In this document: piece by piece, positions 1 to 64,000 of the stretch | Layout: each line of letters begins with the position of its first letter | Numbering within the stretch: position 1 is the first letter of the stretch | Assembly: GCA_052034405.1 (NCBI GenBank) | Contig: JBPOIO010000020.1 | Coordinates: 9,699-73,698, forward strand | DNA: 64,000 nucleotides | Direction: 5' to 3' | Source of the DNA: Candidatus Magasanikiibacteriota bacterium | Lineage (GTDB): Bacteria > Patescibacteriota > Patescibacteriia > Magasanikbacterales > UBA922 | Program-made: the position numbers and the translations under genes | The notes under the pieces: generated by a model | What the model was told of the DNA's origin: nothing | The model's database searches: none | The model's input: only the letters and a program-made list of their open reading frames with translations

Positions 1-1
1 T

Positions 2-250
2 GTGGTAGAAAAAAATGTGAAGCATGCACATCTTGTTGCCTCACTTCGATCAGTAGACCCACTTATTTTTTCAGTAGAACTTTTTGATGTCTACGAAGGT
101 GAACGACTTGGGGAAAATAAAAAGAGTATGGCATATCATATTACCTATCGTTCCAATGAAAGAACACTTACGACTGCCGAGGTTGATGAAGCACATAAAA
201 AAGTTTTGGAAACACTGCAAAAACAATTTGCAGCAGAAATTCGTAAGTAG
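2..250 (+). CDS. pheT: Phenylalanyl-tRNA synthetase beta subunit, C-terminal fragment (FDX-ACB domain); 5' end lies outside the window
   Basis: C-terminal motif VDPLIFSVELFDVYEGERLGENKKSMAYHITYRS is typical of the PheT anticodon-binding FDX-ACB domain. The ORF is open at the window edge. Confidence 0.75.
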   Translation: MVEKNVKHAHLVASLRSVDPLIFSVELFDVYEGERLGENKKSMAYHITYRSNERTLTTAEVDEAHKKVLETLQKQFAAEIRK

Positions 251-258
251 TATAAAAA

Positions 259-290
259 ACAGACTTATAAACAGTCTGTTTTTTTATTTA
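259..290 (+). terminator. Rho-independent terminator after pheT
   Basis: Hairpin ACAGACT / AGTCTGT followed by a T7 run. Confidence 0.6.
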
Positions 291-364
291 TATCTAAAAA
301 TGTGATATACTTGCAATATAAATTTTTAAATCAAAAAATTATCGCAATATTTTTTTTGATATAA

Positions 365-724
365 GTGTTTCCTTTTATGTTTGTACCAAATTCCTTAGAA
401 CAACTTTTGTATCTTGTGTTGTCCATCTGTGTCGTGTGGGCAACTGTATTTCTATGTTGGCTTTTGTACCAAGCAGGAAAAGTTTTGAAAAATACGAACA
501 AAATTATGGATTCTGTTATCCAAAAACTTGAATATATTTCAGATGCGGTAAGTTATATGCAAGAAAAAATGGATCATGTGAGTAAACACATGGGTTCTAT
601 GACAGGACTTCTTGGTGGAATGGTAGAAAAATTTGTGGTGAGTAAAATTAGTACAAAATTGAGTGGCAAGCTTGATGAAAAATTAGAAGAAAAAAAGAAA
701 AAAGTAACTTCAAAGAAAAAGTAG
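365..724 (+). CDS. Small membrane/coiled-coil protein (DUF948-like); GTG at 365 or ATG at 377
   Basis: N-terminal hydrophobic helix followed by a charged coiled-coil and a lysine-rich tail. No catalytic motif. Confidence 0.45.
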   Translation: MFPFMFVPNSLEQLLYLVLSICVVWATVFLCWLLYQAGKVLKNTNKIMDSVIQKLEYISDAVSYMQEKMDHVSKHMGSMTGLLGGMVEKFVVSKISTKLSGKLDEKLEEKKKKVTSKKK

Positions 725-751
725 TAGGTCCTTGCAATACAATTGTTCTCT

Positions 752-790
752 AAAAAAATACCCTCGCAATAAGCGAGGGTATTTTTTTAT
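752..790. terminator. Bidirectional rho-independent terminator between convergent genes
   Basis: TACCCTCGC-AATAA-GCGAGGGTA perfect 9-bp stem flanked by an A-run and a T-run. Confidence 0.65.
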
Positions 791-1074
791 GAGGCTTTGT
801 GTGGAATGACGTTGACGAATTTTGTTTTTTTCATTGTTCCGTCAAATCGTGTACGTTTGCGGCTTGTAAATTTTACAATACCAGCAACGATGGCGAAGAG
901 TGTATCATCTTTTCCTTGGCGGACATTTTTTCCACCATGGATTGGAGTACCGCGTTGGCGGATCAAAATTGTTCCGCTTTTGACGCTTTGTCCGTCACCG
1001 ACTTTTGTTCCGAGATATTTTGGCTTGGAATCTCGTCCCAAGTGGGTGGAACCACCCGCTTTTTTGTGTGCCAT
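787..1074 (-). CDS. rpmA: 50S ribosomal protein L27
   Basis: [29 protein letters not shown] is the canonical L27 N-terminus. The ORF extends 23 codons further upstream (to 1143), so a cleavable N-terminal extension cannot be excluded. No rplU lies upstream. Confidence 0.8.
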
Positions 1075-1204
1075 GTGTTTTGAACACATCACTGTCAAAG
1101 GGCTTAGCCTTTGACGAACAGCCCGTCCATGCCCTCCAGCCACGAGACGTCGTTAACCATGTCGTAAATTTAAATTGTGCTTATTATAGCGGGTTTGCTC
1201 TTGA

Positions 1205-1233
1205 TTGTCAAGGTCTGTTTTCTAGGGTATAAT
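1205..1233 (+). promoter_or_regulatory. Sigma70-like promoter (TTGTCA-17-TATAAT) upstream of the ORF at 1245
   Basis: TTGTCA at 1205 and TATAAT at 1228 with a 17-nt spacer. AAGAGGG Shine-Dalgarno sits 6 nt before the ATG. Confidence 0.5.
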
Positions 1234-1244
1234 AAGAGGGTATT

Positions 1245-1604
1245 ATGGCAAAATTATATCCAATTAAGCTTTATTTGAAGCATAAAAGTACCTATATTCC
1301 GCTTGCTGTGGCTCTTTTTTTGAATATTATTATTTGGGGCTGGCTTTTGTATAATATTGGGTTTTCCACAGATTCTGTATTTCTTCACTATACTATTTTA
1401 TTTGGAGTGGATCTTACTGGTTCTGCTTTGACGGTGTATTCATTGCCAGGTCTTGGTCTTTGTTTGATTTTTTTCAATGCTTGTATTGGTTGGTTCATGT
1501 ATGAAAAAGATGAATTTGTGGCTCAAAGTGCCAATGTTATCTCTTGTATCTTGCATTTTTTTCTCTTTATTGCGACCTGCATTTTGGTATTTTTGAATGT
1601 ATGA
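1245..1604 (+). CDS. Hypothetical small polytopic membrane protein
   Basis: Three to four hydrophobic helices. Has SD and promoter. Overlaps the ftsW start by ATGA. Confidence 0.45.
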   Translation: MAKLYPIKLYLKHKSTYIPLAVALFLNIIIWGWLLYNIGFSTDSVFLHYTILFGVDLTGSALTVYSLPGLGLCLIFFNACIGWFMYEKDEFVAQSANVISCILHFFLFIATCILVFLNV

Positions 1605-2710
1605 GTACAAAATCTCTCAAAAGTGACAGCGCTTTTTTGGTGTATTTTTTATTAGTTCTTATTTTTGGATTGGTATTTTTGACTTCAGCGAGTTCAGTCA
1701 TTGGATTTGATAAATTTCATGATACTTATTTTTTTGTAAAACATCAACTTTTGTACGGTGTGCTTCCTGGATCTTTGGGTTTTTTGTTTTTTTCCAAGTT
1801 TGATTATCAAAAATTGCGTACTTGGAGTCCAACATTATTTATTGGATCACTTATTTTATTGTTATTTGTTTTTATTCCAGGTATTGGTTCTGCTTTGAAT
1901 ACGGGGAATCGAAGTTGGATTGTACTTCCTTTTTTTTCATTTCAACCTGCGGAGTTTGCCAAATTTGCTTTGATCGTTTATTTTTCTGCGTTTTTAGCCA
2001 AGATGGGGGATGGAATTAAAAATTTCAAAGAAGGATTTTTGATTGCACTTGCGGTTGCTATGATTCCTGTACTTCTTGTGTTGATGCAACCAGACATTGG
2101 AACCATGTCAATTTTGTGTTTTATTATTTTTGGATTGTTGTTTATCGCAGACTCCAAAATGAGTCATATGAGTTTGCTTGCTCTTGTTGCGGTACTTGGC
2201 TTTTTGGTTATCATTGCTATTGCTCCATACCGATTGGCTCGTTTTACTACTTTTTTGCATCCAGAACTTGATCCTCAGGGAATTGGTTATCATATCAATC
2301 AATCCTTTATAGCTATTGGTTCGGGTGGATTTTTTGGAACAGGTCTTGGTCAGTCGAGGCAAAAATATCAGTATTTACCCGAGGTTCAGGCTGATAGTAT
2401 CTTTGCTATTATTTCCGAGGAAATGGGCTTTTTCCTAACGATCGCATTTTTGATGTTGTTTTTATTATTTATTCAACGAGGACTCAAAATTGCAAAAAAT
2501 TCAGATGATTTATTTGCTCGTTTTTTGGTGACGGGGATTATGATTTGGTTTATTGGTCAGGCATTTTTGAATATTGCTGCTATGGTAGGACTTATGCCTT
2601 TGACTGGTGTGCCATTGCCTTTTGTGAGTCATGGTGGAACTGCACTTGCTATTGCTCTATGTGCTGTGGGTGTTGTGTTGAATGTGAGTAAACATTCAAA
2701 AATTGCATAA
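1601..2710 (+). CDS. ftsW: SEDS-family peptidoglycan glycosyltransferase (FtsW/RodA)
   Basis: Polytopic protein with the SEDS signature LPEVQADSIFAIISEEMGFF. Sits upstream of murG in the canonical dcw order. ATG at 1601 is a 4-nt overlap with the upstream stop. Confidence 0.85.
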   Translation: MSTKSLKSDSAFLVYFLLVLIFGLVFLTSASSVIGFDKFHDTYFFVKHQLLYGVLPGSLGFLFFSKFDYQKLRTWSPTLFIGSLILLLFVFIPGIGSALNTGNRSWIVLPFFSFQPAEFAKFALIVYFSAFLAKMGDGIKNFKEGFLIALAVAMIPVLLVLMQPDIGTMSILCFIIFGLLFIADSKMSHMSLLALVAVLGFLVIIAIAPYRLARFTTFLHPELDPQGIGYHINQSFIAIGSGGFFGTGLGQSRQKYQYLPEVQADSIFAIISEEMGFFLTIAFLMLFLLFIQRGLKIAKNSDDLFARFLVTGIMIWFIGQAFLNIAAMVGLMPLTGVPLPFVSHGGTALAIALCAVGVVLNVSKHSKIA

Positions 2711-2727
2711 GAAAATTTTTTGTTTTT

Positions 2728-3792
2728 ATGAAAATACTTTTTTCTGGTGGAGGAACCTTGGGACCGGTGACGCCGCTTTTGGCATTGCATGAAAATATAA
2801 AAGATTTGCCAGGTCTTTCTTGTGTTTGGGTAGGAACAGAGTCTGGTCCCGAAGAAATATTGATAAAAAATGCAGGTATCCCATTTTTGAGTCTTCCTGC
2901 AAGTAAATTACGACGTTATTTTTCTTGGAAAACCTTGAGTGATGTCTTTGTTTTTGCTCAGGCATTGTTTCAATCTTTTGTTTTGCTTCGTCGTGAAAGA
3001 CCAAGTGTGTGTATTTCTGCTGGTGGTTATGTATCTGTACCCCTTCATATTGTGGCAAAAATTTTGGGTATAAAAACATGGATTCACCAACAAGATTTGG
3101 AACTTGGTCTTGCCAATCGTTTGATGGCTCCTACTGCAAATCTTATTACTGTTGCTGTACCACAAAGTTTACTTTTTTTCCCAAAAGAAAAAACTCGTAC
3201 GCTTGGTAATCCTGTACGACCGAGTATTTTGGAAGCAGAAAAAAAGAAGGCTTTTGAAAAATTTGGACTGGATGCGAATCTTCCTGTTATTTTTGCAACA
3301 GGTGGGGGAACAGGATCAGAAAAAATCAATGTTTTGGTCGCACAGCTCGCACTTGAACTTGGTGATAGTGTTCAAATTATCCATTTAACAGGAAAAGAAA
3401 GAAAGACATTGGAACCAGATCGTCCTTTGTTGCATTATCATACGTTTGAATTTTTGGGTGAACATATGGCCGATGCCTATGCGGCAAGTGATATTGTAAT
3501 TTGTCGTGGTGGGTTTGGAACGCTCTCAGAACTTGCGGCTTTGAAAAAAACTGCTATTGTTATTCCGAAATCTGGACACCAAGAAGAAAATGTCAAGTTC
3601 TGTGCGGACCTTGGGGGACTTCTTTCTTTAAATGAAAATACAACAACATCAATTGAACTGCAAAGTAAAGTAGAGGGATTGCTTGCGGATCCACAACTTC
3701 GACTTCATCTTGGAGAAACATTGGCCACTTGTATTCCAACAGCAACAAAAGAATCAATATTTGATTGTTTCAAGTCTTTGGGTGTGATATAA
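2728..3792 (+). CDS. murG: UDP-GlcNAc:lipid I N-acetylglucosaminyltransferase MurG
   Basis: N-terminus ILFSGGGTLGPVTPLLAL, and a GT-B fold C-terminal half with the TGGGTGSEKIN motif. Confidence 0.9.
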   Translation: MKILFSGGGTLGPVTPLLALHENIKDLPGLSCVWVGTESGPEEILIKNAGIPFLSLPASKLRRYFSWKTLSDVFVFAQALFQSFVLLRRERPSVCISAGGYVSVPLHIVAKILGIKTWIHQQDLELGLANRLMAPTANLITVAVPQSLLFFPKEKTRTLGNPVRPSILEAEKKKAFEKFGLDANLPVIFATGGGTGSEKINVLVAQLALELGDSVQIIHLTGKERKTLEPDRPLLHYHTFEFLGEHMADAYAASDIVICRGGFGTLSELAALKKTAIVIPKSGHQEENVKFCADLGGLLSLNENTTTSIELQSKVEGLLADPQLRLHLGETLATCIPTATKESIFDCFKSLGVI

Positions 3793-3821
3793 TATTGGTA
3801 TTCGGTTTTTTCTTTTTTTTT

Positions 3822-5477
3822 ATGCCAATACCTAGTCTTCGTCCTGACTACGAAAGCTTAGGGAAAGATACGATTTGTGTTTTTGCTCAAACAAACTTCC
3901 GCAATCAATTGCGGCGTTTTGGTATAAAATTAGACGACCGTCGTCGTCACATGTATATTGTTGGAAAAACAGGTATGGGAAAATCAACCATGATGGAAAA
4001 CATGGTTCTTGATGATATTTTTTCTGGCAATGGTATTGGGCTTGTGGATCCACATGGAGATTTCGCAGAAAAAATTCTCAACTATATCCCTGCCAAACGT
4101 ATTAATGATGTTGTGTATATCAACCCATCAGATCTTGATTTTCCAATTGGATTCAATATCTTGGAGGTACAAAACGAAGGACAAAAACATTTGATTGTGG
4201 CAGGTCTCATGGGAATTTTCAAAAAGATTTGGCCAGATGTGTGGAGTGCTCGTATGGAATATATCCTCAATAATACACTTCTTGCACTTATTGAATATCC
4301 AGGATCGACCTTGCTTGGTATCAATCGTTTGCTTTCTGATAAAAAATATCGCAAAAAAGTAGTAGCAAAAGTAAAAGATCCTGTTATCAAAAGTTTTTGG
4401 AATGTTGAGTTTGCAAGTTATACAGAAAAATATGCACAGGAGGCTGTGGCTCCAATTCAAAATAAAATTGGTCAATTTTTGTCTACCAATGTTATCCGAA
4501 ATATGGTTGCGCAGGTAAAATCAACGATTGATATTCGTAAACTCATGGATGAAAAAAAGATTGTCATCATGAATTTGAGTAAGGGGCGTATTGGAGAAGA
4601 TAATAGTCGTTTGCTCGGAGGAATGCTTATTACCAAAATTCAGCTTGCGGCTATGGAACGTGTAGATACTCCAGAGGCAGAACGTAAAGATTTCTTTTTG
4701 TACGTTGATGAATTTCAAAATTTTGCAACTCCATCTTTTGCCAATATTTTGTCAGAAGCCCGAAAGTATCGTTTGAGTTTGATTATGGCGCATCAATATA
4801 TCAAGCAGCTCGACGAGATTGTTGCTGATGCTGTTTTTGGAAATGTTGGTACTATTATTTCATTTCGTATTGGTGGGGGAGATGCCGAGATGCTTGCCAA
4901 AGAATTTACCCCAATATTTCTTGAAGAAGACTTGGTAAATTTGCCAAAATTTCAAATATTTTTGAAACTTATGATTGATGGTGTTTCTTCTACACCATTT
5001 AGTGCTATGACTTTGCCACCGCTTGGAAGTCCGACAGGAAGTCTTGAAAAAGTTATTCGAGTCTCTCGTGAACGTTATGGTCGACCTCGTGAGGCTATTG
5101 AAGATAAAATTATGCGTTGGGCAGGCCTTGAGGGTGATATGGTTGATGAAGACGAAGATGAAGAACCTGAACAAAGTTCTCTTGATTCTTTGGAGAGTTC
5201 TGTAGATTCGAAGCCTGCTGTGGTAGAAAAAATCGTAGAAGCGATTCCACCACAAGAAGTTTTTGTCGAAGAGCCTGTTCTTCATTTGGATTCTTTATTA
5301 CCAGCAGAAACTTCTTTGGATAAAAGTGAAGACCTTGTTCATTTTGATAGTCCTGTGCTTCCATCTTCATCTGCACCTTCTGTTGCAAAAGATTCTTCTT
5401 TGAGTGGAGAAAAAAAGAAACGAAGACGTCGACGTAGAAGAAAAAATTCAGGAGCTGTGAGTACAAGTTCTGTCTAA
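3822..5477 (+). CDS. P-loop ATPase of the TraD/VirD4/HerA (DUF87)-like type, with an acidic then polybasic C-terminal tail
   Basis: Walker A is IVGKTGMGKST and Walker B is FFLYVDEFQNF; a VDPHGDF motif is also present. The C-terminal ~120 aa are low-complexity D/E/S-rich and end in KKKRRRRRRRK. Confidence 0.55.
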   Translation: MPIPSLRPDYESLGKDTICVFAQTNFRNQLRRFGIKLDDRRRHMYIVGKTGMGKSTMMENMVLDDIFSGNGIGLVDPHGDFAEKILNYIPAKRINDVVYINPSDLDFPIGFNILEVQNEGQKHLIVAGLMGIFKKIWPDVWSARMEYILNNTLLALIEYPGSTLLGINRLLSDKKYRKKVVAKVKDPVIKSFWNVEFASYTEKYAQEAVAPIQNKIGQFLSTNVIRNMVAQVKSTIDIRKLMDEKKIVIMNLSKGRIGEDNSRLLGGMLITKIQLAAMERVDTPEAERKDFFLYVDEFQNFATPSFANILSEARKYRLSLIMAHQYIKQLDEIVADAVFGNVGTIISFRIGGGDAEMLAKEFTPIFLEEDLVNLPKFQIFLKLMIDGVSSTPFSAMTLPPLGSPTGSLEKVIRVSRERYGRPREAIEDKIMRWAGLEGDMVDEDEDEEPEQSSLDSLESSVDSKPAVVEKIVEAIPPQEVFVEEPVLHLDSLLPAETSLDKSEDLVHFDSPVLPSSSAPSVAKDSSLSGEKKKRRRRRRRKNSGAVSTSSV

Positions 5478-5518
5478 GCAATTTGTGATATACAAAAAAT
5501 CTTATTGAATAAAATTTT

Positions 5519-7759
5519 ATGTTTTCGATTTTCCGGCAGTATTTTCGTCTTTCCTCAATAAATTTTTTTTTCCTTTTGCTAACAATTTTCTGCATTCCCT
5601 TGCTGTATATACCAGCCTTTCGGAGTGTTTGGGATCTTCCAAAAGAGTTGGCTTTGTACACTTTTTTGAGTATTATTTTTGTTTTGAGTCTCTTTGAAAT
5701 AGTAAAGACAAAAAAATTACGACAAAAAAGAACCGTACTTGATAAACCCTTTGTCGTATTGCTCTGTGCGGGTTTATTTTCAACACTTTTTTCAAAAAAT
5801 CCATCCTTGAGTTTTTGGGGAATAGGGGATGCTTTTGTGCTTCATTTTTTTGCAATCTTTTTGTTCGTTGCTTGGGCTTGGATTCTTATTCAAAAAATAG
5901 AATCCGAAAAACTTTTTCATCAAGCTCTTTTTGTATTTTTTTTGTCTGGAATCTTTTCAAGTATTATTTTTCTTTCATTTGAATTTTCACATTTTTTTGG
6001 AAGTCAAATTATAAATCCTGTTGCCAAGCTCAATAGTGTTTTTGGCATATATATGGTGAGCCTTTTTACGCTATCGCTTGGAAGTTTGGTGCCAAGTATA
6101 AAACAAAAGGGCTCGTATTTTGTGATTTCATTGCTCTGTGTTGTCATGACCCTTCTCACTTTGTTTCGGCTTGATTTCCAAATTTTGTGGGTTCTTTTGG
6201 CTTTTGGTATGGGACTTTTGTTTTTGGTATCGATGGCATTTTGGGGTGCTGTTCGAAAGTCTGTTTTGCTCTGTACCTTTTCTCTCTTTTTATTTTCTTT
6301 GTTTCATCTTTTACTTCCCAATGTTCTAAACTTTGGACGAGCTCTTCCTTCGGAAATTAATTTGAATCCTGCTATGTCAGGATCTATTATTGCTTCTGTT
6401 CTTTCTATAAATCCTCAAAACTTTTTACTTGGAAGCGGGCCAGGTACTTTTATGTACAATTTTTCTTTGTTTCGTCCAGGCGAGTTGAATCAGAGTTCTT
6501 ATTTTTGGTCTTTACGTTTTGATTCTCCTTGGAGTTCTCTGTACTCTTGGCTTTGTGAATTTGGATTTTTGGGATCTTTGAGTTTACTTTTTATTTTACT
6601 TTTGATTTTTGGTTCGGTGCTCAGTGCTGTTTTGCATATTCGTTCTAGTTTTTGGAAACGTGCTCGATTTTCTTTTGAAAAAATACGCGCTACTGATTCT
6701 TCTTTGGAATATTTTGTTTGTATGATTGCTTGGTTTTTGTTGACTTGTGGCATTATTATTTCGGTGTATAATTTTGCACTTTGGTTTGTATGGTGGACGA
6801 TGCTTGCTTTTGTCGTTTTGGGTTTGTCATACATTCAACCAAATCTTGTGAAAGAAAGTGAAAAAACTTTTGAAATTAGTCCGCAGTATGTATTTGTGGT
6901 TTCATTTTTCTTTTTGCTTTTATCTGCAGCGACTGTTTTTGGGGGAGTTATGTGGGGAAAAATCGCTGTTGCAGAATATTTTGTAGCACATTCTGATGTA
7001 CATTCTGCTTTAAAAATTCGACCACAGTCTTCGGAATATTTGCTTTTGCTTGCAAGAGAGTCATTGCAAGATTCTCTTTCTTTTGTATCAACAGATCCAA
7101 ATCGTGCAGCAGAGCTTTTATCATCAGCTATTGATTTTGCAAGTCGTGCACGTGAAATTGATCCCAATAATGTTCGTGTTTTTGAAATACTTTCTACCGC
7201 TTATTTACAGACATTGCCCTATACCAATGAATTGTCTTTGCAACAGTCTTTGCTGTATGCTACGGATGCAGTGACACATGCCTTGCAACTTGAACCGAAT
7301 AATCCAGTATTTGTGTCTCAACTTGGTCTTATTCAAGAATTTTCAAGTCAATTTGATTTGGCTGAAAAATCATATAAAAAGGCTATTTCCTTTAAATCAG
7401 ACTATGTGCAAGCATATTTTGATCTGGCGCGTTTGTATGAAAAACAAAATAAGACGGATGCGGCTATTTCGCTCTATGAAGAATATCGGGTTATTGATCC
7501 CCAAAGTAGGGATGTACTCTATGAACTGGGGCGTCTGTATTATAATAGAAAACATGAGGGAGATGAAAAAAGGGCAGAAAAAATATGGTTGCTGTCTGTT
7601 CAAATAGACCCAAATTTTTCAAATGCCCTCTATAGTTTAGGCTTATTATACGAAAAAAAAGGAGAATATGCCTTGGCAGTGGAATACTTTAAAAAGGTTC
7701 ATACCTTGAATCCTGAGAATAAGGATGTGGATAAAAAATTAAAAAGTCTGTCCTTTTAG
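5519..7759 (+). CDS. O-antigen ligase (Wzy_C)-like polytopic membrane protein with a C-terminal TPR domain
   Basis: About 12 TM helices over the N-terminal 470 aa, followed by several TPR repeats (YFDLARLYEKQNK, LYELGRLYY, LYSLGLLYEKKGEY). Confidence 0.55.
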   Translation: MFSIFRQYFRLSSINFFFLLLTIFCIPLLYIPAFRSVWDLPKELALYTFLSIIFVLSLFEIVKTKKLRQKRTVLDKPFVVLLCAGLFSTLFSKNPSLSFWGIGDAFVLHFFAIFLFVAWAWILIQKIESEKLFHQALFVFFLSGIFSSIIFLSFEFSHFFGSQIINPVAKLNSVFGIYMVSLFTLSLGSLVPSIKQKGSYFVISLLCVVMTLLTLFRLDFQILWVLLAFGMGLLFLVSMAFWGAVRKSVLLCTFSLFLFSLFHLLLPNVLNFGRALPSEINLNPAMSGSIIASVLSINPQNFLLGSGPGTFMYNFSLFRPGELNQSSYFWSLRFDSPWSSLYSWLCEFGFLGSLSLLFILLLIFGSVLSAVLHIRSSFWKRARFSFEKIRATDSSLEYFVCMIAWFLLTCGIIISVYNFALWFVWWTMLAFVVLGLSYIQPNLVKESEKTFEISPQYVFVVSFFFLLLSAATVFGGVMWGKIAVAEYFVAHSDVHSALKIRPQSSEYLLLLARESLQDSLSFVSTDPNRAAELLSSAIDFASRAREIDPNNVRVFEILSTAYLQTLPYTNELSLQQSLLYATDAVTHALQLEPNNPVFVSQLGLIQEFSSQFDLAEKSYKKAISFKSDYVQAYFDLARLYEKQNKTDAAISLYEEYRVIDPQSRDVLYELGRLYYNRKHEGDEKRAEKIWLLSVQIDPNFSNALYSLGLLYEKKGEYALAVEYFKKVHTLNPENKDVDKKLKSLSF

Positions 7760-7764
7760 ATTAC

Positions 7765-7793
7765 TTGACAAAATCGGTAAAATATGCTATAAT
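7765..7793 (+). promoter_or_regulatory. Consensus sigma70 promoter TTGACA-17-TATAAT
   Basis: Perfect -35 and -10 hexamers with a 17-nt spacer. The nearest ATG is 120-160 nt downstream, implying a long leader. Confidence 0.65.
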
Positions 7794-7918
7794 ACGCGCA
7801 GCAATTGGTAGGTTTGAAAGACAGGTTTGGGAAAAAATGCTCGTAATAGATCCCAACAAACAGTCACAAAACAAACAGTTGCAGTGAAAAGGTCGGGATT
7901 TATTAAAGAACCCACCCA

Positions 7919-8272
7919 ATGGGTTTACAAATACGAGCATTTAAAATAACCTATACTATGTACGACCAAAACGCAGCACCTCGTCAAATGTACGATGTGA
8001 ACGAAACATGTTCTTCATGTGGAACAGCTATTACTCAACTTCCTTTCATGCCAAGTGGTGACAAACCACTTCTCTGCCGCGATTGTTTGCGCGCAAAGAA
8101 ATCTGCTGGTTTCAACAACCGCGGACCACGTCCAATGAAACAAATGTTTGATGTAGATATCAACTGTTCAGAATGTGGAAAACACATTTCTCAGCTTCCA
8201 TTTCAGCCAACAAACGGTAAACCTGTTTACTGCTTTGACTGTAATAAAGCTCGCCGTGACAACATGGCGTAA
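7919..8272 (+). CDS. Tandem-duplicated CxxC...CxxC zinc-ribbon protein; alternative start at 7958
   Basis: Two ~40-aa repeats: (Q/K)QM(Y/F)DV..(T/N)CS.CG..I.QLPF.P..(D/G)KP..C.DC. Confidence 0.5.
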   Translation: MGLQIRAFKITYTMYDQNAAPRQMYDVNETCSSCGTAITQLPFMPSGDKPLLCRDCLRAKKSAGFNNRGPRPMKQMFDVDINCSECGKHISQLPFQPTNGKPVYCFDCNKARRDNMA

Positions 8273-8290
8273 AATCTTTTTGAGATTTCA

Positions 8291-8325
8291 AGGCCACTCC
8301 CTTCATCGGGGGTGGTTTTTTTATA
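8291..8325 (+). terminator. Rho-independent terminator
   Basis: CCACTCCC / GGGGGTGG stem followed by T7. Confidence 0.5.
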
Positions 8326-8380
8326 CTTGCTTTTTCGCCTATTTTTGCTAGTATAAGAGAAGACTTATTTTCTATTGAAT

Positions 8381-9004
8381 ATGTATAGCCCACAGCAGCA
8401 AGCATTTCTTGAATATGTGACGAAGAAGGTGAAGAACCTTTTTGTTGAATTTCCTGCTCCTGGACATGACTTTCAACATGCATCAAATGTTGCTGCTTAT
8501 GCTAAGGAAGTGGCAACAAAAGAAAACGCGCGTAATATCTTTCTTTCTGAACTGGCTGGAATTTTGCACGATATTGGTCGTGCCCCAGAACATCACGATC
8601 CTGACAACAAACTGCGTCATCACGATTTGTCCTACCAGATGCTTCGACAGTGGTTTCGTGAAGATTCTCATTTTGATTTTTTGACTCGTGAAGAAAAACT
8701 TGAACTTCTGTATTCGGTGAAATATCACTGGAATGATGCGGCAGACGAATATGATACTGCTTGGATTTTGCGTGATGCAGATAAACTCGATGGCCTTGGT
8801 TGTCGAGGACTTGAACGTTTCAAAGAATATCGTGCCAATGATCCTGCAGGGATTGCTCTGGATTGTCGTTTGACTTATCAATTTTGGTATTGGATTCATA
8901 CTGAGTCTGCTCGTACTATTGTGCGTGAAAAAAAGTTGATTGAAGAAATGGATAAAATTGTTATTGAAAATTTGAAAGCAAAAATAGAACCCGTGGAATT
9001 ATGA
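8381..9004 (+). CDS. HD-domain phosphohydrolase
   Basis: H..HDIGR...H HD motif. First ATG at 8381; the ORF-track start at 8375 is TTG. The stop overlaps the mnmA start (ATGA). Confidence 0.65.
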   Translation: MYSPQQQAFLEYVTKKVKNLFVEFPAPGHDFQHASNVAAYAKEVATKENARNIFLSELAGILHDIGRAPEHHDPDNKLRHHDLSYQMLRQWFREDSHFDFLTREEKLELLYSVKYHWNDAADEYDTAWILRDADKLDGLGCRGLERFKEYRANDPAGIALDCRLTYQFWYWIHTESARTIVREKKLIEEMDKIVIENLKAKIEPVEL

Positions 9005-10077
9005 GCGTAAAGCAAAAGAAAAAAGTACTTATTTGTATGTCTGGCGGCGTCGATTCTTCGGTGGCTGCGCTTTTGCTCGTGCAAGCAGGCTACGAGGTGA
9101 CGGGGGCCTATATGAAGCAGTGGAGTGACTCCAAGGGGCTCTCTGGTGTGTGTAGTTGGAAAGACGATCGTCGCGACGCACTTCGCGTGGCAGCTCATCT
9201 GGCAATTCCACTTTTGACACTCGATTTTGAAAAAGAATATCGAAAATGGGTGGTGAAATACATGTTTGACGAATACCGTCGTGGACGAACTCCAAATCCA
9301 GATGTGATGTGCAACAAATATGTAAAATTTGGTTTTTGGATGGAAAAGGCGCGTGAGCTTGGATTTGATTATCTTGCGACTGGTCACTATGCACAAGTGC
9401 AAAAAGTTGGTCGAGTGGTCAAACTGCTCGAAGCAAAAGATACAGAAAAAGATCAAACATATTTTTTGCATCAACTCGGTCAAGAACAATTATCGCATAC
9501 ACTTTTTCCAATTGGCCATTTGAAAAAAACAGAGGTTCGTAGGCTGGCCAAGAAATATAAACTTCCGACTGCCGAGCGTGCTGAAAGTATGGGCATTTGT
9601 TTCATTGGCGAAGTACCAATGAAAGAGTTTTTACAGCAAAAGATTAAGCCCAAAAAAGGCAAAATTCGAAATACGAGTGGAGATGAAATAGGGGAGCACG
9701 AGGGCCTAGCTTTTTATACCATTGGTCAGCGTCATGGATTTTCGCAATCAGGTGGTACAGAGCCTTTGTTTGTGGTGGCAAAAAACATGAAGAAAAATGA
9801 GTTGATTGTCGGAAATGAAGATGATCCGGCGCTGTATAAAAAGGAAATTGTCCTAGAAAATATACATTTTGTGAGTGGACAGGCTCCAAAATTTCCGCTA
9901 CAATGCCAAGTACGAATGCGACATCGTCAAGCTTTTCAAAAGGTGATTGTTACAAAAGGAAAGAAGTCAAAAACTGTTATTCTTGCATTTCAAAAAGCAC
10001 AAAAAGCTCTTACCCCAGGACAATTTGCTGTTTTGTATAAAAATGCTGAGTGTTTGGGTGGTGGGGTGATTGAATAA
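9001..10077 (+). CDS. mnmA: tRNA-specific 2-thiouridylase MnmA
   Basis: PP-loop VLICMSGGVDSSVAALLL, catalytic Cys motifs, and a conserved C-terminal beta-barrel. Confidence 0.9.
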   Translation: MSVKQKKKVLICMSGGVDSSVAALLLVQAGYEVTGAYMKQWSDSKGLSGVCSWKDDRRDALRVAAHLAIPLLTLDFEKEYRKWVVKYMFDEYRRGRTPNPDVMCNKYVKFGFWMEKARELGFDYLATGHYAQVQKVGRVVKLLEAKDTEKDQTYFLHQLGQEQLSHTLFPIGHLKKTEVRRLAKKYKLPTAERAESMGICFIGEVPMKEFLQQKIKPKKGKIRNTSGDEIGEHEGLAFYTIGQRHGFSQSGGTEPLFVVAKNMKKNELIVGNEDDPALYKKEIVLENIHFVSGQAPKFPLQCQVRMRHRQAFQKVIVTKGKKSKTVILAFQKAQKALTPGQFAVLYKNAECLGGGVIE

Positions 10078-10096
10078 TATTTTCAAAATAATTTAT

Positions 10097-12007
10097 ATGA
10101 CTACACATGAAATTCGCAGTAAATATCTAGAGTTTTTCAAGAGCAATGGACATGCAATATTGCCATCCGCGTCGCTTTTGCCGGAAAACGATCCAACCAC
10201 ACTGTTTACCGGAAGTGGTATGCAGCCAATGGTCCCATATTTGCTTGGTCAAAAACACCCAATGGGAACACGCCTTTCAGATAGTCAAAAATCTTTTCGT
10301 TCTGGAGATATTGAAGAAGTGGGCGACAATCGTCATACCACATTTTTTGAAATGCTTGGAAATTGGTCACTCGGAGATTATTTCAAAGAAGAGCAGATTC
10401 CTTGGATGTGGAATTTTTTGGTGGAAATTTTGAAACTTGATCCAAAGAATCTTTATTTTACGTGTTTTCGTGGTCTTGAAAGCGCTGGAATTCCAAAAGA
10501 TACTGAATCTGCGCAGATGTGGCAAAAACTTTTTGCTTCTGTTGGTATTGAAGCAAAAATTGGCGAAAATCCAGAAATCGATGGAATGCGACCAGGTGAA
10601 AAGATTTTTTATTTTTCTGAAAGAAAAAATTGGTGGAGTCGTAGTGGTACCCCAGACAAAATGCCAGTGGGTGAGCCTGGTGGACCTGATACAGAAATGT
10701 TTTGGGATTTTGATCCAGAAAATATTCAAAAATTGCACGAAAACTCTGCTTGGAAGAATGAAGCCTGTCATGTAAATTGTGACTGTGGACGCTACATGGA
10801 GATTGGAAATAACGTGTTCATGCAATACCAAAAGACGGCGAGTGGATTTGAACTGCTTCCTCAACAAAATGTAGATTTTGGTGGGGGCCTAGAACGTATG
10901 GCAGCAGCAGTGAACAATAATCCAGATGTTTTTACGATTGATCTTTTTGACACTATTCGTGGCGCGATTGAATCGGCAAGTGGCAAAAAATATGGCGCAG
11001 ATGCCACCGAGACCTATGCCTTTCGTGTTGTCATGGATCACCTCCGTGCGGCAACATTTTTGATCGCAGATACTGCGGTCCCAAGCAACAAAGACCAAGG
11101 ATATTTTACACGCCGCCTCATTCGTCGTGCTATTCGTTATGCACGAAATCTCAATGTGCACGAAAATTTTTGTGTGTCTGTTGTTGAGGCTGTGATTGAA
11201 ACATATAAGGACGCCTATCCAGATTTGCTTGCCAAGCAGGCACAGATTATTTCTGAAATTGAAAAAGAAGAGCGAAAATTTCGTAATACTTTAGAGCAGG
11301 GGCTCAAAATTTTTGAAGAAATACTCAAACGAACTGACAATAATACTATTTCAGGGCGTGATGCATTTGACCTCAACCAATCATATGGTTTTCCTCTTGA
11401 AATTACAGAAGAACTTGCCAAAGAACGAGGCTATAGTGTAGATATACAATCTTTTGAAGAAGAAAAAAGTAAACACCAAGCACTTTCTCGTGCTGGAGCC
11501 GAACAAAAATTCAAAGGAGGTCTCGCTGATACCGGTGAAATGAGTGTAAAATATCACACAGCGACTCATCTTCTTCATGCTGCGCTTCAAAAAATCCTTG
11601 GACCTGGGGCAACACAAAAGGGAAGTAATATTACCGCAGAGCGTATGCGCTTTGACTTTGCTGCAAACGAAAAAATGACTCCAGAACAAATCAAAGAAGC
11701 AGAAGATTTGGTAAATGCTGCTATTGCACATGATTACCCTGTAACTTTTCAAGAACTTCCTCTTGAAGAGGCAAAGAAAAAACAAGCCATTGGTCTTTTT
11801 GAAGACAATTATGGTGCCGTGGTGAAGGTATATACGGTTGGTGATCCAGAAGGACTTCCACAAGCTGATCCAAACGCTGCAACATTTAGTCGTGAATTGT
11901 GTGGAGGACCTCATGTTGAACATACTGGTACTATGGGGCATTTCAAGATTATCAAAGAAGAAGCATGTAGTAGTGGTATTCGCCGCATTAAGGCGATTTT
12001 AGAATAA
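10097..12007 (+). CDS. alaS: Alanyl-tRNA synthetase, short form (~636 aa; catalytic and editing domains, no C-Ala domain)
   Basis: N-terminus EIRSKYLEFFKSNGHAILPSASLLPENDPTTLFTGSGMQP. Editing-site HTATHLLH...CGGPHV. Ends right after the editing domain. The upstream in-frame TTG at 10070 is unlikely to be used. Confidence 0.85.
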   Translation: MTTHEIRSKYLEFFKSNGHAILPSASLLPENDPTTLFTGSGMQPMVPYLLGQKHPMGTRLSDSQKSFRSGDIEEVGDNRHTTFFEMLGNWSLGDYFKEEQIPWMWNFLVEILKLDPKNLYFTCFRGLESAGIPKDTESAQMWQKLFASVGIEAKIGENPEIDGMRPGEKIFYFSERKNWWSRSGTPDKMPVGEPGGPDTEMFWDFDPENIQKLHENSAWKNEACHVNCDCGRYMEIGNNVFMQYQKTASGFELLPQQNVDFGGGLERMAAAVNNNPDVFTIDLFDTIRGAIESASGKKYGADATETYAFRVVMDHLRAATFLIADTAVPSNKDQGYFTRRLIRRAIRYARNLNVHENFCVSVVEAVIETYKDAYPDLLAKQAQIISEIEKEERKFRNTLEQGLKIFEEILKRTDNNTISGRDAFDLNQSYGFPLEITEELAKERGYSVDIQSFEEEKSKHQALSRAGAEQKFKGGLADTGEMSVKYHTATHLLHAALQKILGPGATQKGSNITAERMRFDFAANEKMTPEQIKEAEDLVNAAIAHDYPVTFQELPLEEAKKKQAIGLFEDNYGAVVKVYTVGDPEGLPQADPNAATFSRELCGGPHVEHTGTMGHFKIIKEEACSSGIRRIKAILE

Positions 12008-12011
12008 TTTT

Positions 12012-12314
12012 ATGGCAGGAGAATCTGTTCCCCAGAATGAAAAACGTGATTTTTATGATACCTTTTTTGATCGTGATGCTGCGGAGTTACGCATGGGGGA
12101 CAAAACTTTGAAAGTCGGAACCTTTGTAACCATAAAAAAAGAAGGATTTGATCCTGAAATGCTGTATTTTGTCACAGAGCTGCTTCCAGATGAAAAGTAT
12201 AAAATTGTGAGTGAAGTGGGTGGTGTCGGAATGATATTTTCAAGAGATCAATTGGTAAAATTTGATATTGATACTCAAACATTTGGTTCGAAAAAAAAGT
12301 CGGGTACTGTCTAA
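12012..12314 (+). CDS. Hypothetical protein
   Basis: 100-aa ORF with no recognisable motif, tightly packed after alaS. Confidence 0.35.
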   Translation: MAGESVPQNEKRDFYDTFFDRDAAELRMGDKTLKVGTFVTIKKEGFDPEMLYFVTELLPDEKYKIVSEVGGVGMIFSRDQLVKFDIDTQTFGSKKKSGTV

Positions 12315-12329
12315 AGTATTTTTAATACT

Positions 12330-13169
12330 ATGTCCCAATTTCAAACAGAGGAAGAAGCAATCAATTGGTACGAATCACAACCACGCGTCCTTACGAAAGA
12401 ATTTATTGATTCTATTCCTTGGAATGAGGTCAAAAATCATGCTATCAACGAGAAGTTTATTCCCGTACTCTTTTATATGCGCGATGTGGAGCGCCTGACC
12501 GAGGTCTATTACAAAGAGTTACTCGCAACGCCATCTGGTCGGAACCCTTGGGTACGACGTTTTATTGATAAGTGGAGCAGCGAAGAACCTGTCCATGGCG
12601 AGACATTGAATCGTTTTTTGGCTGAGCTTGGCTATCCAAGTGAAGAAAAATGGTTTGAAAAAGTCAAAAAAGACATGCCTTTTTCCTATAAAGTTTCAAG
12701 TAAAATTGCTTCGGCTACAGCGAACATGTTTGGAAGTCGTTTTACCCCAGTACATATGACTATTGGGGCTATTCATGAGATGACGACCCTCAACGGCTAT
12801 CGCAAGCTTTGGGAAAATGCCAATCATCCGGTGCTCACTTATATTTTAAGGTCCATTGCCCGCGAAGAGGCCGCTCATGTATTTATGTATTCGACGATTG
12901 CCAGGATTCACCTACAAAAGTCTCAGTTTCGCCAAAAACTTACCGATTATATAGTAGAAAAGTTTTGGACCCCGGTTGGCCAGGGGAGTAAACGTGCAGA
13001 AGATACAAATTATGTTATACAGACGCTTTTTTCTGGTCCAGAAGGTCTAAAAGAGATCCAAAAGTATGTATCTGGTCGCATGAGGGATCAATTTCCTAGT
13101 CTTGAAAAAGCAGCCCAAAAGGTGACGGACCATATGGCTTGCATTGTTTCAAAAACTAGGCTATACTGA
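12330..13169 (+). CDS. Di-iron carboxylate protein, acyl-ACP desaturase-like
   Basis: Two E..H motifs resembling desaturase ligands: WSSEEPVHGETL and IAREEAAHVFMY. Confidence 0.4.
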   Translation: MSQFQTEEEAINWYESQPRVLTKEFIDSIPWNEVKNHAINEKFIPVLFYMRDVERLTEVYYKELLATPSGRNPWVRRFIDKWSSEEPVHGETLNRFLAELGYPSEEKWFEKVKKDMPFSYKVSSKIASATANMFGSRFTPVHMTIGAIHEMTTLNGYRKLWENANHPVLTYILRSIAREEAAHVFMYSTIARIHLQKSQFRQKLTDYIVEKFWTPVGQGSKRAEDTNYVIQTLFSGPEGLKEIQKYVSGRMRDQFPSLEKAAQKVTDHMACIVSKTRLY

Positions 13170-13220
13170 GAATAATCTTTAAAATCAATACTTATTCACA
13201 ACTGGGACCCCTCCAAATCC

Positions 13221-13249
13221 TTGACAGGGGGGAAAAATCAGGATATAAT
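13221..13249 (+). promoter_or_regulatory. Sigma70 promoter TTGACA-17-TATAAT for the infA-alpha operon
   Basis: Perfect hexamers; infA ATG lies 22 nt downstream of the -10. Confidence 0.65.
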
Positions 13250-13270
13250 ACTGCCAGTTAATTTTTTTCC

Positions 13271-13489
13271 ATGGGCAACAAAACTGATGTTATCGTAGTA
13301 AAAGGTACCATTGACGAGCTGTTACCGGGGGCAACCTTCCGTGTGATTCTCGAAAATGACCTTGAAATCATTGCACATCTCTCAGGAAAAATGAGAATGA
13401 ACCGAATCAAACTCGGTGTAGGGGATGAAGTAAAGGTGGAATTAACACCTTACGACCTCAGCAAGGGTCGAATCACCTATCGTTTTTAA
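13271..13489 (+). CDS. infA: Translation initiation factor IF-1
   Basis: 72-aa S1-like OB fold; [31 protein letters not shown]. Confidence 0.9.
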
Positions 13490-13590
13490 CTATCAATATT
13501 AAAACATATTCAACATATCAACCAGTGCGGTGGAGCTTTATAAAGCTATGATATCGCGGCAGTGGTTGGTATTTTTTTGCTTCAAAGATT

Positions 13591-13731
13591 ATGAAAGTAC
13601 AAGGATCGGTAAAGAAACGTTGTAAAAATTGTAAGTCAGTTCGCCGACGTGGTTGTGTTTATATTATTTGTGAAATCCCTCGCCATAAACAGCGTCAAGG
13701 TTCAAATAAACAACGAAAGAGTGCGGGCTAA
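13591..13731 (+). CDS. rpmJ: 50S ribosomal protein L36
   Basis: Hand-translated 46 aa: [37 protein letters not shown]..., the C-x2-C-x12-C-x4-H zinc ribbon of L36. Absent from the ORF track only because it is shorter than 60 aa. Confidence 0.85.
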
Positions 13732-13775
13732 TTGTTTTATATAATCCTTAAATTTTTAAGTGTAGAATTTTGTAT

Positions 13776-14162
13776 ATGAGAGTTTCTGGTGTCAACATCC
13801 CTCGAGACAAACAAGTTGTTATTTCCCTTACCTATGTATATGGTATTGGTAATACAACTGCAAAGAATATTTTGGCAAAAGCAAAAATTGCTGAAAATAC
13901 TCGTGTAAAAGATTTGAATCAAGACCAAGAAGATAAACTTCGTGCTTTGATTGAAAAAGAACACAAAACAGAAGGTGATCTTCGCCGTGAAGTTTCTAGT
14001 AATATCAAACGTTTGAAAGATATCAAAGCATACCGTGGTATTCGTCATGCAAAAAAATTGCCAGTACGCGGTCAACGAACAAAAACAAATTCTCGTACGG
14101 TTCGTGGCAACAAACGTAATTTTGCAACCAGTGGTAAAAAACCAGCTGGACAAAAGACCTAA
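13776..14162 (+). CDS. rpsM: 30S ribosomal protein S13
   Basis: [25 protein letters not shown]. An in-frame ATG two codons upstream (13770) is also possible. Confidence 0.9.
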
Positions 14163-14204
14163 ACGTTGACCCGATACTTAAATATTTAATTAAATGATTG
14201 CTTT

Positions 14205-14609
14205 ATGGCAACAGCTCAAGCAAAAGCAAAAAAAACTACAAAAAAGAAAAAATTGAACAAAATCGTTCCAAACGGACGAGCTTATGTTCAAGCTACTTTC
14301 AACAATACTATTGTTACTCTTGCAGACCAAAATGGTGATGTTCTTGGCTGGGCAAGTGCTGGTATGATTGGTTTCAAAGGACCAAAAAAAGCAACTCCTT
14401 ATGCTGCTGGACAAGTTGTAAAAAAAGTTGTTGACGCTACCAAACAATATGGCCTCAAAGAGGTAAATGTATTTGTAAAAGGTATTGGTGGCGGACGCGA
14501 AGGTGCGATTCGTGGTTTCAATGCCAATGGTGTCAATGTACTTTCTATTAAAGATATTACACCGATTCCACACAATGGCTGCCGACCTCCAAAACGCCGT
14601 CGTGTCTAA
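14205..14609 (+). CDS. rpsK: 30S ribosomal protein S11
   Basis: NGRAYVQATFNNTIVTLADQNGDVLGWASAG. Confidence 0.9.
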   Translation: MATAQAKAKKTTKKKKLNKIVPNGRAYVQATFNNTIVTLADQNGDVLGWASAGMIGFKGPKKATPYAAGQVVKKVVDATKQYGLKEVNVFVKGIGGGREGAIRGFNANGVNVLSIKDITPIPHNGCRPPKRRRV

Positions 14610-14632
14610 ATTTTTGAATTTATACTATTGCT

Positions 14633-15256
14633 ATGGGTAGAAATATTGGACCAAAAAATAAAATCGCTCGAAGATTTGGTATCAACCTTGGCCTCAAAAC
14701 CAATCCTGTTAAGGTTGCAAAACGTTTGAGTCAACCACCAGGAGTACATGGGCCAAAAAAACGTGGTGGTCCAGCTTCAGGATTTGGAAAACAACTCGCA
14801 GAAAAACAAAAAGCTAAAGTTATTTTTGGACTTCGTGAAGCCCAATTTAGTAAATATGTAAAAGAAGCGGCACGTATGACAGGAGACTCTTCTGTAAACT
14901 TGCAACAGCTTCTTGAACGTCGTCTTGATAATGTTGTTTATAAACTTGGTTTTGCTGTTACTCGCGCTCAAGCTCGTCAAATGGTTGGACACAAATTGTT
15001 TACCGTTAATGGAAAAGCAATGAACGTTCCTTCATATTTGGTAAAAATTGGTGATGTTGTAGAACTCAAAGCAACAAAAGCAAAAAGTCGTTTGTTTGAA
15101 GGACTCGAAGAACGCATGGCAAAAATGGAACTTCCTTCATGGTTGAAATTGGATCTTGCAAAAAAATCTGGAAAAGTTCTTGGAATTGCAGCAGATGCTG
15201 ATTTTGAAAAATCTTTTGATACAAAACTTATTATCGAGTATTACTCAACTCGCTAA
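14633..15256 (+). CDS. rpsD: 30S ribosomal protein S4
   Basis: MGRNIGPKNKIARRFG...; S4 domain. Confidence 0.9.
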   Translation: MGRNIGPKNKIARRFGINLGLKTNPVKVAKRLSQPPGVHGPKKRGGPASGFGKQLAEKQKAKVIFGLREAQFSKYVKEAARMTGDSSVNLQQLLERRLDNVVYKLGFAVTRAQARQMVGHKLFTVNGKAMNVPSYLVKIGDVVELKATKAKSRLFEGLEERMAKMELPSWLKLDLAKKSGKVLGIAADADFEKSFDTKLIIEYYSTR

Positions 15257-15291
15257 TTTTAGCCGAGATTCCTCGGATTTAAATTTACTTT

Positions 15292-16104
15292 ATGGAACAC
15301 ATATCACTTCCAACATCAATTGAATTCCTCGAAGGCAATACAACAAATGTTGGTAAAGTTGTGGTTAGTCCATGTACACAGGGCTATGGAACAACACTCG
15401 GCAATGCACTGCGCCGTGTTTTGTTGTCATCTCTTCCTGGTGCGGCTGTTGACTCTGTGAAGATCAATGGTGTGAGTCATGAATTTTCTGCCGTAAATGG
15501 AGTTCAAGAAGATATGATTGAGATTATTTTGAATCTCAAACAAGTTGCTGTGAAATTATATGGCGACGAACCCGTTGTCCTTACTTTGAACAAAAAAACT
15601 ATTGGTCCTGTGACTGCTGGAGATTTTGAAAAAAATTCTGCGGTAGAAATCATGAATCCAGAATTGGTATTGTTCAATATTACCAAATCTACTCCAGTTG
15701 AAATGGAAGTGACTATTGTAAATGGTTGGGGATTTGTTTCTGCAGCTGAAAAAGAAAAGAAAAATTTGGACCTTGGAACGATTGTGATTGATTCACTTTT
15801 TACTCCAATCCGTGATGTTGGATATGCTGTTGAACTTACTCGTCTTGGAGATGTTACTGACTTTGAAAAATTGACTTTGACGATTGAAACAAACGGAACA
15901 GTAAGTCCAAAAGATGCCCTTTCTGAATCAACAAAAATTTTGATGGATCATTTTTCTCTTATCTTGGAATCATGTGGTGATGCACGAAGCGTGGCTCCAG
16001 TAAAACATGCAGAACTTCTTGTTGAAGAAGTACAATCAAATGATGAAAGTTCTGATGAAAGTGAAGATGAAAAGCCAAAAGCAAAAAAGAAAGCAAAAAA
16101 ATAA
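15292..16104 (+). CDS. rpoA: DNA-directed RNA polymerase alpha subunit, N-terminal domain only plus a charged tail
   Basis: Alpha-NTD dimerisation/assembly motifs (GYGTTLGNALRRVLLSSLPG). The protein stops at 270 aa with SNDESSDESEDEKPKAKKKAKK and no HhH alpha-CTD. Confidence 0.85.
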   Translation: MEHISLPTSIEFLEGNTTNVGKVVVSPCTQGYGTTLGNALRRVLLSSLPGAAVDSVKINGVSHEFSAVNGVQEDMIEIILNLKQVAVKLYGDEPVVLTLNKKTIGPVTAGDFEKNSAVEIMNPELVLFNITKSTPVEMEVTIVNGWGFVSAAEKEKKNLDLGTIVIDSLFTPIRDVGYAVELTRLGDVTDFEKLTLTIETNGTVSPKDALSESTKILMDHFSLILESCGDARSVAPVKHAELLVEEVQSNDESSDESEDEKPKAKKKAKK

Positions 16105-16125
16105 ATTTAAATATCGTTTGATTAT

Positions 16126-16476
16126 ATGCGACACAACAGTAAAAAAGTTACTCTCGGACGCGAAGCTGCTCCTCGAAAAGCCTTGATGAGAAATCTTGCA
16201 GAGAGTTTGATTTTGAATGGATCTATCCGTACTACTACCGCAAAGGCAAAAGCACTTCGCAGTGTTGTTGAACCTCTTGTTACTAAGGCAAAAACTGGAA
16301 CACTCGCAAATATGCGAAATATTAAGCGTGTTCTTTTTACTCGTGAAGCGCTTGAAGTTTTGATGAAAGATATCGCACCTCGTTATGTAGAACGCAAGGG
16401 TGGTTATACTCGTGTTATCAAACTCGCTCCTCGTCCAAGTGATGGAGCTGACATGGCGAGAATTGAATTTGTATAA
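16126..16476 (+). CDS. rplQ: 50S ribosomal protein L17
   Basis: MRHNSKKVTLGREAAPRKALMRNLAESL. Confidence 0.9.
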   Translation: MRHNSKKVTLGREAAPRKALMRNLAESLILNGSIRTTTAKAKALRSVVEPLVTKAKTGTLANMRNIKRVLFTREALEVLMKDIAPRYVERKGGYTRVIKLAPRPSDGADMARIEFV

Positions 16477-16483
16477 AATTTTT

Positions 16484-16840
16484 ATGAAAAAGATCAAAAA
16501 AACAATTGAAATCGACGCCGCTGGTCAAGCTGTAGGACGTGTTGCAAGTCAAATTGCCATGGTTCTCATGGGAAAACATGAGCCAGATTATGATCGTGCA
16601 CTTGATACCGGTGATATGGTAAAAGTGATTAATGCTGGTAAAGTTATTTTTACAGGAAACAAACTTGTTCAAAAAGATTACTATCACCACAGTATGCATC
16701 CAGGTGGAATCAAACGTGTTCCAATGCAGCATGTGTTTGTAGAGGATCCTGCAGAAGTTATTCGCCATGCAGTGAACGGAATGATTCCAAAAAATCGTCA
16801 ACGTGAGGATCTCATGAGACGACTCACTATTACCGCTTAA
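16484..16840 (+). CDS. rplM: 50S ribosomal protein L13
   Basis: IDAAGQAVGRVASQIAMVLMGKH...MIPKN. Start taken at the ATG of MKKIKK, internal to the longer ORF at 16400. Confidence 0.85.
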   Translation: MKKIKKTIEIDAAGQAVGRVASQIAMVLMGKHEPDYDRALDTGDMVKVINAGKVIFTGNKLVQKDYYHHSMHPGGIKRVPMQHVFVEDPAEVIRHAVNGMIPKNRQREDLMRRLTITA

Positions 16841-16849
16841 TTTTTACTT

Positions 16850-17260
16850 ATGGCTGAAAAGAAAACAAATACAACTTCAACTGAGAAAGCTGTCGGACGC
16901 CGCAAAACTGCTGCTGCTCGTGTTCGTATCATGCCAGGAACTGGTGTTATTACAGTGAACGACCGTGTTCATACTGAATACTTTCCAGTCAAAATCTGGT
17001 CAGATAAGGTCATGGCACCACTCGTGGCTGTAGGACGTGAAAAAACACTTGATGTATCTGTAAAAGCTGCAGGAGGTGGAGTTCATGCTCAAGCAGAAGC
17101 GACTCGTCATGGAATTGCTCGTGCACTTATCAAATGGGATGAAACACTTCGCCCAATCCTTCGTGCAGAAGGCTTCCTCACACGTGATCCTCGTGCGAAA
17201 GAACGTAAGAAATTTGGTTTGCACAAAGCTCGTCGTGGACATCAATGGAGAAAACGTTAA
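16850..17260 (+). CDS. rpsI: 30S ribosomal protein S9
   Basis: GRRKTAAARVRIMPG...KARRGHQWRKR C-terminus. Confidence 0.9.
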   Translation: MAEKKTNTTSTEKAVGRRKTAAARVRIMPGTGVITVNDRVHTEYFPVKIWSDKVMAPLVAVGREKTLDVSVKAAGGGVHAQAEATRHGIARALIKWDETLRPILRAEGFLTRDPRAKERKKFGLHKARRGHQWRKR

Positions 17261-17273
17261 TCTGTATTTTCAA

Positions 17274-17302
17274 AACAACTGCCTCAAGCGGTTGTTTTTT
17301 TA
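17274..17302 (+). terminator. Rho-independent terminator after rpsI
   Basis: AACAACTGC / GCGGTTGTT stem plus T7. Confidence 0.55.
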
Positions 17303-17346
17303 TCCCTTGCTCCTCGCTGGCTTATTTGATACCATAAGGGCAGTTT

Positions 17347-20295
17347 ATGGATACTGTAGAAATAGAAAAACTGCTCGAAGATAATGAGAGGTCTCTGATT
17401 GAGATCTATTTTGATTTGCAGGCGCAATTTGAAGAAAAATATGGGGCTAATACGGTGGTACTGATTGAAGTGGGATCGTTTTTTGAAGTCTATGGAGTAG
17501 AGAGTGATGAAATCAAAATTGGAAAACCAAAAGAAATTGCCGAAATTTTAAACCTTCAACTCACTCGGCGCAATAAACAATTTCCAGAAAATTCCTTGAA
17601 AAATCCATTGCTTGCTGGTTTTCCGGTAGCAACTTTTGATCGCTATATTGCGAGGCTTATTCAAGAACATAAATATACTATTGTTGTAGTGCGCCAGGCA
17701 GGGTTGCCTCCACATATTCGGCGTTATGTAGAACGTATTATTTCTCCTGGTGTGAACTTTGATTATTCATTGGGGCGTGATAATAATTTTATTGCATCTC
17801 TTTTGATCGATGAAATTCATGGGTTGTATTCTGTTGGTTACAGTGCACTTGATGTGACAACTGGAAAAACTTATGTTGAGGAAATTCAGAGTACCAAAGA
17901 AGATTCCAATTTTGCACTTGATGAAGTGTTTCGTTTGCTGCGCAGCTATCCTACAAGTGAAATTTTGTTGACTTTTTTGAGTACTGACATTGACCAGTAC
18001 AAAGTTCGGCAGTATTTGGAAATTTTGGAAAGTGATGTCAAAATAAATACAAAACGTTTGAAAATTTCCTATCAAAATGAACTTTTGAAACGGACCTATA
18101 ATGTTCAATCTTTTTTGTCAGCCATTGAATTTTTGGATTTGGAAAAAAAACCATTGGCATCTGAGTCGCTTGCTGTTTTGGTTGATTTTATTATTGATCA
18201 TGACAGTCAAATTATTCAAAAACTGGAAAAACCAATTATTTTATCAAATGAAAATTATTTGTATTTGGGAAATAATCCACTCGAGCAATTGAATATTATT
18301 GGGACGAATCTCAATGAATTGCATATTGCTTCGGTGATTGATTACACTCTGACGAGTATCGGTGCGCGCCTTCTTCGTGAACGTTTGTCAAATCCAATTA
18401 CAAATTCTACAGAAATTGAACAGCGTTATAATTTGTCAGAAATTTTGGGTGAAGTGCATTTGTCTCTTGATCAAGAACTTCGTCATGTCTATGATTTGGA
18501 GCGTATTATTCGTCGCATTCAACTTGCGCGTTTGCATCCATTTGAAATAAATTTTTTGTATGATTCACTCAAAAGTGCAGATTGTATTGTGCAGTCACTG
18601 CAGAATATAAAAAATCATAGAGTTTTGGAAGAATTTTTTCAAGAAAAAAACAGGCTTCAAGATTGTTTGCGTTCACTTGAAAAAATATTTGATTTTGAAC
18701 AAACGAGTCGAGTTGCACTGCAGGCTATTGATACGACTATTTTTCAAGTTGGATTTCATGCCGAGCTCGATAATTTGATGCGTAGACGTGCGGATCTTGA
18801 AGAAAAGCTCGAGATTATTCGTGGAAAAGTTTTGGAGGTTCTCGAAAGTGAAATAGGAAAAAAAGAAAGAGACTTTGTAGAAATTCGCCAACTGGATAAA
18901 GAAGGACATTATATTACTCTTACAAGAAGTCGTTTTGCCCTTATTGAAGAAAAACTTAAAACAACATTTGTGTCTCTTGATGGCACTGTCTATGCGTTTT
19001 CGGATTTTTCTTTTAAAACACAAACAACAAACGTAAAAATTACTGCTCCTATAATAGATCGTATTTCCGAGGAGATTGTTTTGCTACAAGGAAAAATTGC
19101 TGCGACAACTAGAGAATTGTATATTCAAGAATTGCATAAATTGGAAGAGAACTTTTTGAATTTGTTTATTGCAACTTCTTCTTTTTTGGCCAAAATTGAT
19201 GTGGCTCTGTCAAATATAAAAGCAAGTATCAAATTGAATTTGTGTCGGCCAGAAATTGTAGCATTTGACAGTGAGCCCTTTATGGAAATTTCCGACTTGC
19301 GGCATCTGCTCGTCGAGGCGCGTGAAGAAAATGGTATTTATGTACCAAACGATGTATTTTTGGGAAATAAAAAATATGCGCAAAAGGAATCCATTTTTAC
19401 ACAGATGATACAAGAAAATATTCGTGGTGTGCTCCTCTATGGAATCAATTCGAGTGGAAAATCTTCGTATATGAAGAGTATTGGTGTGGCGGTGATTTTG
19501 GCACAGAGTGGTTTTTTTGTACCAGCCGAGTCTATGCGTTTTTCAATATTTTCTGAAATTTTTACGCGTATTTTGGCGCGAGATAATTTTGAAAAAGGAT
19601 TATCCAGTTTTGCAGTAGAGATGTTGGAACTCAAAAATATTTTCAATCGTTGCAGCAAGAGAAGTTTGATCTTGGGAGATGAAATTAGTCATGGAACAGA
19701 AACACTTTCTGCCTTGGCTATTGTGAGCGCAACCATTGAACATTTGGCACTCAAAGATTGTTTTTTTCTTTTTACTACGCATTTGCACCAACTGTGCAAT
19801 TTGGAGAGAATTCAAAAGATAAAAGAAGTTCGAAGTGTGCATTTGCAAGTGTGCTATGATGCTCAAAAAGATAAACTTATTTTTGAACGTAAACTCCAAG
19901 CTGGAAGTGGAAGTAGTATTTACGGACTTGAATTTGCCGAGTCGCTTCATATTGATAAGGACTTTATGAAGCGTGCGCAAACTATACGAAAAGAGTTGGC
20001 CGAGGATTATCAGGAACTTGAACTCTTAACAAAAAAACAAAAAAGCAAGTATCACAAAGAATTGTATTTGTCTTCCTGCGCTATTTGTAAAAAAATGGTG
20101 GAAGATACGCATCATATTGCGCCCCAAGAGATTGCGGATAGTGATGGCAATATTGGGCACTTTCACAAAAATCACAAATATAATTTGCTGCCACTATGCA
20201 AAGACTGCCATAATCGGGTACACGAAGGGAAGCTGATCATTCGTGGATTTGTTATGACGAGTCATGGTCTTGAAATAGATTTTGACGAAAAATAA
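17347..20295 (+). CDS. MutS-family protein with a C-terminal HNH endonuclease domain (MutS7-like)
   Basis: Domain I-like N-terminus with GSFFEVY (the Phe-x-Glu mismatch motif). ABC ATPase domain V with Walker A INSSGKSSYMKS and Walker B LILGDEISHGTE. C-terminal HNH/zinc motif CAICKK...HHIAPQ...N..LLPLCKDCHNRVH. Confidence 0.8.
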   Translation: MDTVEIEKLLEDNERSLIEIYFDLQAQFEEKYGANTVVLIEVGSFFEVYGVESDEIKIGKPKEIAEILNLQLTRRNKQFPENSLKNPLLAGFPVATFDRYIARLIQEHKYTIVVVRQAGLPPHIRRYVERIISPGVNFDYSLGRDNNFIASLLIDEIHGLYSVGYSALDVTTGKTYVEEIQSTKEDSNFALDEVFRLLRSYPTSEILLTFLSTDIDQYKVRQYLEILESDVKINTKRLKISYQNELLKRTYNVQSFLSAIEFLDLEKKPLASESLAVLVDFIIDHDSQIIQKLEKPIILSNENYLYLGNNPLEQLNIIGTNLNELHIASVIDYTLTSIGARLLRERLSNPITNSTEIEQRYNLSEILGEVHLSLDQELRHVYDLERIIRRIQLARLHPFEINFLYDSLKSADCIVQSLQNIKNHRVLEEFFQEKNRLQDCLRSLEKIFDFEQTSRVALQAIDTTIFQVGFHAELDNLMRRRADLEEKLEIIRGKVLEVLESEIGKKERDFVEIRQLDKEGHYITLTRSRFALIEEKLKTTFVSLDGTVYAFSDFSFKTQTTNVKITAPIIDRISEEIVLLQGKIAATTRELYIQELHKLEENFLNLFIATSSFLAKIDVALSNIKASIKLNLCRPEIVAFDSEPFMEISDLRHLLVEAREENGIYVPNDVFLGNKKYAQKESIFTQMIQENIRGVLLYGINSSGKSSYMKSIGVAVILAQSGFFVPAESMRFSIFSEIFTRILARDNFEKGLSSFAVEMLELKNIFNRCSKRSLILGDEISHGTETLSALAIVSATIEHLALKDCFFLFTTHLHQLCNLERIQKIKEVRSVHLQVCYDAQKDKLIFERKLQAGSGSSIYGLEFAESLHIDKDFMKRAQTIRKELAEDYQELELLTKKQKSKYHKELYLSSCAICKKMVEDTHHIAPQEIADSDGNIGHFHKNHKYNLLPLCKDCHNRVHEGKLIIRGFVMTSHGLEIDFDEK

Positions 20296-20305
20296 GTTGA
20301 AAATA

Positions 20306-20340
20306 AAAAGAACTCTCAAAAATGAGAGTTCTTTTGTGTT
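20306..20340. terminator. Bidirectional rho-independent terminator
   Basis: AAGAACTCTCA-AAAA-TGAGAGTTCTT followed by T-rich sequence. Confidence 0.55.
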
Positions 20341-20344
20341 TAGA

Positions 20345-21080
20345 AACTAAGATCGGGGCGCTGCTTCGTGCGGAAGCCGGGAGGGGCCTGTGGCGGGTGC
20401 TGCTCAGGTGGGGTCGGGCAGGGGAGGCATGAGCATGGCAGGCGGCATCAGGACATTGCCGTCGGGCGCCCCGTAGGAGCGCACGCAGGTGTAGCCTTTG
20501 GCCACGCTGCTGTAGGCGCAGGCGACATAGGCGCCATCGGCTTGTGGGCCTTCGGCCTTAGCCTTCACGGCCTCGAGGGCCTCTTTCTGGGTCGCCCAGT
20601 AGGGCGTGACCTTTCCCGTTACCACGTAGGGGCTGCTGCTGGTTGTGGGCGGGCAGTAGGGCATGTCGCCGTCGAATGGACACATGGCCCGTGCCGTGTT
20701 TGGCCTCAGGCGCTGGCCTTGCTCGCTCAGGCAGCGGACGTATCCGCCAGGTACCGAGCAATGGTACTTTCCAGCTTCCACCTCGACGCGGCCCAAAAAC
20801 AACTTGTCCGGTCCGAAAATGTCACAGGTTTGGGCGTCCTGCGGGGCCTCGAAGCCTGGCCCTTTGAGCTCGCAATCTCCCTTGCCCAGGGGTTGAGCCA
20901 AGGGGATGAACCACTTGGCCTCCTCCGCGCTGGGCATCGTGCTGCCGCAGGCTGACAGGATCAGGGCGGCGAGGAAGACGAGGACGATGGCGATCATGCG
21001 CAGCATGAGATGACTCCTAATCAGCTGAAATTGCGGCATTTGGGCTGCCGCCTGGCCCGGTGCACGAAGCACCGCGATCT
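20345..21080. other. Compositional island of ~65-68% GC in a ~34% GC background, bounded by imperfect inverted repeats
   Basis: Abrupt GC shift at both borders. Left end is GATCGGGGCGCTGCTTCGTGCGGAAGCCGGG. The reverse complement of the right end is GATCGCGGTGCTTCGTGCACCGGGCCAGG, sharing GATCG and a CGNTGCTTCGTGC core. Confidence 0.6.
20404..21006 (-). CDS. Cys-rich secreted lipoprotein encoded in the GC-rich island
   Basis: Signal peptide plus lipobox MLRMIAIVLVFLAALILSAC-GS. AGGAG Shine-Dalgarno 7 nt upstream. Nine cysteines. GC3-rich codon usage unlike neighbouring genes. The ORF-track version is extended N-terminally to 21090. Confidence 0.55.
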   Translation of the reverse strand: MLRMIAIVLVFLAALILSACGSTMPSAEEAKWFIPLAQPLGKGDCELKGPGFEAPQDAQTCDIFGPDKLFLGRVEVEAGKYHCSVPGGYVRCLSEQGQRLRPNTARAMCPFDGDMPYCPPTTSSSPYVVTGKVTPYWATQKEALEAVKAKAEGPQADGAYVACAYSSVAKGYTCVRSYGAPDGNVLMPPAMLMPPLPDPT

Positions 21081-21177
21081 TAATTTCCAATTGGTCAATT
21101 GTAATGTACGGATAGCTGATTATATCAAAAAACTTCTCTTTGTCAAGAGAAGTTTTGTTAAATTTGGCTCTACTGAC

Positions 21178-23127
21178 TTATCTTTTATATTCAAAAATCC
21201 AGATATTATCATCAATAATCTGCATGCGATCGGCTGTTTTGCTCGCTCCGGCAATAATTTTTTCTGCATTGGCCCAATATTTATTGACCACAAAATATGC
21301 TTTGTTGACATTGACAATATTCATTGCTTCTATCATATACTCACGTTTTTGGCCCTCATAAATCATTTTTCCGTAGTATTTGTACATCTCGCCGCCAGTT
21401 GGAATGGAATAATAAAATAGTTGGCCCAAAGGGGTGTCAAAATATTTTGCAAAACTATATTCGGTGAGAGCAGAAGCTGATACGAGTTGGTCAGAAAGTA
21501 CAATATAGTTATACTCTGAATTTTGATTGTGAATCCATTGTACCGCATTGAAATCACTCTTCGTGACATTGTATCCAGGAAAACGTGCTTTGATATTACG
21601 CTGCGGGTAAGAGAGATAAAGGGCCAGTGTGAGTGAGAGAGGAATGAGACAAAAGACAAAAATATTTTTTAACTGTTTTTTGTTTTTGATCATTTCATAG
21701 AGAAAAGCAAATCCATACATGGCAAAGGGCAAAAGAAAAATGATACTGCTACGAATAAGACGCAGTGGATAATCTCCTTGTTCGTAGGCAACCACATCTG
21801 GGAAAATAATCCAACTGCGCAGGAGCCAGGCATCGATAAAAAGTGCAAGTGCGCTGAGTGGAAAAATCCAGACAAGGAGTGATTTTTCTTTTTTTCGATA
21901 TTGTACAAAACCAAAAAGCGCGAGCAAAAGTACGATTGGAATAATAATTTTTTCAAAGAAATAGAGAATTTCAAAACGCAGTGGGCTACTTTTGGCATAC
22001 CAATATGGATCTTTGAAGAGGTCCAAAAATGAAGAGATATGAGTGAATGGATTGCCAAATGTTGGGATTTTTCCTCCTATACGAAGACCATTGAGAGTAA
22101 ACATGGCAGGGAGCAAGAGACAAAGACCAACAAATGTGAGAGCAAGAATGGAGAGGACAAATGTTTTCTTTGTTTGAAATTTTTGTATGAGAAACACGCT
22201 GAGGGTGAAGATAAAAATTGGGGCTCCAATAAGTGGGTGGGTAAAGAGCGCAGCGAGGGAGATCAAAAAAGAAGGGAGCAGTGATTTGGGATTTTGAATC
22301 TGTGAAAAATTCAAAAATATGAGAACAATTGTAAAGAACAAAACAAGGTTGTGCGGTGTCGTGAGTGAGAGAAGTAAAAATGGGACAAAAGCCAAAATCC
22401 AAAAAGAAATGTAGCGGAGAAATTCGGAGTTTATTGTTTTTTCGAGACTTTTGAGAATGGTCTTGGGTAAAAAGATTGCTGCAAGAGCCGGAACAAGCCA
22501 GACATCGATAAAAAATATTTTGATCTGTGTAATATTGGAGAGGAGTACTACGAGTGAATACTGTCCAATATAGTAAGGTTGTTTTGGGGAAATAAATCCA
22601 TGTGCTTGGATCCAATTTTCGGTAACGCGGTGTATAAAGGCGTCAAAGCCATACCCAAGAGGGTAGATAATGGCGGCAACCGAGAGTCCTACAAAGAAGT
22701 GGAGTGATGTAAGAAAGATATTTTGGGTCGATGAGTTATTTTTTTTGTAGTTCAAAAAGAGCAGAGCTGTCGCTAGGGTATAGACAAGAAAAAAAGAGGG
22801 GTCAATTTCGGTCCATGGTGAGGCTGCCAGGTCAAAGGTTCTGTGAAAAAAGAGCTGGCTTAGAAGAAAAATATCGAGTAGAACTATGGCAATACTTGTG
22901 GGTTGAATTTTTTCTTTTGGAATCTTCCATTTTGGCTTGAAAAGTATAAGTGGAATGGCGATGAGAAAAAATAGAATAAAGGATACAAGGGGAGTGATTT
23001 TGTAGCTATAATAGACGAAACTTGCCAAAATAATGAGAAGAGATAAGAACCCCAAAGAATCAAGGGAGCAAGAACTTCTGTCTATAGAGCGAATTTTGAG
23101 CCAAAACTTCTTCATAACTATTGTCAA
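21178..23127 (-). CDS. Large polytopic membrane protein with a C-terminal extracytoplasmic domain (possible glycosyltransferase or polymerase)
   Basis: About 12 predicted TM helices followed by a ~170-aa soluble C-terminus. No confident family assignment. Confidence 0.45.
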   Translation of the reverse strand: MTIVMKKFWLKIRSIDRSSCSLDSLGFLSLLIILASFVYYSYKITPLVSFILFFLIAIPLILFKPKWKIPKEKIQPTSIAIVLLDIFLLSQLFFHRTFDLAASPWTEIDPSFFLVYTLATALLFLNYKKNNSSTQNIFLTSLHFFVGLSVAAIIYPLGYGFDAFIHRVTENWIQAHGFISPKQPYYIGQYSLVVLLSNITQIKIFFIDVWLVPALAAIFLPKTILKSLEKTINSEFLRYISFWILAFVPFLLLSLTTPHNLVLFFTIVLIFLNFSQIQNPKSLLPSFLISLAALFTHPLIGAPIFIFTLSVFLIQKFQTKKTFVLSILALTFVGLCLLLPAMFTLNGLRIGGKIPTFGNPFTHISSFLDLFKDPYWYAKSSPLRFEILYFFEKIIIPIVLLLALFGFVQYRKKEKSLLVWIFPLSALALFIDAWLLRSWIIFPDVVAYEQGDYPLRLIRSSIIFLLPFAMYGFAFLYEMIKNKKQLKNIFVFCLIPLSLTLALYLSYPQRNIKARFPGYNVTKSDFNAVQWIHNQNSEYNYIVLSDQLVSASALTEYSFAKYFDTPLGQLFYYSIPTGGEMYKYYGKMIYEGQKREYMIEAMNIVNVNKAYFVVNKYWANAEKIIAGASKTADRMQIIDDNIWIFEYKR

Positions 23128-23149
23128 CAGAGCGAAAAATCATTATACT
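23121..23149 (+). promoter_or_regulatory. Sigma70-like promoter TTGTCA-17-TATACT
   Basis: Hexamers with a 17-nt spacer, 22 nt upstream of the ATG at 23171. Confidence 0.5.
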
Positions 23150-23170
23150 AAGCCTATTCTACTAGAAAAT

Positions 23171-23794
23171 ATGAAAATCATCAACCGTTTTGCCGAACAA
23201 CATCCAGATTATTTTGTGTATCAGAAAGCAACTGAAGTCTATCCTCACGATCATTTTTTGGCTTGGACAATTTTGCGTTTTATTCCAAAACGTTGGACTC
23301 CCAATCAATTTACCATGGCGCGGATTTGTTTGACGCCGCTGGTGGCCTGGCTTATGGCAACTCACAATTATAATGTGGGGATTGTGGTATTTGTACTTGC
23401 CGCACTTACGGATGCTATTGATGGATCGCTTGCTCGTACGCAAAATAAAATTACAAAATTTGGAATGTTGTTTGATCCACTTGCTGATAAATTTTTGATT
23501 GGGGTCATGGTGCTTTTTGTGGTTTTACAAAATTACAGTTGGCAGCTTGGTCTTGCGATTATTGGAGTAGAGCTTATAATTATTGTGAGTGCTATTGTTG
23601 CAGAATTTCGTTTCAATACAGTAAGAGCGGCAAATGTTTGGGGGAAAATAAAAATGATCTTGCAGGTTTTGGCTGTGTTTTTGACTCTTGCTGCTTTGAT
23701 TTGGAATGCAACTGTGTTGTTTACTATTGCGGCGTGGCTCTTTGGTGTGGCGATTGGGTTTGCAATTATTAGTCTTTTTGCTCATGGGATATAA
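23171..23794 (+). CDS. CDP-alcohol phosphatidyltransferase (PgsA-like)
   Basis: D-G-x2-A-R...G...D-x3-D motif: DAIDGSLARTQNKITKFGMLFDPLADK. The start at 23171 avoids overlap with the convergent upstream gene; the ORF-track start is 23033. Confidence 0.7.
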   Translation: MKIINRFAEQHPDYFVYQKATEVYPHDHFLAWTILRFIPKRWTPNQFTMARICLTPLVAWLMATHNYNVGIVVFVLAALTDAIDGSLARTQNKITKFGMLFDPLADKFLIGVMVLFVVLQNYSWQLGLAIIGVELIIIVSAIVAEFRFNTVRAANVWGKIKMILQVLAVFLTLAALIWNATVLFTIAAWLFGVAIGFAIISLFAHGI

Positions 23795-23800
23795 AAATAT

Positions 23801-25882
23801 ATGCAAGTATTTTTGATTCTTTTATTTTTTTTCTACATACTTTGGACTGGTTTTTTGTGGAGTAAAGTTTTGAACTCTGTTTTTGGCTTGCGAGAAAAAT
23901 ATATTAATATTCCACTTGGTATTTTTACAAGTTTTTTGTTTTTGAGTTTTTCTGCTGCTGTATTTGTAGTGTGGTATAAAATTACATGGCCGGTGATTTC
24001 TTTTGTTTACATAGTGGGTGCAGCACTGCCTTTTTTGTTTTGTAAAAAAATAAAATCTGTGGATGGTGCTGTTGAAATATCCGAAGAACTTTTTGGAATA
24101 TTTCCAAAGAGAAAATTTTTGTTATTTTGTTTTGCGGCTCTATCACTTTTACAAATTGCTATTCTTGTTTTGTGTCAGAGTGACAAAGTTCTGACAACGC
24201 CTTGGCAAACCCTGCACCCTTGGTATTTGTATAACTTTTTTTTGTTAACTTTTTTGCTTGGGGTTTTGCTTTTTTCGCGTCTTTCATTTCAACTCAAATT
24301 TTTTCTTGTGTTGATCTATTCTGTGTTATTGCATCTGTATTTGCCCTTGGTTCATGTGATGCCTTGGGGAGGGGATGTTTGGCGTATGATTGGTGTGGAG
24401 CAAAAATTGGCGGCTGGGGAAGTGCAACTGCCAGGTTTGCCATATGCGCTGTGGAATCCCTACAAATATACCTATGGACAGCTTTGGGGCCTGATGGCAC
24501 TTTTGAACAAAAGTCTAGGGATTTCTCTTGTTGTTTTGCATCGTTGGTTTATTCCACTTTTGTGGTCTTTGACTTTGCCTGTGCTTGGCTTTTCTTTTGG
24601 AAAAATTATTTTTGAAAATAAAAAAAAGGCGCTCTTTTTTGCTTCACTTTGTTCTTTTCCTTTTGCCTTGCAAGCCATTGGAAGTATTACGGTTTCTACA
24701 AGTTTTGGATTTTTGACATTTGTATTTGCGCTCTTGTTATTTTTTATATCTCAAAAAGAAAATACGCTGTGGCAAAAAAGGATTGTCTTTTCGCTTGGAA
24801 TTTTGATGTTATTTGGATATGCGCTCTATGCTTTGTTATTTTACTTTGTAGTTGGAGTGTCCTTTGCTTTGAAAAACTATTGGAATAAAAAGTATGTTCC
24901 TGTGGCTGTGTGTCTCTTTGCTCTCTTGCTTTTTCCTTTGGTGGATTTTATTCTTGGTTTTAGTCATTTTCCACAGTCATTTTCTATTCTTACTTTTTTC
25001 AAACAGCTGCTTGGACAATTTGGAGGTTGGTATTTTGCAAGGCCGATTTCAAATATGGAAATTTCAAGTGCAAATATTTTGTTTAACCAAGTTCCTGCAT
25101 CTGCATATGTAGAAAATATTTTTTCAGCATTTCGTTGGCCTATAGTGCTACTGAGTATTTTTGTAGCATTGTTTCTTGTATTTGGAATCTATTCTCTTAT
25201 AAAAAAAGAAAAAAATACAGTAGTCTGGCTTCTCGGAGTTTTGCTTTGGTCGGTTCTTGGTGGTTATATTATTGGGTGGTATGTTTTGACGGGTGATCGT
25301 GTATTTGTGCGTCGCCTGGATTCTGTATTGGCATTTTTGCTTCTGCTGTTTACTCTCTATGGTATTTTTTCTTTTGATTTTTCAAAAATTATTTCCAAAT
25401 TTTCAAGAGAAAAAAAATATATTTACTTTTTTCTTGTAACTTTCTTTTTTTCTTTTTGTGCAACGACTATTTATGCAACAGGGCCAGATGTACGAGTTGT
25501 AAGCATTGACGAATATAATAGTGCGCAGTATATTTTTGGACAAGAAAAAAAGAATCCAAAGCCTTGTGTGCTTGCAGATACCTGGACACTGCTCGCACTC
25601 GAGGGGCTTTCGAGCGGGCATATTGTTGGTGGGGGCTTTCCTATAGATGCAAATTTTGGTCAGACTGAACGAGTGAGGCTTTATAATGAACTTCTCAAAA
25701 ATCCAGATATTCGTATTATTCCACAGATTCAGGCGCTTTTGGATGTGTCTTCTTGTTATATTGCAGTGAGTCGTGATCAGCTGGACCCTCGGATAGAACT
25801 GGCTTTTAATAACTTTTTGGGTGATCTGGTCTTCAAATCTGGTCCTATGCTAGTCTGGAAATTGGAGTTGAAAAAACCATAA
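23801..25882 (+). CDS. Large polytopic membrane protein with a C-terminal soluble domain (hypothetical)
   Basis: Fourteen or more hydrophobic helices and a ~150-aa C-terminal domain. Confidence 0.45.
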   Translation: MQVFLILLFFFYILWTGFLWSKVLNSVFGLREKYINIPLGIFTSFLFLSFSAAVFVVWYKITWPVISFVYIVGAALPFLFCKKIKSVDGAVEISEELFGIFPKRKFLLFCFAALSLLQIAILVLCQSDKVLTTPWQTLHPWYLYNFFLLTFLLGVLLFSRLSFQLKFFLVLIYSVLLHLYLPLVHVMPWGGDVWRMIGVEQKLAAGEVQLPGLPYALWNPYKYTYGQLWGLMALLNKSLGISLVVLHRWFIPLLWSLTLPVLGFSFGKIIFENKKKALFFASLCSFPFALQAIGSITVSTSFGFLTFVFALLLFFISQKENTLWQKRIVFSLGILMLFGYALYALLFYFVVGVSFALKNYWNKKYVPVAVCLFALLLFPLVDFILGFSHFPQSFSILTFFKQLLGQFGGWYFARPISNMEISSANILFNQVPASAYVENIFSAFRWPIVLLSIFVALFLVFGIYSLIKKEKNTVVWLLGVLLWSVLGGYIIGWYVLTGDRVFVRRLDSVLAFLLLLFTLYGIFSFDFSKIISKFSREKKYIYFFLVTFFFSFCATTIYATGPDVRVVSIDEYNSAQYIFGQEKKNPKPCVLADTWTLLALEGLSSGHIVGGGFPIDANFGQTERVRLYNELLKNPDIRIIPQIQALLDVSSCYIAVSRDQLDPRIELAFNNFLGDLVFKSGPMLVWKLELKKP

Positions 25883-25902
25883 AGTTAGGGTAGTATAAAT
25901 AT

Positions 25903-26010
25903 ATAGAAAGCGAAGCTATTTGTTTTTTTCGCTTTCCTCGCCTGTTGGCTCAGGGATGACCTCTGCGGAGGTCATAACCCGCTCAAAGTACAAATAGCTT
26001 CGCTTTCTAT
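25903..26010 (+). repeat. Structured intergenic element: perfect 20-bp inverted repeat separated by 68 nt, with nested perfect 8-bp hairpin
   Basis: ATAGAAAGCGAAGCTATTTG (25903-25922) and its exact reverse complement (25991-26010). Inner hairpin ATGACCTC-TGCG-GAGGTCAT at 25956-25975. Confidence 0.55.
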
Positions 26011-26033
26011 TATTTATATGTTCTGAAGAGCTT

Positions 26034-26435
26034 ATGGAGAACTGTATTTTTTGCAAAATTATACGAGGAGAAGTTTCGAGTTACACTGTGTATCAAGACG
26101 ATCATTGCTTGGCATTTCTCGATATTCATCCTGTGACAAAGGGGCATGTTGTTGTAATTCCAAAAGTGCATGCCGAAACGCTTCTTGATTTGAATGACGA
26201 GAGTATAAAAGAATTTTTTGTGGGAGTAAAAAGAGCTCAGGAGCGAATAAAGATTATTCTTTTTCCAGATGGATTCAATGTTGGTTGGAATCATGGAGAT
26301 GCTGGTGGTCAGGCCGTGAAACATTTGCATGTGCATATACTTCCTCGATGGAATGGGGATGCAGGAGGCAGTATGCATTCGATTGTGAAAAAAGAAAGTG
26401 ATCTCTCTGTTGAGGACTTGGCAAAATTATTTTGA
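26034..26435 (+). CDS. HIT-family (histidine triad) nucleotide hydrolase
   Basis: HLHVHILPR histidine triad and an N-terminal CIFCKI motif. Confidence 0.8.
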   Translation: MENCIFCKIIRGEVSSYTVYQDDHCLAFLDIHPVTKGHVVVIPKVHAETLLDLNDESIKEFFVGVKRAQERIKIILFPDGFNVGWNHGDAGGQAVKHLHVHILPRWNGDAGGSMHSIVKKESDLSVEDLAKLF

Positions 26436-26446
26436 AAGAAAATTGT

Positions 26447-27451
26447 ATGAAAGTATTAGTAACTGGTGGCGCAGGTTTTATCGCCTCAAATTTTATCCGT
26501 TATTGGCTTACCACACATCCCGAGGATTTTGTGGTCAATTTTGATACCTTGACCTATGCGGGGAATTTGGAAAATTTGAAAGATTGTGAAACAAATCCAA
26601 AATATAGTTTTATCAAGGGTGATATTTGTGATCGCGAAGTTGTATTTGATGCGGTAAAAAATGTTGATACGGTGGTACACTTTGCTGCAGAAACACATGT
26701 GGATAGATCTATTTTGGATCCAGGTATTTTTGTGCGCAGCAATATTATGGGGACACAGACAGTGCTTGATGCTGTAAAAGAATACGGGAAAAGATTTCAT
26801 CATATTTCTACAGATGAAGTTTTTGGTGCTTTAACTCCAAATGATCCACCTTTCAATGAAAAAACTCCTTATGATCCAAAAAGTCCCTATGCTGCATCAA
26901 AAGCAGCATCTGATCATTTGGTAAGGGCCTACATTCATACTTTTGGAATTCAAGCGACAATTTCCAATTGTTCCAACAACTACGGCCCCTATATGTTTCC
27001 AGAAAAGATGATGCCACTATTTATTGCGAACTTGATGGAAGATAAAAAAGTCCCAGTATATGGTGATGGTATGCAAGTACGCGATTGGATTTTTGTAAGC
27101 GATCACGCAAGGGGAGTTGACGCTATTTTGCAGCATGGTAAAATTGGTGAAACCTATTGTCTTGGTGGAAATAGTGAAGTTCCAAATATTGTAATTGTAA
27201 AAAAGCTATTGGAGCTACTCGGAAAAGATGAATCGTATATTGAATATATCAAAGATCGTCCAGGACATGATCGCAGATACGCTATTGATTTTCGTAAAGC
27301 CAAAAGTGAACTGAATTGGGAACCTATCGTAAAACTAGATGATGGTTTGAAAATAATGGTGAATTGGTATAAGGATAATCAAAAATGGGTAGAGGATTGT
27401 CGTAGTGGTGCCTATCAAGAATATTATGATACTTGGTATAATAAAAGATAA
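26447..27451 (+). CDS. rfbB: dTDP-glucose 4,6-dehydratase
   Basis: MKVLVTGGAGFIASNF Rossmann fold; YAASKAASDH catalytic YxxxK. An upstream in-frame TTG at 26432 overlaps the HIT stop. Confidence 0.85.
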   Translation: MKVLVTGGAGFIASNFIRYWLTTHPEDFVVNFDTLTYAGNLENLKDCETNPKYSFIKGDICDREVVFDAVKNVDTVVHFAAETHVDRSILDPGIFVRSNIMGTQTVLDAVKEYGKRFHHISTDEVFGALTPNDPPFNEKTPYDPKSPYAASKAASDHLVRAYIHTFGIQATISNCSNNYGPYMFPEKMMPLFIANLMEDKKVPVYGDGMQVRDWIFVSDHARGVDAILQHGKIGETYCLGGNSEVPNIVIVKKLLELLGKDESYIEYIKDRPGHDRRYAIDFRKAKSELNWEPIVKLDDGLKIMVNWYKDNQKWVEDCRSGAYQEYYDTWYNKR

Positions 27452-27460
27452 TTTATTTTT

Positions 27461-28333
27461 ATGAAAATACTTATTATTGGTGGGGGATATGTGGGAGAAC
27501 GCTGTGCTGCTGCATGGTCAGATGCTGTTCTTTCGACAAGTCGAGTGACGTCAAAAGAAGATGTTTTAAAGTTACTCGATGAACACAAACCCGATGCAGT
27601 GCTCAATGCTGCTGGAGTTCGTGGTAAACCAAATGTAGACTGGTGCGAAACGCATCAAATGGAAACCATTGTTGGTAATACCAAACTTCCTATTACTATT
27701 GCCGAGGCTTGCCAAGAAAAAGGCATCTACCTTTTGCATATTGGGTCTGGTTGTATTTTTTATGGAGATTCACCTCATGAAGACAAAAAATGGCGTGAAA
27801 GCGATTTGGGAAATCCAAGTGAAGTGACCTATTCTCGTACAAAATGGGCGGCAGATTTGGTATTATCTACACTTCCAAATACCGGCATTGCGCGTATTCG
27901 TATGCCAATTGACTATATTCCTTCTCCACAAAACATGATTGACAAACTTGCAACCTATCCAAAGGTTATTGATGTAGAAAATAGTGTGACGATTGTTGAC
28001 GATATGGTTGCAGTATTTCGTGCGCTTATGGAAAAAAAGGCGCCTGGGATTTTTCATGTGACAAATCCGGGGACTCTCAAACATCGAGAAATTGTTGCTT
28101 TGTATGAAGAAATGGTAGATCCAAATCACAAAAATGAATGGATTAGCAATGAGGCTCTTGTACAGCAGGGTCTTGCCACAAAAGGACGTTCCAATAATTT
28201 TCTTGCTTCAGAAAATCTTGCAAAATTTGGTATTGAAATGCGCGAAGTGCATGTTGCTATGCGAGATACTATGGAAAAATATACAAAAATGAAATTGGAA
28301 GGTAAAAAAAGTGATGAAATTTTATCTTGTTAA
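27461..28333 (+). CDS. NAD(P)-dependent sugar nucleotide reductase, RmlD-like (dTDP-4-dehydrorhamnose reductase family)
   Basis: MKILIIGGGYVG, VLNAAGVRGKPNVDWCETHQ, and position next to rfbB. Confidence 0.5.
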   Translation: MKILIIGGGYVGERCAAAWSDAVLSTSRVTSKEDVLKLLDEHKPDAVLNAAGVRGKPNVDWCETHQMETIVGNTKLPITIAEACQEKGIYLLHIGSGCIFYGDSPHEDKKWRESDLGNPSEVTYSRTKWAADLVLSTLPNTGIARIRMPIDYIPSPQNMIDKLATYPKVIDVENSVTIVDDMVAVFRALMEKKAPGIFHVTNPGTLKHREIVALYEEMVDPNHKNEWISNEALVQQGLATKGRSNNFLASENLAKFGIEMREVHVAMRDTMEKYTKMKLEGKKSDEILSC

Positions 28334-28336
28334 TAT

Positions 28337-29113
28337 ATGATAGTCTTGTGCTCTACCGTACATAGTCCAGAAGCTGGACTCAAGTGGTTATCAGATATTC
28401 ACCTTGAAACACTCAAAGATATTTTTGATGATATTATTGTGGTTGCAAGTCCTTTGACAGACAAAAAATACTTGCAAGAACTCAAAAACTCTGGGATTGC
28501 TGTAGAACAAAGAAAAAATAATAATATTGCAAAAACATATTATCGTGCTATTGAACTTGGATCCAAAACAAATGCAGATTATATTTTTTATTGTGATTTT
28601 GATCGTATTTTACACTGGGTGCATACCTATAAAAAAGAACTGCAAACTTTTGTGAAAACTTTACAAAAAGAATCTTTGAAAAAAAAATCAGTTCTTGAAT
28701 ATATTATTTGTGAACGAACAAAAGAAGGCTATGCTAAACATCACGAAGCATTATTTGAAACCGAACAAATTGCGAGTCGGGTGATAAATCACTTTTTGGA
28801 AGAAAAAAAATCGCATGATTATTTTGGTGGTTCTTTTATTTTTTCTGCAAAGGCCTTTAAAATAATTTTGGCAAAAGGAAAAAACGTAAATGGTCAGGAA
28901 CATTGGGGCTATTGGCCTGTGCTTTTGAAAAAAAATAAAATAAAGGTAAGTTATAAAATGTGCAAGGGACTTGAGTGGGAAACCCCGGATCAGTATAGAA
29001 AAGCAGTGGAAGCTGCAGGTGGACTAGAAAAATGGCGAGAGCAGCTCTCTTCCAAAGAAGAATGGAAGCGCCGTACTCTTTGGGCCAGGGAATTTGTTGG
29101 AAAGTTGCTATAA
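28337..29113 (+). CDS. Hypothetical protein in the sugar cluster
   Basis: 258-aa ORF with no recognisable motif, followed by a terminator hairpin at 29126-29158. Confidence 0.4.
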   Translation: MIVLCSTVHSPEAGLKWLSDIHLETLKDIFDDIIVVASPLTDKKYLQELKNSGIAVEQRKNNNIAKTYYRAIELGSKTNADYIFYCDFDRILHWVHTYKKELQTFVKTLQKESLKKKSVLEYIICERTKEGYAKHHEALFETEQIASRVINHFLEEKKSHDYFGGSFIFSAKAFKIILAKGKNVNGQEHWGYWPVLLKKNKIKVSYKMCKGLEWETPDQYRKAVEAAGGLEKWREQLSSKEEWKRRTLWAREFVGKLL

Positions 29114-29173
29114 ATTTTGCTTGAGAAGGGCAGCCTCAGTGAGGGGCTGCTTTTTTGTATTTGGGTTTTAGTC

Positions 29174-29203
29174 TTGACAAAAACAGCTATTTTATGCTAT
29201 ATT
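29174..29203 (+). promoter_or_regulatory. Sigma70-like promoter TTGACA-18-TATATT
   Basis: AT-rich native-looking promoter immediately 5' of the GC-rich leader of the 29290 gene. Confidence 0.45.
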
Positions 29204-29289
29204 TACTTACTTTGCCTCATCCGAGGCCGAGGAGGTTTGCCCCCACCGAGTGGAAGAGGGGTTTACAAAGACAGGAAGGAGCTTCCATA

Positions 29290-29907
29290 ATGGAGCCCAA
29301 GCCCCAGAGCTGGCAGGAGTGGCTGGTGTTCCGCCAAGCTGCTTCGATGATGACTGTGGCTCGCATCCCGCTCACGGAGGTCCGTGGGTGGGGGATGCAG
29401 CAGGCGGGTGACTTCGCTCGTCCCGATGGGAAATTTTGGGCTCTCAAGGGAGTCCAGGTTTCTCTCGCGGGGCGAGAGGTATCGACCTGGGACCAGCCCC
29501 TCATCGAGGAGTATGGTCAGGGGGTCGTGGTGCTGGTCATTGACCCGACGCAGGATCGCTTCCTGCTTCGGGCAAAGGCCGAGCCCGGCAACGCGGCACT
29601 GGGTTGTGTGGCGCTTGCGCCCACGATTCAGTGCAGTCAGTCGAACCTCACCCAGGTCCACGGCGGCAAGCGGCCGCCGCGGGTCGAGCTCCTCGATGGG
29701 AAGGAGATCGACTGGATCCGCATCCTCCAGGATGGGGGGAAGTTCTACTGCAAGTTGAACATCTATCACATCCTCTACCTTTCCCACGAAGAGGTGGGCG
29801 TGCTCAGCGTGGATGAACGTTGGTTCACGCGCCGGGAGATCCAAGAGGCCTTTCTCGCGGGGGTGGTGAACAGCCACCTCGCCGAGGTCCTTGGCCTGCT
29901 CATCTGA
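29290..29907 (+). CDS. NDP-hexose 2,3-dehydratase-like single-domain protein (GC-rich foreign gene)
   Basis: GC ~62%. AGGAAGGAG Shine-Dalgarno. Motifs REVSTWDQPL, KAEPGN, PTIQCSQSN..HGG resemble the EvaA/TylX3 2,3-dehydratase fold, which acts on dTDP-4-keto-6-deoxyglucose. The ORF-track start at 29155 is upstream and unlikely. Confidence 0.45.
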   Translation: MEPKPQSWQEWLVFRQAASMMTVARIPLTEVRGWGMQQAGDFARPDGKFWALKGVQVSLAGREVSTWDQPLIEEYGQGVVVLVIDPTQDRFLLRAKAEPGNAALGCVALAPTIQCSQSNLTQVHGGKRPPRVELLDGKEIDWIRILQDGGKFYCKLNIYHILYLSHEEVGVLSVDERWFTRREIQEAFLAGVVNSHLAEVLGLLI

Positions 29908-30119
29908 GCAGCCTAGGACGGCTCTCGAAATAGCGCAGTTCTATGCGTGCCCCTGACAATTTTGTCGGGGAAGAGGGCTTCAAGATAGCCCTAGAGAGGC
30001 CCGGAGTGATCCTTGGGAGGGAATCACAAGAATTCGGGCATGCAAAAAGCAGCTTTGTACAAAGGCTGTTTTTTTATTGCTTTTTTTTTGCTTTTTCGCT
30101 ATGATAGCTTCATATTTCT

Positions 30120-31001
30120 ATGAATGAAAACCCAAAAGTACAATTGACGCTTATTACGGTGACCTGGAGTTCTGCTGCTCTTATTGAAGAACAGATTCTT
30201 TCTGTACAAAAAGCCTGCAAAAATATTCGCTATGAGCAGATCATTGTGGACAATGCTTCTCCAGACAATACGGTGGCACTTATCCGAGAAAAGCATCCAG
30301 AAGTTACTCTTATTGCCAATAGCGAAAACAAAGGTTTTGCTGCTGCCAATAACCAGGGGCTTGCTGTAGCAGAGGGTGAATTTTTGCTTTTTCTCAATCC
30401 GGACATGCGCTTGATGCCGGAGAGTCTTGATCTCATGTATGCTTGGATGAAAGAACATGTGGATGTGGGTATTGCAAGTGTGAAACTTGTTGATGAAAAA
30501 GGGGACTTGAATCAAGATGCCTTACCAAGACGTTTTCCTCGTCTTTATGAACAACTCGCATTGCTTCTCAAGTTACCACATGTTTTTCCACAAATATTAA
30601 ATGGATATTTGCTCAAAGGTTTTGATGCCAATGTGGAGCAAGAAGTTGATACGGTTCGTGGATCTTTTATGTGTATGCGTCCCGAGATGCTGAGCAAACT
30701 TGGCTGGGCCTTTGATCCTCGATATTATATTTGGTACGAAGATGTAGATATTTGCCGCGAAGCCAAACGACTTGGATACAAAGTGATGCACACACCTATT
30801 ATTTCTGCTGTTGATTATATTGGTCAGAGTTTCAAAAAACGTGATACCCTGTGGAAGCAAAAAAACTTTACAAAAAGTATGCTGACCTATTACAAAAAGT
30901 GGGAACCTTGCTATAAATGGATTTGGATTGCTGTATTTCGGCATTTTGGAATATTTCTCGCTTGGCTTGCTGATTTTGTTCACAAAAAATTGAAGAAATA
31001 A
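30120..31001 (+). CDS. Family 2 glycosyltransferase
   Basis: GT-A fold: VDNASPDNT...ENKGFAAANNQG...NPDMRL (DxD-like). Confidence 0.8.
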   Translation: MNENPKVQLTLITVTWSSAALIEEQILSVQKACKNIRYEQIIVDNASPDNTVALIREKHPEVTLIANSENKGFAAANNQGLAVAEGEFLLFLNPDMRLMPESLDLMYAWMKEHVDVGIASVKLVDEKGDLNQDALPRRFPRLYEQLALLLKLPHVFPQILNGYLLKGFDANVEQEVDTVRGSFMCMRPEMLSKLGWAFDPRYYIWYEDVDICREAKRLGYKVMHTPIISAVDYIGQSFKKRDTLWKQKNFTKSMLTYYKKWEPCYKWIWIAVFRHFGIFLAWLADFVHKKLKK

Positions 31002-31006
31002 AAAAT

Positions 31007-32056
31007 ATGTTGAAATTGACGGTTCATTTGGTTACTTGGAATGGGGCAAAATACGTACCCTATCTTTTTGAATCTTTGAAAAAACAAAGTTTCAAAGATT
31101 GGAAACTCTTGATTTGGGACAATGCCTCGAGTGATGGAATGGTCGAAGCCATGAAAAAAGAATTGCTCGATTTTCCAGTACCTTATGAAGTGATTGAAAA
31201 TACAGAAAACATTGGTTTTGCAGGAGGTCATAATGTTTTGTTTCAAAAAACTGATGCAGAGTATTTTGTATGTCTGAATCAAGATATGTACCTTGAAAGT
31301 GATACTCTTTTGAAACTGGTACAATTTTTGGATGCACATTCTGATGTAGCGGTTGTTTCTCCACGACTCATGAAATGGAATTTTTCACTTCTTTTGGATG
31401 AAAAAAACGCGCATGATGCGGTTTATAGTGATGAAGTGGATAGCTTGGGGCTCAAAGTTTTTCGATCTCGCAGAGTGATAGAACAGTACGGACAGGAAAA
31501 GTGGCAAGATCTCAAAAAAATATTTCCTTCTCATTTTTTGGAGGTGTTTGGTGTTTCGGGGGCCTTTCCTTTGTTTCGTCGCTCAAGTATTTCACAAATC
31601 ACTTTTAAAGATAATAGTTTTTTTGATGCTTCGTATCATTCTTATAAAGAAGATGTGGATTTGGCATATCGTTTGCGTTCAGCTGGCTTCAAGGCCTTTG
31701 TGCATCTTGATGCCGTGGTCTATCACGATCGTTCAGCTGCTGGTCCAAAAGAAGAATCAGACGTCGCAGCACTTCAAAATAAAAAAACTCAATCGAGTTG
31801 GGTGAAATATCATAGCTATAAAAATCATTTGATGACTTTGTATAAAAATGAATATTGGCAAAATTTTATTCTTGATTTTCCATATATTGTATGGTATGAA
31901 TTCAAGAAGTTTGTATACTTTCTTTTGAGGGAAAGAAAAATTCTTGGGGGACTTCAAGAAATATATACTATGCGTCGTGAGTTGAAACAAAAGAAAAATT
32001 TGATTTCTTCAAAAAGAAAAATATCAGCAAAAGAAATAAGAATTTGGTGGATATGA
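31007..32056 (+). CDS. Family 2 glycosyltransferase
   Basis: WDNASSDG...ENIGFAGGHN...NQDMYL. Confidence 0.8.
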   Translation: MLKLTVHLVTWNGAKYVPYLFESLKKQSFKDWKLLIWDNASSDGMVEAMKKELLDFPVPYEVIENTENIGFAGGHNVLFQKTDAEYFVCLNQDMYLESDTLLKLVQFLDAHSDVAVVSPRLMKWNFSLLLDEKNAHDAVYSDEVDSLGLKVFRSRRVIEQYGQEKWQDLKKIFPSHFLEVFGVSGAFPLFRRSSISQITFKDNSFFDASYHSYKEDVDLAYRLRSAGFKAFVHLDAVVYHDRSAAGPKEESDVAALQNKKTQSSWVKYHSYKNHLMTLYKNEYWQNFILDFPYIVWYEFKKFVYFLLRERKILGGLQEIYTMRRELKQKKNLISSKRKISAKEIRIWWI

Positions 32057-32898
32057 AAGATATAAATATTGTATTTGTAAATTATCTCTGCAAAGACGAC
32101 ATCATGCAAGCTGTGGATTCTGTGCTTTGTGATATCCAAAATTGTCCCTATAGTGTGCAAATAACAGTGGTGGATAATTCAGAAAACAAAGATAGTATAA
32201 AGGAGTCTCTCACTGAAAAATTTCTACAGGTGGTATATGTTGACGCTGGTGGAAATGTAGGATTTGGAAAAGGAAATACCCTTGGGTTTAAAGCGGGTCA
32301 AGCGAAGTATTATTTTGCATTAAACCGTGATACGGTGATTCAAGAAAATTCGCATACCATTGAACGGCTTATTCAGTTTATGGAGGCTCATCCAAAAATT
32401 GGTTGTATTGGTCCAAAGTTATTAAATATGGATCAAACCTTGCAATATTCTTGTTATCGTTTTGATTTGCCTTCTATTCTTATCAAACCTTTGAAACAAA
32501 TGAATTTTGATAAAAAATATAAGTGGGTGAAACAAAGAACAGATCATCTGTTGATGGCGGATTTTGATCACAATTCGGATAGACCAGTAGATTGGGTCCT
32601 GGGTGCTGCTATGATGGTTCGAGGTGTTGTAGCCGAGCAGTTGGGTTGGTTTGACGAAAGATATTTTATGTATCTAGAAGATGCTGATTGGTGTCATAGA
32701 ATGTGGGAAGCGGGTTGGCCAGTTTATTATGTCCATGATATAGTAATACTGCATCGCTATGCGCGTGATTCGGCAAAAGTTCCTGGAATTTTCAAGGCTT
32801 TATTTAAAAATAAACTTGCACGGATTCATCTGGTAAGTTGGATAAAGTATCTGTGGAAATGGCGCCATCAAAATCGTTATTATAAAACTATTTCTTAA
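32053..32898 (+). CDS. Family 2 glycosyltransferase
   Basis: VVDNSENKD...GGNVGFGKGN...NRDTVI. ATG at 32053 overlaps the upstream stop (ATGA). Confidence 0.75.
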   Translation: MKDINIVFVNYLCKDDIMQAVDSVLCDIQNCPYSVQITVVDNSENKDSIKESLTEKFLQVVYVDAGGNVGFGKGNTLGFKAGQAKYYFALNRDTVIQENSHTIERLIQFMEAHPKIGCIGPKLLNMDQTLQYSCYRFDLPSILIKPLKQMNFDKKYKWVKQRTDHLLMADFDHNSDRPVDWVLGAAMMVRGVVAEQLGWFDERYFMYLEDADWCHRMWEAGWPVYYVHDIVILHRYARDSAKVPGIFKALFKNKLARIHLVSWIKYLWKWRHQNRYYKTIS

Positions 32899-32906
32899 TT
32901 TGAGCT

Positions 32907-34007
32907 ATGGAACACTACCCTAAAATAGCTATCGTATATCTGTCATTTCATTGTGAGCCATATATGGATGATATTTTGTCATCCCTCAAAAAATTGACCT
33001 ATCCAAAAGATAAAGTGGAATTTATTATTGTAGATAACCCACATCCACAGCATGGACCTTCTGTAGCCTATATTCAGGATACTGTAATGCCACTTTCTGG
33101 AAAAGAAATTCCTCATGTAACACTGCTCCCTCAAAAAACAAATTTGGGTTTTGCTGGAGGAAATAATGCGGGTGTTGATTGGGCTTTGAAAGAAGGTTTT
33201 GATTATGTTTATTTTCATAACAATGATGGTTTCATGGCTGCGAACTGTCTTGAACCTATTGTTGAAGTCATGGAAAAAGATAAAAGTATTGGAGCAGCAC
33301 AGTCTTTGATGCTCTTACATCCAGAAACAGATCTTATTAACAGTACTGGAAATTCTTTTCAATATTTAGGATTTGGTTTTTGTAATCAATACCGATTTAA
33401 AATAAAAGATGTTGTGCTTCCTCCTGTGAAAGAAATCGCCTATGCCAGTGGTGCTGCTCTTATGGTTTCTGTTGAAAACATTCGAAAATACGGTTCTTGG
33501 GATAATGACTTTTTTCTGTATCACGAAGATTTGGAGTGGAGCATGCGTCTTCGTATGGCTGGGTACAAGGTAGTACTCGTGAGTGATTCGGTGTTTTATC
33601 ACAAATATCAATTTGCAAGAAGTATTACAAAATTTTATTGGATGGAACGCAATCGCTATGGTACCATGCTCATGTTTTTTCGTTGGCCAACGCTTCTTTT
33701 GCTTGCTCCAATGGGGTTGGCGCTTGAATTTGGTCTGATTCTTTTTGCCATCAAGGGTGGTTGGTTTCAAGAACGAATGAAAGTATATAAATATTGGTTA
33801 AAATTGGAAAATTGGAAATTGTGGCTTGGTAAACGTAAAAAAACACAGGCATTACGTACTGTGAGTGATCGTCACTTGATGAATTATGCTGTTTCTGGTA
33901 TATATTTTCAGGATAAATCAACGGATAATCCAATTGTCAATTATATTGGAAATCCTATTATGAAAATATATTATTGGATTGTCGTAAAAGGACTGATTTG
34001 GTGGTAA
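32907..34007 (+). CDS. Family 2 glycosyltransferase with a C-terminal membrane segment
   Basis: IVDNPHP...TNLGFAGGNNAG...HNNDGFM. Confidence 0.8.
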   Translation: MEHYPKIAIVYLSFHCEPYMDDILSSLKKLTYPKDKVEFIIVDNPHPQHGPSVAYIQDTVMPLSGKEIPHVTLLPQKTNLGFAGGNNAGVDWALKEGFDYVYFHNNDGFMAANCLEPIVEVMEKDKSIGAAQSLMLLHPETDLINSTGNSFQYLGFGFCNQYRFKIKDVVLPPVKEIAYASGAALMVSVENIRKYGSWDNDFFLYHEDLEWSMRLRMAGYKVVLVSDSVFYHKYQFARSITKFYWMERNRYGTMLMFFRWPTLLLLAPMGLALEFGLILFAIKGGWFQERMKVYKYWLKLENWKLWLGKRKKTQALRTVSDRHLMNYAVSGIYFQDKSTDNPIVNYIGNPIMKIYYWIVVKGLIWW

Positions 34008-34019
34008 TACATTTATACT

Positions 34020-35111
34020 ATGAAAATACGAAAAGCAATTTTGACAGGTGGTGGACGTGCAACTCGTCTTCAACCAATTACAACAACCATCAACAAACAT
34101 CTTTTGCCTTTGGCAAATAAGCCAATGATTTTTCATGCTATTGATAAAGCGGTAGAAGCAGGGATTAAAGAAATTTTCATCAATGTAAATCCAGGCGATA
34201 CTGATCTTCAAAAGTATATTGGTGATGGTGGGCACTGGGGTATAAAAATACATTTTTTTGAACAAACGGGTGGTCCACAAGGTATTGCTCATGTAGTGAA
34301 CGAAGCAAAACAATTTATTGGGAGTGATCCCTTTATGTTCTATCTTTCAGATAATATTCTTCTTGGAAAGTTGAGTCAGCTCTTTGATGAATTTGAACAA
34401 GGGGATTATCACTGTATGCTGGCACTTTCAGAAGTAGCGGATCCAGAGCGTTTTGGTGTTCCTGTATTTAATGAAGCAAAAGAGTTGATAGATGTATTAG
34501 AAAAACCTTCAAAAGCTCCAAATAATTTTGCTGTAACGGGAATTTATCTTTATGGACCGAATGTGTTTTTTGATGCTTTTGATAACATTGAAAAAAGTGC
34601 TCGTGGAGAATATGAAATTTCAGATATTCACTCGTATTTTTTGAAACAAGGTTTGCGTGTAGGGTATAAAGAAATTACTGGTTGGTGGAAAGATACTGGA
34701 AAATCCGAAGATTTACTCTTGGCCAATAAACTTCTTCTCGATAATATGGAAATAAAAGAATTTCCAAACCATGGAACTGTGGCAGAAGGGGCAAAAATTT
34801 CTGGAAATGTACATGTAGGTATTGGTTCACAAATAAAAAGTACAACGACCATTCGTGGTCCTGTCATTATCGGTGAAAATTGTATATTAGAAAATTGTAT
34901 TATTGGGCCACATGTGACTGTTGGTCCTGGAACCGAAATTAGTGATGCCAGTATTGAAAATTCAATTATTCTTGATAACGCAACAATAAAAGTTCCGATG
35001 ATTATCACCGATAGTCTTATTGGAAAAAAAGTACAACTCATAAAACGAAAAGACGATACTATCCAAGGTCATAAAATGATTATTGGAGATAAAACTTTTT
35101 TTGAAATGTAA
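34020..35111 (+). CDS. Sugar-1-phosphate nucleotidyltransferase, long form (RmlA-like with a C-terminal left-handed beta-helix)
   Basis: AILTGGGRATRLQPITTTINKHLLPLANKPMI N-terminal NTP-transferase motif. Hexapeptide repeats in the C-terminal 110 aa. Confidence 0.7.
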   Translation: MKIRKAILTGGGRATRLQPITTTINKHLLPLANKPMIFHAIDKAVEAGIKEIFINVNPGDTDLQKYIGDGGHWGIKIHFFEQTGGPQGIAHVVNEAKQFIGSDPFMFYLSDNILLGKLSQLFDEFEQGDYHCMLALSEVADPERFGVPVFNEAKELIDVLEKPSKAPNNFAVTGIYLYGPNVFFDAFDNIEKSARGEYEISDIHSYFLKQGLRVGYKEITGWWKDTGKSEDLLLANKLLLDNMEIKEFPNHGTVAEGAKISGNVHVGIGSQIKSTTTIRGPVIIGENCILENCIIGPHVTVGPGTEISDASIENSIILDNATIKVPMIITDSLIGKKVQLIKRKDDTIQGHKMIIGDKTFFEM

Positions 35112-35116
35112 ATATT

Positions 35117-36616
35117 ATGGAGGGGAGACTACAAAAAATAATACACTCAAAAAGCAAAACGTTTCTCGCGTTTTGTTTTTGTTTTCTTTTGGGAATTGCC
35201 TCGCTCTCTTTTGTGAATCAAAAATTTTTTGAGAGAGAAATTTTTGCGCTGTTTCTTATTGCTTTATTTGCACTGGTAATTTTGTGGAAAAAACAACCCT
35301 TTCAATTTTTTATTTTAGCAGCAATATTTTTTCTTTTTGGAATGATGCGAGTCAATTGGGCTATTCCGGAGCATGATGCAAACTCGCTTTCTTTTTATAA
35401 TGATAAAAAACAAAGCATCAGTGGATTTATTGCGGGGGAGCCAGATATTCGTCAAGATGCCGTGCATTATATTGTAGAAGCAAAAAATATTCGTACAGGA
35501 GGGAGTTGGCAAGAGGTCAGTGGAAAAATTGCAGTCAAAATGCCGCTCTATCCTCGCTACAACTACGGACAAAACATTACCCTCGATTGCAACTTGAAAA
35601 CGCCCACTCCCATTGAAGATTTTCACTACGAAAAATACCTTGCGACTTATGGGGTATGGAGTGTTTGTGAGGCCCCGCATATTCAGCTGGAATCAGGCAC
35701 AAGTGGAAACCCAATTCTTCATGCACTTTTTGCATTCAAGTCAAAATGTGCAGAACATATCTCGCGGCTTTGGCACGAACCCTATGCGAGTTTTGTGGCA
35801 GGTGTACTCTATGGGTATCGCGGGGGACTTGGAACACTGAGTACCGATTTCAATCGTACGGGGGTCACGCATATTGTGGCAGTTTCAGGATTCAATATTA
35901 CAATTATTGCCTCAGTATTTGCGGCAACACTTTTGTATCTTCTCGTTCCTCGCAAAAAAGCCTTTTGGATTGTCAGTTTTGCAATACTTCTTTTTGTGCT
36001 TTTTACAGGGGCCAGTGGTTCTGCTGTGCGCGCGGCTGTGATGGCACTACTTGTCCTGATTTCGCGTCAACTGGGGCGAACTTCGCGTATGGATAATGTA
36101 CTCATATTCACCGTCGCACTCATGTCTTTTGCAAATCCATTTACACTGATTTGGGATGTTGGATTTCAACTTTCATTTCTTTCGACTTGCGGACTCGTGT
36201 ATCTTTCACCACATTTACAAAAATATTTTTCACGCGTTCCTACATTTTTGAACCTTCAGGAGTCGCTTAGCGCAACCCTTGCTGCTATGATTTTCACTCT
36301 TCCACTTATTTTATTTGAATTTGGTCGACTTTCTGTCGTAGCAGTTCTGGTAAATATTCTTGTTGTGCCTGTAGTATCTTTTATTATGGCATTTGGTTTT
36401 GCAACACTTTTTTCTTCATTTATTTTTTGGCCACTCGCAAAGATTCTTGCATTTATTAGCTATATACTTCTTGCCTACGTTGTAGTGGTGGTACGTTTTT
36501 TTAGTCAACTGCCTTGGGCTGCGCTGAGTCTGCCACTTCCTTGGTGGGGGATGCTTGGACTCTATGCCCTGTTGATATATTTTTTAAATTTGAGAAAAAC
36601 TTTAAAAAAAGTTTAG
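35117..36616 (+). CDS. comEC: ComEC/Rec2 DNA-uptake channel: DUF4131 plus competence domain
   Basis: TGVTHIVAVSGFNITIIASVF...GASGSAVRAAVMALLVLISRQLGR competence-domain signature. Polytopic. Confidence 0.75.
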   Translation: MEGRLQKIIHSKSKTFLAFCFCFLLGIASLSFVNQKFFEREIFALFLIALFALVILWKKQPFQFFILAAIFFLFGMMRVNWAIPEHDANSLSFYNDKKQSISGFIAGEPDIRQDAVHYIVEAKNIRTGGSWQEVSGKIAVKMPLYPRYNYGQNITLDCNLKTPTPIEDFHYEKYLATYGVWSVCEAPHIQLESGTSGNPILHALFAFKSKCAEHISRLWHEPYASFVAGVLYGYRGGLGTLSTDFNRTGVTHIVAVSGFNITIIASVFAATLLYLLVPRKKAFWIVSFAILLFVLFTGASGSAVRAAVMALLVLISRQLGRTSRMDNVLIFTVALMSFANPFTLIWDVGFQLSFLSTCGLVYLSPHLQKYFSRVPTFLNLQESLSATLAAMIFTLPLILFEFGRLSVVAVLVNILVVPVVSFIMAFGFATLFSSFIFWPLAKILAFISYILLAYVVVVVRFFSQLPWAALSLPLPWWGMLGLYALLIYFLNLRKTLKKV

Positions 36617-36628
36617 AAAAATTTGAGA

Positions 36629-37612
36629 ATGTTTGTGCTATACTTAATTTCTATGCAAAAACGACTCTTTCTTATCCTCGGCGCACTCATACTCTGTATT
36701 GCTGCGCTTGTATATCTTCAACGCCATGAAATACAAACTTTGTATCAGAAATTTTTTGTAGCCAAAACTTTGCAAGTACAAAATGAGGCTTCTTCTGAAC
36801 AGGAAGCAAACATAAAAATAACATTTCTCGATATTGGTCAGGGTGATGCTAGTTTTATTGATTGGCCAGATGGGACGCAGATGCTCGTCGATTGTGCTAT
36901 TGATGCTCGTATTCTCGAGGCGCTTGGCCGGGTGATGAGTCCATTTGATCGCAAGATAGACTATCTTGTCGTAAGTCACCCAGATCAAGATCACTATGGT
37001 GGATGTGTCGATGTTTTGAAGCGCTTTGAGGTAAAGCATATTGTCTACAATGGTTACAAAAAAAATAGCAGTCAGTATTTGCCAGTATTTTTGCAGACGG
37101 TCGAGGATGAAAAAAAAGATGGAGCCGAGTATATTGAAGTAGACCATGAACAAAGCTGGACTATCAACAGCTCGACACTGCATTTTCTCTATCCAGATTT
37201 GCCGATCAATAGCCATCCATTTTTGTCAAAAGTTTCAAAAAACGATGTTTCAAACAATACTTCGATTCTCATGATTTTGCAGTATGGACACAAAAAAGTT
37301 ATGTTTACCGGGGACAGCGAATTTGAAGAAGAAAATTATCTGATGAGCAAATTTTCAAGTGCCACCCTCGACGTGGACGTTCTCAAAGTTGGCCATCATG
37401 GAAGTAGTGGGTCGACATCGGATGCCTTCCTCAAAGTTTTGACCCCAGAGTATGCGATTATTTCGTCGGGAAAGGAAAATAAGTATGGACATCCAAGTTT
37501 GCGGACCTTGCATCGCCTTGAACGTGCCAATTCTCAAGTTTGGCGAACGGACACAAGAGGTGATATAATACTTAACATATATGAAGATACAATCATTTTC
37601 CAAAATCACTAA
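36629..37612 (+). CDS. comEC: ComEC C-terminal metallo-beta-lactamase domain, separated from the channel domain by a single in-frame TAG
   Basis: FLDIGQGDASFI...VVSHPDQDHYGG...VGHHGSSGST. Same reading frame as 35117..36616; TAG at 36614-36616. Confidence 0.7.
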   Translation: MFVLYLISMQKRLFLILGALILCIAALVYLQRHEIQTLYQKFFVAKTLQVQNEASSEQEANIKITFLDIGQGDASFIDWPDGTQMLVDCAIDARILEALGRVMSPFDRKIDYLVVSHPDQDHYGGCVDVLKRFEVKHIVYNGYKKNSSQYLPVFLQTVEDEKKDGAEYIEVDHEQSWTINSSTLHFLYPDLPINSHPFLSKVSKNDVSNNTSILMILQYGHKKVMFTGDSEFEEENYLMSKFSSATLDVDVLKVGHHGSSGSTSDAFLKVLTPEYAIISSGKENKYGHPSLRTLHRLERANSQVWRTDTRGDIILNIYEDTIIFQNH

Positions 37613-39077
37613 ATATCTTGTTATTGGGGCAGCCTGTTTTTTTCTTTCAGGGGTGGTCCATGCTGAACCATTTAATTTTGTCGTTAATAGAGGTTTGTGG
37701 ATGTCCAAAAAAGACGTCTTTGCCGGTTCTTCGGTCAAAATTTATGGAGTTGTGGTGAATAATAATTTTTCTACACTTTCTGCTACGGTAGATTTTTTGA
37801 GTAATGGGCAAAGTATTGGTAAAACTCGAGTAGAAAATATAAAATTTGAAGAGGCTCGGCAGGTGTATGTAGAGTATCTTCTTCCTGCTGGAAGTCTCAA
37901 AATGGAAATCAAGCTTGAATCAATTACTGCCAAAGATGCAGAGGGTAAAAATGTGGTTATTTCGGCCGATGAACTTGCTGCTTTTGGTGCAACACAAGAT
38001 TTTTTTATTGATATTGATACAGACAAAGATAAAATCGGAGATACAAAAGACCCTGACGATGACAACGATACCCTCAGTGATGAAGAAGAAAAAGTACGGG
38101 GGACAGATTCTCTTAAAGTGGATAGTGATGCAGATGGTATAAAAGACGCCGAAGAAGTAAAAAAAGGTTTGGATCCAACTCGTGCGGATAGTGATGGAGA
38201 TGGTACAAAAGATGCTCAGGATCTTTTTCCTCTTGATAAAAATGAATGGGCAGATGCAGACAAAGATGCTATTGGGGATAATGCTGATCCAGATGATGAT
38301 AATGATGGAGTACCCGATCAAGATGAAAAAACACAGGGGACAGATCCTGTAAAATCTGATACTGATGGCGATACACTGCTTGAAGGCGAAGAGCAAAAAT
38401 ATGGAACAAATCCATTAAAAAAAGATACAGATGGTGATGGAGTTGATGATAATTTTGAAATTGCCATGAAAACAGATCCTCTCAAAGCGGATACAGATAG
38501 TGATGGCCTTTCGGATAAAGAAGAAGCGACTCAAAAAACGAGTCCGACTATTGCAGATACAGATAGTGATGGGGTTCTCGATGGAACAGAAGTCGCAGCA
38601 AAGAGTAATCCACTTAAAGTTGATAGTGATGGAGACGGGGTACTCGATAAAGACGATGCTTTTCCAAATGATTCCAGTGAATCCAAAGATAGTGATGGAG
38701 ACGAAATTGCTGACAACAAAGACCAGGATGACGATAATGATGGCTTGACAGATGAGGAAGAATTGGGGTACCATACGGACCCATTGAAGGCAGATAGCGA
38801 CGGGGATGGCGTGAGTGATCACGAAGAGGTTCGTAAGGGCACAGACCCCAATAAAGCCGAGACTTCTTGGCTGAGTGTATTCAAAAAAACAGCTTCTGAA
38901 AGTAATTCGAGCAAACAGACTCCAGACTGGGTTTCTAGTTCTCCTTGGAAAAATATTGTTCAGTTTGGAGCTTTGATATCGTTTCTTGCCTTTGTATTTT
39001 TTGCTCTAAAATATCGTTTTAAAAAGAAAGCAATTCAAAAAAATAAAAATTATGACATTCTCAAAGACGACAAATAA
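37581..39077 (+). CDS. Secreted, C-terminally anchored protein with thrombospondin type 3-like calcium-binding repeats
   Basis: Signal peptide. About 15 D-x-D-x-DG-x-x-D-x-x-E repeats. C-terminal TM helix plus basic stop-transfer. Confidence 0.65.
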   Translation: MKIQSFSKITKYLVIGAACFFLSGVVHAEPFNFVVNRGLWMSKKDVFAGSSVKIYGVVVNNNFSTLSATVDFLSNGQSIGKTRVENIKFEEARQVYVEYLLPAGSLKMEIKLESITAKDAEGKNVVISADELAAFGATQDFFIDIDTDKDKIGDTKDPDDDNDTLSDEEEKVRGTDSLKVDSDADGIKDAEEVKKGLDPTRADSDGDGTKDAQDLFPLDKNEWADADKDAIGDNADPDDDNDGVPDQDEKTQGTDPVKSDTDGDTLLEGEEQKYGTNPLKKDTDGDGVDDNFEIAMKTDPLKADTDSDGLSDKEEATQKTSPTIADTDSDGVLDGTEVAAKSNPLKVDSDGDGVLDKDDAFPNDSSESKDSDGDEIADNKDQDDDNDGLTDEEELGYHTDPLKADSDGDGVSDHEEVRKGTDPNKAETSWLSVFKKTASESNSSKQTPDWVSSSPWKNIVQFGALISFLAFVFFALKYRFKKKAIQKNKNYDILKDDK

Positions 39078-39843
39078 AATAGTATTTTTGGCTTTCGTAC
39101 TGAGTATCACTTTTTTCTTTGCACCTGTAGTTCATGCAGATGTTTTGGACTCTGATCATGATGGTTTGACCGATACAGAAGAAACAACACTCTATGCAAC
39201 TGATCCAAATAATGCTGATACCGATGATGATAGTTTTCTTGACGGTCGTGAAGTAGACAGTGGTTATTCTCCACACTTTGGAAAAGGTGCTCGTTTGAGT
39301 CAAACAGATTTTGATGCGGATGGTTTGAACGATGCTATGGAAATTCGTTTTCATACAAACCTTGGCTCCAAAGATAGCGACGGCGATGCTCATCTTGATC
39401 TTGATGAAGTTCTTTTTGGTTATGATCCAAGCTCTGCCTCCACAGACATTCGACTTTCTCGTGCGGTTATTGTAGATCGTAGTACTCAAAGATTGTCTTA
39501 TCAAGTAAGTGGAATAGAAATGAAAAATTTTCCAGTTTCTACTGGAAACCCATTTACTCCAACTCCAGAAGGAGAATTTTCTGTACAAAGAAAACGTGAG
39601 TATGTGGATTATATTGGTGTAGGGTATAGTTACCCTCATACTCGTTGGAATTTGCAATTTTTGCCACATTACTACCTTCATACAGCTTATTGGCATAATG
39701 ATTTTGGTGTTCGTACTCGTTCCCATGGTTGTGTCAATATGCGTGAGGCTGATGCTGGATTTTTGTTCAAATACCTTGAAGTTGGGGTTCCTGTGACCGT
39801 TACTGGAACAACTCCAATTCACCTTTATGTAGCCTCAAAATAA
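39052..39843 (+). CDS. L,D-transpeptidase (YkuD) with N-terminal TSP3-like repeats
   Basis: Signal peptide, DSDHDGLTD/DTDDDSFLDG repeats, YkuD catalytic SHGCVNM. Confidence 0.75.
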   Translation: MTFSKTTNKIVFLAFVLSITFFFAPVVHADVLDSDHDGLTDTEETTLYATDPNNADTDDDSFLDGREVDSGYSPHFGKGARLSQTDFDADGLNDAMEIRFHTNLGSKDSDGDAHLDLDEVLFGYDPSSASTDIRLSRAVIVDRSTQRLSYQVSGIEMKNFPVSTGNPFTPTPEGEFSVQRKREYVDYIGVGYSYPHTRWNLQFLPHYYLHTAYWHNDFGVRTRSHGCVNMREADAGFLFKYLEVGVPVTVTGTTPIHLYVASK

Positions 39844-39852
39844 TGAATCTCT

Positions 39853-41229
39853 ATGAATACTACTCCCTCAATGGATAATCTCATTTCTTTGTGTAAGCGT
39901 CGTGGTTTTGTGTTTCCAGGAAGTGAAATTTATGGTGGTTTGGCCAACTCTTGGGACTACGGTCCACTTGGTGCTCAGCTCAAAAAAAATATCAAAGACT
40001 TTTGGTGGAAAACTTTTGTACAAACTCGTGAAGATATGGTGCCTTTTGATGGGGCAATTTTGATGAACCCACGGGTTTGGGAAGCGTCTGGACATGTGGC
40101 AACGTTTCATGATCCATTGGTAGAAGATGTTGTGACACACAAACGCTATCGTGCAGATCATTTGCTTGAAGATGCTGGAATCAATCCTACAGGAATGACT
40201 ATTGAACAAATGGGGCAGGCTATTGTGGAAAACAAATTAAAAAGTCCAGAAGGAAATCAATTGTCTGCGCCTCGTCAGTTCAATATGATGTTTCAAACAA
40301 CGATTGGTCCTGTGCAAACAGACAGTGATAACATTGTGTATTTGCGTCCAGAAACAGCACAGGCAATGTTTGTAAACTTCAAACAAGTTGCAAGTACAAC
40401 ACGCAAGCGTTTGCCTTTTGGTATTGCTCAGATTGGAAAGGCTTTTCGAAACGAAATTACTCCTGGAAATTTTATTTTCCGAACTTTGGAATTTGAACAA
40501 ATGGAAATTGAGTACTTTCTTGAAGAAAAAGATTGGCAAGAAGTTTTTGAACAGTGGACCAAAGATATTGAAAAATTTGCCCTCGGTCTTGGTATTGATA
40601 CTACAAAAATTCATCATTTTGAAGTGCCTGCAGAAGATCGTGCCCACTACTCCAAACGTACTATTGATTTCATGTTTGATTTTCCTTTTGGTCAAAAAGA
40701 ACTGTGGGGAATGGCTTACCGCACCGATTATGATTTGAATGCACACCAAACACATTCAAAACAATCTCTTGAATATATTGACCCAGATGACAATAAACGC
40801 AAATTTACTCCACATGTGATCGAACCTTCTTTTGGTGTTGATCGTACATTGTTGGCGCTTTTATCAAGTGTGTACAAAGAAGAAATTGTGGCCGAAGGGG
40901 ATACTCGTATTGTGCTTCAATTTTTGCCACATATGGCTCCATACCAAGTAGCCGTACTTCCTCTTATGAAAAAAGACGGTATGAGTGAACGTGCCAAAGA
41001 AATTTATCGCGAATTGCTCAAAGATTTTCGTGTTGACTATGACGAAGCAGGAAGTCTTGGAAAACGCTATCGTCGTGAAGATGAAATTGGTACACCATAT
41101 TGTGTTACGATTGACTACGAGACATTTGAAGATAACGCTGTAACCGTTCGTGATCGTGATACTATGCAGCAAGAACGTATTGCTGTGGCAGAACTCAAAA
41201 ATTATTTAGCACAAAAGATGATTTTTTAA
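39853..41229 (+). CDS. glyQS: Glycyl-tRNA synthetase (alpha2 type)
   Basis: Class II motifs; FVFPGSEIYGGLANSWDYGPLG. Confidence 0.9.
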   Translation: MNTTPSMDNLISLCKRRGFVFPGSEIYGGLANSWDYGPLGAQLKKNIKDFWWKTFVQTREDMVPFDGAILMNPRVWEASGHVATFHDPLVEDVVTHKRYRADHLLEDAGINPTGMTIEQMGQAIVENKLKSPEGNQLSAPRQFNMMFQTTIGPVQTDSDNIVYLRPETAQAMFVNFKQVASTTRKRLPFGIAQIGKAFRNEITPGNFIFRTLEFEQMEIEYFLEEKDWQEVFEQWTKDIEKFALGLGIDTTKIHHFEVPAEDRAHYSKRTIDFMFDFPFGQKELWGMAYRTDYDLNAHQTHSKQSLEYIDPDDNKRKFTPHVIEPSFGVDRTLLALLSSVYKEEIVAEGDTRIVLQFLPHMAPYQVAVLPLMKKDGMSERAKEIYRELLKDFRVDYDEAGSLGKRYRREDEIGTPYCVTIDYETFEDNAVTVRDRDTMQQERIAVAELKNYLAQKMIF

Positions 41230-41231
41230 TT

Positions 41232-42491
41232 ATGTTTGAAAAATATCAACTCAAAAATAAAATGAATGTGCTTTTGGTGCCTCAGACTGATACTCGTAGT
41301 GCCACATTTATGGTGATGTATCCTGTTGGTTCTCGTTACGAAACAGAATCTTTGCGTGGAGCGTCACATTTTGTAGAGCACCTCATGTTCAAAGGGACAC
41401 ACAAACGCAAAAGTACACTTATTTTGACTCGTGAGATTGATAGACTTGGGGCAGAGTACAATGCTTTTACGGGCAAAGAATATACTGCTTACTATATCAA
41501 AGTAGATGCGAATTATTCTCGTATTGCGCTTGATATTCTCTCAGACATGCTCAACAATTCAAGATTTGATCCAAAAGAAATGGAACGTGAAAAAAATGTG
41601 ATTGTCGAAGAACTTCGTATGTATCGCGACAATCCTCTTATGAATATTGATAATTTGTTTGAGGAGCTCATGTTCCAAGGTTCTACATTGGGGAGAGATA
41701 TTGGGGGAACAGATAAACATGTACTCAATTTTGACCGTGATGAAGTCATGGCCTATCACGATAAATATTATAGTCCAAGAAATGCAACATTGGTTGTTGC
41801 TGGGAAAATTGATGATACCCTCAAGCGTTCTATCGAACAGTATTTTGATGTATATGAAAGTGGTGGTAGTTCAAAGCAAAACTTTAAGCCAAGTAATTTT
41901 GGACCAAATGCACACAAAGACCGTTTGATCATTCAAGAAAAAGTAACGGATCAAGTACAGCTTATGCTTGGTTGGCCAGCATTTGCTCGCGGCGATGATC
42001 GAAATTACGCCCTTGGAATACTCAATACTATTTTGGGTGGATCTATGTGTTCACGTTTGTTTATCGAGGTTCGTGAACGTCGAGGTTTGGCATATAGTAT
42101 ACGCAGTGGAAACGAGACATTTCGTGATACAGGATATAGCTCTGTTCGTGTGGGTCTTGATCCAAAAAATCTCAACAAAGCTATTGCGCTTATCAAATCC
42201 GAGATCATGAAGATGCTCGCAAAAGGTGTGACAGACAAAGAACTTCGTGATGCAAAAACACATATTCGTGGATCACTGACTTTGTCACTTGAAGATTCAG
42301 AAACACAGGCAAACTGGTTTGCTCGTAAATCTGTGTTGTATGACGAAATCTCAACTCCAGAAGAAGAACTCCAAAAATTGGAAGCAGTCACCAAAGAAGA
42401 TATTAAAAAAGTTGCAAAATTGATTTTTGATTGGAATAAAACCCGTGTTGCGATTATCGGACCAGTGAAAAAAGACCAAGTCGTATTTTAA
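41232..42491 (+). CDS. M16-family zinc peptidase
   Basis: Inverted zincin motif HFVEHLMFKGT. Confidence 0.8.
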   Translation: MFEKYQLKNKMNVLLVPQTDTRSATFMVMYPVGSRYETESLRGASHFVEHLMFKGTHKRKSTLILTREIDRLGAEYNAFTGKEYTAYYIKVDANYSRIALDILSDMLNNSRFDPKEMEREKNVIVEELRMYRDNPLMNIDNLFEELMFQGSTLGRDIGGTDKHVLNFDRDEVMAYHDKYYSPRNATLVVAGKIDDTLKRSIEQYFDVYESGGSSKQNFKPSNFGPNAHKDRLIIQEKVTDQVQLMLGWPAFARGDDRNYALGILNTILGGSMCSRLFIEVRERRGLAYSIRSGNETFRDTGYSSVRVGLDPKNLNKAIALIKSEIMKMLAKGVTDKELRDAKTHIRGSLTLSLEDSETQANWFARKSVLYDEISTPEEELQKLEAVTKEDIKKVAKLIFDWNKTRVAIIGPVKKDQVVF

Positions 42492-42506
42492 TCTTCATTC
42501 CCTTAT

Positions 42507-43244
42507 ATGAAATACATCTTTGGAAACTGGAAAATGTACTTGAATGTTGAAGACTCGCTTTTGTTGTCACAAGAACTTTCGAGAATAGCATTTTCAGAAG
42601 CAAAAGTTTGTATTTTCCCCAATGCGCTTGTATTTCGCGCTGTACAGGATATTTTGTCTCATAATAAAAACATACAGCTTGGGGCCCAAAACGTCGCTTG
42701 GACGCCTCAGGGAGCCTATACGGGGGCTCTCTCTGCAGAGCTCTACAAACAGTGTCAGGCAGAGTATGCTATTGTTGGTCACAGTGAACGACGATATATT
42801 TTTGGAGAGAGCAATAGTGATGTTCGAAAAAAAGTCGAAGCTTGTTTGGCCGCTCAAATCACTCCTGTAGTGTGTATTGGAGAAACACGTGAAGACAAAG
42901 AATCAAATACCCGAAGTATTCGTTTGAAAGAACAAATACAAGCAGTCTTTGAAAATCTTGATTGTAGCCCGGATCAAAATATTTTTATTGCCTACGAACC
43001 TGTTTGGGCTATTTCTCGAGGAGCTTCGGCCGATCCCTGTCTTCCTGCGGATGTAGAAGATGTGCATGCTTTTATTGTAACAGAAATAAAACACTATACA
43101 GAAAAAACAGTTCCAATTTTGTATGGTGGCAGTGTCAATGCAGAAAACATTTCTTCGTATCTTGATATCCCCAATGTCGATGGTGTCTTGGTAGGAAACG
43201 CATCTACCAAAAAAGAATTTTGGCAATTTGTATCACATTTATAA
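42507..43244 (+). CDS. tpiA: Triosephosphate isomerase
   Basis: FGNWKMY, AYEPVWAI, YGGSVN. Confidence 0.9.
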   Translation: MKYIFGNWKMYLNVEDSLLLSQELSRIAFSEAKVCIFPNALVFRAVQDILSHNKNIQLGAQNVAWTPQGAYTGALSAELYKQCQAEYAIVGHSERRYIFGESNSDVRKKVEACLAAQITPVVCIGETREDKESNTRSIRLKEQIQAVFENLDCSPDQNIFIAYEPVWAISRGASADPCLPADVEDVHAFIVTEIKHYTEKTVPILYGGSVNAENISSYLDIPNVDGVLVGNASTKKEFWQFVSHL

Positions 43245-43247
43245 TCT

Positions 43248-44147
43248 ATGTACGCTCTTTTTCCTTTACTTCTTATCTTTTGTTCTTTTGCCGCGATTAT
43301 TTTTTTGATTGTAAAAAAATTTCCACAACTAACATTGCTTGATGTAGAAAGTATTCCAGAAGTAAAAGAAGAAAAGAAAAAAGATGAGTTTTTGAAAAAA
43401 CGTGCAGAAAAAAAGATCCAAGAAAAAAAAGAAAAAAAGAAAGTGAAGTGGCAACCACTTTTGGATTTTTCAGAGCATCTCCAATCTGGATTTCGCAGTT
43501 TTGTGGGGACTATTGAAAAAAAAGTTTTTCATATTAACTTTGCAAAAAATCGTGAAAAAAAATTGGAAGAGGGAATTACCCCAGAACAAGAGATTGCACT
43601 TCTTGTACACGAAGCTGAAAATGCTCGACATGCTGGAAATTTGGATCAGGCTGAAAAGAAATATATTGAAGTTATTCGTTTGGATCCAAAATATATTGAT
43701 GCCTATCGGGGTCTTGCCGAGGTATATATGGGACTTGGTCAAAAGAAAGAAGCCGAAGAAACCTATCAATTTTTGCATCATTTGCTTCCAAATGACGATA
43801 TGGTTTGTATACGTCTTGCAGAGTTGGCAGAAGAAGAGGGGAAAACGACCACAGCGATTCAATATTATGAGAAATCTTTGCTTCTTAATGACTCTATTGC
43901 GAGCCGTTTTGCGCACCTAGCGGGCCTTTTGGAGGGGGAAAAACAGTACCCAGCTGCACTCGAGGCCATGGAGCAATCTGTGGAGCTAGAACCCCAAAAT
44001 CCAAAATATCTTGACAATCTTATAGAACTTGCTATAATTGTGAGCGATAAAGAACTTGCCGAAGAGACCTACCAAAAGCTTCGCCTGGTAAACCCAGACA
44101 ATCACAAGCTTCCTCTCTTCAAAGACAAGATTCAGGCCCTAGGATAG
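43248..44147 (+). CDS. Membrane-anchored TPR-repeat protein
   Basis: N-terminal TM helix, lysine/glutamate-rich linker, and several TPR units. Confidence 0.55.
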   Translation: MYALFPLLLIFCSFAAIIFLIVKKFPQLTLLDVESIPEVKEEKKKDEFLKKRAEKKIQEKKEKKKVKWQPLLDFSEHLQSGFRSFVGTIEKKVFHINFAKNREKKLEEGITPEQEIALLVHEAENARHAGNLDQAEKKYIEVIRLDPKYIDAYRGLAEVYMGLGQKKEAEETYQFLHHLLPNDDMVCIRLAELAEEEGKTTTAIQYYEKSLLLNDSIASRFAHLAGLLEGEKQYPAALEAMEQSVELEPQNPKYLDNLIELAIIVSDKELAEETYQKLRLVNPDNHKLPLFKDKIQALG

Positions 44148-44164
44148 GGGAAAATATCCACCAT

Positions 44165-44239
44165 GCCGAGATAGCTCAGCGGTAGAGCAGCTGTTTTGTA
44201 AACAGCGGGTCGCAGGTTCAAATCCTGTTCTCGGCTCCA
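44165..44239 (+). tRNA. tRNA-Thr (anticodon UGU), CCA encoded
   Basis: Manual cloverleaf: acceptor GCCGAGA/TCTCGGC, anticodon arm GCTGT-TTTGTAA-ACAGC, T-loop TTCAAAT. Confidence 0.85.
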
Positions 44240-44300
44240 AGATAATTTACTAATTCAAGTAGTTTACTGAAACTCCTGGATATGGTAATGTGAGAGTAAT

Positions 44301-44912
44301 ATGATTACTCTTCAAAAAGAACAATTACCTCAGATTTTAGATCTTTACAATCAAGGACAGAGTGTTCGTGAAATTTCTGAAAAGTTCGATGTTTCTATTG
44401 ATGCAATGTTTTATTTTTTTCGTAAATATAAAATAGTAAGACGAAATGCCTCTGATAGAAATAAAGCTTTCTTTGAAAGAAAACAATTAAGTTTTTGTAT
44501 AAAAGAAAAACTTTCTTTGGAAGAAGAAAAATTAAAAGTTGCAGGTATAATGTTGTATTGGGGAGAAGGTTCGCAGTGGTCAGGAGAGAAGATTGTTGAT
44601 TTTGCAAATAGCAAACCAGAAATGATAAAAATATTTCTTCAATTTTTGCGAGATGTTTGTGGCATTGATGAAAGTAAGCTGCGTGTTTATGTATATGCTT
44701 ATGAAGATCAAGATCTGAAAAAGATAATGAATTTTTGGTCAAAGTTAACTCACATTCCATTAAAAAATTTTTCTAAGCCTTATATTCGAAAAGATTTTAA
44801 GGTTGAGAAGAGTGGAAAAATGGAATATGGACTTGTTCATATTCGATACTACGATAAAAAACTATTGCTTTTGATAAAGCAGTGGATTCAACAGTACGCT
44901 CAACAATATTGA
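44301..44912 (+). CDS. LAGLIDADG-like homing endonuclease candidate with an N-terminal HTH
   Basis: VAGIMLYWGEGSQ resembles a degenerate single LAGLIDADG motif. N-terminal helix-turn-helix. Lies immediately 5' of the intron-containing tRNA-Tyr; its stop is 1 nt from the tRNA 5' end. Confidence 0.4.
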   Translation: MITLQKEQLPQILDLYNQGQSVREISEKFDVSIDAMFYFFRKYKIVRRNASDRNKAFFERKQLSFCIKEKLSLEEEKLKVAGIMLYWGEGSQWSGEKIVDFANSKPEMIKIFLQFLRDVCGIDESKLRVYVYAYEDQDLKKIMNFWSKLTHIPLKNFSKPYIRKDFKVEKSGKMEYGLVHIRYYDKKLLLLIKQWIQQYAQQY

Positions 44913-44913
44913 T

Positions 44914-45203
44914 GGGTCGGTTCCAGAGCGGTCAAATGGGGCAGACTGTAAAAATGCAGCCCTTGAGGGAAACTTCGAGGTAAACTTTTCGGGATAACGG
45001 TGAAGGCTAAGTCCGTAGGCGGATATGCGAACACCGTGGGAACCCCAATATTTATTGGGGGCACCGTAGAGACTAGATACCGAAATACCTAATACTAAAT
45101 AAAATTGGTAATGGTAAAGATATAGTCCACGCCATAGAGAAATCTAGGGATAAGTGAAATCTGCTGGCTTACGCCTTCGCATGTTCGAATCATGCCCGGC
45201 CCA
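44914..45203 (+). tRNA. tRNA-Tyr (anticodon GUA), interrupted by a group I intron; exons 44914-44949 and 45157-45203
   Basis: The joined exons are colinear with E. coli tRNA-Tyr: GGGTCGG TT CCAG AGCGGTCAAA TGGG GCAGA CUGU|AAA TCTGC, long variable arm TGGCTTACGCCTTC, T-arm GCATG TTCGAAT CATGC, acceptor CCGGCCC, discriminator A. Confidence 0.75.
44950..45156 (+). ncRNA. Group I self-splicing intron (~207 nt) in the tRNA-Tyr anticodon loop, between positions 35 and 36
   Basis: P1 is exon CUGU paired with intron GCAG, with a U.G pair at the splice site. R element GTAGAGACTAGA and S element AAGATATAGTCC form P7 (GACTA/TAGTC). The intron ends in G. Confidence 0.7.
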
Positions 45204-45205
45204 CA

Positions 45206-45238
45206 AAAAACTCTCCATATCGGAGAGCTTTTTTATTT
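45206..45238. terminator. Bidirectional rho-independent terminator
   Basis: CTCTCC-ATAT-CGGAGAG flanked by A6 and T6. Confidence 0.6.
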
Positions 45239-45245
45239 TCAATTT

Positions 45246-45707
45246 TTAGAGTGTTTTCAAATCTGCAATAACCTGGTCCACATGATCAGCAGGTTTTACT
45301 ATTTCGTAGTGCCGTATTATTTTACCTTTTTCGTCAATGAGAAATGAGTCGCGTTGTATTCCCATATATTTTCGACCATACAGAGATTTTTCTCCCCACA
45401 CTCCATATTTTTCAACCACTTTTTTTTCTGTATCTGCAAGCAGGGGAAAGTTGAGCCCAAATTTCTCGGCAAATTTTTGGTGTTTTTTGACATCGTCACA
45501 ACTGACACCAAGTACTTGCACTCCAAATTTTTTGAGTTCATTGAGGCGATCACGAAAACTACAGGCTTCGGTGGTGCATCCTGGTGTGTCATCTTTGGGG
45601 TAAAAATAGAGCAAGACTTTTTTGCCAAGATAGTCTTTGAGTGCCTGTTTTTTGTTGCTTTGATCAAGAAGTGAAAATGCGGGGGCTTTTTTATTGAGAA
45701 GATCCAT
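45246..45707 (-). CDS. bcp: Peroxiredoxin, Bcp type
   Basis: PKDDTPGCTTEACSFRD peroxidatic Cys motif. Start taken at MDLLNKKAP. Confidence 0.8.
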   Translation of the reverse strand: MDLLNKKAPAFSLLDQSNKKQALKDYLGKKVLLYFYPKDDTPGCTTEACSFRDRLNELKKFGVQVLGVSCDDVKKHQKFAEKFGLNFPLLADTEKKVVEKYGVWGEKSLYGRKYMGIQRDSFLIDEKGKIIRHYEIVKPADHVDQVIADLKTL

Positions 45708-45835
45708 AAAAAAAATTAAACGTGAGTATATTTTTATTGTAACTGAATTTGTACTTATCCACAAGGGGCTCTTTTTTTTGCAATACGTGTTATACTAAAT
45801 ATAATTCCTTTGTCTTTATTTTTAACCTTTTCTCT

Positions 45836-46072
45836 ATGTGGAAAGGATGTATCGGTCACAAGATAAGTGGCCTTCTCGTAGTCGTAGGAGCCCTCAATTG
45901 GGGACTCGTTGGAGCATTTGAGTGGAATCTCGTAAATGCCCTTTTGGGACAATGGGCTATGGTAGAACGTATTGTGTACGTTTTGGTGGGGCTTGCTGCG
46001 ATTATGATGATCGTAGGATGCCGATGCAAACAATGCAAAGCTTGCTGCAGTACTGATGCAAAAAAAATGTAG
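45836..46072 (+). CDS. DUF378-like small membrane protein
   Basis: GALNWGLVG...RIVYVLVGLAA, two TM helices. Start taken at the internal ATG. Confidence 0.45.
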   Translation: MWKGCIGHKISGLLVVVGALNWGLVGAFEWNLVNALLGQWAMVERIVYVLVGLAAIMMIVGCRCKQCKACCSTDAKKM

Positions 46073-46133
46073 TTCACTTGTCGTGGACAGGAAACCCTTG
46101 AGATTCTCGAGGGTTTTTTGTTGGAGGAGAATA

Positions 46134-46162
46134 TTGACGGTAGCGCTGCTTTGTAGTACAAT
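46134..46162 (+). promoter_or_regulatory. Sigma70 promoter TTGACG-17-TACAAT for tRNA-Thr(GGU)
   Basis: Hexamers with a 17-nt spacer, 19 nt upstream of the tRNA 5' end. Confidence 0.6.
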
Positions 46163-46180
46163 ATCTGCACTCTAAATAAT

Positions 46181-46256
46181 GCTGCCATAGCTCAGTTGGT
46201 AGAGCGCGGCCATGGTAAGGCCGAGGTCTCCAGTTCAATCCTGGATGGCAGCTCCA
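46181..46256 (+). tRNA. tRNA-Thr (anticodon GGU), CCA encoded
   Basis: Cloverleaf: acceptor GCTGCCA/TGGCAGC, anticodon arm CGGCC-ATGGTAA-GGCCG. Confidence 0.85.
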
Positions 46257-46260
46257 AAAT

Positions 46261-46287
46261 GAAAACCGCTCATTCAAGCGGTTTTTT
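46261..46287 (+). terminator. Rho-independent terminator; first copy of a direct repeat
   Basis: AAAACCGCT-CATTCA-AGCGGTTTTTT. Confidence 0.6.
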
Positions 46288-46337
46288 CATATATTATACG
46301 TTAAAATAGCATAAATGTTATACATATTAACGTATAA

Positions 46338-46366
46338 TTGACAAAAACATGTTAATATGATATAAT
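46338..46366 (+). promoter_or_regulatory. Consensus sigma70 promoter TTGACA-17-TATAAT for fic, flanked by an inverted repeat TATACGTTAA/TTAACGTATA
   Basis: Perfect hexamers. 10-bp IR arms at 46297-46306 and 46328-46337. Confidence 0.6.
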
Positions 46367-46396
46367 TTAAGCAGATTTATATTATACTCTATTTCT

Positions 46397-47269
46397 ATGA
46401 ATAAAATCAGCAAAGATCGAATTCAAGACCTCAAAGAACAATATGACCGTTTACGCATAGGTAAACAGGCTCTTTTGAAGCTTATTGATGAGTCTGAGAT
46501 AGCAGAAAATGTGTACAATTCCAATGCTATTGAAAATTCTACTTTGACACTCAAAGAAACCGAAAAGATTCTTCTTGAAATGGAAGTGTCACGGGATGTA
46601 AGTTTGCGTGAAGTTTTTGAAGCAAAAAATCTTGCTCGCGTTGTTGAATATATACGAGAAAAATCTGCAAATACTGAACTCGACAAAGAAGTGATCATGC
46701 TTTTACACAAAATGCTTATCAGCAATATCGATGACGATATTGCAGGAAGATTTCGCAAAAGCGGAGAGTATGTGCGAGTCGGTACACATATCGCCCCAGC
46801 GCCAGAACAAGTAGAAGGATTTATTGAAAGAGCACTGATTGAATACTCAAAAGATTTGGAAACATTTTTTTCAGACAAAGTAGCTCGTTTTCATTTGCGT
46901 TTCGAACACATACACCCTTTCTGTGATGGAAATGGAAGAATTGGACGAGTGCTTATAAATTATCAACTTCAACGTCTTGGTTTTCCATCTATTATTATTC
47001 GTGATAAAGAAAAACAAGTGTATTATCAAGCATTTCGAGATTTTGACGATAAAAATGTAATGAAAAGCATGGAACGAATTTTGGCTTTGTCTATTATGGA
47101 GTCTTTGCATAAAAGAATTGCGTATCTCAAAGGAGAAACTATTATCACTTTGAGTGAATATGCAAAAAATCAAGAAAAGTCTATTCATACATTGTTGAAT
47201 GCTGCTCGTCGACAAACAATTCCTGCTTTTCGAGAAAAAGGCGTTTGGAAAATTGGGGTTGAAGTATAA
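46397..47269 (+). CDS. fic: Fic-family protein (AMPylation/Doc fold)
   Basis: Canonical HPFCDGNGRIGR active-site motif. Confidence 0.8.
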   Translation: MNKISKDRIQDLKEQYDRLRIGKQALLKLIDESEIAENVYNSNAIENSTLTLKETEKILLEMEVSRDVSLREVFEAKNLARVVEYIREKSANTELDKEVIMLLHKMLISNIDDDIAGRFRKSGEYVRVGTHIAPAPEQVEGFIERALIEYSKDLETFFSDKVARFHLRFEHIHPFCDGNGRIGRVLINYQLQRLGFPSIIIRDKEKQVYYQAFRDFDDKNVMKSMERILALSIMESLHKRIAYLKGETIITLSEYAKNQEKSIHTLLNAARRQTIPAFREKGVWKIGVEV

Positions 47270-47308
47270 GTGCAGTTCTAACGTCACAGGTTATTCGGCT
47301 CACAAATT

Positions 47309-47336
47309 AAAACCGCTTATTTCAGCGGTTTTTTTA
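47309..47336 (+). terminator. Rho-independent terminator; second copy of the direct repeat
   Basis: AAAACCGCT-TATTTC-AGCGGTTTTTTT. Stem identical to the hairpin at 46261. Confidence 0.6.
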
Positions 47337-47422
47337 TGCTCAAGTCGCAGTTTTATACTTATTCACAATGTAACTTGTTTATATAATTATAAAATGTAGA
47401 CTATGGAAGTAACTTATATTGT

Positions 47423-47938
47423 ATGAACTTATATAAACAAAGCACATATGAAACTTGTTTGGCTGTAAGTCTTTTACATATATTAGATATTGTTCCAAAT
47501 AGAAAAAAAGAAATTGAGATTTGGCGGAAAGGATGGAATTTTAACTTTTTGGAAGGTCAACTCAATGCGGTGGTTGGTCAATATTCTGTTTCATTAAATG
47601 TTTTTGTGGGTAGTAAAATCTATGGAGAGTATCTTTGTTCCCATGTTTATTCGAATATTCATATTATCCATCAAAAAATTGATAGTAAATTTATTTTTTG
47701 TTTAGTAAAAGAAAAACCTATAATAGTGTATCTTGATAACTATTTTCTTCAAAAAAAACTTCATGCCCCTCATTTTGTTGTAGTTCTTGAAAGCACTCAA
47801 AAATGTTTGAAAATTTTTGATCCATGGGATGGACGAGAAAAACTTATTTCATTGAATACTTTTCAAAAAGGTGTGAAAAGTTTAGAAACCTATCTCAAAT
47901 TTAGTCCAATAGTTATACAAAGGACTGATTTAGGGTAG
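47423..47938 (+). CDS. C39-like / papain-fold cysteine peptidase domain protein (candidate)
   Basis: QSTYETCLAVSLLHIL (Gln...Cys), HFVVVLES (His) and FDPWDG (Asp) occur in C39 order and spacing. Confidence 0.4.
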   Translation: MNLYKQSTYETCLAVSLLHILDIVPNRKKEIEIWRKGWNFNFLEGQLNAVVGQYSVSLNVFVGSKIYGEYLCSHVYSNIHIIHQKIDSKFIFCLVKEKPIIVYLDNYFLQKKLHAPHFVVVLESTQKCLKIFDPWDGREKLISLNTFQKGVKSLETYLKFSPIVIQRTDLG

Positions 47939-47998
47939 ATAGACAAAATATATTCAATAAGTTACACTTATCTCATAAACTGAAATCTTTCACTATTT

Positions 47999-49060
47999 AT
48001 GAATACCGATGAAGTCGTTATAAAAGAGTCTTTAATTGATGGAAAAGGTATTTTTGCGTCCCGAAACTTTAAACAAGGAGAAGTGATTTTGCATTGGGAT
48101 ACTACTCAAGTTATAGATAAAAGTGAGTTAAAAAAACTTGATGAAGAAGAAAAAAAGTATATAACGCTCGTAAATGGTCAGTATACCAAAATGCAAGAAC
48201 CTGAAAAATTTGTAAATCACTCCTATAATCCCGATACTTACGTAAAAAATTTTTGTGATGTAGCTCTTCGAGATATTTCAGAAGGGGAGGAGATCACAAG
48301 TGACTATACTGATAGCTTACCTCCAAATACGGTGATACCGTGTAATTGTGGAAGTAAGCGTTGTAGAAAAGTTATTACCAATATGAAATTCTTATTACAA
48401 CAAAGTGATTTTGCCGCTATTCCATCACAAACTGAACGATTAGATGAACGGCACCAGACGAGCGAGCCAATGGAGATCGTCTGTTGTGGCCTGCCAATTC
48501 AAGTACTTAGTGGTGTATATAAAACTTCCGCAGATACGGAACTTATGGCAGACACAGTCAAAATTGAGCTTCACCAGACCTTTTTGGAAATAGGTTGTGG
48601 CACGGGTATAGTGTGTATCTCTTTGGCAAAAAAAGCTAAATCAGGAGTTGGAGTAGATATCAATAAACTTGCGGTTGAAAATAGTAAATTAAATTTTGCT
48701 CGACATAGTAGCATAAATAATGTTGAATTTTTGGAATCAAATCTTTTTGAAAATGTACAAGGACAATTTGACGTCATTATATGTAATCCACCATATAACA
48801 ACAATAATGCCAAAGATAATATAGATAAAATGTTTTGGGATGCAAAAGATGACATGAAACAACGTTTTTTCAAAGAAGTAGGGAACTATTTAAAAGAAAA
48901 TGGACGAATATATTTTGGTTGGGCCAACTTTGCAGATTTAGATCTCTATTTGCCATTTCGTTTAGCAGAAGAAAATGGATTTGAAGTGGTAGATGTTCAA
49001 AGTCGTCCTTCGAAGAGTAAAAATTGTTTATTTTATGTTTTTGAGTTTAGAAGAAAGTAA
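47999..49060 (+). CDS. SET domain fused to an NPPY-type class I methyltransferase (PrmC/HemK-like)
   Basis: N-terminal GKGIFA...NHSYNPDT...EEITSDY plus post-SET CNCGSKRCR. C-terminal LEIGCGTGI (motif I) and ICNPPY (motif IV). Confidence 0.7.
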   Translation: MNTDEVVIKESLIDGKGIFASRNFKQGEVILHWDTTQVIDKSELKKLDEEEKKYITLVNGQYTKMQEPEKFVNHSYNPDTYVKNFCDVALRDISEGEEITSDYTDSLPPNTVIPCNCGSKRCRKVITNMKFLLQQSDFAAIPSQTERLDERHQTSEPMEIVCCGLPIQVLSGVYKTSADTELMADTVKIELHQTFLEIGCGTGIVCISLAKKAKSGVGVDINKLAVENSKLNFARHSSINNVEFLESNLFENVQGQFDVIICNPPYNNNNAKDNIDKMFWDAKDDMKQRFFKEVGNYLKENGRIYFGWANFADLDLYLPFRLAEENGFEVVDVQSRPSKSKNCLFYVFEFRRK

Positions 49061-49075
49061 TCATAATTTTATTTT

Positions 49076-49663
49076 ATGGACCAGCAAAGACTACAACAAA
49101 TTATAGATTTCATGCGTGTTACGGATCAAATGAAGTTGATTTATCGAACCGTCGAAATATCTACCAATGAGCGTGGAGAAAGCGACGCCGAGCATTCTTG
49201 GCACTTGGCACTTTTGCTTATGTTACTCGAAAAAGATTTGCCACAAAATATTGATAAAATTAAACTCTATAAAATGCTTGTTATGCATGATATAGTAGAG
49301 ATTTATGCGGGAGATACACCACTTTACGACGATGTTGGAAGAATGGATAAAGCCCAGCGAGAGGCCGAGGCTGCTAAAAAATTATTTTGCCAACTTCCGG
49401 GAGATCTCAAAGAAGAGTTTTTTTCTTTATTTAACGAATTTGAAGCACGGGAAACATTGGAAGCAAAAATTGCAAAAGCGTTTGATAAAATTCATCCTCT
49501 TATTCAAAACTTGTGTTCGAACGGGACAGATTACAGAAATTTTCATGCTACTTATGACGATGAAAAACAGAGAATCGAAAAATATGTCGATTTTGATCCT
49601 ATTTTGAAGCAGATTTCGGACTTTCTTCTTGATGATGCAAAAAAATGTGGGTATATACAATAA
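49076..49663 (+). CDS. HD-domain phosphohydrolase (YfbR-like 5'-nucleotidase family)
   Basis: SWHLALL...MHDIVEIYAGD. Confidence 0.6.
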   Translation: MDQQRLQQIIDFMRVTDQMKLIYRTVEISTNERGESDAEHSWHLALLLMLLEKDLPQNIDKIKLYKMLVMHDIVEIYAGDTPLYDDVGRMDKAQREAEAAKKLFCQLPGDLKEEFFSLFNEFEARETLEAKIAKAFDKIHPLIQNLCSNGTDYRNFHATYDDEKQRIEKYVDFDPILKQISDFLLDDAKKCGYIQ

Positions 49664-49670
49664 AAATTTT

Positions 49671-50018
49671 ATGCAACATCAAATGAAACTTTTACCAGGA
49701 CCTTTTGAAAAAATAAAATTTGGATTCAAAATTATTGAAATTCGTCTTTTTGATGAAAAACGACAACAAATTCAGGTGGGTGATACGATTGAATTTTCAT
49801 TGTTACCTGACCTTACTGAAAAGATATTTGTTGAAGTCACTGGCCTTTTACGATATGCTTCTTTTCGTGATCTTATTGTTGGGTGTGGAATGGAGCCTTT
49901 TGGGTATTTAAGGGAATATCCGCAGGAAGATTTTTTACAAAGTATATATACGATTTATTCAAAAGAAGATGAAGAAAAATATGGGGTACTCGGTATTCAA
50001 ATAAAATTGTGTAATTAA
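49671..50018 (+). CDS. ASCH (PUA-like) domain protein
   Basis: Small beta-barrel pattern LLPGPFEKIKFGFKIIEIRLFD...VGDTIEF. Start taken at the ATG after the upstream stop. Confidence 0.4.
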   Translation: MQHQMKLLPGPFEKIKFGFKIIEIRLFDEKRQQIQVGDTIEFSLLPDLTEKIFVEVTGLLRYASFRDLIVGCGMEPFGYLREYPQEDFLQSIYTIYSKEDEEKYGVLGIQIKLCN

Positions 50019-50027
50019 ACCGAATAT

Positions 50028-50441
50028 ATGGAAAACAGACCAAAGGTAGGAGTGGGTGTTGTTATTATGAAAGATGGGAAAGTACTTTTAGGGAAGAGAA
50101 AAAATGCGCATGGGGAAGGTTCGTGGTGTTTTGCAGGAGGGCATTTGGAATATGGAGAATCATGGGAAGAGTGTGCAAGAAGAGAAGCTCTTGAAGAAAC
50201 TGGACTTACCATCAAAAATGTCCGTTTTGGTACTATCACCAATGATATTTTTGAAAAAGAACAAAAGCACTATATCACTCTTTATATGCTCTGTGAGCCA
50301 GATGTCGGTCAGGTGACTGTAATGGAACCAGAAAAATGCGAAGGGTGGGAGTGGTTCGACTGGGACAATTTACCTCGACCTCTTTTTATCCCGATTGAAA
50401 ATCTTTTGTCTATGGGATATAACCCATTTCAGTCAAAGTAA
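50028..50441 (+). CDS. NUDIX hydrolase
   Basis: Nudix box GGHLEYGESWEECARREALEETGL. Confidence 0.8.
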   Translation: MENRPKVGVGVVIMKDGKVLLGKRKNAHGEGSWCFAGGHLEYGESWEECARREALEETGLTIKNVRFGTITNDIFEKEQKHYITLYMLCEPDVGQVTVMEPEKCEGWEWFDWDNLPRPLFIPIENLLSMGYNPFQSK

Positions 50442-50496
50442 AATATACGTAGTTAAATATGTTAATTATTGTATTTAAAGATATTGTTCAATCACT

Positions 50497-51252
50497 ATGA
50501 AAATAGTTTCTTTAAACACCTGGGGAGGGCGAGCGAGTCTTGAAAATTTGTTACAATTTTTATGTTCTTATAGTGATGTGGATATTTTTTGTTTACAAGA
50601 AGTATGGGGTGGGGGCGAAGATACAGTAAGAAAGCTTTTTTCAGATGAAAATATAAATGAAGTAGAATGGAATCTTTTACAAAAAATAAAAATGGCGTTA
50701 CCAGGTTATAATGCTTATTTTCGTTGTAATTTTTTTGATTTTTTTGGGTTGGCTATATTTGTGAAAAAAGAAATTCATATACTAGAAGAAGGAGATGCCT
50801 TTGTTTATAACGAAAAGGGATATTTTTCAAAAGAAGAATTTGGCGATCATGCTCGCAATATTCAATATATCTGTATTGATACGAATGAAGGTCCTCGGAC
50901 TATTATTAATTTTCATGGTCTTTGGGATGCAATGGGAAAAGGAGATACAAAGAATCGTATATTACAATCTGAAAAAATTTTACAATTTGTAAAAACAATA
51001 CAGAATCCATTTGTTTTATGTGGAGATTTTAACTTGCTTCCAGATACACAGAGTATTCAAATTTTTGAGCAATATGGTCTTAGGAATTTAATTCGAGAGT
51101 ACAAAATAAATTCTACACGAACGAGTTTCTATACCAAGTCAGTGAAATTCGCCGATTATGCCTTTGTGAGTGAAGGTATTCAGGTTGTAAATTTTTTGGT
51201 ACTTCGAGATGAAGTTTCAGATCACTCTCCACTGCTTTTAGAATTTGAGTAA
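50497..51252 (+). CDS. Endonuclease/exonuclease/phosphatase (EEP) family protein
   Basis: LNTWGG...CLQEV...SDHSPL motifs. Confidence 0.7.
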   Translation: MKIVSLNTWGGRASLENLLQFLCSYSDVDIFCLQEVWGGGEDTVRKLFSDENINEVEWNLLQKIKMALPGYNAYFRCNFFDFFGLAIFVKKEIHILEEGDAFVYNEKGYFSKEEFGDHARNIQYICIDTNEGPRTIINFHGLWDAMGKGDTKNRILQSEKILQFVKTIQNPFVLCGDFNLLPDTQSIQIFEQYGLRNLIREYKINSTRTSFYTKSVKFADYAFVSEGIQVVNFLVLRDEVSDHSPLLLEFE

Positions 51253-51286
51253 ATATTTTAGAATAGTATATATACAATTTATATTT

Positions 51287-51715
51287 ATGGATAGCAATTA
51301 CAAAAAAGTACATTTTGGTATTTATGGTATCGCCCAAAAAGACGGAAAACTTTTGATGATCAAAAAATCTCGTGGTCCATATATTGGACTTCTCGATCTT
51401 CCAGGTGGAAGAATGGAAGAATGTGAGATGGTAGAAGAAACATTGATTCGTGAGTTGCAAGAAGAGACGTCGGCAACTGTCAAAAGCATGCAATTTTTTG
51501 ACTTTGCAGAATATAGGTGTGTATACGAAGAAAATGGCGAAACAAAATATTTTCACCATATTGGACTTTATTTTTTGCTAGATATTGAGGTTGAAAATTT
51601 GAAAGAAGGGGCTGATGGTCATGATTCAAATGGGGCCGAGTGGATTCCACTTCCACTTCACGAAAATATGATTGCTCCAATTTTGAAAAAACCTTTGAAA
51701 ATGTATTTAAAATAA
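51287..51715 (+). CDS. NUDIX hydrolase
   Basis: Nudix box GGRMEECEMVEETLIRELQEETS. Confidence 0.75.
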   Translation: MDSNYKKVHFGIYGIAQKDGKLLMIKKSRGPYIGLLDLPGGRMEECEMVEETLIRELQEETSATVKSMQFFDFAEYRCVYEENGETKYFHHIGLYFLLDIEVENLKEGADGHDSNGAEWIPLPLHENMIAPILKKPLKMYLK

Positions 51716-51724
51716 ATTTTTGTT

Positions 51725-52339
51725 ATGCCAGAACAAGAACAGTTACAAAATCCGGAGATCAAAGAAAAATATAATGGAAGTTATGGTATCGTTATAAAAC
51801 CAGATATCTCTACAGGAGAACAGTCTCTTCGACTCGCTAATGAATTAACTCCAAACGCCGAGTATAAAGTGACGGTTCCGCATCTCACACTGTATCATGG
51901 AAATATTTCTAATCTTCCACTCGACAAAGTTCAAGAAATTCTGAGGTCAACACAAGAAATGCTTCGCGATAACATTCACGATCTTCGAGATATTCAAGTC
52001 TTTGGTGGAAAATTTGTGTTCTGGGATGTTATCAAAAACAAGAGTATGCGGCAGGCACATGATATTGCCCTTGGACTTTCGAAATTTTTAGATAGGGAAA
52101 AACTTGCTCGTGCACTTCAGGAGGGTTTAAATCTTACTGAAGAACAAAGACTCAACATGGAACAATTTGGTCATCCATTGGTAGGTGATTTATATCGTCC
52201 TCATATAACTTTATCCTATGATTCTCAAGGAATAGTTTTGCCTGAAGATGTTCAATCATGTGATTGGCGCATGAATGTAAACAATGTTCATTTTGCTGAA
52301 ATTGGAAAATACGGAAGCGTCGCTAAAATTATTTTATAG
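51725..52339 (+). CDS. 2H phosphoesterase (LigT / 2'-5' RNA ligase-like)
   Basis: Two H-x-T/S-x motifs: PHLTLY and PHITLS. Confidence 0.6.
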   Translation: MPEQEQLQNPEIKEKYNGSYGIVIKPDISTGEQSLRLANELTPNAEYKVTVPHLTLYHGNISNLPLDKVQEILRSTQEMLRDNIHDLRDIQVFGGKFVFWDVIKNKSMRQAHDIALGLSKFLDREKLARALQEGLNLTEEQRLNMEQFGHPLVGDLYRPHITLSYDSQGIVLPEDVQSCDWRMNVNNVHFAEIGKYGSVAKIIL

Positions 52340-52365
52340 GAGTGTAAGGAATAGTATAAAGGCCT

Positions 52366-52947
52366 ATGTTGAAATTATTTAAAATTATAAAATATATACT
52401 TTTTACAGGTATTCTTGTTTGTGTTATTACTGCCACAGTGATTATTTGGGATGGGCTTCATGATAATATTCACCAAAATGATGCAATTGTAATATTGGGT
52501 AATAAAGTAGAATTGACAGGTAAACCTTCACCACGATTGTTGAGTCGATTGGAAAAAGGTTTTGAGTTGTATCAAAATAAAACAGCCCCACTCATCATAG
52601 TTACAGGTGGAACTGGGGTGGAAGGATTTGATGAAGCAAAAGTGATGAAACAATATCTTGTTGACAAGGGTGTTCCTGAAGATGTTGTATTTGTAGATTC
52701 TCAAGGAGTCGATACTTTTTCAAGTGCAAAAAATATACAGAAAATTGTGAAAGAGAGAAATATAAAGTCTGTATTGGTAGTAAGTAACTATTATCATATT
52801 TCTCGTACGGTTTTTGCTTTTAAAGAAAATAATATTCTTGAAGTATATTCGGCTCATGCCAATTTTTTTGAATGGAGAGATATGTTTTCAATACCTCGAG
52901 AAGTGCTTGTTTTTTATTTTTATATATGGAAACAAATAAACTCATAA
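52366..52947 (+). CDS. DUF218 (YdcF/ElyC/SanA-like) protein
   Basis: N-terminal TM helix; ILGNKV...IIVTGGTG...FVDSQGVDTF. Confidence 0.55.
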   Translation: MLKLFKIIKYILFTGILVCVITATVIIWDGLHDNIHQNDAIVILGNKVELTGKPSPRLLSRLEKGFELYQNKTAPLIIVTGGTGVEGFDEAKVMKQYLVDKGVPEDVVFVDSQGVDTFSSAKNIQKIVKERNIKSVLVVSNYYHISRTVFAFKENNILEVYSAHANFFEWRDMFSIPREVLVFYFYIWKQINS

Positions 52948-53645
52948 ATTTAAAATTTCGAAAATATTCTCTTTTAGAATTTTGGATATATTATGTTCTC
53001 TATACTCCTGCAATTTATGCAGCTGTATTGTTTTTTCTTTTTTTACTTTTGATTCTTGTTGATTTTGTTTTTGATTCTATTTTTAAATTTTCACTTATCC
53101 CATTTTTTGTATCAAAATATGCACAATCGTTGATTCCCAATAATGAATTTATTTTGGTTATATTTGGAGTTTTTCTTCTTTCTATTTTTATTGGACTCTT
53201 TGCAAAATTTTTCAAATCTTATAGAGCCGAGTGTGTGATTGATGAAAGCGCAAAAACTGTTTCTGTTCAGATAGATCAAAAACCATACAGTGATATAAAA
53301 TTTGTAAAAACTTTTTGGTATTTGCCCTTCGTATTATTCCGTACTCTTGGACGTGGTTTACGATTTTCGGTGTATGCTCTGTGGCTTCGCTATGAGACAA
53401 GGCAAGGAGAAAAAGGATATCTTCTTTTAGAAGATGGATCATTTCTTGATATAAAATTAAATTCTCGATATCAAAAAATTGTTGAGATGGAAGATTATGT
53501 GCATGTTATTTCGCTGTTTTTCAATTTGGGTTTTTTGACCGTTCCTCTCCATGCAAAATTTTTGCGTAGAAAAAAGTTTCTTTCTTGGTTTGTTTGGATT
53601 GTGTTGGGTATTTGTTTTGTTGTTTTGATCGTAACGAAGTTTTAG
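52926..53645 (+). CDS. Hypothetical membrane protein
   Basis: Multiple hydrophobic helices. Start uncertain (52872 or 52926); overlaps the previous gene. Confidence 0.35.
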   Translation: METNKLINLKFRKYSLLEFWIYYVLYTPAIYAAVLFFLFLLLILVDFVFDSIFKFSLIPFFVSKYAQSLIPNNEFILVIFGVFLLSIFIGLFAKFFKSYRAECVIDESAKTVSVQIDQKPYSDIKFVKTFWYLPFVLFRTLGRGLRFSVYALWLRYETRQGEKGYLLLEDGSFLDIKLNSRYQKIVEMEDYVHVISLFFNLGFLTVPLHAKFLRRKKFLSWFVWIVLGICFVVLIVTKF

Positions 53646-53670
53646 TTTTTATAGCGTATTCCATCTATTT

Positions 53671-54072
53671 TTGAAATATATGAGTGAAAGAAAAATGAGA
53701 GATGCATTTGGTATGGATATATTTTATCGCCCTCTTGAAAGAAATCGTGAGGAAATTATAAGAGCTATTGAAATTGCAAATACATCAGGATTTTCTATTC
53801 AAGTAGATTTTATTCTTTCGCCAGAAGTTCGTCCTGCATTACTCCAGATTTTGGCATATACAAATGAAAGGATTCTTTCTCTGACTCAGGTAGGAAAAAA
53901 TCTTTTAAAAAATATAGAGAATATTTCAGATGGTGATACAATTTCTTTAGAAATTTCCCCAAAGTTTGGTGATAAAAGTTTATTTCCGTATAAAAATAAG
54001 ATAGACTCTCTCGTAAAGATTTTGTTATCGTCAAGTCGATTAGAACTTAAAAAATCAAAACAGTACAAGTGA
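53671..54072 (+). CDS. Hypothetical protein
   Basis: 133-aa ORF with no recognisable motif, good coding density. Confidence 0.35.
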   Translation: MKYMSERKMRDAFGMDIFYRPLERNREEIIRAIEIANTSGFSIQVDFILSPEVRPALLQILAYTNERILSLTQVGKNLLKNIENISDGDTISLEISPKFGDKSLFPYKNKIDSLVKILLSSSRLELKKSKQYK

Positions 54073-54795
54073 TTTGATTTTTGAAAATTCTCGATGGGGT
54101 TCAAGAACATAAAATACTTTTGTATTCAAAAATGATTCTGAGAAAAATACAGATTTTTGAGGATCATTTGTATTGTCAGAAACTTTGGGAAAAGAGAGAG
54201 CAATTCCTTTTTCATTTTGTGAAAAACAGTAGCTGATACGATCGTTGTTCAAACTTTTTATATCTTGGTTGACAGAGTGTTCGTAGGGCTTTGAAAAATC
54301 AATAACAAGAATTGATTTTTTCCAAAACAAAAGAGTCCGAGTGAGTTCGAGACTTGTTTTGGATATCTGTATTTTGTAGGGAGAAAAATAATCCCAACGA
54401 AAAAAGATAAGAAGAGATTGGCCTATCGCTATAATGAGTACAATGCCCAAATAGGTCCAGAGTATAAAACTGGGTATTTGTGTGGCAAGAAATGTACTGA
54501 TGCTGTTTTCGGGTAAGAAGATTGGTTTTTCCATGAGCCAGTCAAGACAGAGGAGCAAAAATGCTCCACCGGCAAGGATACTGAGGATAAAAGAACTTGC
54601 AAATACAAAAGTAAATATGGATTTGAAAAAGGGAACTCTTAGTGCACGAACATATTTTTGACCATCGACTCCATAGGTAAAAATTGGACCTTGTTTGTTT
54701 TTTTCTCGTGCCTTGAAAATAAAAATATGGAGGTAGAGGACCAATAGAAAGCTGAGTCCCAGCAGACAAAGAAGTATGATTTTTGAAACTGTCAT
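54055..54795 (-). CDS. Hypothetical polytopic membrane protein
   Basis: Five or six TM helices. Confidence 0.4.
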   Translation of the reverse strand: MTVSKIILLCLLGLSFLLVLYLHIFIFKAREKNKQGPIFTYGVDGQKYVRALRVPFFKSIFTFVFASSFILSILAGGAFLLLCLDWLMEKPIFLPENSISTFLATQIPSFILWTYLGIVLIIAIGQSLLIFFRWDYFSPYKIQISKTSLELTRTLLFWKKSILVIDFSKPYEHSVNQDIKSLNNDRISYCFSQNEKGIALSFPKVSDNTNDPQKSVFFSESFLNTKVFYVLEPHREFSKIKSLVLF

Positions 54796-54800
54796 AAAAA

Positions 54801-55241
54801 TTATTCAAGAAAAAGTCTTTTGGTATCTGCCAAGATGGCCTTTGGGTCTTGTTTCCAGGCGTCGGAAACATCGGCATAGAGTTCAAGCTCATTACCGTCG
54901 GGATCAAGAATATAAATACTGTGAGTCACTCCATGATCAGCTGTTCCAATGATTGTTACATTTTTTTCTTTGAGTTCTTGGTATACTTTTTTGGCGTCTT
55001 CTGCTGAGTCACCAATTTTGAATCCGACATGGTAGAGTCCTGGTTCTGCAGATGCTGGGTGTGTGGGTTTTCCACCAACTTCTATCAAAAGCATTTCGTG
55101 ATGATTGCGTCCTGCCGAAAAAAGAGCGATTCCTTCTTCTCTGTGAATTTCACGAAATCCAAGTATGTCGCGATAAAAGTCGGCTACGAGTGTGAGATGA
55201 GATACATAAAAGACAATATGACCGAGTTCTTGAATTTTCAT
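54801..55241 (-). CDS. VOC-family (glyoxalase/bleomycin-resistance/dioxygenase) protein
   Basis: Paired beta-alpha-beta-beta-beta modules; HVGFKI...HSIYILDPDGNELELY. Confidence 0.7.
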   Translation of the reverse strand: MKIQELGHIVFYVSHLTLVADFYRDILGFREIHREEGIALFSAGRNHHEMLLIEVGGKPTHPASAEPGLYHVGFKIGDSAEDAKKVYQELKEKNVTIIGTADHGVTHSIYILDPDGNELELYADVSDAWKQDPKAILADTKRLFLE

Positions 55242-55365
55242 AAATATAATGAATATTTTCGTTTGAAACAAAGGTATCTTAGCGGTATATAAAGTGTTTT
55301 GTCAAACAGTGTATTTTTATAAAAAAAAGAGACAGCAATTTTTGCTGTCTCTCTATTTTTATCTT

Positions 55366-56031
55366 TTATATATGTCCACCAAAACATTGAAATTCAAATG
55401 GATGGAGTGCACAGTAATTTTGTACGATTGGAGCTTGAAGTTGAATATTTCTTTCGAGTAGAATTTGGTTTATTTGAAAGTTTCCGTTATTGATTCCGTT
55501 GGTACAATTTGCATTGCAGACCATTTTTATATAATACATATCGTCACCGTGTGCTTGTACATGTGGGCGCATTTTGGCCCAATCAAGAGGAGGGGCAAAA
55601 GTATATCGATAAGAACGGTTTGACTCTGACATACCACCATCAACATCTTTGACTATCAGTGGTCTATAAACAACACTCAGTACGTTGTTTACATTTTGAA
55701 GCGTTCCATAATAAAAATTAAATTTGGCTTTTTGTCCTGCAAGAAGTGGAGAATTTCCAAGAGAGAATGTGATTCCTGAAAATTTTTGGATTCCTCCAAT
55801 ATATACAGAAGAAGGGTTATTTTGTGGAAATCCAGGAATAGGAGCAAACCAATCGACGTCACCAATAAGGTCATTATCTTGTGCATCGAGGGTATCATCA
55901 TTCCAGAAATTTCTGTCATCTGCATATCCATAAGAATCTACAGGGTTTTGTACCAAAAAGGCCTTTGCCTTGAGATTTGGGTAGAGACTGATGATAAATA
56001 TCGCTACAATGAGAAAAAATATTTTTTTCAT
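55366..56031 (-). CDS. Secreted hypothetical protein
   Basis: Signal peptide MKKIFFLIVAIFIISLYPNLKA. No known motif. Confidence 0.45.
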   Translation of the reverse strand: MKKIFFLIVAIFIISLYPNLKAKAFLVQNPVDSYGYADDRNFWNDDTLDAQDNDLIGDVDWFAPIPGFPQNNPSSVYIGGIQKFSGITFSLGNSPLLAGQKAKFNFYYGTLQNVNNVLSVVYRPLIVKDVDGGMSESNRSYRYTFAPPLDWAKMRPHVQAHGDDMYYIKMVCNANCTNGINNGNFQINQILLERNIQLQAPIVQNYCALHPFEFQCFGGHI

Positions 56032-56040
56032 AAAAAATGC

Positions 56041-57801
56041 TTAGTACCTCTTTTTGGCAAATTTTTTGCCACGTGTGCGTTCTTTGAATATTTGTGGCCG
56101 TGGAGCAGAAGGTCGTGATGTTGCATGTGCTACACTTGTGTGTACTTCCGCACTTGCTGGAGATACAGGCATTTCTCCGGCAGGTTCTATTCGAAGACTG
56201 ACACCATTTATTATGCGATTATTGAGAGCATTCATGAACATGGTCATACGGGTTTTGTCGATTTCAAGTACTGTACTGTCGGCATCGAGTTTGATATCTC
56301 CAATTTGAATACCTTTGATATTTTTTTGTGAGTTTACGATTTCAAAAAGTTTTGGTACAGAAAAACCCTGGCGTTTTCCAATGTTCATGCGCATTTTGGT
56401 CATGCCTTCTGGATTATAAGGGCGTGGTTCAAACAATTTATTTTTATATGCTGATGGTTTTGGATCTTGAATTACGCTACTACGAATATCTGGAAGATTT
56501 TTATAAAAGTTGATAAAGCGGCCGAGTTCGACACTCACAAGGTGATGAATAAGTTCTTCGCGTGTGAGATGTGACAACTTTTCTTCAATGATTGGCATGT
56601 ATTCACTCATGTCTATATCATCACTTTTTGCTGTAGTAATTTTTTCTACTACTTGGAGGAGTTGGGCAGTGCAGATATCTTTTGCTGTTGGAATCATTTT
56701 ACTTTTGAAAACAATACCTGTTTTGCTTTCAATCATTCGAAGCATGTATTTTTCACGCAGGTTGATAATTGCAATAGAAGTACCGTTACTTCCAGCACGG
56801 CCTGTTCGTCCACTGCGGTGTGTATAGTGATCGGTTTTTGTTGGAAGGCCATAGTGAATGACGTGAGAAAGTTCTTTGACGTCGATTCCACGAGCCGCGA
56901 CATCTGTTGCTACCAGAATCTGAATTTGGCGATTGCGAAATGCGGCCATAACTTGTTCACGTTGACCCTGAGAAAGTTCACCACTAATTGCAGCAGCTGT
57001 ATATTTTTCTTTCATGAGCTGCGCGGCAATATGTTGGGTTTCAACACGGGTATTACAAAAAATAATACCATAAATATCTGGGTGCACATCAAGAATACGC
57101 TTGAGTGTTTCGTATTTATCTTTTGCCTGTACCATGTAGTATTCATGGTCGATGGTTGCTGAGCCTTGGTTTTTTACAGAAGTTGAAATTTCTTTTGGAT
57201 TTTTCATGTAGGTCTTGGCAATGCGTTCAACCGTACGATCCATCGTTGCAGAAAACAGCAAAGTTTGTTTGTCTGCTGGTGCTGTTTCAAGGATAGCATC
57301 AAGTTCTTCTTTGAATCCCATTTTCATCATTTCATCGGCTTCATCGAGGATAAGCCATGAAATGCTGTCGATTTTGAGAGTACCACGTTTGACCATATCA
57401 AGAGTACGTCCTGGTGTTCCTACTACGATCTGTGGACCTGCAAATAGGGCGTTGTATTGCGTCACATAGCTATCTCCTCCGTAAATTGCAGCGACTTTGA
57501 TTGCTGGAAATTCAGACAAGAATGCCTTGATATCTTTGCTAATTTGAAGACAGAGTTCGCGGGTAGGGCAGAGGATCAGGGCTTGTGGACGTTTGATTGT
57601 TTCGTCAATTTTTGACAAAACTCCCAAACTAAAAGCACCGGTCTTTCCAGTACCAGTTTGAGCAAGGGCAATGAGGTCTTGGTGAGAGTTTAAGATGTGT
57701 GGAATAGCCTGGGCTTGGATTTCGGTAGGAGTTTCAAAACCAAGTTTTGTAAGTGCTGCGAGAATTTCTGGGCGCAGTCCCAGTGTAGAAAATGTAGCCA
57801 T
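56041..57801 (-). CDS. deaD: DEAD-box ATP-dependent RNA helicase (DeaD/CsdA-like) with a C-terminal RNA-binding extension
   Basis: AQTGTGKT, PTRELC, DEAD, SAT and HRSGRTGR motifs. Start taken at MATFSTLGL. Confidence 0.85.
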   Translation of the reverse strand: MATFSTLGLRPEILAALTKLGFETPTEIQAQAIPHILNSHQDLIALAQTGTGKTGAFSLGVLSKIDETIKRPQALILCPTRELCLQISKDIKAFLSEFPAIKVAAIYGGDSYVTQYNALFAGPQIVVGTPGRTLDMVKRGTLKIDSISWLILDEADEMMKMGFKEELDAILETAPADKQTLLFSATMDRTVERIAKTYMKNPKEISTSVKNQGSATIDHEYYMVQAKDKYETLKRILDVHPDIYGIIFCNTRVETQHIAAQLMKEKYTAAAISGELSQGQREQVMAAFRNRQIQILVATDVAARGIDVKELSHVIHYGLPTKTDHYTHRSGRTGRAGSNGTSIAIINLREKYMLRMIESKTGIVFKSKMIPTAKDICTAQLLQVVEKITTAKSDDIDMSEYMPIIEEKLSHLTREELIHHLVSVELGRFINFYKNLPDIRSSVIQDPKPSAYKNKLFEPRPYNPEGMTKMRMNIGKRQGFSVPKLFEIVNSQKNIKGIQIGDIKLDADSTVLEIDKTRMTMFMNALNNRIINGVSLRIEPAGEMPVSPASAEVHTSVAHATSRPSAPRPQIFKERTRGKKFAKKRY

Positions 57802-57992
57802 ATGGTAAAAATTACGCACATGACTACTGGAGTGTCTTTGGAACCCTTCCAAAAATATTCACTTGAATCAAGTACGAAGTATAAATTGACTTGGAAGTAT
57901 ATCTGAAATTGAGGCAAATGTCAAGTCTTTTAGTTTACGAAAACTTGAAATAAGCGTATAATACGCTATATTTGTAACTTTAAAAGCATCTT

Positions 57993-58436
57993 ATGTGGAA
58001 AAAAATTTATATATTTTTTGATAAGTTAGAAGATCGTGTTCGTGGGCGCCTGAGTCGAAAACCTATTGGTTATGCTTTTTTGGGAGGTGTTGGAGTAGTG
58101 TTATTTTGGCGTGGTGTATGGCATAGTGTTGATTATTTTATGGGACAGTATTTTACTGGACTTCCAAGTGATACTACTTTGAATTTGTATGAACTGCCAT
58201 GGTGGGATGGACCACTATCACTGGTGTTGGGTACGAGTTTGCTGCTCATGAGTGGTCTTTTTGTATCGAACTTTATTGGAAATGAAATTATTATTTCTGG
58301 AATTCGTGGTGAAAAGAAAATGGTAGACAAAACAGAAGACGAACTCGAAATGGAAATCGATGAACTTGCGTTGATTGAACGAGATATAAAAAAAATTTCA
58401 CGACAGCTCACACTGTTGCGTCGTCGAAGGGGCTAA
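57993..58436 (+). CDS. Hypothetical membrane protein
   Basis: Two TM helices followed by a charged coiled-coil tail. Confidence 0.4.
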   Translation: MWKKIYIFFDKLEDRVRGRLSRKPIGYAFLGGVGVVLFWRGVWHSVDYFMGQYFTGLPSDTTLNLYELPWWDGPLSLVLGTSLLLMSGLFVSNFIGNEIIISGIRGEKKMVDKTEDELEMEIDELALIERDIKKISRQLTLLRRRRG

Positions 58437-58509
58437 ATTTTTTCTTTTTGTAAAATTTGTGTTATACTATACAAAGTTCACATAAATATTTTATTTTTTA
58501 TTCAAATAT

Positions 58510-58959
58510 ATGGATAGTCACAACCATAAGCACGAAAGCTTCGGTGGAATCGTGCTCAAAGTTTTACTCATTGTCATTATTGGTGGATCAATTTTTGGAG
58601 TTGGTGTATCTGCTGGTATTCGCGCGGCTATTTGGAGAGGTCTTGATGTTCCAAGTCCTGCTTCTCGTGTAGCTGTGATGGAACGTGCTGCCAAAGAAGA
58701 CGAAAAATGGGGATGGGGAAAAGATGACCAAAAAATGACTCGAGTATTTGGTGCTATTACAAAAATAGAAGGAAACCAAATTACTATTCTCAACAATGCT
58801 GCAAAAAATGAAATTGTATTGTCACTTTCTACCACAGTAATTACTTCTTCAAGTACTGAAATTGGTATTGGAGCTCTCAAAGCTGGTCAAAATATTGCCG
58901 CTCTTGGTTCACTCAATGCAAACAACATGTTTGAAGCTCGCATTATTCAAGTTCAATAA
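58510..58959 (+). CDS. Hypothetical membrane-anchored protein
   Basis: Single N-terminal TM helix. A terminator lies downstream at 58985-59012. Confidence 0.4.
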   Translation: MDSHNHKHESFGGIVLKVLLIVIIGGSIFGVGVSAGIRAAIWRGLDVPSPASRVAVMERAAKEDEKWGWGKDDQKMTRVFGAITKIEGNQITILNNAAKNEIVLSLSTTVITSSSTEIGIGALKAGQNIAALGSLNANNMFEARIIQVQ

Positions 58960-59052
58960 AAAATCGCTGTACCTAGAAAAGAATACCAAACTATGGTATT
59001 CTTTTTTTATAAGTGAAATAAAAATGTCTTTTTGGGAGTATTAGAGATATAT

Positions 59053-59607
59053 ATGAGTGATTTGACTGATGAAGAATTAGCTCAAAAAGTTCAAAAAGGG
59101 GAAACAGAGGCCTTTGGGATACTCATTGAACGTTTTGAACAAAAAATGCTTCGCTATTCGCGGAAGTTTTTGTTTGGATACGAAGATGCCCAGGATGCGG
59201 TTCAGACTGTATTTTTAAAAGCCTATATCAATATTCAACAATTTGATACGAGTAAAAAATTTTCTTCGTGGCTCTATCGTATTGCACATAACGAATTTAT
59301 TAATGTTATCAAAAAAAATGGAAAAGAAAGCGTACCAATTTTTGAACTAGATACTTTGTTTCCACATCTTGAAGCAAAACAAAATTCAGCACGAGATTTT
59401 GAATTGCAAGAGTTACAGGATTTGATGGAGCAGTATTTGAATAAAATTTCTCCCAAGTATCGTGAAATTTTGGTTTTGTATTATTTTGAACAAATGGGTT
59501 ATACTGAAATTGCAGAGATTTTGAAAATTCCAGCTTCTACGGTTGGAGTTCGTCTGAAGCGTGCCAAAGTCGCTTTCAAAAAATTGATACCAATTGAACA
59601 CTTATAA
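59053..59607 (+). CDS. ECF (group IV) sigma-70 factor
   Basis: Region 2 (FLKAYINIQQFD...WLYRIAHNEFIN) and region 4 HTH (YTEIAEILKIPASTVGVRLKRAK). Confidence 0.8.
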   Translation: MSDLTDEELAQKVQKGETEAFGILIERFEQKMLRYSRKFLFGYEDAQDAVQTVFLKAYINIQQFDTSKKFSSWLYRIAHNEFINVIKKNGKESVPIFELDTLFPHLEAKQNSARDFELQELQDLMEQYLNKISPKYREILVLYYFEQMGYTEIAEILKIPASTVGVRLKRAKVAFKKLIPIEHL

Positions 59608-59609
59608 AT

Positions 59610-60350
59610 ATGGAAGACGAAAAAAAACTTCGTGAAAATATACTTGCTACGATTCAAAAAGGTCAGGCAAAAATGACTCCACGTTGGCATTTTCTTTTGA
59701 AGGCCGCGCTCTTTTTGTTTGGATTTATTTTTATTTTTCTTTGTGCTTTGTATCTTTTGAGTTTTGCATTATTTGTTTTGGATAAAAGTCAGCTTTGGTT
59801 TGTCCCACAATTTGGTAGCCACGGTATATTTATTTTCTTTCGATCACTTCCTTGGCTTTTACTTTTTATTGTTCTTTTGTTTCTTATTGTTTTACAGGTA
59901 CTTGCACGTCATTATTCTTTTTCTTATCAGCGTCCTTTGTTATTTTCACTTTTTGGAATTCTTGTATTTGTAATTATTGGAAGTAGTATTATTCAAAGGC
60001 TTGGATTTCACGAAGGGGTCTCGGAATACTCTCGTCTGCACAAGTTGCCTTTGGCTGCTCCCATGTATGAACGTTTTGAATTTGGAGAAGAGCAGTCTGT
60101 GTATCCTGGAGTTATAGTAGAAATTCGTGATCCAAATTTTTCTATAAAAAGTCGTCGTCAAGAAATATTAAAAGTAGAAGTGACGAGTGAGACTCGTTTT
60201 CCCGCTGGAAAGAAATTTGTGGTTGGGGATGAAGTGTTGGTGTTGGGTGAGCGTGAAGATAATAGTATTGAAGCTTATGGCGTCAGGCCCATTCCACATA
60301 TGCGTGGGAAAATGATGAAATCTTTGCCGCCGCTAGAAGAAAATGAATAA
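59610..60350 (+). CDS. Putative anti-sigma factor / membrane protein cotranscribed with the ECF sigma
   Basis: Starts 3 nt after the sigma stop. Short cytoplasmic N-terminus, three or four TM helices, C-terminal soluble domain. Terminator at 60352-60382. Confidence 0.4.
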   Translation: MEDEKKLRENILATIQKGQAKMTPRWHFLLKAALFLFGFIFIFLCALYLLSFALFVLDKSQLWFVPQFGSHGIFIFFRSLPWLLLFIVLLFLIVLQVLARHYSFSYQRPLLFSLFGILVFVIIGSSIIQRLGFHEGVSEYSRLHKLPLAAPMYERFEFGEEQSVYPGVIVEIRDPNFSIKSRRQEILKVEVTSETRFPAGKKFVVGDEVLVLGEREDNSIEAYGVRPIPHMRGKMMKSLPPLEENE

Positions 60351-60483
60351 GAAAAAAAGCCCTTGAAAAAGGGTTTTTTTGTAAGTGAAATATTTTTTGA
60401 GATTGTATTGTAGTAATAAATAGAGATATCTCAAAATTGTACTTTTTAACTTATATACCTTTTAAGACATAACTCTATTCCAT

Positions 60484-60942
60484 ATGAAAAAAACAAAATA
60501 TATTCTCCCAATGCTCGCTATTCCAGCGATAGCACTTACTCTTATTGGATCTAGTGTTGCTTCTGCAAGTGCTGGTTGGAAAAATATCAGCCCAGAAGAT
60601 TTGGCAAAGCGTCAACAAACTATGTTTGAACATCAATCCACACTTCTTGGTATTTCAGTGAACGAAGTAAAAGATGCTTGGGCTCAGGGAAAAAACATAC
60701 AAGATCTTGCCAAAGAAAAGGGAATCAGTGAAACTGACCTCAAGGCAAAAATGGATGCCCAAAGAAAACAAAATCAGCAGGATCGTCTCAAATCATTGGT
60801 GAGTTCAGGAGTAATTACACAGGCTCAGGCAGACCAACGAATGAAATTTGAAGAAAATAATCCAAACAAAGGACGACATATGATGGGGCAGAAAGGTCCT
60901 GGAATGGGAATGCATGGAATGCGTGAAAATCTCAAAAAATAA
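60484..60942 (+). CDS. Secreted hypothetical protein (helical, Gln/Lys-rich)
   Basis: Signal peptide ending ASASA. Terminator at 60962-60995. Confidence 0.45.
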   Translation: MKKTKYILPMLAIPAIALTLIGSSVASASAGWKNISPEDLAKRQQTMFEHQSTLLGISVNEVKDAWAQGKNIQDLAKEKGISETDLKAKMDAQRKQNQQDRLKSLVSSGVITQAQADQRMKFEENNPNKGRHMMGQKGPGMGMHGMRENLKK

Positions 60943-61041
60943 AATTTATTTTTAAAAAATACTTGAAGACCTCTATTTTTGTGGAGGTCTTTTTGTATTG
61001 ACTAGGGTTATTTTTTGATTTATACTGATGACTCAGTATAG

Positions 61042-61112
61042 GCCTCCTTGGTTCAGTGGTAGAACGACGGTATCGTAAACCGTATGCGCCAGTTCGATTC
61101 TGGCAGGAGGCT
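61042..61112 (+). tRNA. tRNA-Thr (anticodon CGU), CCA not encoded
   Basis: Cloverleaf: acceptor GCCTCCT/AGGAGGC, anticodon arm ACGGT-ATCGTAA-ACCGT, T-arm GCCAG-TTCGATT-CTGGC. Confidence 0.75.
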
Positions 61113-61137
61113 CAAGAATATGTTATACTTATAACAT

Positions 61138-61818
61138 ATGATTAAACTCGTTGGCGTGACCAAACGCTACAATAAAGAAAGTGTTGGTGTTGAAGATATT
61201 CATCTCGCTGTTGATGCGGGAGAATTTGTTTCTATTGTTGGACAAAGCGGAATGGGAAAAACAACACTTATCAAGCTTCTGATTGCCGAAGAACGCCCTA
61301 CACGTGGGCGTATTGAAATTGGTGGTTGGGATATTACTCATGTTTCGCAGGGAGATATTCCACTTCTTCGTCGTCAGATCGGTGTTATTTTTCAGGATTT
61401 CAAATTGCTTCCAAACAAAACTGTTTTTGAAAATGTTGCTTTTGCTTTGCAAGTAGCAGGGGAGAGTGCCTCGCGTGTCAAAGAGGTTGTTCCTGTGGTA
61501 CTCGATATTGTGGGACTCAGTCACAAGATGCGAAATCTTCCAACAGAACTTTCAGGTGGAGAGCAGCAGCGTGTTGCCATAGCTCGTTCACTGGTGCATA
61601 GACCAAAAATTTTGGTTGCCGATGAACCAACTGGAAATTTGGATACGGTAAACACACAGGAAATCATTGAAATACTCAAAAAAATAAATGAATTTGGTAC
61701 GACTATTGTGCTTGTAACGCATAATCGAGAAGTTGTGAATCAGCTCAAAAAACGTGTTGTCACACTCCAAAATGGTCGTATTATTTCGGATGAGCACGTT
61801 GGAAAATATCGTCTTTAG
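61138..61818 (+). CDS. ftsE: Cell-division ABC transporter ATPase FtsE
   Basis: Walker A GQSGMGKTT, ABC signature LSGGEQQR, Walker B ILVADEPTGNLD. Confidence 0.9.
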   Translation: MIKLVGVTKRYNKESVGVEDIHLAVDAGEFVSIVGQSGMGKTTLIKLLIAEERPTRGRIEIGGWDITHVSQGDIPLLRRQIGVIFQDFKLLPNKTVFENVAFALQVAGESASRVKEVVPVVLDIVGLSHKMRNLPTELSGGEQQRVAIARSLVHRPKILVADEPTGNLDTVNTQEIIEILKKINEFGTTIVLVTHNREVVNQLKKRVVTLQNGRIISDEHVGKYRL

Positions 61819-61826
61819 ATTTTTTT

Positions 61827-62735
61827 ATGCTTTCATTTTTTCGAATTATAAAATTTGCGCTTCTCGATATTGGCCGCAACCTCAGTTTGGCATTCATGAC
61901 TGTTTTGATTTTGGTACTCATGATGCTGTCGGTCAATGCACTTTTGGTAGTCCGCTATTTGACCAATCAGTCAATTACTTATGTAAAAGACCAAATTGAT
62001 GTGAGTGTGTACTTTGATCCCGAGGCAAAGGACGAAAAAATAAATGAAGTAAAAAATTATATTGCTGCTTTTCCAGAGGTAACCAATGTGGAGTATATTG
62101 ATCGTGAAATAGTCCTCAAAAATTTCAAAGCAAAACATGCGGATAACAAAGAAATTCTTTCGTCGATTGATGAACTTGGGGTCAATCCACTGGGGCCAAC
62201 CATGATTGTCAAAACGCGTGAACCGAGTGATTACCAAAAAATTATAAAAGCTCTTTCTGTTCCAGAGTATGATGCCATGATTCAAAGTAAAACATTTGCA
62301 GATACCGAAGCAGCTATTCAAAAAATTGATACCGTGACACATCGCGTGGAGCAGCTCAGTTTTGTGTTGATGATACTTTTTGCGTTGATCGCATTTTTGG
62401 TTATTTTCAATACTATTCGTGTTGCTATTTTTACACAGCGTACAGAAATTAGTATAAAAAAATTAGTCGGTGCGACCAATTGGTTTATTCGTGGCCCTTA
62501 TGTGATCGAGTCATTTTTGTTTAGTGTTTTTGCGGTAGCCCTTACCTTTTCTCTTGTGTATTTTGCTTCCAAATTTTTGGATACTTATCTCGTTGTTGTA
62601 TTTGGTCCAGGAAGTACCCTGATACAATATTTTCAAAGCAATATGATCGCTTTGATTCTTGGTCAATTTGTTGCAGTGTTCTTGCTTACACTTGTGACCA
62701 GTCTTCTGGCCATGCGTAAATATCTCAAGGTTTAA
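61827..62735 (+). CDS. ftsX: Cell-division ABC transporter permease FtsX
   Basis: Four TM helices with a large periplasmic loop; FtsX-type C-terminal helices. Confidence 0.85.
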   Translation: MLSFFRIIKFALLDIGRNLSLAFMTVLILVLMMLSVNALLVVRYLTNQSITYVKDQIDVSVYFDPEAKDEKINEVKNYIAAFPEVTNVEYIDREIVLKNFKAKHADNKEILSSIDELGVNPLGPTMIVKTREPSDYQKIIKALSVPEYDAMIQSKTFADTEAAIQKIDTVTHRVEQLSFVLMILFALIAFLVIFNTIRVAIFTQRTEISIKKLVGATNWFIRGPYVIESFLFSVFAVALTFSLVYFASKFLDTYLVVVFGPGSTLIQYFQSNMIALILGQFVAVFLLTLVTSLLAMRKYLKV

Positions 62736-62750
62736 TTTTTAATAAAATAT

Positions 62751-63833
62751 ATGGAAAACAAAAATTGGCCAGTTTTTCTTGGAAGTATTGGTCTTGTGCT
62801 TACTCTTGGTTTAGGAGTAACATTGTATCAAAAACAAAATTCTCTTGAAAATAAAATTACAAATTTAAATTTTATAAGTAAAAATAATCCTCAATCAAAT
62901 AATTTAGATATTGAAGCTCTGAAACAGAAAGTTTTGGATCTTGAACAAAAGCAAAATTTTTCTTCCAATCCAGTTCTTTCAAATATTTTTGAAGACTACA
63001 GTGATCTTTTGTTTACGCTTGCATCTGATCAATTTTTTAAAGAAAATTCAATTAAATACAATGGGGCTCTTCGTTTGCGATCTCGAAATATAAATTTATT
63101 TTCTTTTGATATCCCAGCTTCTACCTATGCCTTTTTTCCGCAAGCACATTATTCCGTAGAGAGATTGGGAGATAAAGATGCTACCCGCCAAGATTCTATT
63201 TTTTTTACACCGCTTGAAAGAGATGCTCAGTCCGTAACCAATGGTTCTTTGCAAATAAAAACATTTTCTTATAGTGGACTTCCGTCGAGTGATTCACATT
63301 GTGCAAATACTGCCTCGGAAGAGTTCAAAAATGTTGCTCTTGTTGTATATCAATTGATGCAAGATCAAGCTGATCTTCAAAAGTATCTTGGATATATCAC
63401 AGACACGTTTGATTTGTGTAAATATATTATTCCACAAAAAGAATTATCATTTGTGGCAGTAGAAATGGGATCGCCTCGGCTTCCAAGCTTTGTTTCGCCT
63501 CCTCTTGCAAAAGATACAAGTACCAAAATAAAAGGTTATATTTTTGATTTTTATAAGCTTGCAGAGGATACTCGGGGTGAAGATAAAATGCCACATAGCG
63601 ACCCTCTTTTGTTTATTGTTCTTCCTTTGCCAAATCAAAATACGTCTGTTTTTCCATATGCAAGAGGTCTTACGGTAACATGGCATACTGGGTTGTATCC
63701 TGATGCTTCTATCTACGAAGACAACAAAGCACTTTTAGAAAAAGGACGAAAGTTGGTTCAAATTACTACTCAATCAATTGCCGATACAACAATTCTTTTG
63801 CCAAGTTGTGAATATGGTGGTTGTGCCTATTAA
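62751..63833 (+). CDS. Hypothetical membrane-anchored coiled-coil protein downstream of ftsEX
   Basis: N-terminal TM helix, coiled coil, large C-terminal domain. No M23 HxxxD/HxH motif seen. Confidence 0.4.
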   Translation: MENKNWPVFLGSIGLVLTLGLGVTLYQKQNSLENKITNLNFISKNNPQSNNLDIEALKQKVLDLEQKQNFSSNPVLSNIFEDYSDLLFTLASDQFFKENSIKYNGALRLRSRNINLFSFDIPASTYAFFPQAHYSVERLGDKDATRQDSIFFTPLERDAQSVTNGSLQIKTFSYSGLPSSDSHCANTASEEFKNVALVVYQLMQDQADLQKYLGYITDTFDLCKYIIPQKELSFVAVEMGSPRLPSFVSPPLAKDTSTKIKGYIFDFYKLAEDTRGEDKMPHSDPLLFIVLPLPNQNTSVFPYARGLTVTWHTGLYPDASIYEDNKALLEKGRKLVQITTQSIADTTILLPSCEYGGCAY

Positions 63834-64000
63834 AAAATTGTTTGTTCTTAGTGGTCTCCCATTTTCTGGGAAAACTACTTGGGCGCGAGAGTTTGTGGGG
63901 GATTCTGTGGCAATCATTTCTCGTGATGAAATTTTGGAAGATATACAAAAAGACGTGTTTTTACAAGCGCGTCTTTTGGTTGAAGCAAAAAAAATCTTGC
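63814..64000 (+). CDS. P-loop NTPase (AAA/kinase-like), N-terminal fragment continuing beyond the window
   Basis: Hand-translated MVVVPIKKLFVLSGLPFSGKTTWAREF with a Walker A motif. Overlaps the upstream gene by 20 nt in another frame. Confidence 0.45.
   Translation, partial: MVVVPIKKLFVLSGLPFSGKTTWAREFVGDSVAIISRDEILEDIQKDVFLQARLLVEAKKIL

Follow-up and report, generated by a model that had tools for sequence, protein, structure and literature searches.

The 64-kb window analysed here (the whole stretch of DNA that was examined) contains what is very probably, at about 92% by our own estimate, a functional tRNA-Tyr(GUA) gene of a Patescibacteria host, interrupted between U35 and A36 by an ORF-less, self-splicing group I intron of 207 nt. 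That the intron splices itself we infer from its sequence. The gene, the intron and the open reading frame directly upstream are arranged as follows.

44301..44912, forward strand: ORF203, 203 aa, with an N-terminal HTH and a predicted C-terminal LAGLIDADG-like fold; its stop codon lies 1 nt before the tRNA-Tyr 5' end
44914..44949, forward strand: 5' exon of tRNA-Tyr(GUA), 36 nt, ending in ...CUGU (...GCAGACUGU), the last base being U35
44950..45156, forward strand: group I intron, 207 nt, starting with AAAAAUGCAGCC and ending in ...GGGAUAAGUG (...AAGUG), assigned on the basis of RF00028, covariation and fold
45157..45203, forward strand: 3' exon of tRNA-Tyr, 47 nt, AAAUCUGC...CCCGGCCCA

The 5' exon comprises the acceptor strand, the D arm, the 5' strand of the anticodon stem (44941-44945) and C32-U35; the 3' exon contributes A36, A37, A38, the 3' strand of the anticodon stem (45160-45164), a long variable arm, the T arm, the acceptor strand and the discriminator A. 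CCA is not encoded in the 3' exon (45157-45203), and no ORF lies inside the 207-nt intron (44950-45156). When the exons were joined, ARAGORN recognized the spliced sequence as an 83-nt class II tRNA-Tyr(gta) with a cloverleaf, a GUA anticodon, a long variable arm, G1-C72 and A73, and in its intron mode the same program recovered the split gene from the genomic stretch with a 207-nt intron ('actgt-Intron-aaatc'). Compared with 73 uninterrupted tRNA-Tyr(GUA) genes on related contigs, in which GACUGUAAAUCU is continuous over the junction position, the spliced sequence shows 82-88% identity. The original prediction, made from the sequence of the window, had joined 44914-44949 to 45157-45203 as a bacterial type (class) II tRNA-Tyr(GUA), and its coordinates prove to be exact. 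The locus was missed by default ARAGORN and at Rfam gathering thresholds, which report three tRNA-Thr genes in the window. ARAGORN found no second tRNA-Tyr within the 64-kb window, where the split gene is the sole tyrosine tRNA; it is located in a Thr-Tyr-Thr tRNA cluster that is conserved in relatives. Annotation tools blind to group I introns would make such a genome appear to lack tRNA-Tyr, and a missed split tRNA-Tyr gene distorts completeness estimates for Patescibacteria.

Homologous introns were collected by three routes. The pattern GATATAGTCCACGCC N{12,40} GAAATC, which covers J8/7-P7 and the 3' junction, was run on one-genome-per-species GTDB contigs and matched 31 loci. Ten of these are tRNA-Tyr genes with a homologous intron in GTDB species representatives; the remaining 21 arose by chance within protein-coding sequence of unrelated bacteria. 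The 10 intron loci are labelled Doudnabacteria, Magasanikbacteria, Parcubacteria, Saccharibacteria, 'Patescibacteria group' and, in one case (L027), Gammaproteobacteria, so that Patescibacteria-type labels stand on nine of the 10. The L027 locus has a nearly identical counterpart under a Patescibacteria label, and one homologue is labelled Bacteroidales; both the Gammaproteobacteria and the Bacteroidales labels are probably binning errors. Contigs bearing homologues of ORF203 provided four further intron loci, two of which (L034 and L035) are near-duplicates, leaving three distinct contigs, and 80 metagenome loci with ORF203 homologues included five intron-bearing tRNA-Tyr genes, with four introns of the window lineage. 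A different, longer intron lineage occupies tRNA-Tyr 35/36 on the metagenome contig L042. The total is 17 homologous tRNA-Tyr introns from Patescibacteria genomes and metagenomes. Identity of the window intron is highest, at 87-89%, with L032 and L033 and amounts to 68-80% with the other Tyr introns. The host of the window gene is probably a Patescibacteria (CPR) bacterium resembling Magasanikbacteria. The tRNA-Tyr introns of this lineage are 187-214 nt long. The intron had also been described as near the minimal size for a group I ribozyme; 207 nt is indeed small, but it is ordinary for the lineage, and bacterial tRNA introns of 184-894 nt have been published (PMC13011429).

The window intron, its 17 tRNA-Tyr homologues and three published introns from Table S3 of PMC13011429 (Tyr of GCA_016699995.1, Asn of GCA_030583765.1 and Asp of GCA_023898525.1) were aligned, giving 21 sequences in all. 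The elements of the window intron are listed below, a slash marking the 5' splice site.

44946..44959, forward strand: P1 hairpin, CUGU/A (44946-44950) with UGCAG (44955-44959), loop AAAA, U35.G at the 5' splice site
44961..44980, forward strand: P2 hairpin, CCUUGAGG with CUUCGAGG, GAAA loop, compensatory changes in 8/8 pairs
44987-44992 with 45080-45085, forward strand: P3, enclosing P4, P5 and P6, 5/6 pairs compensatory
44997-45002 with 45032-45037, forward strand: P4, inside P3
45006-45007 with 45027-45028, forward strand: P5, inside P3
45039-45046 with 45058-45065, forward strand: P6, inside P3
45067-45078, forward strand: core element GUAGAGACUAGA, containing the 5' strand of P7
45071-45075 with 45123-45127, forward strand: P7 pseudoknot, GACUA with UAGUC, enclosing P3' and P8, invariant in 21/21 sequences
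45086-45089 with 45113-45116, forward strand: P8, 3/4 pairs compensatory
45117-45128, forward strand: core element AAGAUAUAGUCC, containing the 3' strand of P7
45128..45156, forward strand: 3' domain, made up of P9, the CAC/GUG pairing and the terminal G
45128-45130 with 45154-45156, forward strand: CAC/GUG pairing
45132-45138 with 45143-45149, forward strand: P9 hairpin, GAAA loop, compensatory changes in 5/6 counted pairs
45156, forward strand: terminal G of the intron, invariant in 21/21 sequences

Unguided RNAalifold analysis of the alignment returned the anticodon stem stacked on P1, followed by P2-P6, P8 and P9, with compensatory changes in 33 of the 51 predicted pairs. P7 was then added to this structure as a pseudoknot for pair counting. 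In the full structure, 97.8% of cells are standard pairs, compared with 85.7% after shuffling and 32-40% after displacement of the partners by 1-3 columns, and 33 of 56 pairs have changed on both sides; none of 500 shuffles attained any of these measures. Covariation is strongest in P2 (8/8), P3 (5/6), P8 (3/4) and P9 (5/6), and pairing in P4-P6 amounts to 94-100%. The four P1 pairs made with the exon, U35.G included, are invariant in 21/21, and the fifth pair covaries (AU in 11, CG in four, GC in three, GU in two and UA in one). P7 is likewise invariant and is therefore backed by conservation rather than by covariation. P1 has an AAAA loop, and for this reason there is no evident P10 pairing to the 3' exon. 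The window sequence folded by itself reaches the same helices at a minimum free energy of -71.1 kcal/mol (z = -3.84 against shuffles), and its core elements are intact and identical to the family consensus. The group I hallmarks that had been read from the intervening 207 nt, namely P1 with U.G, the two P7 strands and the terminal G, are thus all present, and the U.G, P7 and the terminal G are each invariant in 21/21. A covariance-model search, which the original prediction had named as a check, came out in its favor only in part: under E-value thresholds the Rfam model RF00028 (Intron_gpI) matches 44939-45149 over its full length (1-253) with 46.1 bits and significant E-values of 9.3e-11 locally and 1.5e-8 over the whole window, but this score falls 3.9 bits short of the curated gathering score of 50, and there is no group I match in the window at gathering thresholds.

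In the window, A's stand at the start of the intron as well as of the 3' exon, so the DNA alone would permit a shift of the splice site by 1-3 nt. This ambiguity is removed by homologous introns that begin with G, C or U (those of L032, L029, L086 and others), for which the 35/36 split is the only one restoring CUGUAAA, and the splice site is thereby fixed at 35/36. In all 21 sequences, moreover, only the 35/36 split leaves the 5' exon ending in U and the intron ending in G. The earlier claim of an insertion between anticodon positions 35 and 36 is borne out by these intron starts, by the U.G pair and by the terminal G. One could still suspect that the boundaries and the identity of the gene are wrong, with another tRNA split two bases upstream, as in tRNA-Ser(uga) 33/34 calls: ARAGORN labels eight of the homologues (L013, L017, L024, L029, L032, L038, L042 and L050) 'tRNA-Ser(tga) i(35,...)', and a misannotation by a two-base shift has been described for Asn and Asp introns (Nakagawa et al., PMC13011429). 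These labels are that same two-base misannotation. The U.G wobble and the 3' terminal G fit only the 35/36 split in 21/21 sequences, the exons show 82-88% identity to uninterrupted tRNA-Tyr genes, and the window gene itself is called Tyr(gta) by ARAGORN, so that we give the tRNA-Ser reading hardly any credence. Slightly less remote, though still very improbable, is the view that the intron is a relic in decay and has lost its splicing, which would make the locus a tRNA-Tyr pseudogene, with a working copy elsewhere in the genome. The Rfam score slightly under the gathering threshold would agree with decay, and a second tRNA-Tyr could lie beyond the 64-kb window, inside which ARAGORN finds none. 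Against this, every core element is intact and equal to the family consensus, all helices are paired in the window sequence, the exons form a clean tRNA-Tyr, and the gene sits in the same conserved Thr-Tyr-Thr cluster as in relatives.

For the preferred reading, a functional gene with a self-splicing intron, the surroundings of the locus supply candidate expression signals.

44011..44038, forward strand: sigma-70-type promoter-like site, TTGACA-16-TATAAT, 12/12 with a TG extension, a consensus match whose function is putative
44165..44239, forward strand: tRNA-Thr(UGU), 72.6 bits, first gene of the putative transcription unit
45211..45236, forward strand: intrinsic-terminator-like hairpin, CUCUCC-AUAUC-GGAGAG and then a T run, 7 nt after the tRNA

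The promoter-like site lies inside the 3' end of a TPR gene, upstream of the tRNA-Thr, the ORF and the tRNA-Tyr. This order of elements suggests that the promoter-like site, tRNA-Thr(UGU), ORF203, the split tRNA-Tyr and the terminator-like hairpin make up one transcription unit. The pre-tRNA would then probably be transcribed from around 44011-44038 as tRNA-Thr(UGU)-ORF203-tRNA-Tyr and terminate at 45211-45236. In the precursor, the anticodon stem (44941-44945 with 45160-45164) and P1 would form one continuous stacked helix, in which C32-U35 of the exon would pair with the internal guide GCAG to give the U35.G wobble. An exogenous guanosine bound in the P7 pocket would attack after U35; the terminal G45156 would then take over the guanosine site and the 5' exon would attack the 3' splice site, the 3' exon probably being held in place by the anticodon stem. 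Exon ligation would restore the anticodon loop CUGUAAA with its GUA anticodon. Because the intron splits the anticodon, splicing would be obligatory for tyrosine decoding.

ORF203 adjoins the intron-bearing tRNA-Tyr and is not part of the intron. Homologues of ORF203 number more than 500, at about 200 aa each; those with a name come mostly from Patescibacteria, and the sole family annotation among the homologues is an N-terminal HTH. The C-terminal part is predicted, in a confident AlphaFold2 model built from 85 sequences (pLDDT 94.8), to be a LAGLIDADG-like alpha-beta fold. The motif ...VAGIMLYWGEGS closes the helix at 73-89, with E89 and G90 at its C-terminal end; neither residue varies among the 85 sequences. 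Sequence and profile searches of Pfam, NCBIfam and PDB matched the N-terminal HTH only, with no match to a LAGLIDADG sequence family; a Foldseek search of the model against PDB gave no useful match, and viral contigs held no relatives of ORF203. ORF203 can be read as a candidate free-standing homing endonuclease or, alternatively, as a WhiA-like DNA-binding protein that has been domesticated. Members of the family lie 0-14 nt from a tRNA 5' end or overlap it. In the 80 metagenome loci, the stop codon is a median of 4 nt before the tRNA 5' end, and in 23 cases the reading frame extends into the tRNA, where its stop is often the UAA of the anticodon loop. Among these 80 homologues, 71 flank tRNA-Tyr (66 intronless and five with an intron), two flank tRNA-Thr(GGU) and one is next to an intron-containing tRNA; the neighbours of paralogues with 30-33% identity are tRNA-Trp (five) and tRNA-Thr(GGU) (one). 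In the intron-containing genome loci, a homologue stands directly upstream of tRNA-Tyr in seven of 10, and in three (L017, L024 and L029) tRNA-Thr is followed directly by tRNA-Tyr, without ORF203. Since its flanks are mostly intronless and some intron loci have no such ORF, the ORF203 family is linked to tRNA 5' ends, not to the intron.

It is well known that LAGLIDADG proteins can be maturases and that free-standing endonucleases can mobilise ORF-less introns, as F-CphI does in the case of the psbA intron. With these precedents, with an ORF that ends 1 nt before the tRNA and has a predicted LAGLIDADG-like fold, and with a homologue directly upstream in seven of the 10 intron-containing genome loci, the splicing or the spread of the intron might be thought to depend on ORF203, either as a maturase or as the intron's homing endonuclease encoded outside it (collaborative homing). 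We consider such dependence unlikely. The 66 intronless flanks among the 71 homologues adjoining tRNA-Tyr, together with the three intron loci without ORF203, weaken the case for ORF203 as endonuclease or maturase of the intron. In addition, paralogues flank tRNA-Trp and tRNA-Thr genes, and 36 nt of tRNA sequence precede the intron site, placing it beyond a typical LAGLIDADG site of 18-22 bp centred on the insertion point of the ORF. A further reading, offered tentatively and open to considerable doubt, is that ORF203 stands for a large family, unannotated and with more than 500 members, whose proteins would be free-standing homing endonucleases with an HTH and a single LAGLIDADG domain. They would home to the 5' edges of tRNA genes (Tyr, Trp and Thr) in Patescibacteria and make use of the tRNA operon promoter and of tRNA processing for the mRNA 3' end. 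Because the intron is only 36 bp from the insertion point, this ORF-less element could spread by co-conversion when ORF203 homes. Free-standing homing endonuclease genes beside conserved targets are exemplified by SegB in the tRNA cluster of T4 and F-CphI beside the intron-containing psbA of cyanophages. ORF203 resembles these as a small gene with a predicted endonuclease fold in a tRNA-cluster spacer, present or absent among relatives; it differs in being LAGLIDADG-like rather than GIY-YIG, in residing in a cellular genome rather than a phage, and in being uncorrelated with the intron. This tRNA-flanking, LAGLIDADG-like gene family is possibly more novel than the intron and is the lead most worth following. 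Protein-free splicing of related 35/36 introns in vitro (PMC13011429) also argues against a need of the window intron for ORF203.

Among 4,934 complete genomes, Nakagawa et al. (mSystems 2026, PMC13011429) counted 333 tRNA genes with an intron; 28 of the introns are at 35/36, and 19 of these 28 are in Patescibacteria. The original prediction had called both a tRNA-Tyr host and the 35/36 site unusual, which is fair for the older literature (tRNA-Leu, -fMet, -Ile and -Arg, all IC3) but has been overtaken: the four classical tRNA/intron settings had become 21 in the preprint by Williams (bioRxiv 2020, 10.1101/2020.01.27.920355), and a tRNA-Tyr(GUA) group I intron at 35/36 is listed by Nakagawa et al. 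for Candidatus Doudnabacteria GCA_016699995.1 (PMC13011429, Table 1 and Table S3). The intron type was thus already published in 2026 for Patescibacteria, and the window gene is an unpublished further case. Our 17 further tRNA-Tyr intron loci, against one published, leave the 2026 picture unchanged.

The host of the Doudnabacteria intron belongs to another Patescibacteria class than the window host. The two introns agree in host tRNA and insertion site, and their P1 region, CUGU/AAAAAUGCAGC, is identical, as are the core blocks GGGAUAACGGUGAA, ACCGUGGGAAC, CCGUAGAGACUAGAUACCG and AAGAUAUAGUCCACGCC; the tail of the Doudnabacteria intron is as in the window (...GGAUAA(A)GUG/AAAUC, the slash here marking the 3' splice site). 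Identity between the two introns is 72.7% over 205 aligned positions, and they differ in the sequence and length of P2, P5, P6 and P8 (192 nt in total for the Doudnabacteria intron, 207 nt for that of the window).

The classical IC3 introns, at 34/35 of tRNA-Leu in Anabaena/Nostoc, 36/37 of tRNA-Ile in Azoarcus and 33/34 of tRNA-fMet in cyanobacteria, are, like the window intron, compact and ORF-less, lie in the anticodon loop, splice after U and have a P2 with a GNRA loop; their J6/7-P7 and J8/7 consensus (GUAGAGACUA... and AAGAUAUAGUCC) is nearly the same as well, but the insertion position and the host tRNA are different. The P3-P8 core of the window intron is nearly identical to that of phage tRNA-Leu and tRNA-Ile introns, with which it has GGGAUAUCGGUGAA ... 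CCGUAGAGACUAGAUACC in common and which possess an IC3-type 3' tail. The 3' domain of the window intron, in contrast, consists of one short P9 hairpin that follows P7 immediately, in place of the GUCCAGACCACAA... tail of IC3-labelled examples. No tRNA intron of Patescibacteria has been assigned to subgroup IC, and most 35/36 introns are IA (PMC13011429); the window intron is without the P7.1/P7.2-type insert, an extra domain, of the IA1-labelled Asn introns.

Also close is the setting of the published 35/36 introns of Patescibacteria tRNA-Asn and tRNA-Asp, which differ in host tRNA and agree with the window intron in the site after C32-U33-G34-U35, the GCAG guide and the U.G wobble. Two of the 35/36 introns splice in vitro without protein (Asn of GCA_016700035.1 and Asp of GCA_001029755.1; PMC13011429). 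Both belong to other sequence lineages than the window intron, and in the assayed Asn intron P3' and P8 are separated by an additional domain. The Asn intron of GCA_030583765.1 (59.8% identity) and the Asp intron of GCA_023898525.1 (68.3%), on the other hand, belong to the compact lineage of the window intron and align with it throughout. The window gene has the features of a Patescibacteria 35/36 tRNA intron, namely a host tRNA with a GUN anticodon, insertion after CUGU and homology to published members. One compact intron lineage occupies tRNA-Tyr, tRNA-Asn and tRNA-Asp, all three of which have C32-U33-G34-U35 read by the GCAG guide, and this distribution, as far as the sequences go, fits a spread between tRNAs guided by P1 pairing.

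The window encodes, immediately upstream of its intron-containing tRNA-Tyr, a protein of 203 amino acids (ORF203) that combines a helix-turn-helix (HTH) with a LAGLIDADG-like fold (44301-44912, + strand). The ORF203 family has more than 500 members, with HTH as its sole family annotation, and homologues are present in the comparison loci L002, L004, L005, L013, L015, L016, L027 and L032-L117. Family genes either end 0-14 nt before the 5' end of a tRNA or overlap it. The flanking tRNA is tRNA-Tyr, mostly intronless, in 71 of the 80 metagenome loci with an ORF203 homologue, and paralogues precede tRNA-Trp(CCA) and tRNA-Thr(GGU). Three loci (L017, L024 and L029) have the same spacer without the ORF203 gene. 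The family is a candidate free-standing homing endonuclease.

In 23/80 loci (L045, L049, L060, L061, L065, L068, L070, L093, L096, L099 and others) the ORF203-family frame has no stop codon ahead of the tRNA and extends into the tRNA-Tyr gene for about 13 codons, usually ending in the anticodon loop, where U35-A36-A37 reads as a UAA stop. If RNase P cut a transcript of this kind, the resulting mRNA would lack a stop codon. In L079, a tRNA-Tyr-like gene following the ORF203 homologue is reduced to its 3' part (838-900, ...GGUUGGCUACGGGGGUGCAAAUCCCUCCCUACCCACCA), and may be what was left after the boundary between ORF and tRNA was rearranged.

The window carries three tRNA-Thr genes, all with different anticodons, two of which bracket tRNA-Tyr:

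44011-44038, + strand, perfect match to the extended sigma-70 promoter consensus (TTGACA-16-TG-TATAAT)
44165-44239, tRNA-Thr(UGU)
45246-45764, - strand, peroxiredoxin gene
45749-46072, + strand, further ORF
46181-46256, tRNA-Thr(GGU)
61042-61113, tRNA-Thr(CGU)

The promoter-like site lies within the final 140 nt of a TPR-protein gene (43248-44147), with tRNA-Thr(UGU) just downstream. The bracketing of tRNA-Tyr by tRNA-Thr(UGU) and tRNA-Thr(GGU) matches the conserved Thr-Tyr-Thr-Trp cluster of relatives, but the peroxiredoxin gene and the further ORF intervene before tRNA-Thr(GGU), which in L013 and L016 lies directly 3' of tRNA-Tyr. A locus labelled uncultured Gammaproteobacteria (L027, CAZXML010000001.1) has the order tRNA-Thr, ORF203, intron-containing tRNA-Tyr, tRNA-Thr and tRNA-Trp, and L016, which comes from a 'Patescibacteria group' MAG, has nearly the same locus; the Gammaproteobacteria label of L027 probably reflects a mistake in binning or labelling. 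Elsewhere in the window, a weak Rfam match to Leu_leader (754-851, - strand; 31 bits, where the gathering score is 50; E 0.02) is probably due to chance.

Three comparison loci carry other introns:

L042, 734-1029, tRNA-Tyr with a longer group I intron of another lineage, also at 35/36 (...GGUUCAGAGACUU...GAUGAGAUAGUCC...)
L005, 6879-7139, - strand, 'tRNA-Arg(gcg)' (ARAGORN) with an intron of about 190 nt
L103, 940-1210, + strand, 'tRNA-Arg(gcg)' (ARAGORN) with an intron of about 190 nt, immediately 3' of an ORF203 homologue

Because the L042 intron differs in lineage and occupies the same site, at least two intron lineages have colonised tRNA-Tyr. It is similar to the Asn-type introns that Nakagawa et al. 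reported (mSystems 2026, PMC13011429). In that survey, ARAGORN likewise assigned the label tRNA-Arg(gcg) to tRNA-Thr(GGU) genes with divergent group I introns at 36/37, so the L005 and L103 genes are probably additional cases of this kind.

Intron-containing tRNA genes also occur on four large phage contigs (L118-L121, IMG/VR, 60-485 kb), labelled by ARAGORN as Leu(taa), Gln(ttg) and two Ile(tat). The group I core of the window's intron is nearly identical to theirs (GGGGAUAUCGGUGAAA...CCGUAGAGACUAGAUACC...GAAGAUAUAGUCCA), and two of the phage introns (L119 and L120) have a GUCCAGACCACAAAC tail, as in IC3-labelled examples.

Follow-up and report, generated by a model that had tools for sequence, protein, structure and literature searches.

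The gene at 47999-49060 (+ strand) of the window, the 64,000-nt stretch of a Candidatus Magasanikiibacteriota contig that was analysed here, probably arose through a recent and seamless fusion of two complete, largely autonomous methyltransferases at a cassette boundary in a CPR chromosome. Its ORF begins with ATG and encodes 353 aa followed by a stop codon, and the product is a 100% match to P0001 from a 74.6-kb NCBI contig. Residues 1-128 form a SET domain and residues 129-353 an NPPY-type class-I methyltransferase (MT). That the two lie in one ORF, as a preliminary description of this DNA had proposed, is now confirmed. In Pfam, SET (PF00856) matched residues 15-103 over profile positions 1-104 of 105 (E=1.5e-13; 51.5 bits against a cut-off of 22.4), and MTS (PF05175) matched residues 179-306 (E=2.1e-19; 70.2 bits against a cut-off of 23). 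Both halves also yielded confident AlphaFold2 models with the expected folds. The halves were modelled apart because MAFFT placed standalone SET proteins onto MT columns, even when anchor fragments were supplied, and the models hence carry no interdomain geometry.

According to the mechanism that we favor, two adjacent genes would have been joined by loss of the stop codon that separated them. The halves would now work largely independently of each other, as SAM-dependent methyltransferases that a single transcript yields at a ratio of 1:1. With an ATG kept at codon 129, the MT could also be produced alone. The fusion has apparently gone undescribed so far, and a search for literature on a SET-HemK fusion, or on SET proteins in CPR bacteria, found nothing relevant. 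Overall, it constitutes a novel but shallow domain architecture.

The methyltransferase half

The MT half (48383-49057, + strand) corresponds to a complete standalone NPPY N-methyltransferase of ~220 aa, of the HemK2/MTS type that occurs in CPR bacteria. Some 170 standalone homologues were found at 50-83% identity, and every invariant position of the family is retained in the window copy (alignment A5). Motif I, the SAM-binding loop EIGCGTGI (residues 197-204; 48587-48610, + strand), includes the invariant G201 and G203, while the catalytic motif IV, NPPY (residues 263-266; 48785-48796, + strand), has an invariant N and P and a Y that is conserved in at least 90% of the family. The model is highly confident (pLDDT 97.5), and its Foldseek matches are class-I NPPY-type methyltransferases. 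Among the homologues, the in-frame stop in the MT genes of L031 and L032 was considered as a case of code-25 recoding, which was rejected because the codon is TAG and not TGA. The genes beside the standalone MT of L020 appear to encode DnaB and EF-P, as judged by eye from their N-terminal sequences.

The earlier label "PrmC/HemK-like" holds at the superfamily level but not at that of the equivalog. Assignment to PrmC was rejected since the half reaches 74.7 bits where TIGR03534 requires 199.1, and since PrmC_N (PF17827) gave no Pfam match in the fusion protein; ahead of the Rossmann core, the model has only one helix and a beta-hairpin. The closest NCBIfam models are instead archaeal PRK14968 (PRK14968.1-3; 130 against a cut-off of 162) and HemK2/MTQ2 (TIGR00537; 80.8 bits against a cut-off of 87), the latter a near miss, and HemK2/MTQ2 is also the name that NCBI gives to some members of the family (P0074). 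By analogy with HemK2, the MT half would most likely methylate an amide or amine nitrogen, in protein Gln or Lys.

Another possibility, though a less likely one, is that the MT half acts on a nucleic acid or a small molecule (m2G or m6A in rRNA or tRNA, m6A in DNA, or an aminoglycoside-like amine), in which case the fusion would pair unrelated activities. Among solved structures, the MT profile scored higher against MJ0882 (85.6 bits), GenN (83.6) and RsmC (75.3) than against PrmC (~65) and N6AMT1 (54.8), and the best Foldseek E-values went to GenN and the carbamoyl N-methyltransferase Asc-Orf2. Moreover, Pfam Eco57I and N6_Mtase both matched just above their cut-offs, and PADLOC mad2 matched at 89.9 bits. 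Against this reading, only N6AMT1/HemK2 aligns colinearly over the full length (profile positions 40-221 of 224 with N6AMT1 residues 8-202), and its structures 6kmr, 9fke and 6h1d gave the tightest Foldseek superposition (rmsd 2.6 Å, TMt 0.77-0.79). The best NCBIfam models point the same way, as does the sequence VYxTSxDTELM, which we take to resemble the motif that precedes motif I in the HemK family. The segment that follows NPPY reads MFWD..., and in HemK2 it reads ...WAGG.... A gamma-class DNA N6-adenine methyltransferase, or the mad2 component of MADS, was specifically considered and rejected: the mad2 match covers the core only (profile positions 273-426 of 492), a half of 225 aa leaves no space for a DNA target-recognition domain, and the ten array proteins that were scanned matched no further MADS or restriction-modification model.

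The SET half

The SET half (residues 1-128; 47999-48382, + strand) likewise corresponds to a complete standalone protein, namely the ~128-aa SET protein of CPR bacteria and DPANN archaea with a post-SET CxCx4C cluster, and it is 85% identical to the standalone P0121. This family comprises at least 200 sequence clusters in CPR/DPANN, and SET proteins can hence not be called uncommon in this lineage, contrary to what had been said of bacteria in general. Other, opportunistic fusions built from the same small families were seen as well: ABC_tran+SET, Ser_hydrolase+SET, ASCH+SET and MT+GNAT.

That the N-terminus adopts a SET fold was borne out by Foldseek, where the model of this half (pLDDT 93.1, pTM 0.85) matched structures of MLL1-4, NSD1-3 and ASH1L with a probability of 1.00 and a TMq of 0.69-0.81; phmmer also matched it to the MLL1 SET domain (E=2e-11). 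All of the motifs previously quoted for the two halves are present (GKGIFA, NHSYNPDT, EEITSDY, the post-SET cysteines, EIGCGTGI and NPPY). GKGIFA holds the SET GxG as G15-K-G17. EEITSDY (residues 97-103; 48287-48307, + strand) aligns with MLL1 GEELTYDY and keeps the catalytic Tyr103, which is conserved in at least 90% of the family alignment A4. The post-SET cluster C115-x-C117-x4-C122 (48341-48364, + strand) reads C115-N-C117-GSKR-C122 and aligns with MLL1 CNCGAKKC, its cysteines being invariant in A4. From these signatures, the SET half would be expected to methylate protein lysine.

The remaining signature, NHSYNPDT (residues 73-80; 48215-48238, + strand), aligns with MLL1 NHSCEPN and was correctly recognised, but its departure from the family-invariant NHSC had been overlooked. 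Since the window motif reads NHSYNPD, the NHxCxPN signature is not intact (C76Y and N79D). Both C76 and N79 are invariant among relatives (68/68), and C76 would, by homology, be one of the four residues that bind the post-SET zinc, the fourth alongside the three cysteines of the cluster. NHSCDPNT is kept in the SET copies of L001, P0507 and L008. Because a putative zinc-ligand Cys and an invariant Asn have been lost, the SET half of the window genome has probably forfeited some or all of its activity, to judge from its homology to MLL-type SET domains.

It is therefore conceivable, if rather doubtful, that the N-terminal SET domain no longer catalyses, being in decay or put to a new use, and that function resides essentially in the MT, whether within the long form or translated from the ATG of M129. 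Of six window-specific replacements, three (C76Y, D77N and N79D) lie together in NHSCxPN, and these three occur in the window copy alone among 69 family members. In addition, codon 129 is still ATG in the window while the other fusions have ATA (Ile), and the array genes have no Shine-Dalgarno motifs, such that the AT-rich context of an internal start would be no worse than that of the real starts. Decay is opposed by a reading frame with neither frameshift nor stop, in which merely 2 of 30 conserved positions are altered, and by the retention of the GxG motif, N73, H74, Y103 and three zinc cysteines. Omega for the SET half is 0.22-0.26 (0.26 against L008), and the ratio of nonsynonymous to synonymous changes is not elevated on the window branch (6N:7S vs 12N:8S, Fisher P = 0.49). 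The confidence of the SET model also speaks against decay, although that confidence is driven by the alignment.

Distribution of the fusion and linkage of its halves

The fusion is recent and is confined to one narrow, shallow lineage. Among 1.84 billion representative proteins, both halves occur together only in the query's own 50%-identity cluster, and no SET+MT fusion was found in 185,579 GTDB species genomes. Two proteins with two-stretch matches, P0294 and P0385, were rejected as independent fusions as they are actually SET-SET tandems, and the closest unfused MT (L007) was rejected as a split SET-MT pair because the ORF upstream of it is not a SET gene. Close standalone relatives of the halves show 83-85% identity. 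In neighbour-joining trees, which carry no support values, the standalone P0121 (SET) and P0004 (MT) nest with the fusions, and the window SET is 90% identical in nucleotides to the standalone SET of L008 as compared with 80% to that of the other fusion. Both halves are under purifying selection, with an omega of 0.09 for the MT alongside the SET values given above; the fusion lineages are separated by a dS of ~0.7-1.3, and neither half has decayed.

Does the fusion reflect a shared target? The preliminary description had suggested coordinated dual methylation of a translation factor, for which nothing specific emerged: the fusion is limited to one shallow clade in which standalone forms nest, the genes that surround standalone copies of SET and of MT are for the most part unrelated, and the SET motif is damaged. 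In its broader form, this reading holds that SET and the NPPY MT were fused for coordinated modification of Lys and Gln/Lys on a single target such as a release factor, a ribosomal protein or a nucleoid protein, and we regard it as rather unlikely. Purifying selection on both halves in two fusion lineages would be in keeping with it, as would the observation that HEMK2 itself methylates Gln as well as Lys (PMC10804810). Further evidence comes from L025, where a SET gene of a different subfamily lies 26 nt upstream of a gene of the same MT family, while the members of the orthologous pair in L015 are 3 kb apart. Depending on the background assumed, a rough binomial P for this recurrence ranges from 2e-4 to 0.06. 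Such a recurrence would be unlikely were the link purely accidental, and the pairing may thus be functionally selected and not merely tolerated. Small SET genes also adjoin other class-I MT genes, in L049-51 (with a 4-nt overlap) and in L008 (SET-HIT-Methyltransf_23). The L049 MT was considered as a member of the window's MT family and rejected for want of NPPY.

The MT partner family is not constant across cases, which weighs against a common target, as do the single 50%-identity cluster, the nesting of standalone forms inside the fusion clade and the loss of invariant catalytic-motif residues from the window SET. The same is true of the wider survey, which drew on families with roughly 400 SET and roughly 1000 MT members and in which 7 of 11 sampled SET lineages have a SET operon without a class-I MT and about 18 of 20 sampled MT clades have no SET gene nearby; one of those seven, L012, has a canonical PrmC gene 2.4 kb from SET, a proximity that we judge to be coincidental. 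Across eight genomes, no conserved neighbours of the standalone MT were found, and no translation-factor gene is linked to the fusion. A functional link between SET and MT is plausible, though a purely opportunistic one is more likely. The still stronger proposal, that SET and the HemK2-like MT of CPR bacteria make up a protein-methylation module that came together independently on two or more occasions (as the fusion and as the L025/L015 pair) to place Lys and Gln/Lys marks on one substrate, seems to us unlikely.

The junction and its locus

The fusion is seamless at the junction itself (48377-48385, + strand), which coincides with the cassette breakpoint and contains the M129 codon (48383-48385). 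In comparison with standalone MTs (P0004-P0007), M129 falls on their start Met, and the only linker between the halves is the MT's own N-terminal coil. The search for the same fusion in databases was productive, since the in-frame junction KVITN[M/I]KFLLQQSDF occurs in the window and in three further independent assemblies at ~80% nucleotide identity, represented by L001/P0002 (ENA), P0003 (Logan and ENA) and P0507 (Logan). An error of sequencing or assembly that merged two neighbouring genes might be imagined for a metagenome-assembled contig whose junction falls exactly on a gene boundary, but is effectively refuted by these three or more other assemblies, which share the junction but show many synonymous differences.

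The origin of the junction is suggested by the syntenic locus L008. Homology to it breaks off at 48377, 6 nt ahead of M129, and picks up again at the DEAD/DbpA helicase gene (56041-57852, - strand), a conserved gene that flanks the variable region on its distal side and shares 84.9% nucleotide identity with L008 5548-7107. The genes between these two points are entirely different in L008, and 49062-51283 is absent from L001. The fusion gene heads a co-directional array, just as had been noted from the sequence: it is followed by tightly packed genes of the same strand (49076-54072, + strand) that encode HD_3, ASCH, NUDIX, EEP, NUDIX, 2H-phosphoesterase-like and DUF218 proteins along with ORFs that have no Pfam match.

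Directly upstream of the start codon is a near-invariant 60-nt element (47939-47998, + strand; alignment A1) that is single-copy in the window and found only at loci of the window's SET clade. It contains an invariant stretch of 25 nt, ATAAGTTACACTTATCTCATAAACT, at 47957-47981, which holds the palindrome ATAAGT-TAC-ACTTAT, and its predicted hairpins are weak (z = -1.9). The element is a probable promoter/operator or leader.

Further upstream is a tRNA-Thr(GGT) gene (46181-46256, + strand). Its 3' end and terminator occur a second time 1047 nt downstream. The duplicate, a degenerate tRNA-Thr 3' half with a terminator hairpin, is an att-like remnant (47273-47337, + strand) that forms direct repeat D1 with 46251-46290, as identified by alignment A6, a terminator scan and BLAST. 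Together, the two copies bracket a Fic gene, and a conserved counterpart of the remnant precedes the SET gene in L001, L008 and L009. The fusion junction lies where two gene cassettes meet, within a hypervariable array of genes for small enzymes that adjoins this tRNA-Thr remnant. Apart from the tRNA-3'/terminator direct repeat, no attC-like or repeated cassette-boundary elements were found in the array, and no relatives were found among viral contigs that would indicate a phage origin. PADLOC likewise detected no complete defence system in the array, only domain-level matches to the mad2 core, to SoFic/PDC-S04 for Fic and to PDC-S07 for NUDIX.

Significance

Each half is a member of a large family of small methyltransferases that occurs in CPR bacteria and DPANN archaea, and for neither family did we find an assigned function. 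The fusion and the independent adjacency offer a "Rosetta-stone" hint at a common target, and the fusion protein is a ready construct for biochemistry. The locus also illustrates how multidomain proteins may be born in streamlined genomes, where a cassette boundary becomes an in-frame domain junction within packed, fast-shuffled arrays of small enzymes. If the link is opportunistic, the protein would be a curiosity of domain architecture and no new system. If the module were true, it would be the first prokaryotic "dual writer" to join a SET fold with a seven-beta-strand fold, and could reveal the role of the ~128-aa SET and ~220-aa HemK2-like families in ultra-small CPR/DPANN cells.

Comparison with known systems

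Small standalone SET proteins of prokaryotes include Go1-SET, whose substrate in Methanosarcina mazei is the chromatin protein MC1-alpha (PMC3980110). The window SET shares with such proteins a length of ~128 aa, the GxG, NHS and ExxxDY motifs and the post-SET CxCx4C, but differs from them in being fused to a second methyltransferase and in two substitutions, Y for the zinc-ligand Cys and D for the invariant Asn. We know of no histones or MC1 in CPR bacteria. The solved structures that resemble it most, in sequence as in fold, are the SET plus post-SET domains of MLL/KMT2.

For the MT half, the nearest counterpart is HemK2/Mtq2/N6AMT1 (KMT9), a eukaryotic and archaeal methyltransferase of the release-factor GGQ glutamine and of H4K12 that has Trm112 as an obligate partner (PMC10804810). 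Both are compact class-I methyltransferases of ~200-220 aa with NPPY and without a PrmC_N domain, and they have a colinear profile and a matching fold; in contrast, the window MT falls below the TIGR00537 cut-off, is bacterial (CPR) and is fused to SET. PrmC, the N5-glutamine methyltransferase of RF1/RF2, shares NPPY and the class-I core (the HemK structures of E. coli and T. maritima score ~65 bits, and Foldseek matches 2b3t), whereas the window MT has no PrmC_N and no prfA was seen adjoining it; in L012, another CPR genome, a canonical PrmC is encoded separately. Finally, the bifunctional PrmC/TrmB (NF002421) and RlmKL/YcbY (PDB 3v97), which both surfaced as matches, also carry two SAM-dependent methyltransferase modules on one polypeptide. 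Those proteins are widely conserved and consist of two modules that both have the Rossmann fold, whereas the protein described here joins a SET beta-fold to a Rossmann fold and belongs to one shallow clade.

The fusion protein and its junction

The window encodes, at positions 47999–49060 of the forward strand, a single ORF of 353 aa that starts with ATG. Pfam mapping placed a SET domain (PF00856) at residues 15–103 (E = 1.5e-13, over the gathering score) and an MTS domain (PF05175, "methyltransferase small domain") at residues 179–306 (E = 2.1e-19), the latter overlapping matches to the usual class-I methyltransferase (MT) families. When the SET half (residues 1–128) and the MT half (residues 129–353) were modelled one by one, each with about 70 homologues, the SET model (pLDDT 93.1) superposed on the SET domains of MLL, NSD and ASH1L (TM-score by query 0.69–0.81), and the MT model (pLDDT 97.5) showed the class-I Rossmann methyltransferase fold. 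The preliminary description of an N-terminal SET domain and a C-terminal NPPY methyltransferase in one ORF is therefore confirmed, far beyond chance, by the Pfam matches, the models and the presence of every motif it quoted.

The fusion is genuine and no artefact. Its in-frame junction, CRKVITN/MKFLLQQSDF, is identical in three more proteins except that Ile replaces Met there: P0002 of locus L001 (from an ENA assembly), P0003 (Logan and ENA) and P0507 (a 15.6-kb Logan contig). These share about 80% nucleotide identity with the window, with many synonymous differences. About 170 clusters matched the whole protein. Apart from the window protein, P0002 and P0003 (P0001–P0003), they are all standalone Patescibacteria (CPR) methyltransferases of ~220 aa that align to residues ~130–353 at 50–83% identity. 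With residues 1–128 as query, about 200 clusters of ~128-aa standalone SET proteins of bacterial (CPR) and archaeal (DPANN) origin were found, the nearest being P0121 (85%). Since standalone MTs (MDYKFTLEQSDF, MKFILEQSNF and similar) begin with a Met that aligns with M129, and standalone SET proteins end 0–5 residues past the "…VI" preceding the junction, two complete proteins have been joined seamlessly, end to start. The sole linker in the MT-half model is an N-terminal coil, about 11 residues long, that belongs to the MT itself.

Rarity and age

Database searches for the same fusion, as the preliminary description had proposed, yielded further members of the query's own cluster and no other: when 1.84 billion representatives of 50%-identity clusters were searched exhaustively with phmmer, only that cluster spanned both halves. 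Two weaker matches in two stretches were rejected as further fusions, both being SET-SET tandems (P0294, P0385). No SET-MT fusion occurred among 185,579 GTDB species genomes, where the nearest MT-only match (67%) came from Ca. Magasanikiibacteriota, or in the viral contigs searched, and no description of a SET plus HemK-type architecture was found in the literature searched. The architecture is apparently undescribed.

Neighbour-joining trees group the window SET half with the standalone SET P0121 as its sister, to the exclusion of the other fusion (amino-acid identity of 83.6% vs 76.6%; nucleotide identity of 90% vs 80%). On the MT side, the standalone P0004 and the MT halves of the two fusions are 81–83% identical and branch as a near-trichotomy. 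Because standalone SET and MT proteins nest with the fusions, the fused state is recent and labile, and on these trees it has been gained or lost inside a clade only about 20% divergent.

A tRNA-linked hotspot with a shuffled gene array

The SET-MT gene stands at the head of an array that is tightly packed and rapidly shuffled and lies at a tRNA-linked hotspot; the same-strand genes downstream bear out its earlier placement at the head of a co-directional array. The window and L008, the locus encoding P0121, are one locus in related organisms: nucleotide homology covers 47939–48377 (90.9%) and then, from the DEAD/DbpA helicase gene onward, 56041–57606 (84.9%). Between these flanks, 85–91% identical, gene content is wholly replaced (window 48378–56040 vs L008 1091–5547). 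The 7.7-kb window stretch holds the MT half, HD_3, ASCH, NUDIX, EEP, a second NUDIX, a 2H-like gene, DUF218, a glyoxalase-family gene and several ORFs without a Pfam match, and the 4.5-kb L008 stretch holds HIT, Methyltransf_23, PAP2, a DDE transposase and hypothetical genes. Homology stops 6 nt ahead of the M129 codon, which makes the junction between the domains a gene-cassette breakpoint as well.

Compared with the otherwise collinear L001, the window carries a 2.2-kb insertion of four genes (HD_3/YfbR-like, ASCH, NUDIX and EEP; 49062–51283) and, upstream, a C39-like peptidase gene (47423–47938; weak matches to DUF3335 and Peptidase_C39). The latter looks like an insertion: only in the window does it separate a tRNA remnant from the SET promoter, L001, L008 and L009 having no copy at that position. 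A copy of the ASCH gene (49670–50006), 73% identical in nucleotides, lies downstream of another standalone SET in L011. The 2H-phosphoesterase-like ORF (51725–52339) weakly matches DUF1045, 2_5_RNA_ligase2 and the anti-CBASS protein Acb1, and the two NUDIX genes of the same array match the PADLOC candidate PDC-S07. GC content falls from about 0.38 to 0.31–0.34 over 46–54 kb, a drop that matches the position of the variable array.

The small SET family also occurs fused to ABC ATPase, serine hydrolase or ASCH, and the MT family to a GNAT acetyltransferase, the pattern expected of opportunistic read-through fusions in shuffled arrays. Such proteins, together with SET-SET tandems, include P0274, P0316, P0290, P0327, P0294 and P0385.

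The region upstream of SET

About 60 nt directly 5′ of the SET start (47939–47998) are near-invariant in all loci of the window's SET clade; comparison of the window with L001, L008, L009 and L010 shows them to be more conserved than the coding sequence. This element, present once in the window and without an Rfam match, contains an invariant 25-mer (47957–47981) and the palindrome ATAAGT-TAC-ACTTAT, and may be an operator or leader.

Just upstream of the SET promoter, four related loci keep a degenerate tRNA-Thr 3′ half (T-arm, acceptor and CCA) with its terminator (window 47273–47337; L001 637–698; L009 599–660; L010 117–178), which could be what is left of an ancient attachment site where the variable array begins. 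The related loci have no intact tRNA on the contig. Three tRNA-Thr isoacceptor genes lie inside a 17-kb span in the window: TGT (44165–44239), GGT (46181–46256, intact) and CGT (61042–61113). The 3′ end and terminator hairpin of tRNA-Thr(GGT) form, together with the degenerate copy, a 40-nt direct repeat, 83% identical (46251–46290 and 47298–47337), that brackets a 1-kb cassette with a Fic gene (46397–47269), a layout that looks like an insertion targeted to the tRNA, with an att-like duplication. A perfect TTGACA-17-TATAAT promoter (46338–46366) lies in the cassette, and the Fic protein matches PADLOC SoFic and PDC-S04. In two other SET loci, L025 (1–3700) and L015 (1–2400), several ~75-nt segments are shared at 92–96% identity upstream of the SET-like gene; the region, which lacks long ORFs, resembles a cluster of tRNA or rRNA genes, which would put SET just downstream of RNA genes there too.

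Constraint and active sites

Both halves are constrained, the MT half strongly (dN/dS about 0.09) and the SET half also (0.22–0.26). The MT half keeps all invariant family positions (GCGTG, motif-II Asp, NPPY and the WD pair), and the SET half keeps GxG, N73, H74, Y103 and three post-SET cysteines. With L001 as outgroup, six SET replacements are specific to the window, three of them within NHSCxPN (C76Y, D77N and N79D). Y76 and D79 occur in the window alone, Cys and Asn standing there in 68/68 relatives. The window SET motif and post-SET cluster align with NHSCEPN and CNCGAKKC of MLL1, by homology with which C76 would be the fourth ligand of the post-SET zinc. Mutation of this Cys in SUV39H1 reportedly abolishes activity. 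From these replacements we infer that the window SET domain is weakened or inactive; the SET half of this copy is probably impaired, and that of the sister fusions (NHSC) looks intact.

Are the two halves functionally linked?

The best-supported reading is that two autonomous methyltransferases, both maintained by selection, would have been joined recently at a cassette junction in a CPR variable array, with this SET copy probably impaired. A genuine dual-writer module of SET and HemK2-like enzymes is unlikely. Among 11 independent SET lineages sampled, one is the fusion clade; in another (L025), a different SET subfamily gene (139 aa, without post-SET cysteines) precedes a gene of the same MT family by 26 nt, the orthologous pair in L015 being parted by a 3-kb insertion. 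Two more adjoin other class-I MTs: L049–51, where SET shares a 4-nt overlap with an MT that has no NPPY, and L008 (SET-HIT-Methyltransf_23). The remaining seven have no class-I MT in the SET operon, a canonical PrmC 2.4 kb and four genes away in one of them (L012) being judged coincidental, and from the MT side SET is directly upstream in only about 2/20 clades. The earlier proposal of coordinated methylation of a translation factor is an overreach. Depending on the assumed background rate, a rough binomial P for SET-MT adjacency runs from 2e-4 to 0.06, which is suggestive of a functional link, not conclusive.

SET is also followed at once by a HIT-family gene in two SET subfamilies (P0121, L008 712–1562; P0390, L042 3727–4583), and this may be another conserved pairing.

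Comparison with known methyltransferases

The label "PrmC/HemK-like" holds only at the superfamily level, and overreaches as to PrmC itself. The MT half has no PrmC_N match in Pfam and stays below the threshold of the PrmC model (74.7 bits against a cut-off of 199.1). PrmC is, moreover, a separate gene in another CPR genome, and identity with PrmC was therefore rejected. A PADLOC mad2 match (89.9 bits) covers the catalytic core only.

In two MT-family genes from independent samples (L031 3627–4478 and L032 849–1700), an in-frame TAG falls at the family's conserved Tyr (…ADIDV*LPLRLA…), which could reflect a pseudogene, read-through or recoding, and their Cys-rich C-terminal tail (CICG…CLTEGC) could be a zinc-ribbon, perhaps Trm112-like.

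The best NCBIfam models, archaeal PRK14968.1-3 (130 bits vs 162) and HemK2/MTQ2 TIGR00537 (80.8 vs 87), are near misses, both under cut-off. A search of PDB with the MT family profile ranked MJ0882, GenN and RsmC above PrmC, METTL5 and N6AMT1. The MT half shares with N6AMT1/HemK2 the only full-length alignment to that profile and the tightest superposition (rmsd 2.6 Å, TM-score by target 0.77–0.79). It is concluded to be a HemK2-like (N/D)PPY N-methyltransferase, whose target is most likely a protein Gln or Lys, and possibly RNA or a small-molecule amine.

Follow-up and report, generated by a model that had tools for sequence, protein, structure and literature searches.

Seven adjacent small open reading frames occupy positions 49076-52947 on the + strand of the window, the 64,000-nucleotide stretch of a Candidatus Magasanikiibacteriota contig analysed here, and encode an HD phosphohydrolase (g1), an ASCH protein (g2), a Nudix hydrolase (g3), an EEP enzyme (g4), a second Nudix hydrolase (g5), a 2H phosphoesterase (g6) and a DUF218 protein (g7). 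All were present where the original prediction had placed them, and its description of seven co-directional genes with 7-55-nt spacers was borne out by the ORF coordinates: 15 nt separate the upstream SET-methyltransferase gene from g1, followed by spacers of 7 (g1-g2), 9 (g2-g3), 55 (g3-g4), 34 (g4-g5), 9 (g5-g6) and 26 nt (g6-g7), values which assume ATG 49671 and ATG 51287 as the true starts of g2 and g5 in preference to the mechanical ORF starts at TTG 49629 and TTG 51245. The predicted domains were likewise correct. The HD_3, EEP, DUF218 and both NUDIX domains exceeded their Pfam thresholds; the ASCH and 2H calls were sub-threshold and are backed by motifs and homologues, and for 2H also by a confident fold model.

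The first gene, g1 (49076-49663, +), encodes a soluble 195-aa HD_3 protein of the YfbR-HDDC2 type (Pfam HD_3 3e-44, YfbR-like 1e-16; PDB 3kh1 4.5e-33, HDDC2 3e-18). It retains H40 and H71-D72 and from its sequence is likely a (deoxy)nucleoside 5'-monophosphatase; YfbR is a 5'-nucleotidase specific for dNMP (PMC8475336). The g2 product (49671-50018, +) is a stand-alone ASCH protein of the GKER octapeptide subgroup, 115 aa from ATG 49671, the same length as called for the orthologue in the close relative L115. It scored 21.0 bits against Pfam ASCH, where the threshold is 21.2, matched PH0355/PF0455 in the PDB at 4e-9 and carries the GxKxxExR motif as the octapeptide GFKIIEIR, and the majority of its 89 homologues (40-95% identity) have PF04266. 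GKER-type ASCH proteins deacetylate ac4C (bioRxiv 10.64898/2026.02.27.708502), and YqfB and EOLA1 are involved in ac4C catabolism and salvage according to PMC6972931 and a further preprint.

The Nudix hydrolase g3 (50028-50441, +; 137 aa) has a complete Nudix box, GHLEYGESWEECARREALEETGL, and matched Pfam NUDIX at 1e-25 and AtNUDX1 (5.6e-41), Rickettsia MutT (5.9e-41) and NUDT15 (2e-35) in the PDB. An assignment as an ADP-ribose-pyrophosphatase-type enzyme was rejected given the NUDX1/NUDT15-type match near 6e-41, the NCBIfam ADP-ribose diphosphatase match (8e-5) lying well under the model cut-off. The second Nudix gene, g5 (51287-51715, +; 142 aa), is more distantly MutT/RppH-like (Pfam NUDIX 8e-16; MutT 9e-8 and BsRppH 3.7e-6 in the PDB), and its box, GRMEECEMVEETLIRELQEE, keeps RE-x2-EE intact with S-A in place of the terminal G-U. 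Between them lies g4 (50497-51252, +), a 251-aa EEP (endonuclease/exonuclease/phosphatase) enzyme (Pfam Exo_endo_phos 5e-18) with 2662 homologues, the top 120 of which share 51-92% identity with it at a length of about 251 aa, the named ones among these being Patescibacteria. N7, E35, D177, N179, D242 and H243 are invariant, and the g4 profile matched the PDB solely through ExoIII end motifs (2e-5). By sequence, then, g4 belongs to a subfamily that is conserved across CPR and weakly similar to ExoIII. These named g4 homologues are the basis for placing the genome in CPR; the closest MAGs bear a Gammaproteobacteria label.

The divergent 2H phosphoesterase g6 (51725-52339, +; 204 aa) scored under threshold against every Pfam 2H model and carries two H-x-T-x motifs, HLTL (residue 53) and HITL (residue 160), whose histidines H53 and H160 are near-invariant in an 80-sequence alignment of its family; 58 of the 80 members matched 2_5_RNA_ligase2. 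This family has 227 cluster representatives with proteins of about 200 aa, and we know of no characterised member. When the AlphaFold (AF2) model of g6 (pLDDT 94.2) was compared with the PDB by Foldseek, the best matches were nearly all 2H enzymes, led by Arabidopsis CPDase, LigT, drCPDase and YjcG (probability 1.00, TM 0.5-0.6) at 13-16% identity to the solved structures. The final gene, g7 (52366-52947, +; 193 aa), encodes a DUF218 protein of the YdcF/SanA/ElyC type (Pfam 6.5e-26; weak NCBIfam ElyC/SanA matches) with a hydrophobic N-terminal segment forming a membrane anchor. It is probably envelope-related and outside the hydrolase theme. The label of seven hydrolases thus held for six nucleotide- or phosphoester-cleaving enzymes and is doubtful for g7, DUF218 being no established hydrolase.

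Packing and functional clustering

The predicted operon-like packing was seen at the array but is the default across this tiny, CPR-type genome and therefore not special, since most genes in the window are co-directional and closely spaced. The + strand carries 62 of 71 greedy gene calls, gaps of at most 60 nt separate 42 of 64 same-strand neighbour pairs, and another comparably tight run of 19 genes lies at 26034-44147. Contiguity of the six hydrolase genes among some 71 genes did exceed chance in a post hoc permutation (p ~5e-6 assuming 8 genes of the class, 1e-4 assuming 10), and the rest of the window held one HIT and one MBL gene of this class among the 25 of 39 families listed. The predicted nucleotide-directed theme was correct. 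The six hydrolases are soluble and cytoplasmic, with catalytic motifs intact and with no hydrophobic (signal-peptide or membrane) segment in any of g1-g6. A pattern-match scan predicted no + strand terminator between 47333 and 53008, and the seven genes are probably expressed together.

A variable segment beside tRNA-Thr

The array lies in a variable segment of about 8 kb running from tRNA-Thr(GGU) to a convergent junction at ~54.07 kb, with a GC content of 0.327 (46257-54072) compared with 0.383 for the remainder of the window. In its left part (46251-47337, +) a Fic gene (46397-47269; Pfam 1e-19, PADLOC PDC-S04 2e-35 and SoFic 8e-24) is flanked by a 40-nt direct repeat (46251-46290 and 47298-47337) that combines the 3' end of tRNA-Thr(GGU) with a hairpin terminator. 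The copies of this repeat (D1) are 83% identical and are the only two in the window, with none expected by chance; the repeat also aligns to both the 3' half of the tRNA and the start of the contig of another relative, L001. The pair encloses Fic alone and the array lies outside, beyond the repeat. A perfect -35/-10 promoter occurs at 46338-46366 and a terminator at 47309-47332. Further downstream, and directly before g1, are a C39-like gene (47423-47938, +) and a SET plus HemK-type methyltransferase fusion (47999-49060, +), both identified by Pfam, the methyltransferase half of the fusion matching PADLOC mad2 at 4e-26. These gene coordinates agree with the predicted position of the array downstream of the fusion and the Fic and C39 genes, and the two nearer genes are possibly co-transcribed with it. 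The proposal of an island at tRNA-Thr was supported by the low GC, the tRNA-3'-end-like repeat and the whole-gene cassette differences among relatives. The ORFs scanned at 44-56 kb included neither an integrase nor a transposase nor any other gene for mobility.

These differences, which within the genus include losses of single genes, are evident even in close relatives, which are mostly short metagenomic contigs in which an absent gene may sit elsewhere in the genome. L115, with 96.3% DNA identity to the window, keeps HD-ASCH-Nudix-EEP-Nudix (g1 98%, g3 100% and g5 99% identical), the homology starting 8 nt ahead of the HD start codon and two unrelated small ORFs preceding HD. A relative at about 80% keeps only Nudix-EEP-Nudix-DUF218 with a methyltransferase inserted, its ASCH gene being dead or lost and HD and 2H missing. 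The Nudix-EEP-Nudix core is common to the window and L115 and to L111-L114, where g3 is 82% and g5 86% identical, and g7 is 80% identical in L111, L112 and L114. Among L111-L114 themselves the EEP protein is identical and the shared DNA 97-100% identical, and the indels are clean: d257 (743 nt), a 609-nt deletion at the DUF218 position in L113, and C39 in place of HIT and an ASCH pseudogene. The latter, the L112 copy of g2, has one in-frame stop. What was recovered of L111 and L112 contained no g1 homologue, PNPOx/C39 or HIT taking the left side there, and g6 was absent in L111-L114. Presence and order of the upstream C39 and SET-methyltransferase genes also differ, L111 having the order SET-methyltransferase, PNPOx, repeat, C39. 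Among recovered relatives g6 was seen in the window genome and L001 only, in the latter at 68% identity and with other neighbours; the recovered L001 contig begins at the tRNA-end-like repeat, continues with a 166-aa gene and then 2H, and lacks the remaining six array genes. Where relatives carry other cassettes at this place (HIT, PNPOx, SAM methyltransferase, inositol monophosphatase), these too are stand-alone small enzymes.

Deeper linkage and interpretation

Beyond these strains the linkage is shallow, the genes being largely dispersed. Where EEP identity falls to 66-68%, the gene adjoins DnaE and no other array member, and an ASCH homologue at 69% in the same samples is surrounded by a different gene set. 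Across 75 non-redundant CPR loci, the 117 neighbours directly adjoining EEP represented 113 Pfam families, NUDIX occurring just twice, and HD, ASCH or 2H homologues were found at 0 of 87 EEP loci. Nudix genes were mildly enriched beside EEP, with 3 inside 1 kb against ~0.9 expected, a difference that was not significant. Of three independent ASCH contexts, two (L118 and L122) had same-strand Nudix genes no more than 2.6 kb away. This recurrence near ASCH and EEP may point to a loose functional affinity. Within ~10 kb of the array there was no gene for an RNA ligase, Tpt1/KptA, Macro, cyclase or TIR protein. No support was found for the predicted RNA-repair, ADP-ribose/Appr>p or immune-signal-degrading system as a coordinated whole, given the unconserved linkage and the missing partner genes nearby.

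A true lineage-specific operon encoding a sequential salvage pathway, co-transcribed and passing products between enzymes to yield usable nucleosides, appears rather unlikely. The 2H enzyme would open 2',3'-cyclic NMPs, EEP and HD would strip phosphates, the Nudix enzymes would trim (d)NTPs or NDP-X and ASCH would de-acetylate cytidine. The contiguity and short spacers, the absence of a predicted terminator, the non-random functional clustering, the six cytoplasmic enzymes with intact active sites, the retained Nudix-EEP-Nudix core and the Nudix genes near ASCH in L118 and L122 are all consistent with such a pathway, but the terminator scan is a pattern match only, 2H, HD and ASCH are lost individually among nearly identical strains, with nothing seen to compensate, an unrelated methyltransferase breaks the order, and linkage is gone at 66-68% identity and across the 75 CPR loci.

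A defence or counter-defence island is improbable. In this reading the hydrolases, acting alongside the Fic and methyltransferase genes upstream, would degrade modified nucleotides or immune nucleotides such as cyclic oligonucleotides, ADP-ribose derivatives or 2'-5' oligoadenylates. Strain-level cassette turnover and the tRNA neighbourhood resemble defence islands, and PADLOC matched Fic, the methyltransferase and, through the generic PDC-S07, both Nudix proteins. However, the PDC-S07 scores (47.7 and 40.2 bits) are below those for Pfam NUDIX, no specific PADLOC defence model matched any of the seven array genes, with no match of any kind for HD, ASCH, EEP, 2H or DUF218, and no SIR2, STAND, CRISPR or effector nuclease gene lies within ~10 kb. 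The 2H fold of g6 is common to Acb1 and viral 2',5'-phosphodiesterases, but Acb1 ranked 36 in the Foldseek list, behind cellular CPDase, LigT and YjcG. CPR-wide conservation of g4 is housekeeping-like, scans of 2.9 million viral contigs, which detect close relatives only, found none for g1, g2, g4 or g6, and the lack of hydrophobic segments in g1-g6 speaks against action on a host.

Very improbable is a module for RNA repair or ADP-ribose-1'',2''-cyclic phosphate as in the disposal of tRNA-splicing by-products, in which a 2H CPDase, a phosphatase and a Nudix ADP-ribose pyrophosphatase would act in turn and ASCH would bind RNA: the Appr>p cyclic phosphodiesterase of Arabidopsis headed the Foldseek matches of the g6 model (2e-5), the region is flanked by two Nudix genes and the ASCH fold is PUA-like and nucleic-acid-binding, but no RNA ligase (RtcB/Rnl), Tpt1/KptA, Macro or polynucleotide kinase gene was among the ORFs scanned at 39-63 kb, g3 is of the other Nudix type, and g6 is the least conserved member.

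On balance, the array is probably a lineage-specific accumulation of stand-alone clean-up and salvage enzymes in a low-GC, tRNA-Thr-adjacent variable segment. Relatives shuffle, lose and replace the genes one by one, which argues for a changeable collection and not one conserved machine, and small self-sufficient enzymes would be over-represented because single-gene gain and loss spares only genes working alone. Kinship suggests that g3 may convert non-canonical (d)NTPs to (d)NMPs (NUDX1/NUDT15), g1 dNMPs to nucleosides (YfbR/HDDC2) and that g2 would take the N4-acetyl group off cytidine (GKER-type ASCH), with g5, a second, MutT/RppH-like Nudix, as a putative member of the clean-up set. ExoIII-like phosphoester cleavage at nucleic-acid ends or AP sites is predicted for g4, and g6 may open 2',3'-cyclic phosphates or 2'-5' ends from RNA breakdown; the membrane protein g7 is probably unrelated to the theme. 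Such activities would sanitise the nucleotide pool and support salvage in a cell living on scavenged nucleotides.

Comparison with known systems

The array shares the Nudix, 2H and HD vocabulary of the RNA-repair and NAD/ADP-ribose conflict systems known from comparative genomics (for example PMC9503650), whereas here the RNA ligase, Tpt1, Macro, ADP-ribosyltransferase and sensors that define them are lacking and gene linkage is unconserved. LigT, YjcG and plant CPDase share with g6 the 2H fold and both H-x-T-x motifs, from which it differs in its low identity and sub-threshold Pfam 2H scores. Features shared with tRNA-adjacent islands and hypervariable, flexible genome regions are the neighbouring tRNA-Thr, the duplicated tRNA-3'-end-like repeat, lower GC, whole-gene presence or absence in near-identical strains and pseudogenes, but the exchange units here are single genes of 0.4-1 kb and not a large element, no mobility gene was found in the ORFs scanned at 44-56 kb, and the sole repeat pair encloses Fic. 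House-cleaning enzymes (MutT/NUDT15/NUDX1, YfbR/HDDC2 and YqfB/EOLA1), which g3, g1 and g2 match by sequence, motif or both, are similarly small, soluble, single-domain proteins that act alone. Their genes are scattered on the chromosomes of model organisms, while the six predicted hydrolases of the array adjoin one another within a single variable segment.

Organisation of the gene array

The seven genes of the original prediction were recovered from a mechanical ORF list as plus-strand ORFs at 49076-52947 (g1 to g7), and spacers of 7-55 nt were confirmed, with reading of the DNA and frames from the upstream SET-methyltransferase through to g7 giving 15, 7, 9, 55, 34, 9 and 26 nt. Pfam assignments were clear for five of the seven (g1, g3, g4, g5 and g7) and marginal for g2 and g6. 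Further analysis of each product upheld the predicted order of domains (HD, ASCH, Nudix, EEP, Nudix, 2H phosphoesterase, DUF218) including the doubtful ASCH and 2H calls, so that both the array and its domain content are confirmed. An alternative genetic code was rejected as every ORF was intact under table 11, and secreted effectors were rejected since none of g1 to g6 carried a hydrophobic (signal-peptide or membrane) segment. Rfam at the gathering threshold returned three tRNAs only, so the array holds no riboswitch or other RNA of known type.

The packing of the array was no more than expected by chance for this window. A simple greedy gene call placed 62 of 71 genes on the plus strand and gave a gap of 60 nt or less in 42 of the 64 same-strand neighbour pairs, and another tight run of 19 genes was located at 26034-44147. 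The functional clustering of the six hydrolases did exceed chance, with p of about 5e-6 to 1e-4 for six contiguous hydrolases in a post hoc permutation. The rest of the window included genes for ribosomal proteins, RpoA, sugar-nucleotide and glycosyltransferase functions, AlaRS, MutS and ComEC, together with one HIT and one MBL gene, and no further Nudix, HD_3, EEP or 2H gene was seen there among the 25 of 39 families listed.

Predicted activities of the array proteins

The g1 product matched Pfam HD_3 (3e-44, 151 bits against a threshold of 22.5), scored 61 bits against a YfbR-like threshold of 25.9, retained the HD-domain metal ligands H40 and H71-D72, resembled PDB 3kh1 and HDDC2, and belongs by these features to the YfbR-like class. 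The E. coli YfbR enzyme is a dNMP-specific 5'-nucleotidase (PMC8475336). The NCBIfam 5'-deoxynucleotidase equivalog cut-off was not reached (36.6 bits versus 122), and exact orthology of g1 to YfbR is therefore not claimed.

The Nudix genes were assessed by the Nudix box (GX5EX7REUXEEXGU) together with a Pfam NUDIX score above threshold, and both g3 and g5 belonged to the family. A full box and a score of 90.6 bits (1e-25) were found for g3, while g5 scored 58.7 bits (8e-16) with RE-x2-EE intact and the terminal G-U changed to S-A. Over residues 3-135, g3 matched AtNUDX1 (5.6e-41) and human NUDT15 (2e-35), and it is a close relative of both and of a Rickettsia MutT (E values from 6e-41 to 2e-35 across the three). 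By sequence it is assigned to the NTP-sanitising type rather than to the ADP-ribose pyrophosphatase type. The likely start of g5 is the ATG at 51287 and its product is a more distant, MutT/RppH-like Nudix protein.

At 21.0 bits, g2 fell 0.2 bits short of the Pfam ASCH threshold of 21.2. Its likely start at ATG 49671 gives 115 aa, the same length as the orthologue call in the close relative L115, and the octapeptide GxKxxExR is present as GFKIIEIR. The ASCH-fold proteins PH0355 and PF0455 in the PDB matched at 4e-9, PF04266 was annotated in most of the 89 homologues, and on this evidence g2 is classed as an ASCH protein. The substrate of GKER-type ASCH proteins has been described as N4-acetylcytidine (bioRxiv 10.64898/2026.02.27.708502). 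Homologues of g2 at approximately 60% identity occurred in CPR bacteria (Uhrbacteria) and in DPANN archaea (Nanoarchaeota, Nanobdellota), a spread which suggests gene exchange between ultra-small symbionts of both domains.

Pfam placed g4 in Exo_endo_phos (5e-18, 66 bits against a threshold of 24.5), and the catalytic set N7, E35, D177, N179, D242 and H243 was invariant in 25 sequences, which identifies it as a member of the EEP superfamily. Homologues numbered 2662, and among the best 120 of these, at 51-92% identity and almost all about 251 aa long, every named one was from Patescibacteria/CPR. A single-sequence search of the PDB gave no match and a profile search found likeness to ExoIII only in short terminal stretches. 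Assignment as an Exonuclease III/Xth AP endonuclease was rejected on scores of 33 bits versus 182 for TIGR00195 and 31 versus 99 for TIGR00633. This uncharacterised family of 251-aa EEP enzymes, spread across CPR with identity above 50% over many lineages and without a solved relative, is worth assaying.

Only sub-threshold 2H-type Pfam matches (DUF1045, 2_5_RNA_ligase2, Acb1) were obtained for g6, and PDB searches with its sequence and with a two-sequence profile gave nothing meaningful. The protein carries the motifs HLTL at residue 53 and HITL at residue 160, and HMMER, run in full against 1.84 billion representatives, collected a family of 227 clusters of approximately 200-aa proteins in which H53, H160 and T162 were near-invariant. 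PF13563 was matched by 58 of 80 relatives and LigT_PEase by 43 of 80. An AlphaFold model built from the 80-sequence alignment had a pLDDT of 94.2, and its top Foldseek matches in the PDB were nearly all 2H proteins, including the Arabidopsis Appr>p cyclic phosphodiesterase, LigT, the Deinococcus CPDase, YjcG and AKAP18; g6 is a member of the 2H phosphoesterase superfamily. An Acb1 anti-CBASS phosphodiesterase was rejected for g6 by the Pfam Acb1 score (18 bits versus 27) and was further disfavoured by the match of only 7 of 80 relatives and by the rank of Acb1 structures, 36th or lower behind CPDase, LigT and YjcG. The small divergent family of g6 is uncharacterised and likewise worth assaying.

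The last gene, g7, is a clear DUF218 member (6.5e-26, 91.3 bits against a threshold of 27.6). Its N terminus carries a membrane anchor and the next gene encodes a polytopic membrane protein, so g7 is probably an envelope protein. To our knowledge no hydrolase activity has been established for DUF218, and the inclusion of this membrane-anchored protein among the predicted hydrolases is unsupported.

Gene turnover beside tRNA-Thr

The prediction of an island anchored at tRNA-Thr has some support from a tRNA border, low GC content and cassette variation between strains. The tRNA-Thr(GGU) gene is at 46181-46256, and the GC fraction was 0.327 in 46257-54072 versus 0.383 elsewhere in the window. The tRNA 3' end together with a hairpin terminator forms a 40-nt direct repeat, present at 46251-46290 and 47298-47337 (83% identical); these were the only copies in the window, where chance would predict none. 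The one at 47298-47337 also resembles the T-arm/acceptor half of the tRNA, and the same repeat was found at the start of the L001 contig of one relative and between the PNPOx and C39 genes of another, L111. The pair brackets the Fic gene only (46397-47269), which has a perfect TTGACA-17-TATAAT promoter of its own at 46338-46366 and looks like a single-gene cassette inserted at the tRNA-Thr(GGU) 3' end. The hydrolase array begins 1.7 kb past the second copy, and the ORFs scanned included no integrase or transposase. The contigs of the relatives yielded no tRNA gene, and the tRNA anchoring is therefore seen in the window only.

Three tRNA-Thr genes, TGT (44165-44239), GGT (46181-46256) and CGT (61042-61113), share one strand within a 17-kb stretch, and a perfect sigma-70-like promoter (44011-44038) stands ahead of the first. 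Between tRNA-Thr(TGT) and a peroxiredoxin gene is a 203-aa ORF (44301-44912) with no Pfam match and a MLYWGEGSQ stretch that gives the impression of a LAGLIDADG motif; homologues at 30-35% identity (L076/L079/L080, L052) were located 364 nt upstream of EEP in one contig group and 3 kb from EEP in another. Elsewhere in the window, a VirD4/TrwB-like type IV coupling protein gene (3765-5477; TrwB_AAD_bind, TraG-D_C) adjoins genes for FtsW and a large TPR protein.

Relatives were recovered by a helicase anchor, exact-protein look-ups and tblastn/blastn. The DEAD-box helicase anchor scan gave two close relatives only, one of them cut at the anchor, and no recorded contig matched the window EEP or 2H protein exactly. 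The L115 contig (96.3% DNA identity to the window) retained HD, ASCH, Nudix, EEP and Nudix. Homology starts 8 nt ahead of the start codon of HD, and upstream of HD the SET-methyltransferase is replaced by two small ORFs unrelated to it.

Four further contigs, L111 to L114, were approximately 80% identical to the window and 97-100% identical to one another in shared DNA, and encoded one identical EEP protein. The genes Nudix, (methyltransferase), EEP and Nudix were kept in all four, and 2H was found in none. An intact ASCH gene was likewise found in none of them, being an in-frame-stop pseudogene in L112 (457-801, split into ORFs of 54 and 42 aa), undetectable in L111 and L114, where a 41-aa ORF (3142-3267 in L111) stood at the expected place, and past the contig end in L113. 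The sequence recovered for L111 and L112 contained no HD gene, and L113 and L114 end before that place. The differences among the four were clean cassette changes, with d257 present or absent (743 nt) and either C39 or HIT plus the ASCH pseudogene to the left of the first Nudix gene; in L113 the methyltransferase was truncated and DUF218 had an internal deletion of 609 nt (661-1122 and 2418-2756).

The flanks of L001 were 82-84% identical to the window. Its contig runs from a copy of the tRNA-end-like repeat through a 166-aa gene, 2H (68%), a 146-aa gene and inositol monophosphatase into the conserved right flank. None of the other six array genes (HD, ASCH, the two Nudix genes, EEP, DUF218) was in the recovered contig. 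The cassettes that replaced array members were again small stand-alone enzymes (HIT, PNPOx, SAM methyltransferase, IMPase).

The SET and HemK/MTS-type methyltransferase fusion (47999-49060), the methyltransferase half of which matches PADLOC mad2 at 4e-26, also shifts in position: it follows C39 in the window, precedes PNPOx and C39 in L111 (727-1911, 394 aa) and is missing upstream of HD in L115. The closest public MAGs, L002/L112 (CAZQRI010000013.1) and L003 (CAZXIF010000078.1), are titled 'uncultured Gammaproteobacteria bacterium'. The organism of the window most likely belongs to Patescibacteria/CPR, judging by the named EEP homologues, a short AlaRS and gene content, and the title may be a taxonomic mislabel.

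Distant neighbourhoods and the nature of the segment

The EEP gene at 66-68% identity (L024-L027, L116, L117) was flanked by a cold-shock gene and DnaE, and no further member of the array accompanied it; only L116 had a Nudix gene, about 6 kb off on the opposite strand. The DnaE gene beside EEP contained a LAGLIDADG-endonuclease intein in L024 (9506-14299, 1597 aa) and not in L116 (1656-5141, 1161 aa). At 57-59% identity, one case had a Nudix gene convergent with EEP, and a second had it at a distance of 2.2 kb on the opposite strand. Scanning metagenomes with an EEP alignment of 25 sequences brought in a further 80 loci, and tblastn with the window proteins against 87 EEP loci (613 kb) found DUF218 in two and Nudix relatives in four, and no HD, ASCH or 2H homologue in any of the 87.

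In 75 non-redundant EEP loci the 117 immediate neighbours fell into 113 Pfam families, the commonest being GIY-YIG (3) and NUDIX (2), and were no different from a control of 140 genes at least 5 positions from EEP. Matches to a Nudix HMM numbered 3 within 1 kb of EEP versus 3 in the remaining 379 kb, a weak and non-significant excess, and 72 of the 75 EEP genes had no adjacent Nudix.

Homologues of ASCH at 69%, 62% and 51% identity were found in three different contexts: L118, with Nudix, three small ORFs, ASCH, alpha/beta hydrolase, GDSL esterase and methyltransferase; L121, without Nudix; and L122, with two Nudix genes, DHQ synthase, Gmad2, ASCH and a GNAT-ASCH fusion. The recurrence of Nudix near ASCH is at most a hint, and the Nudix genes concerned are not orthologues of g3 or g5. 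The L118 contig shares samples with the contigs carrying EEP at 68% identity, and if these came from one organism EEP and ASCH would be unlinked there. In L122 (655-1824 and 6001-7808), from Uhrbacteria, the ASCH homologue adjoins a 452-aa GNAT acetyltransferase-ASCH fusion, possibly a writer/eraser pair for N4-acetylcytidine, and an AcrVA2-like protein is encoded 4 kb upstream.

The segment behaves like a variable region next to a tRNA, where strains differ by the gain, loss and decay of single genes. The simplest explanation for the hydrolases is that they are independent enzymes of nucleotide clean-up and salvage, with presumed substrates, that accumulated in it. The nucleotide theme fits the presumed lifestyle of an organism dependent on scavenged nucleotides.

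An operon specific to this lineage is the alternative that survives best and is still conceivable. A pattern scan predicted no plus-strand terminator within 47333-53008, and C39 through g7 may therefore form one transcript. As a conserved operon or system the array failed on neighbourhood conservation, since the same families were not linked in the more distant relatives recovered.

The suggested RNA-repair or Appr>p-processing module would be expected to bring an RNA ligase (RtcB/Rnl), Tpt1/KptA and a Macro-domain phosphatase. None of these was found among ORFs scanned with Pfam at 39-63 kb, and with g3 of the NTP-sanitising type the idea was not sustained. Nor was the immunity reading supported. 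In PADLOC-DB v2 the g3 and g5 Nudix proteins matched PDC-S07 only (47.7 and 40.2 bits, under their generic Pfam NUDIX scores), the other five array genes had no match, and no cyclase, TIR or STAND gene was found near the array as a signal generator or sensor. The upstream Fic and methyltransferase genes matched PADLOC candidate models and stand outside the array. A conserved multi-gene RNA-repair or immune system is thus not supported. A prophage remnant was rejected, as phage-type genes were lacking and scans of viral contigs with the EEP alignment, a two-sequence 2H alignment, ASCH and HD, which reach close relatives only, found no close relatives of g1, g2, g4 or g6.

If accumulation of independent enzymes is the correct reading, the array is a cautionary case in which tight same-strand packing in CPR genomes does not by itself indicate an operon, and a suggestive domain set (Nudix, 2H, HD, ASCH, EEP) can be built up by accretion at a variable site. 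Its modest value lies in a strain-resolution record of single-gene cassette turnover beside a tRNA in an uncultivated ultra-small bacterium. The array also suggests that enzymes which sanitise the nucleotide pool may form a changeable set in organisms that live by nucleotide salvage.

A bolder and rather unlikely extension is that this is a flexible sanitation locus of CPR episymbionts, a recombination hotspot next to tRNA-Thr that swaps single-gene clean-up cassettes between strains to match the modified or damaged nucleotides each scavenges. Such nucleotides would come from the host or environment, and the cassettes (Nudix, HD, HIT, ASCH, 2H, IMPase, PNPOx, methyltransferases) would serve nucleotide and metabolite clean-up. 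Island content would then be under diversifying selection like that of defence islands, for metabolic hygiene rather than immunity.
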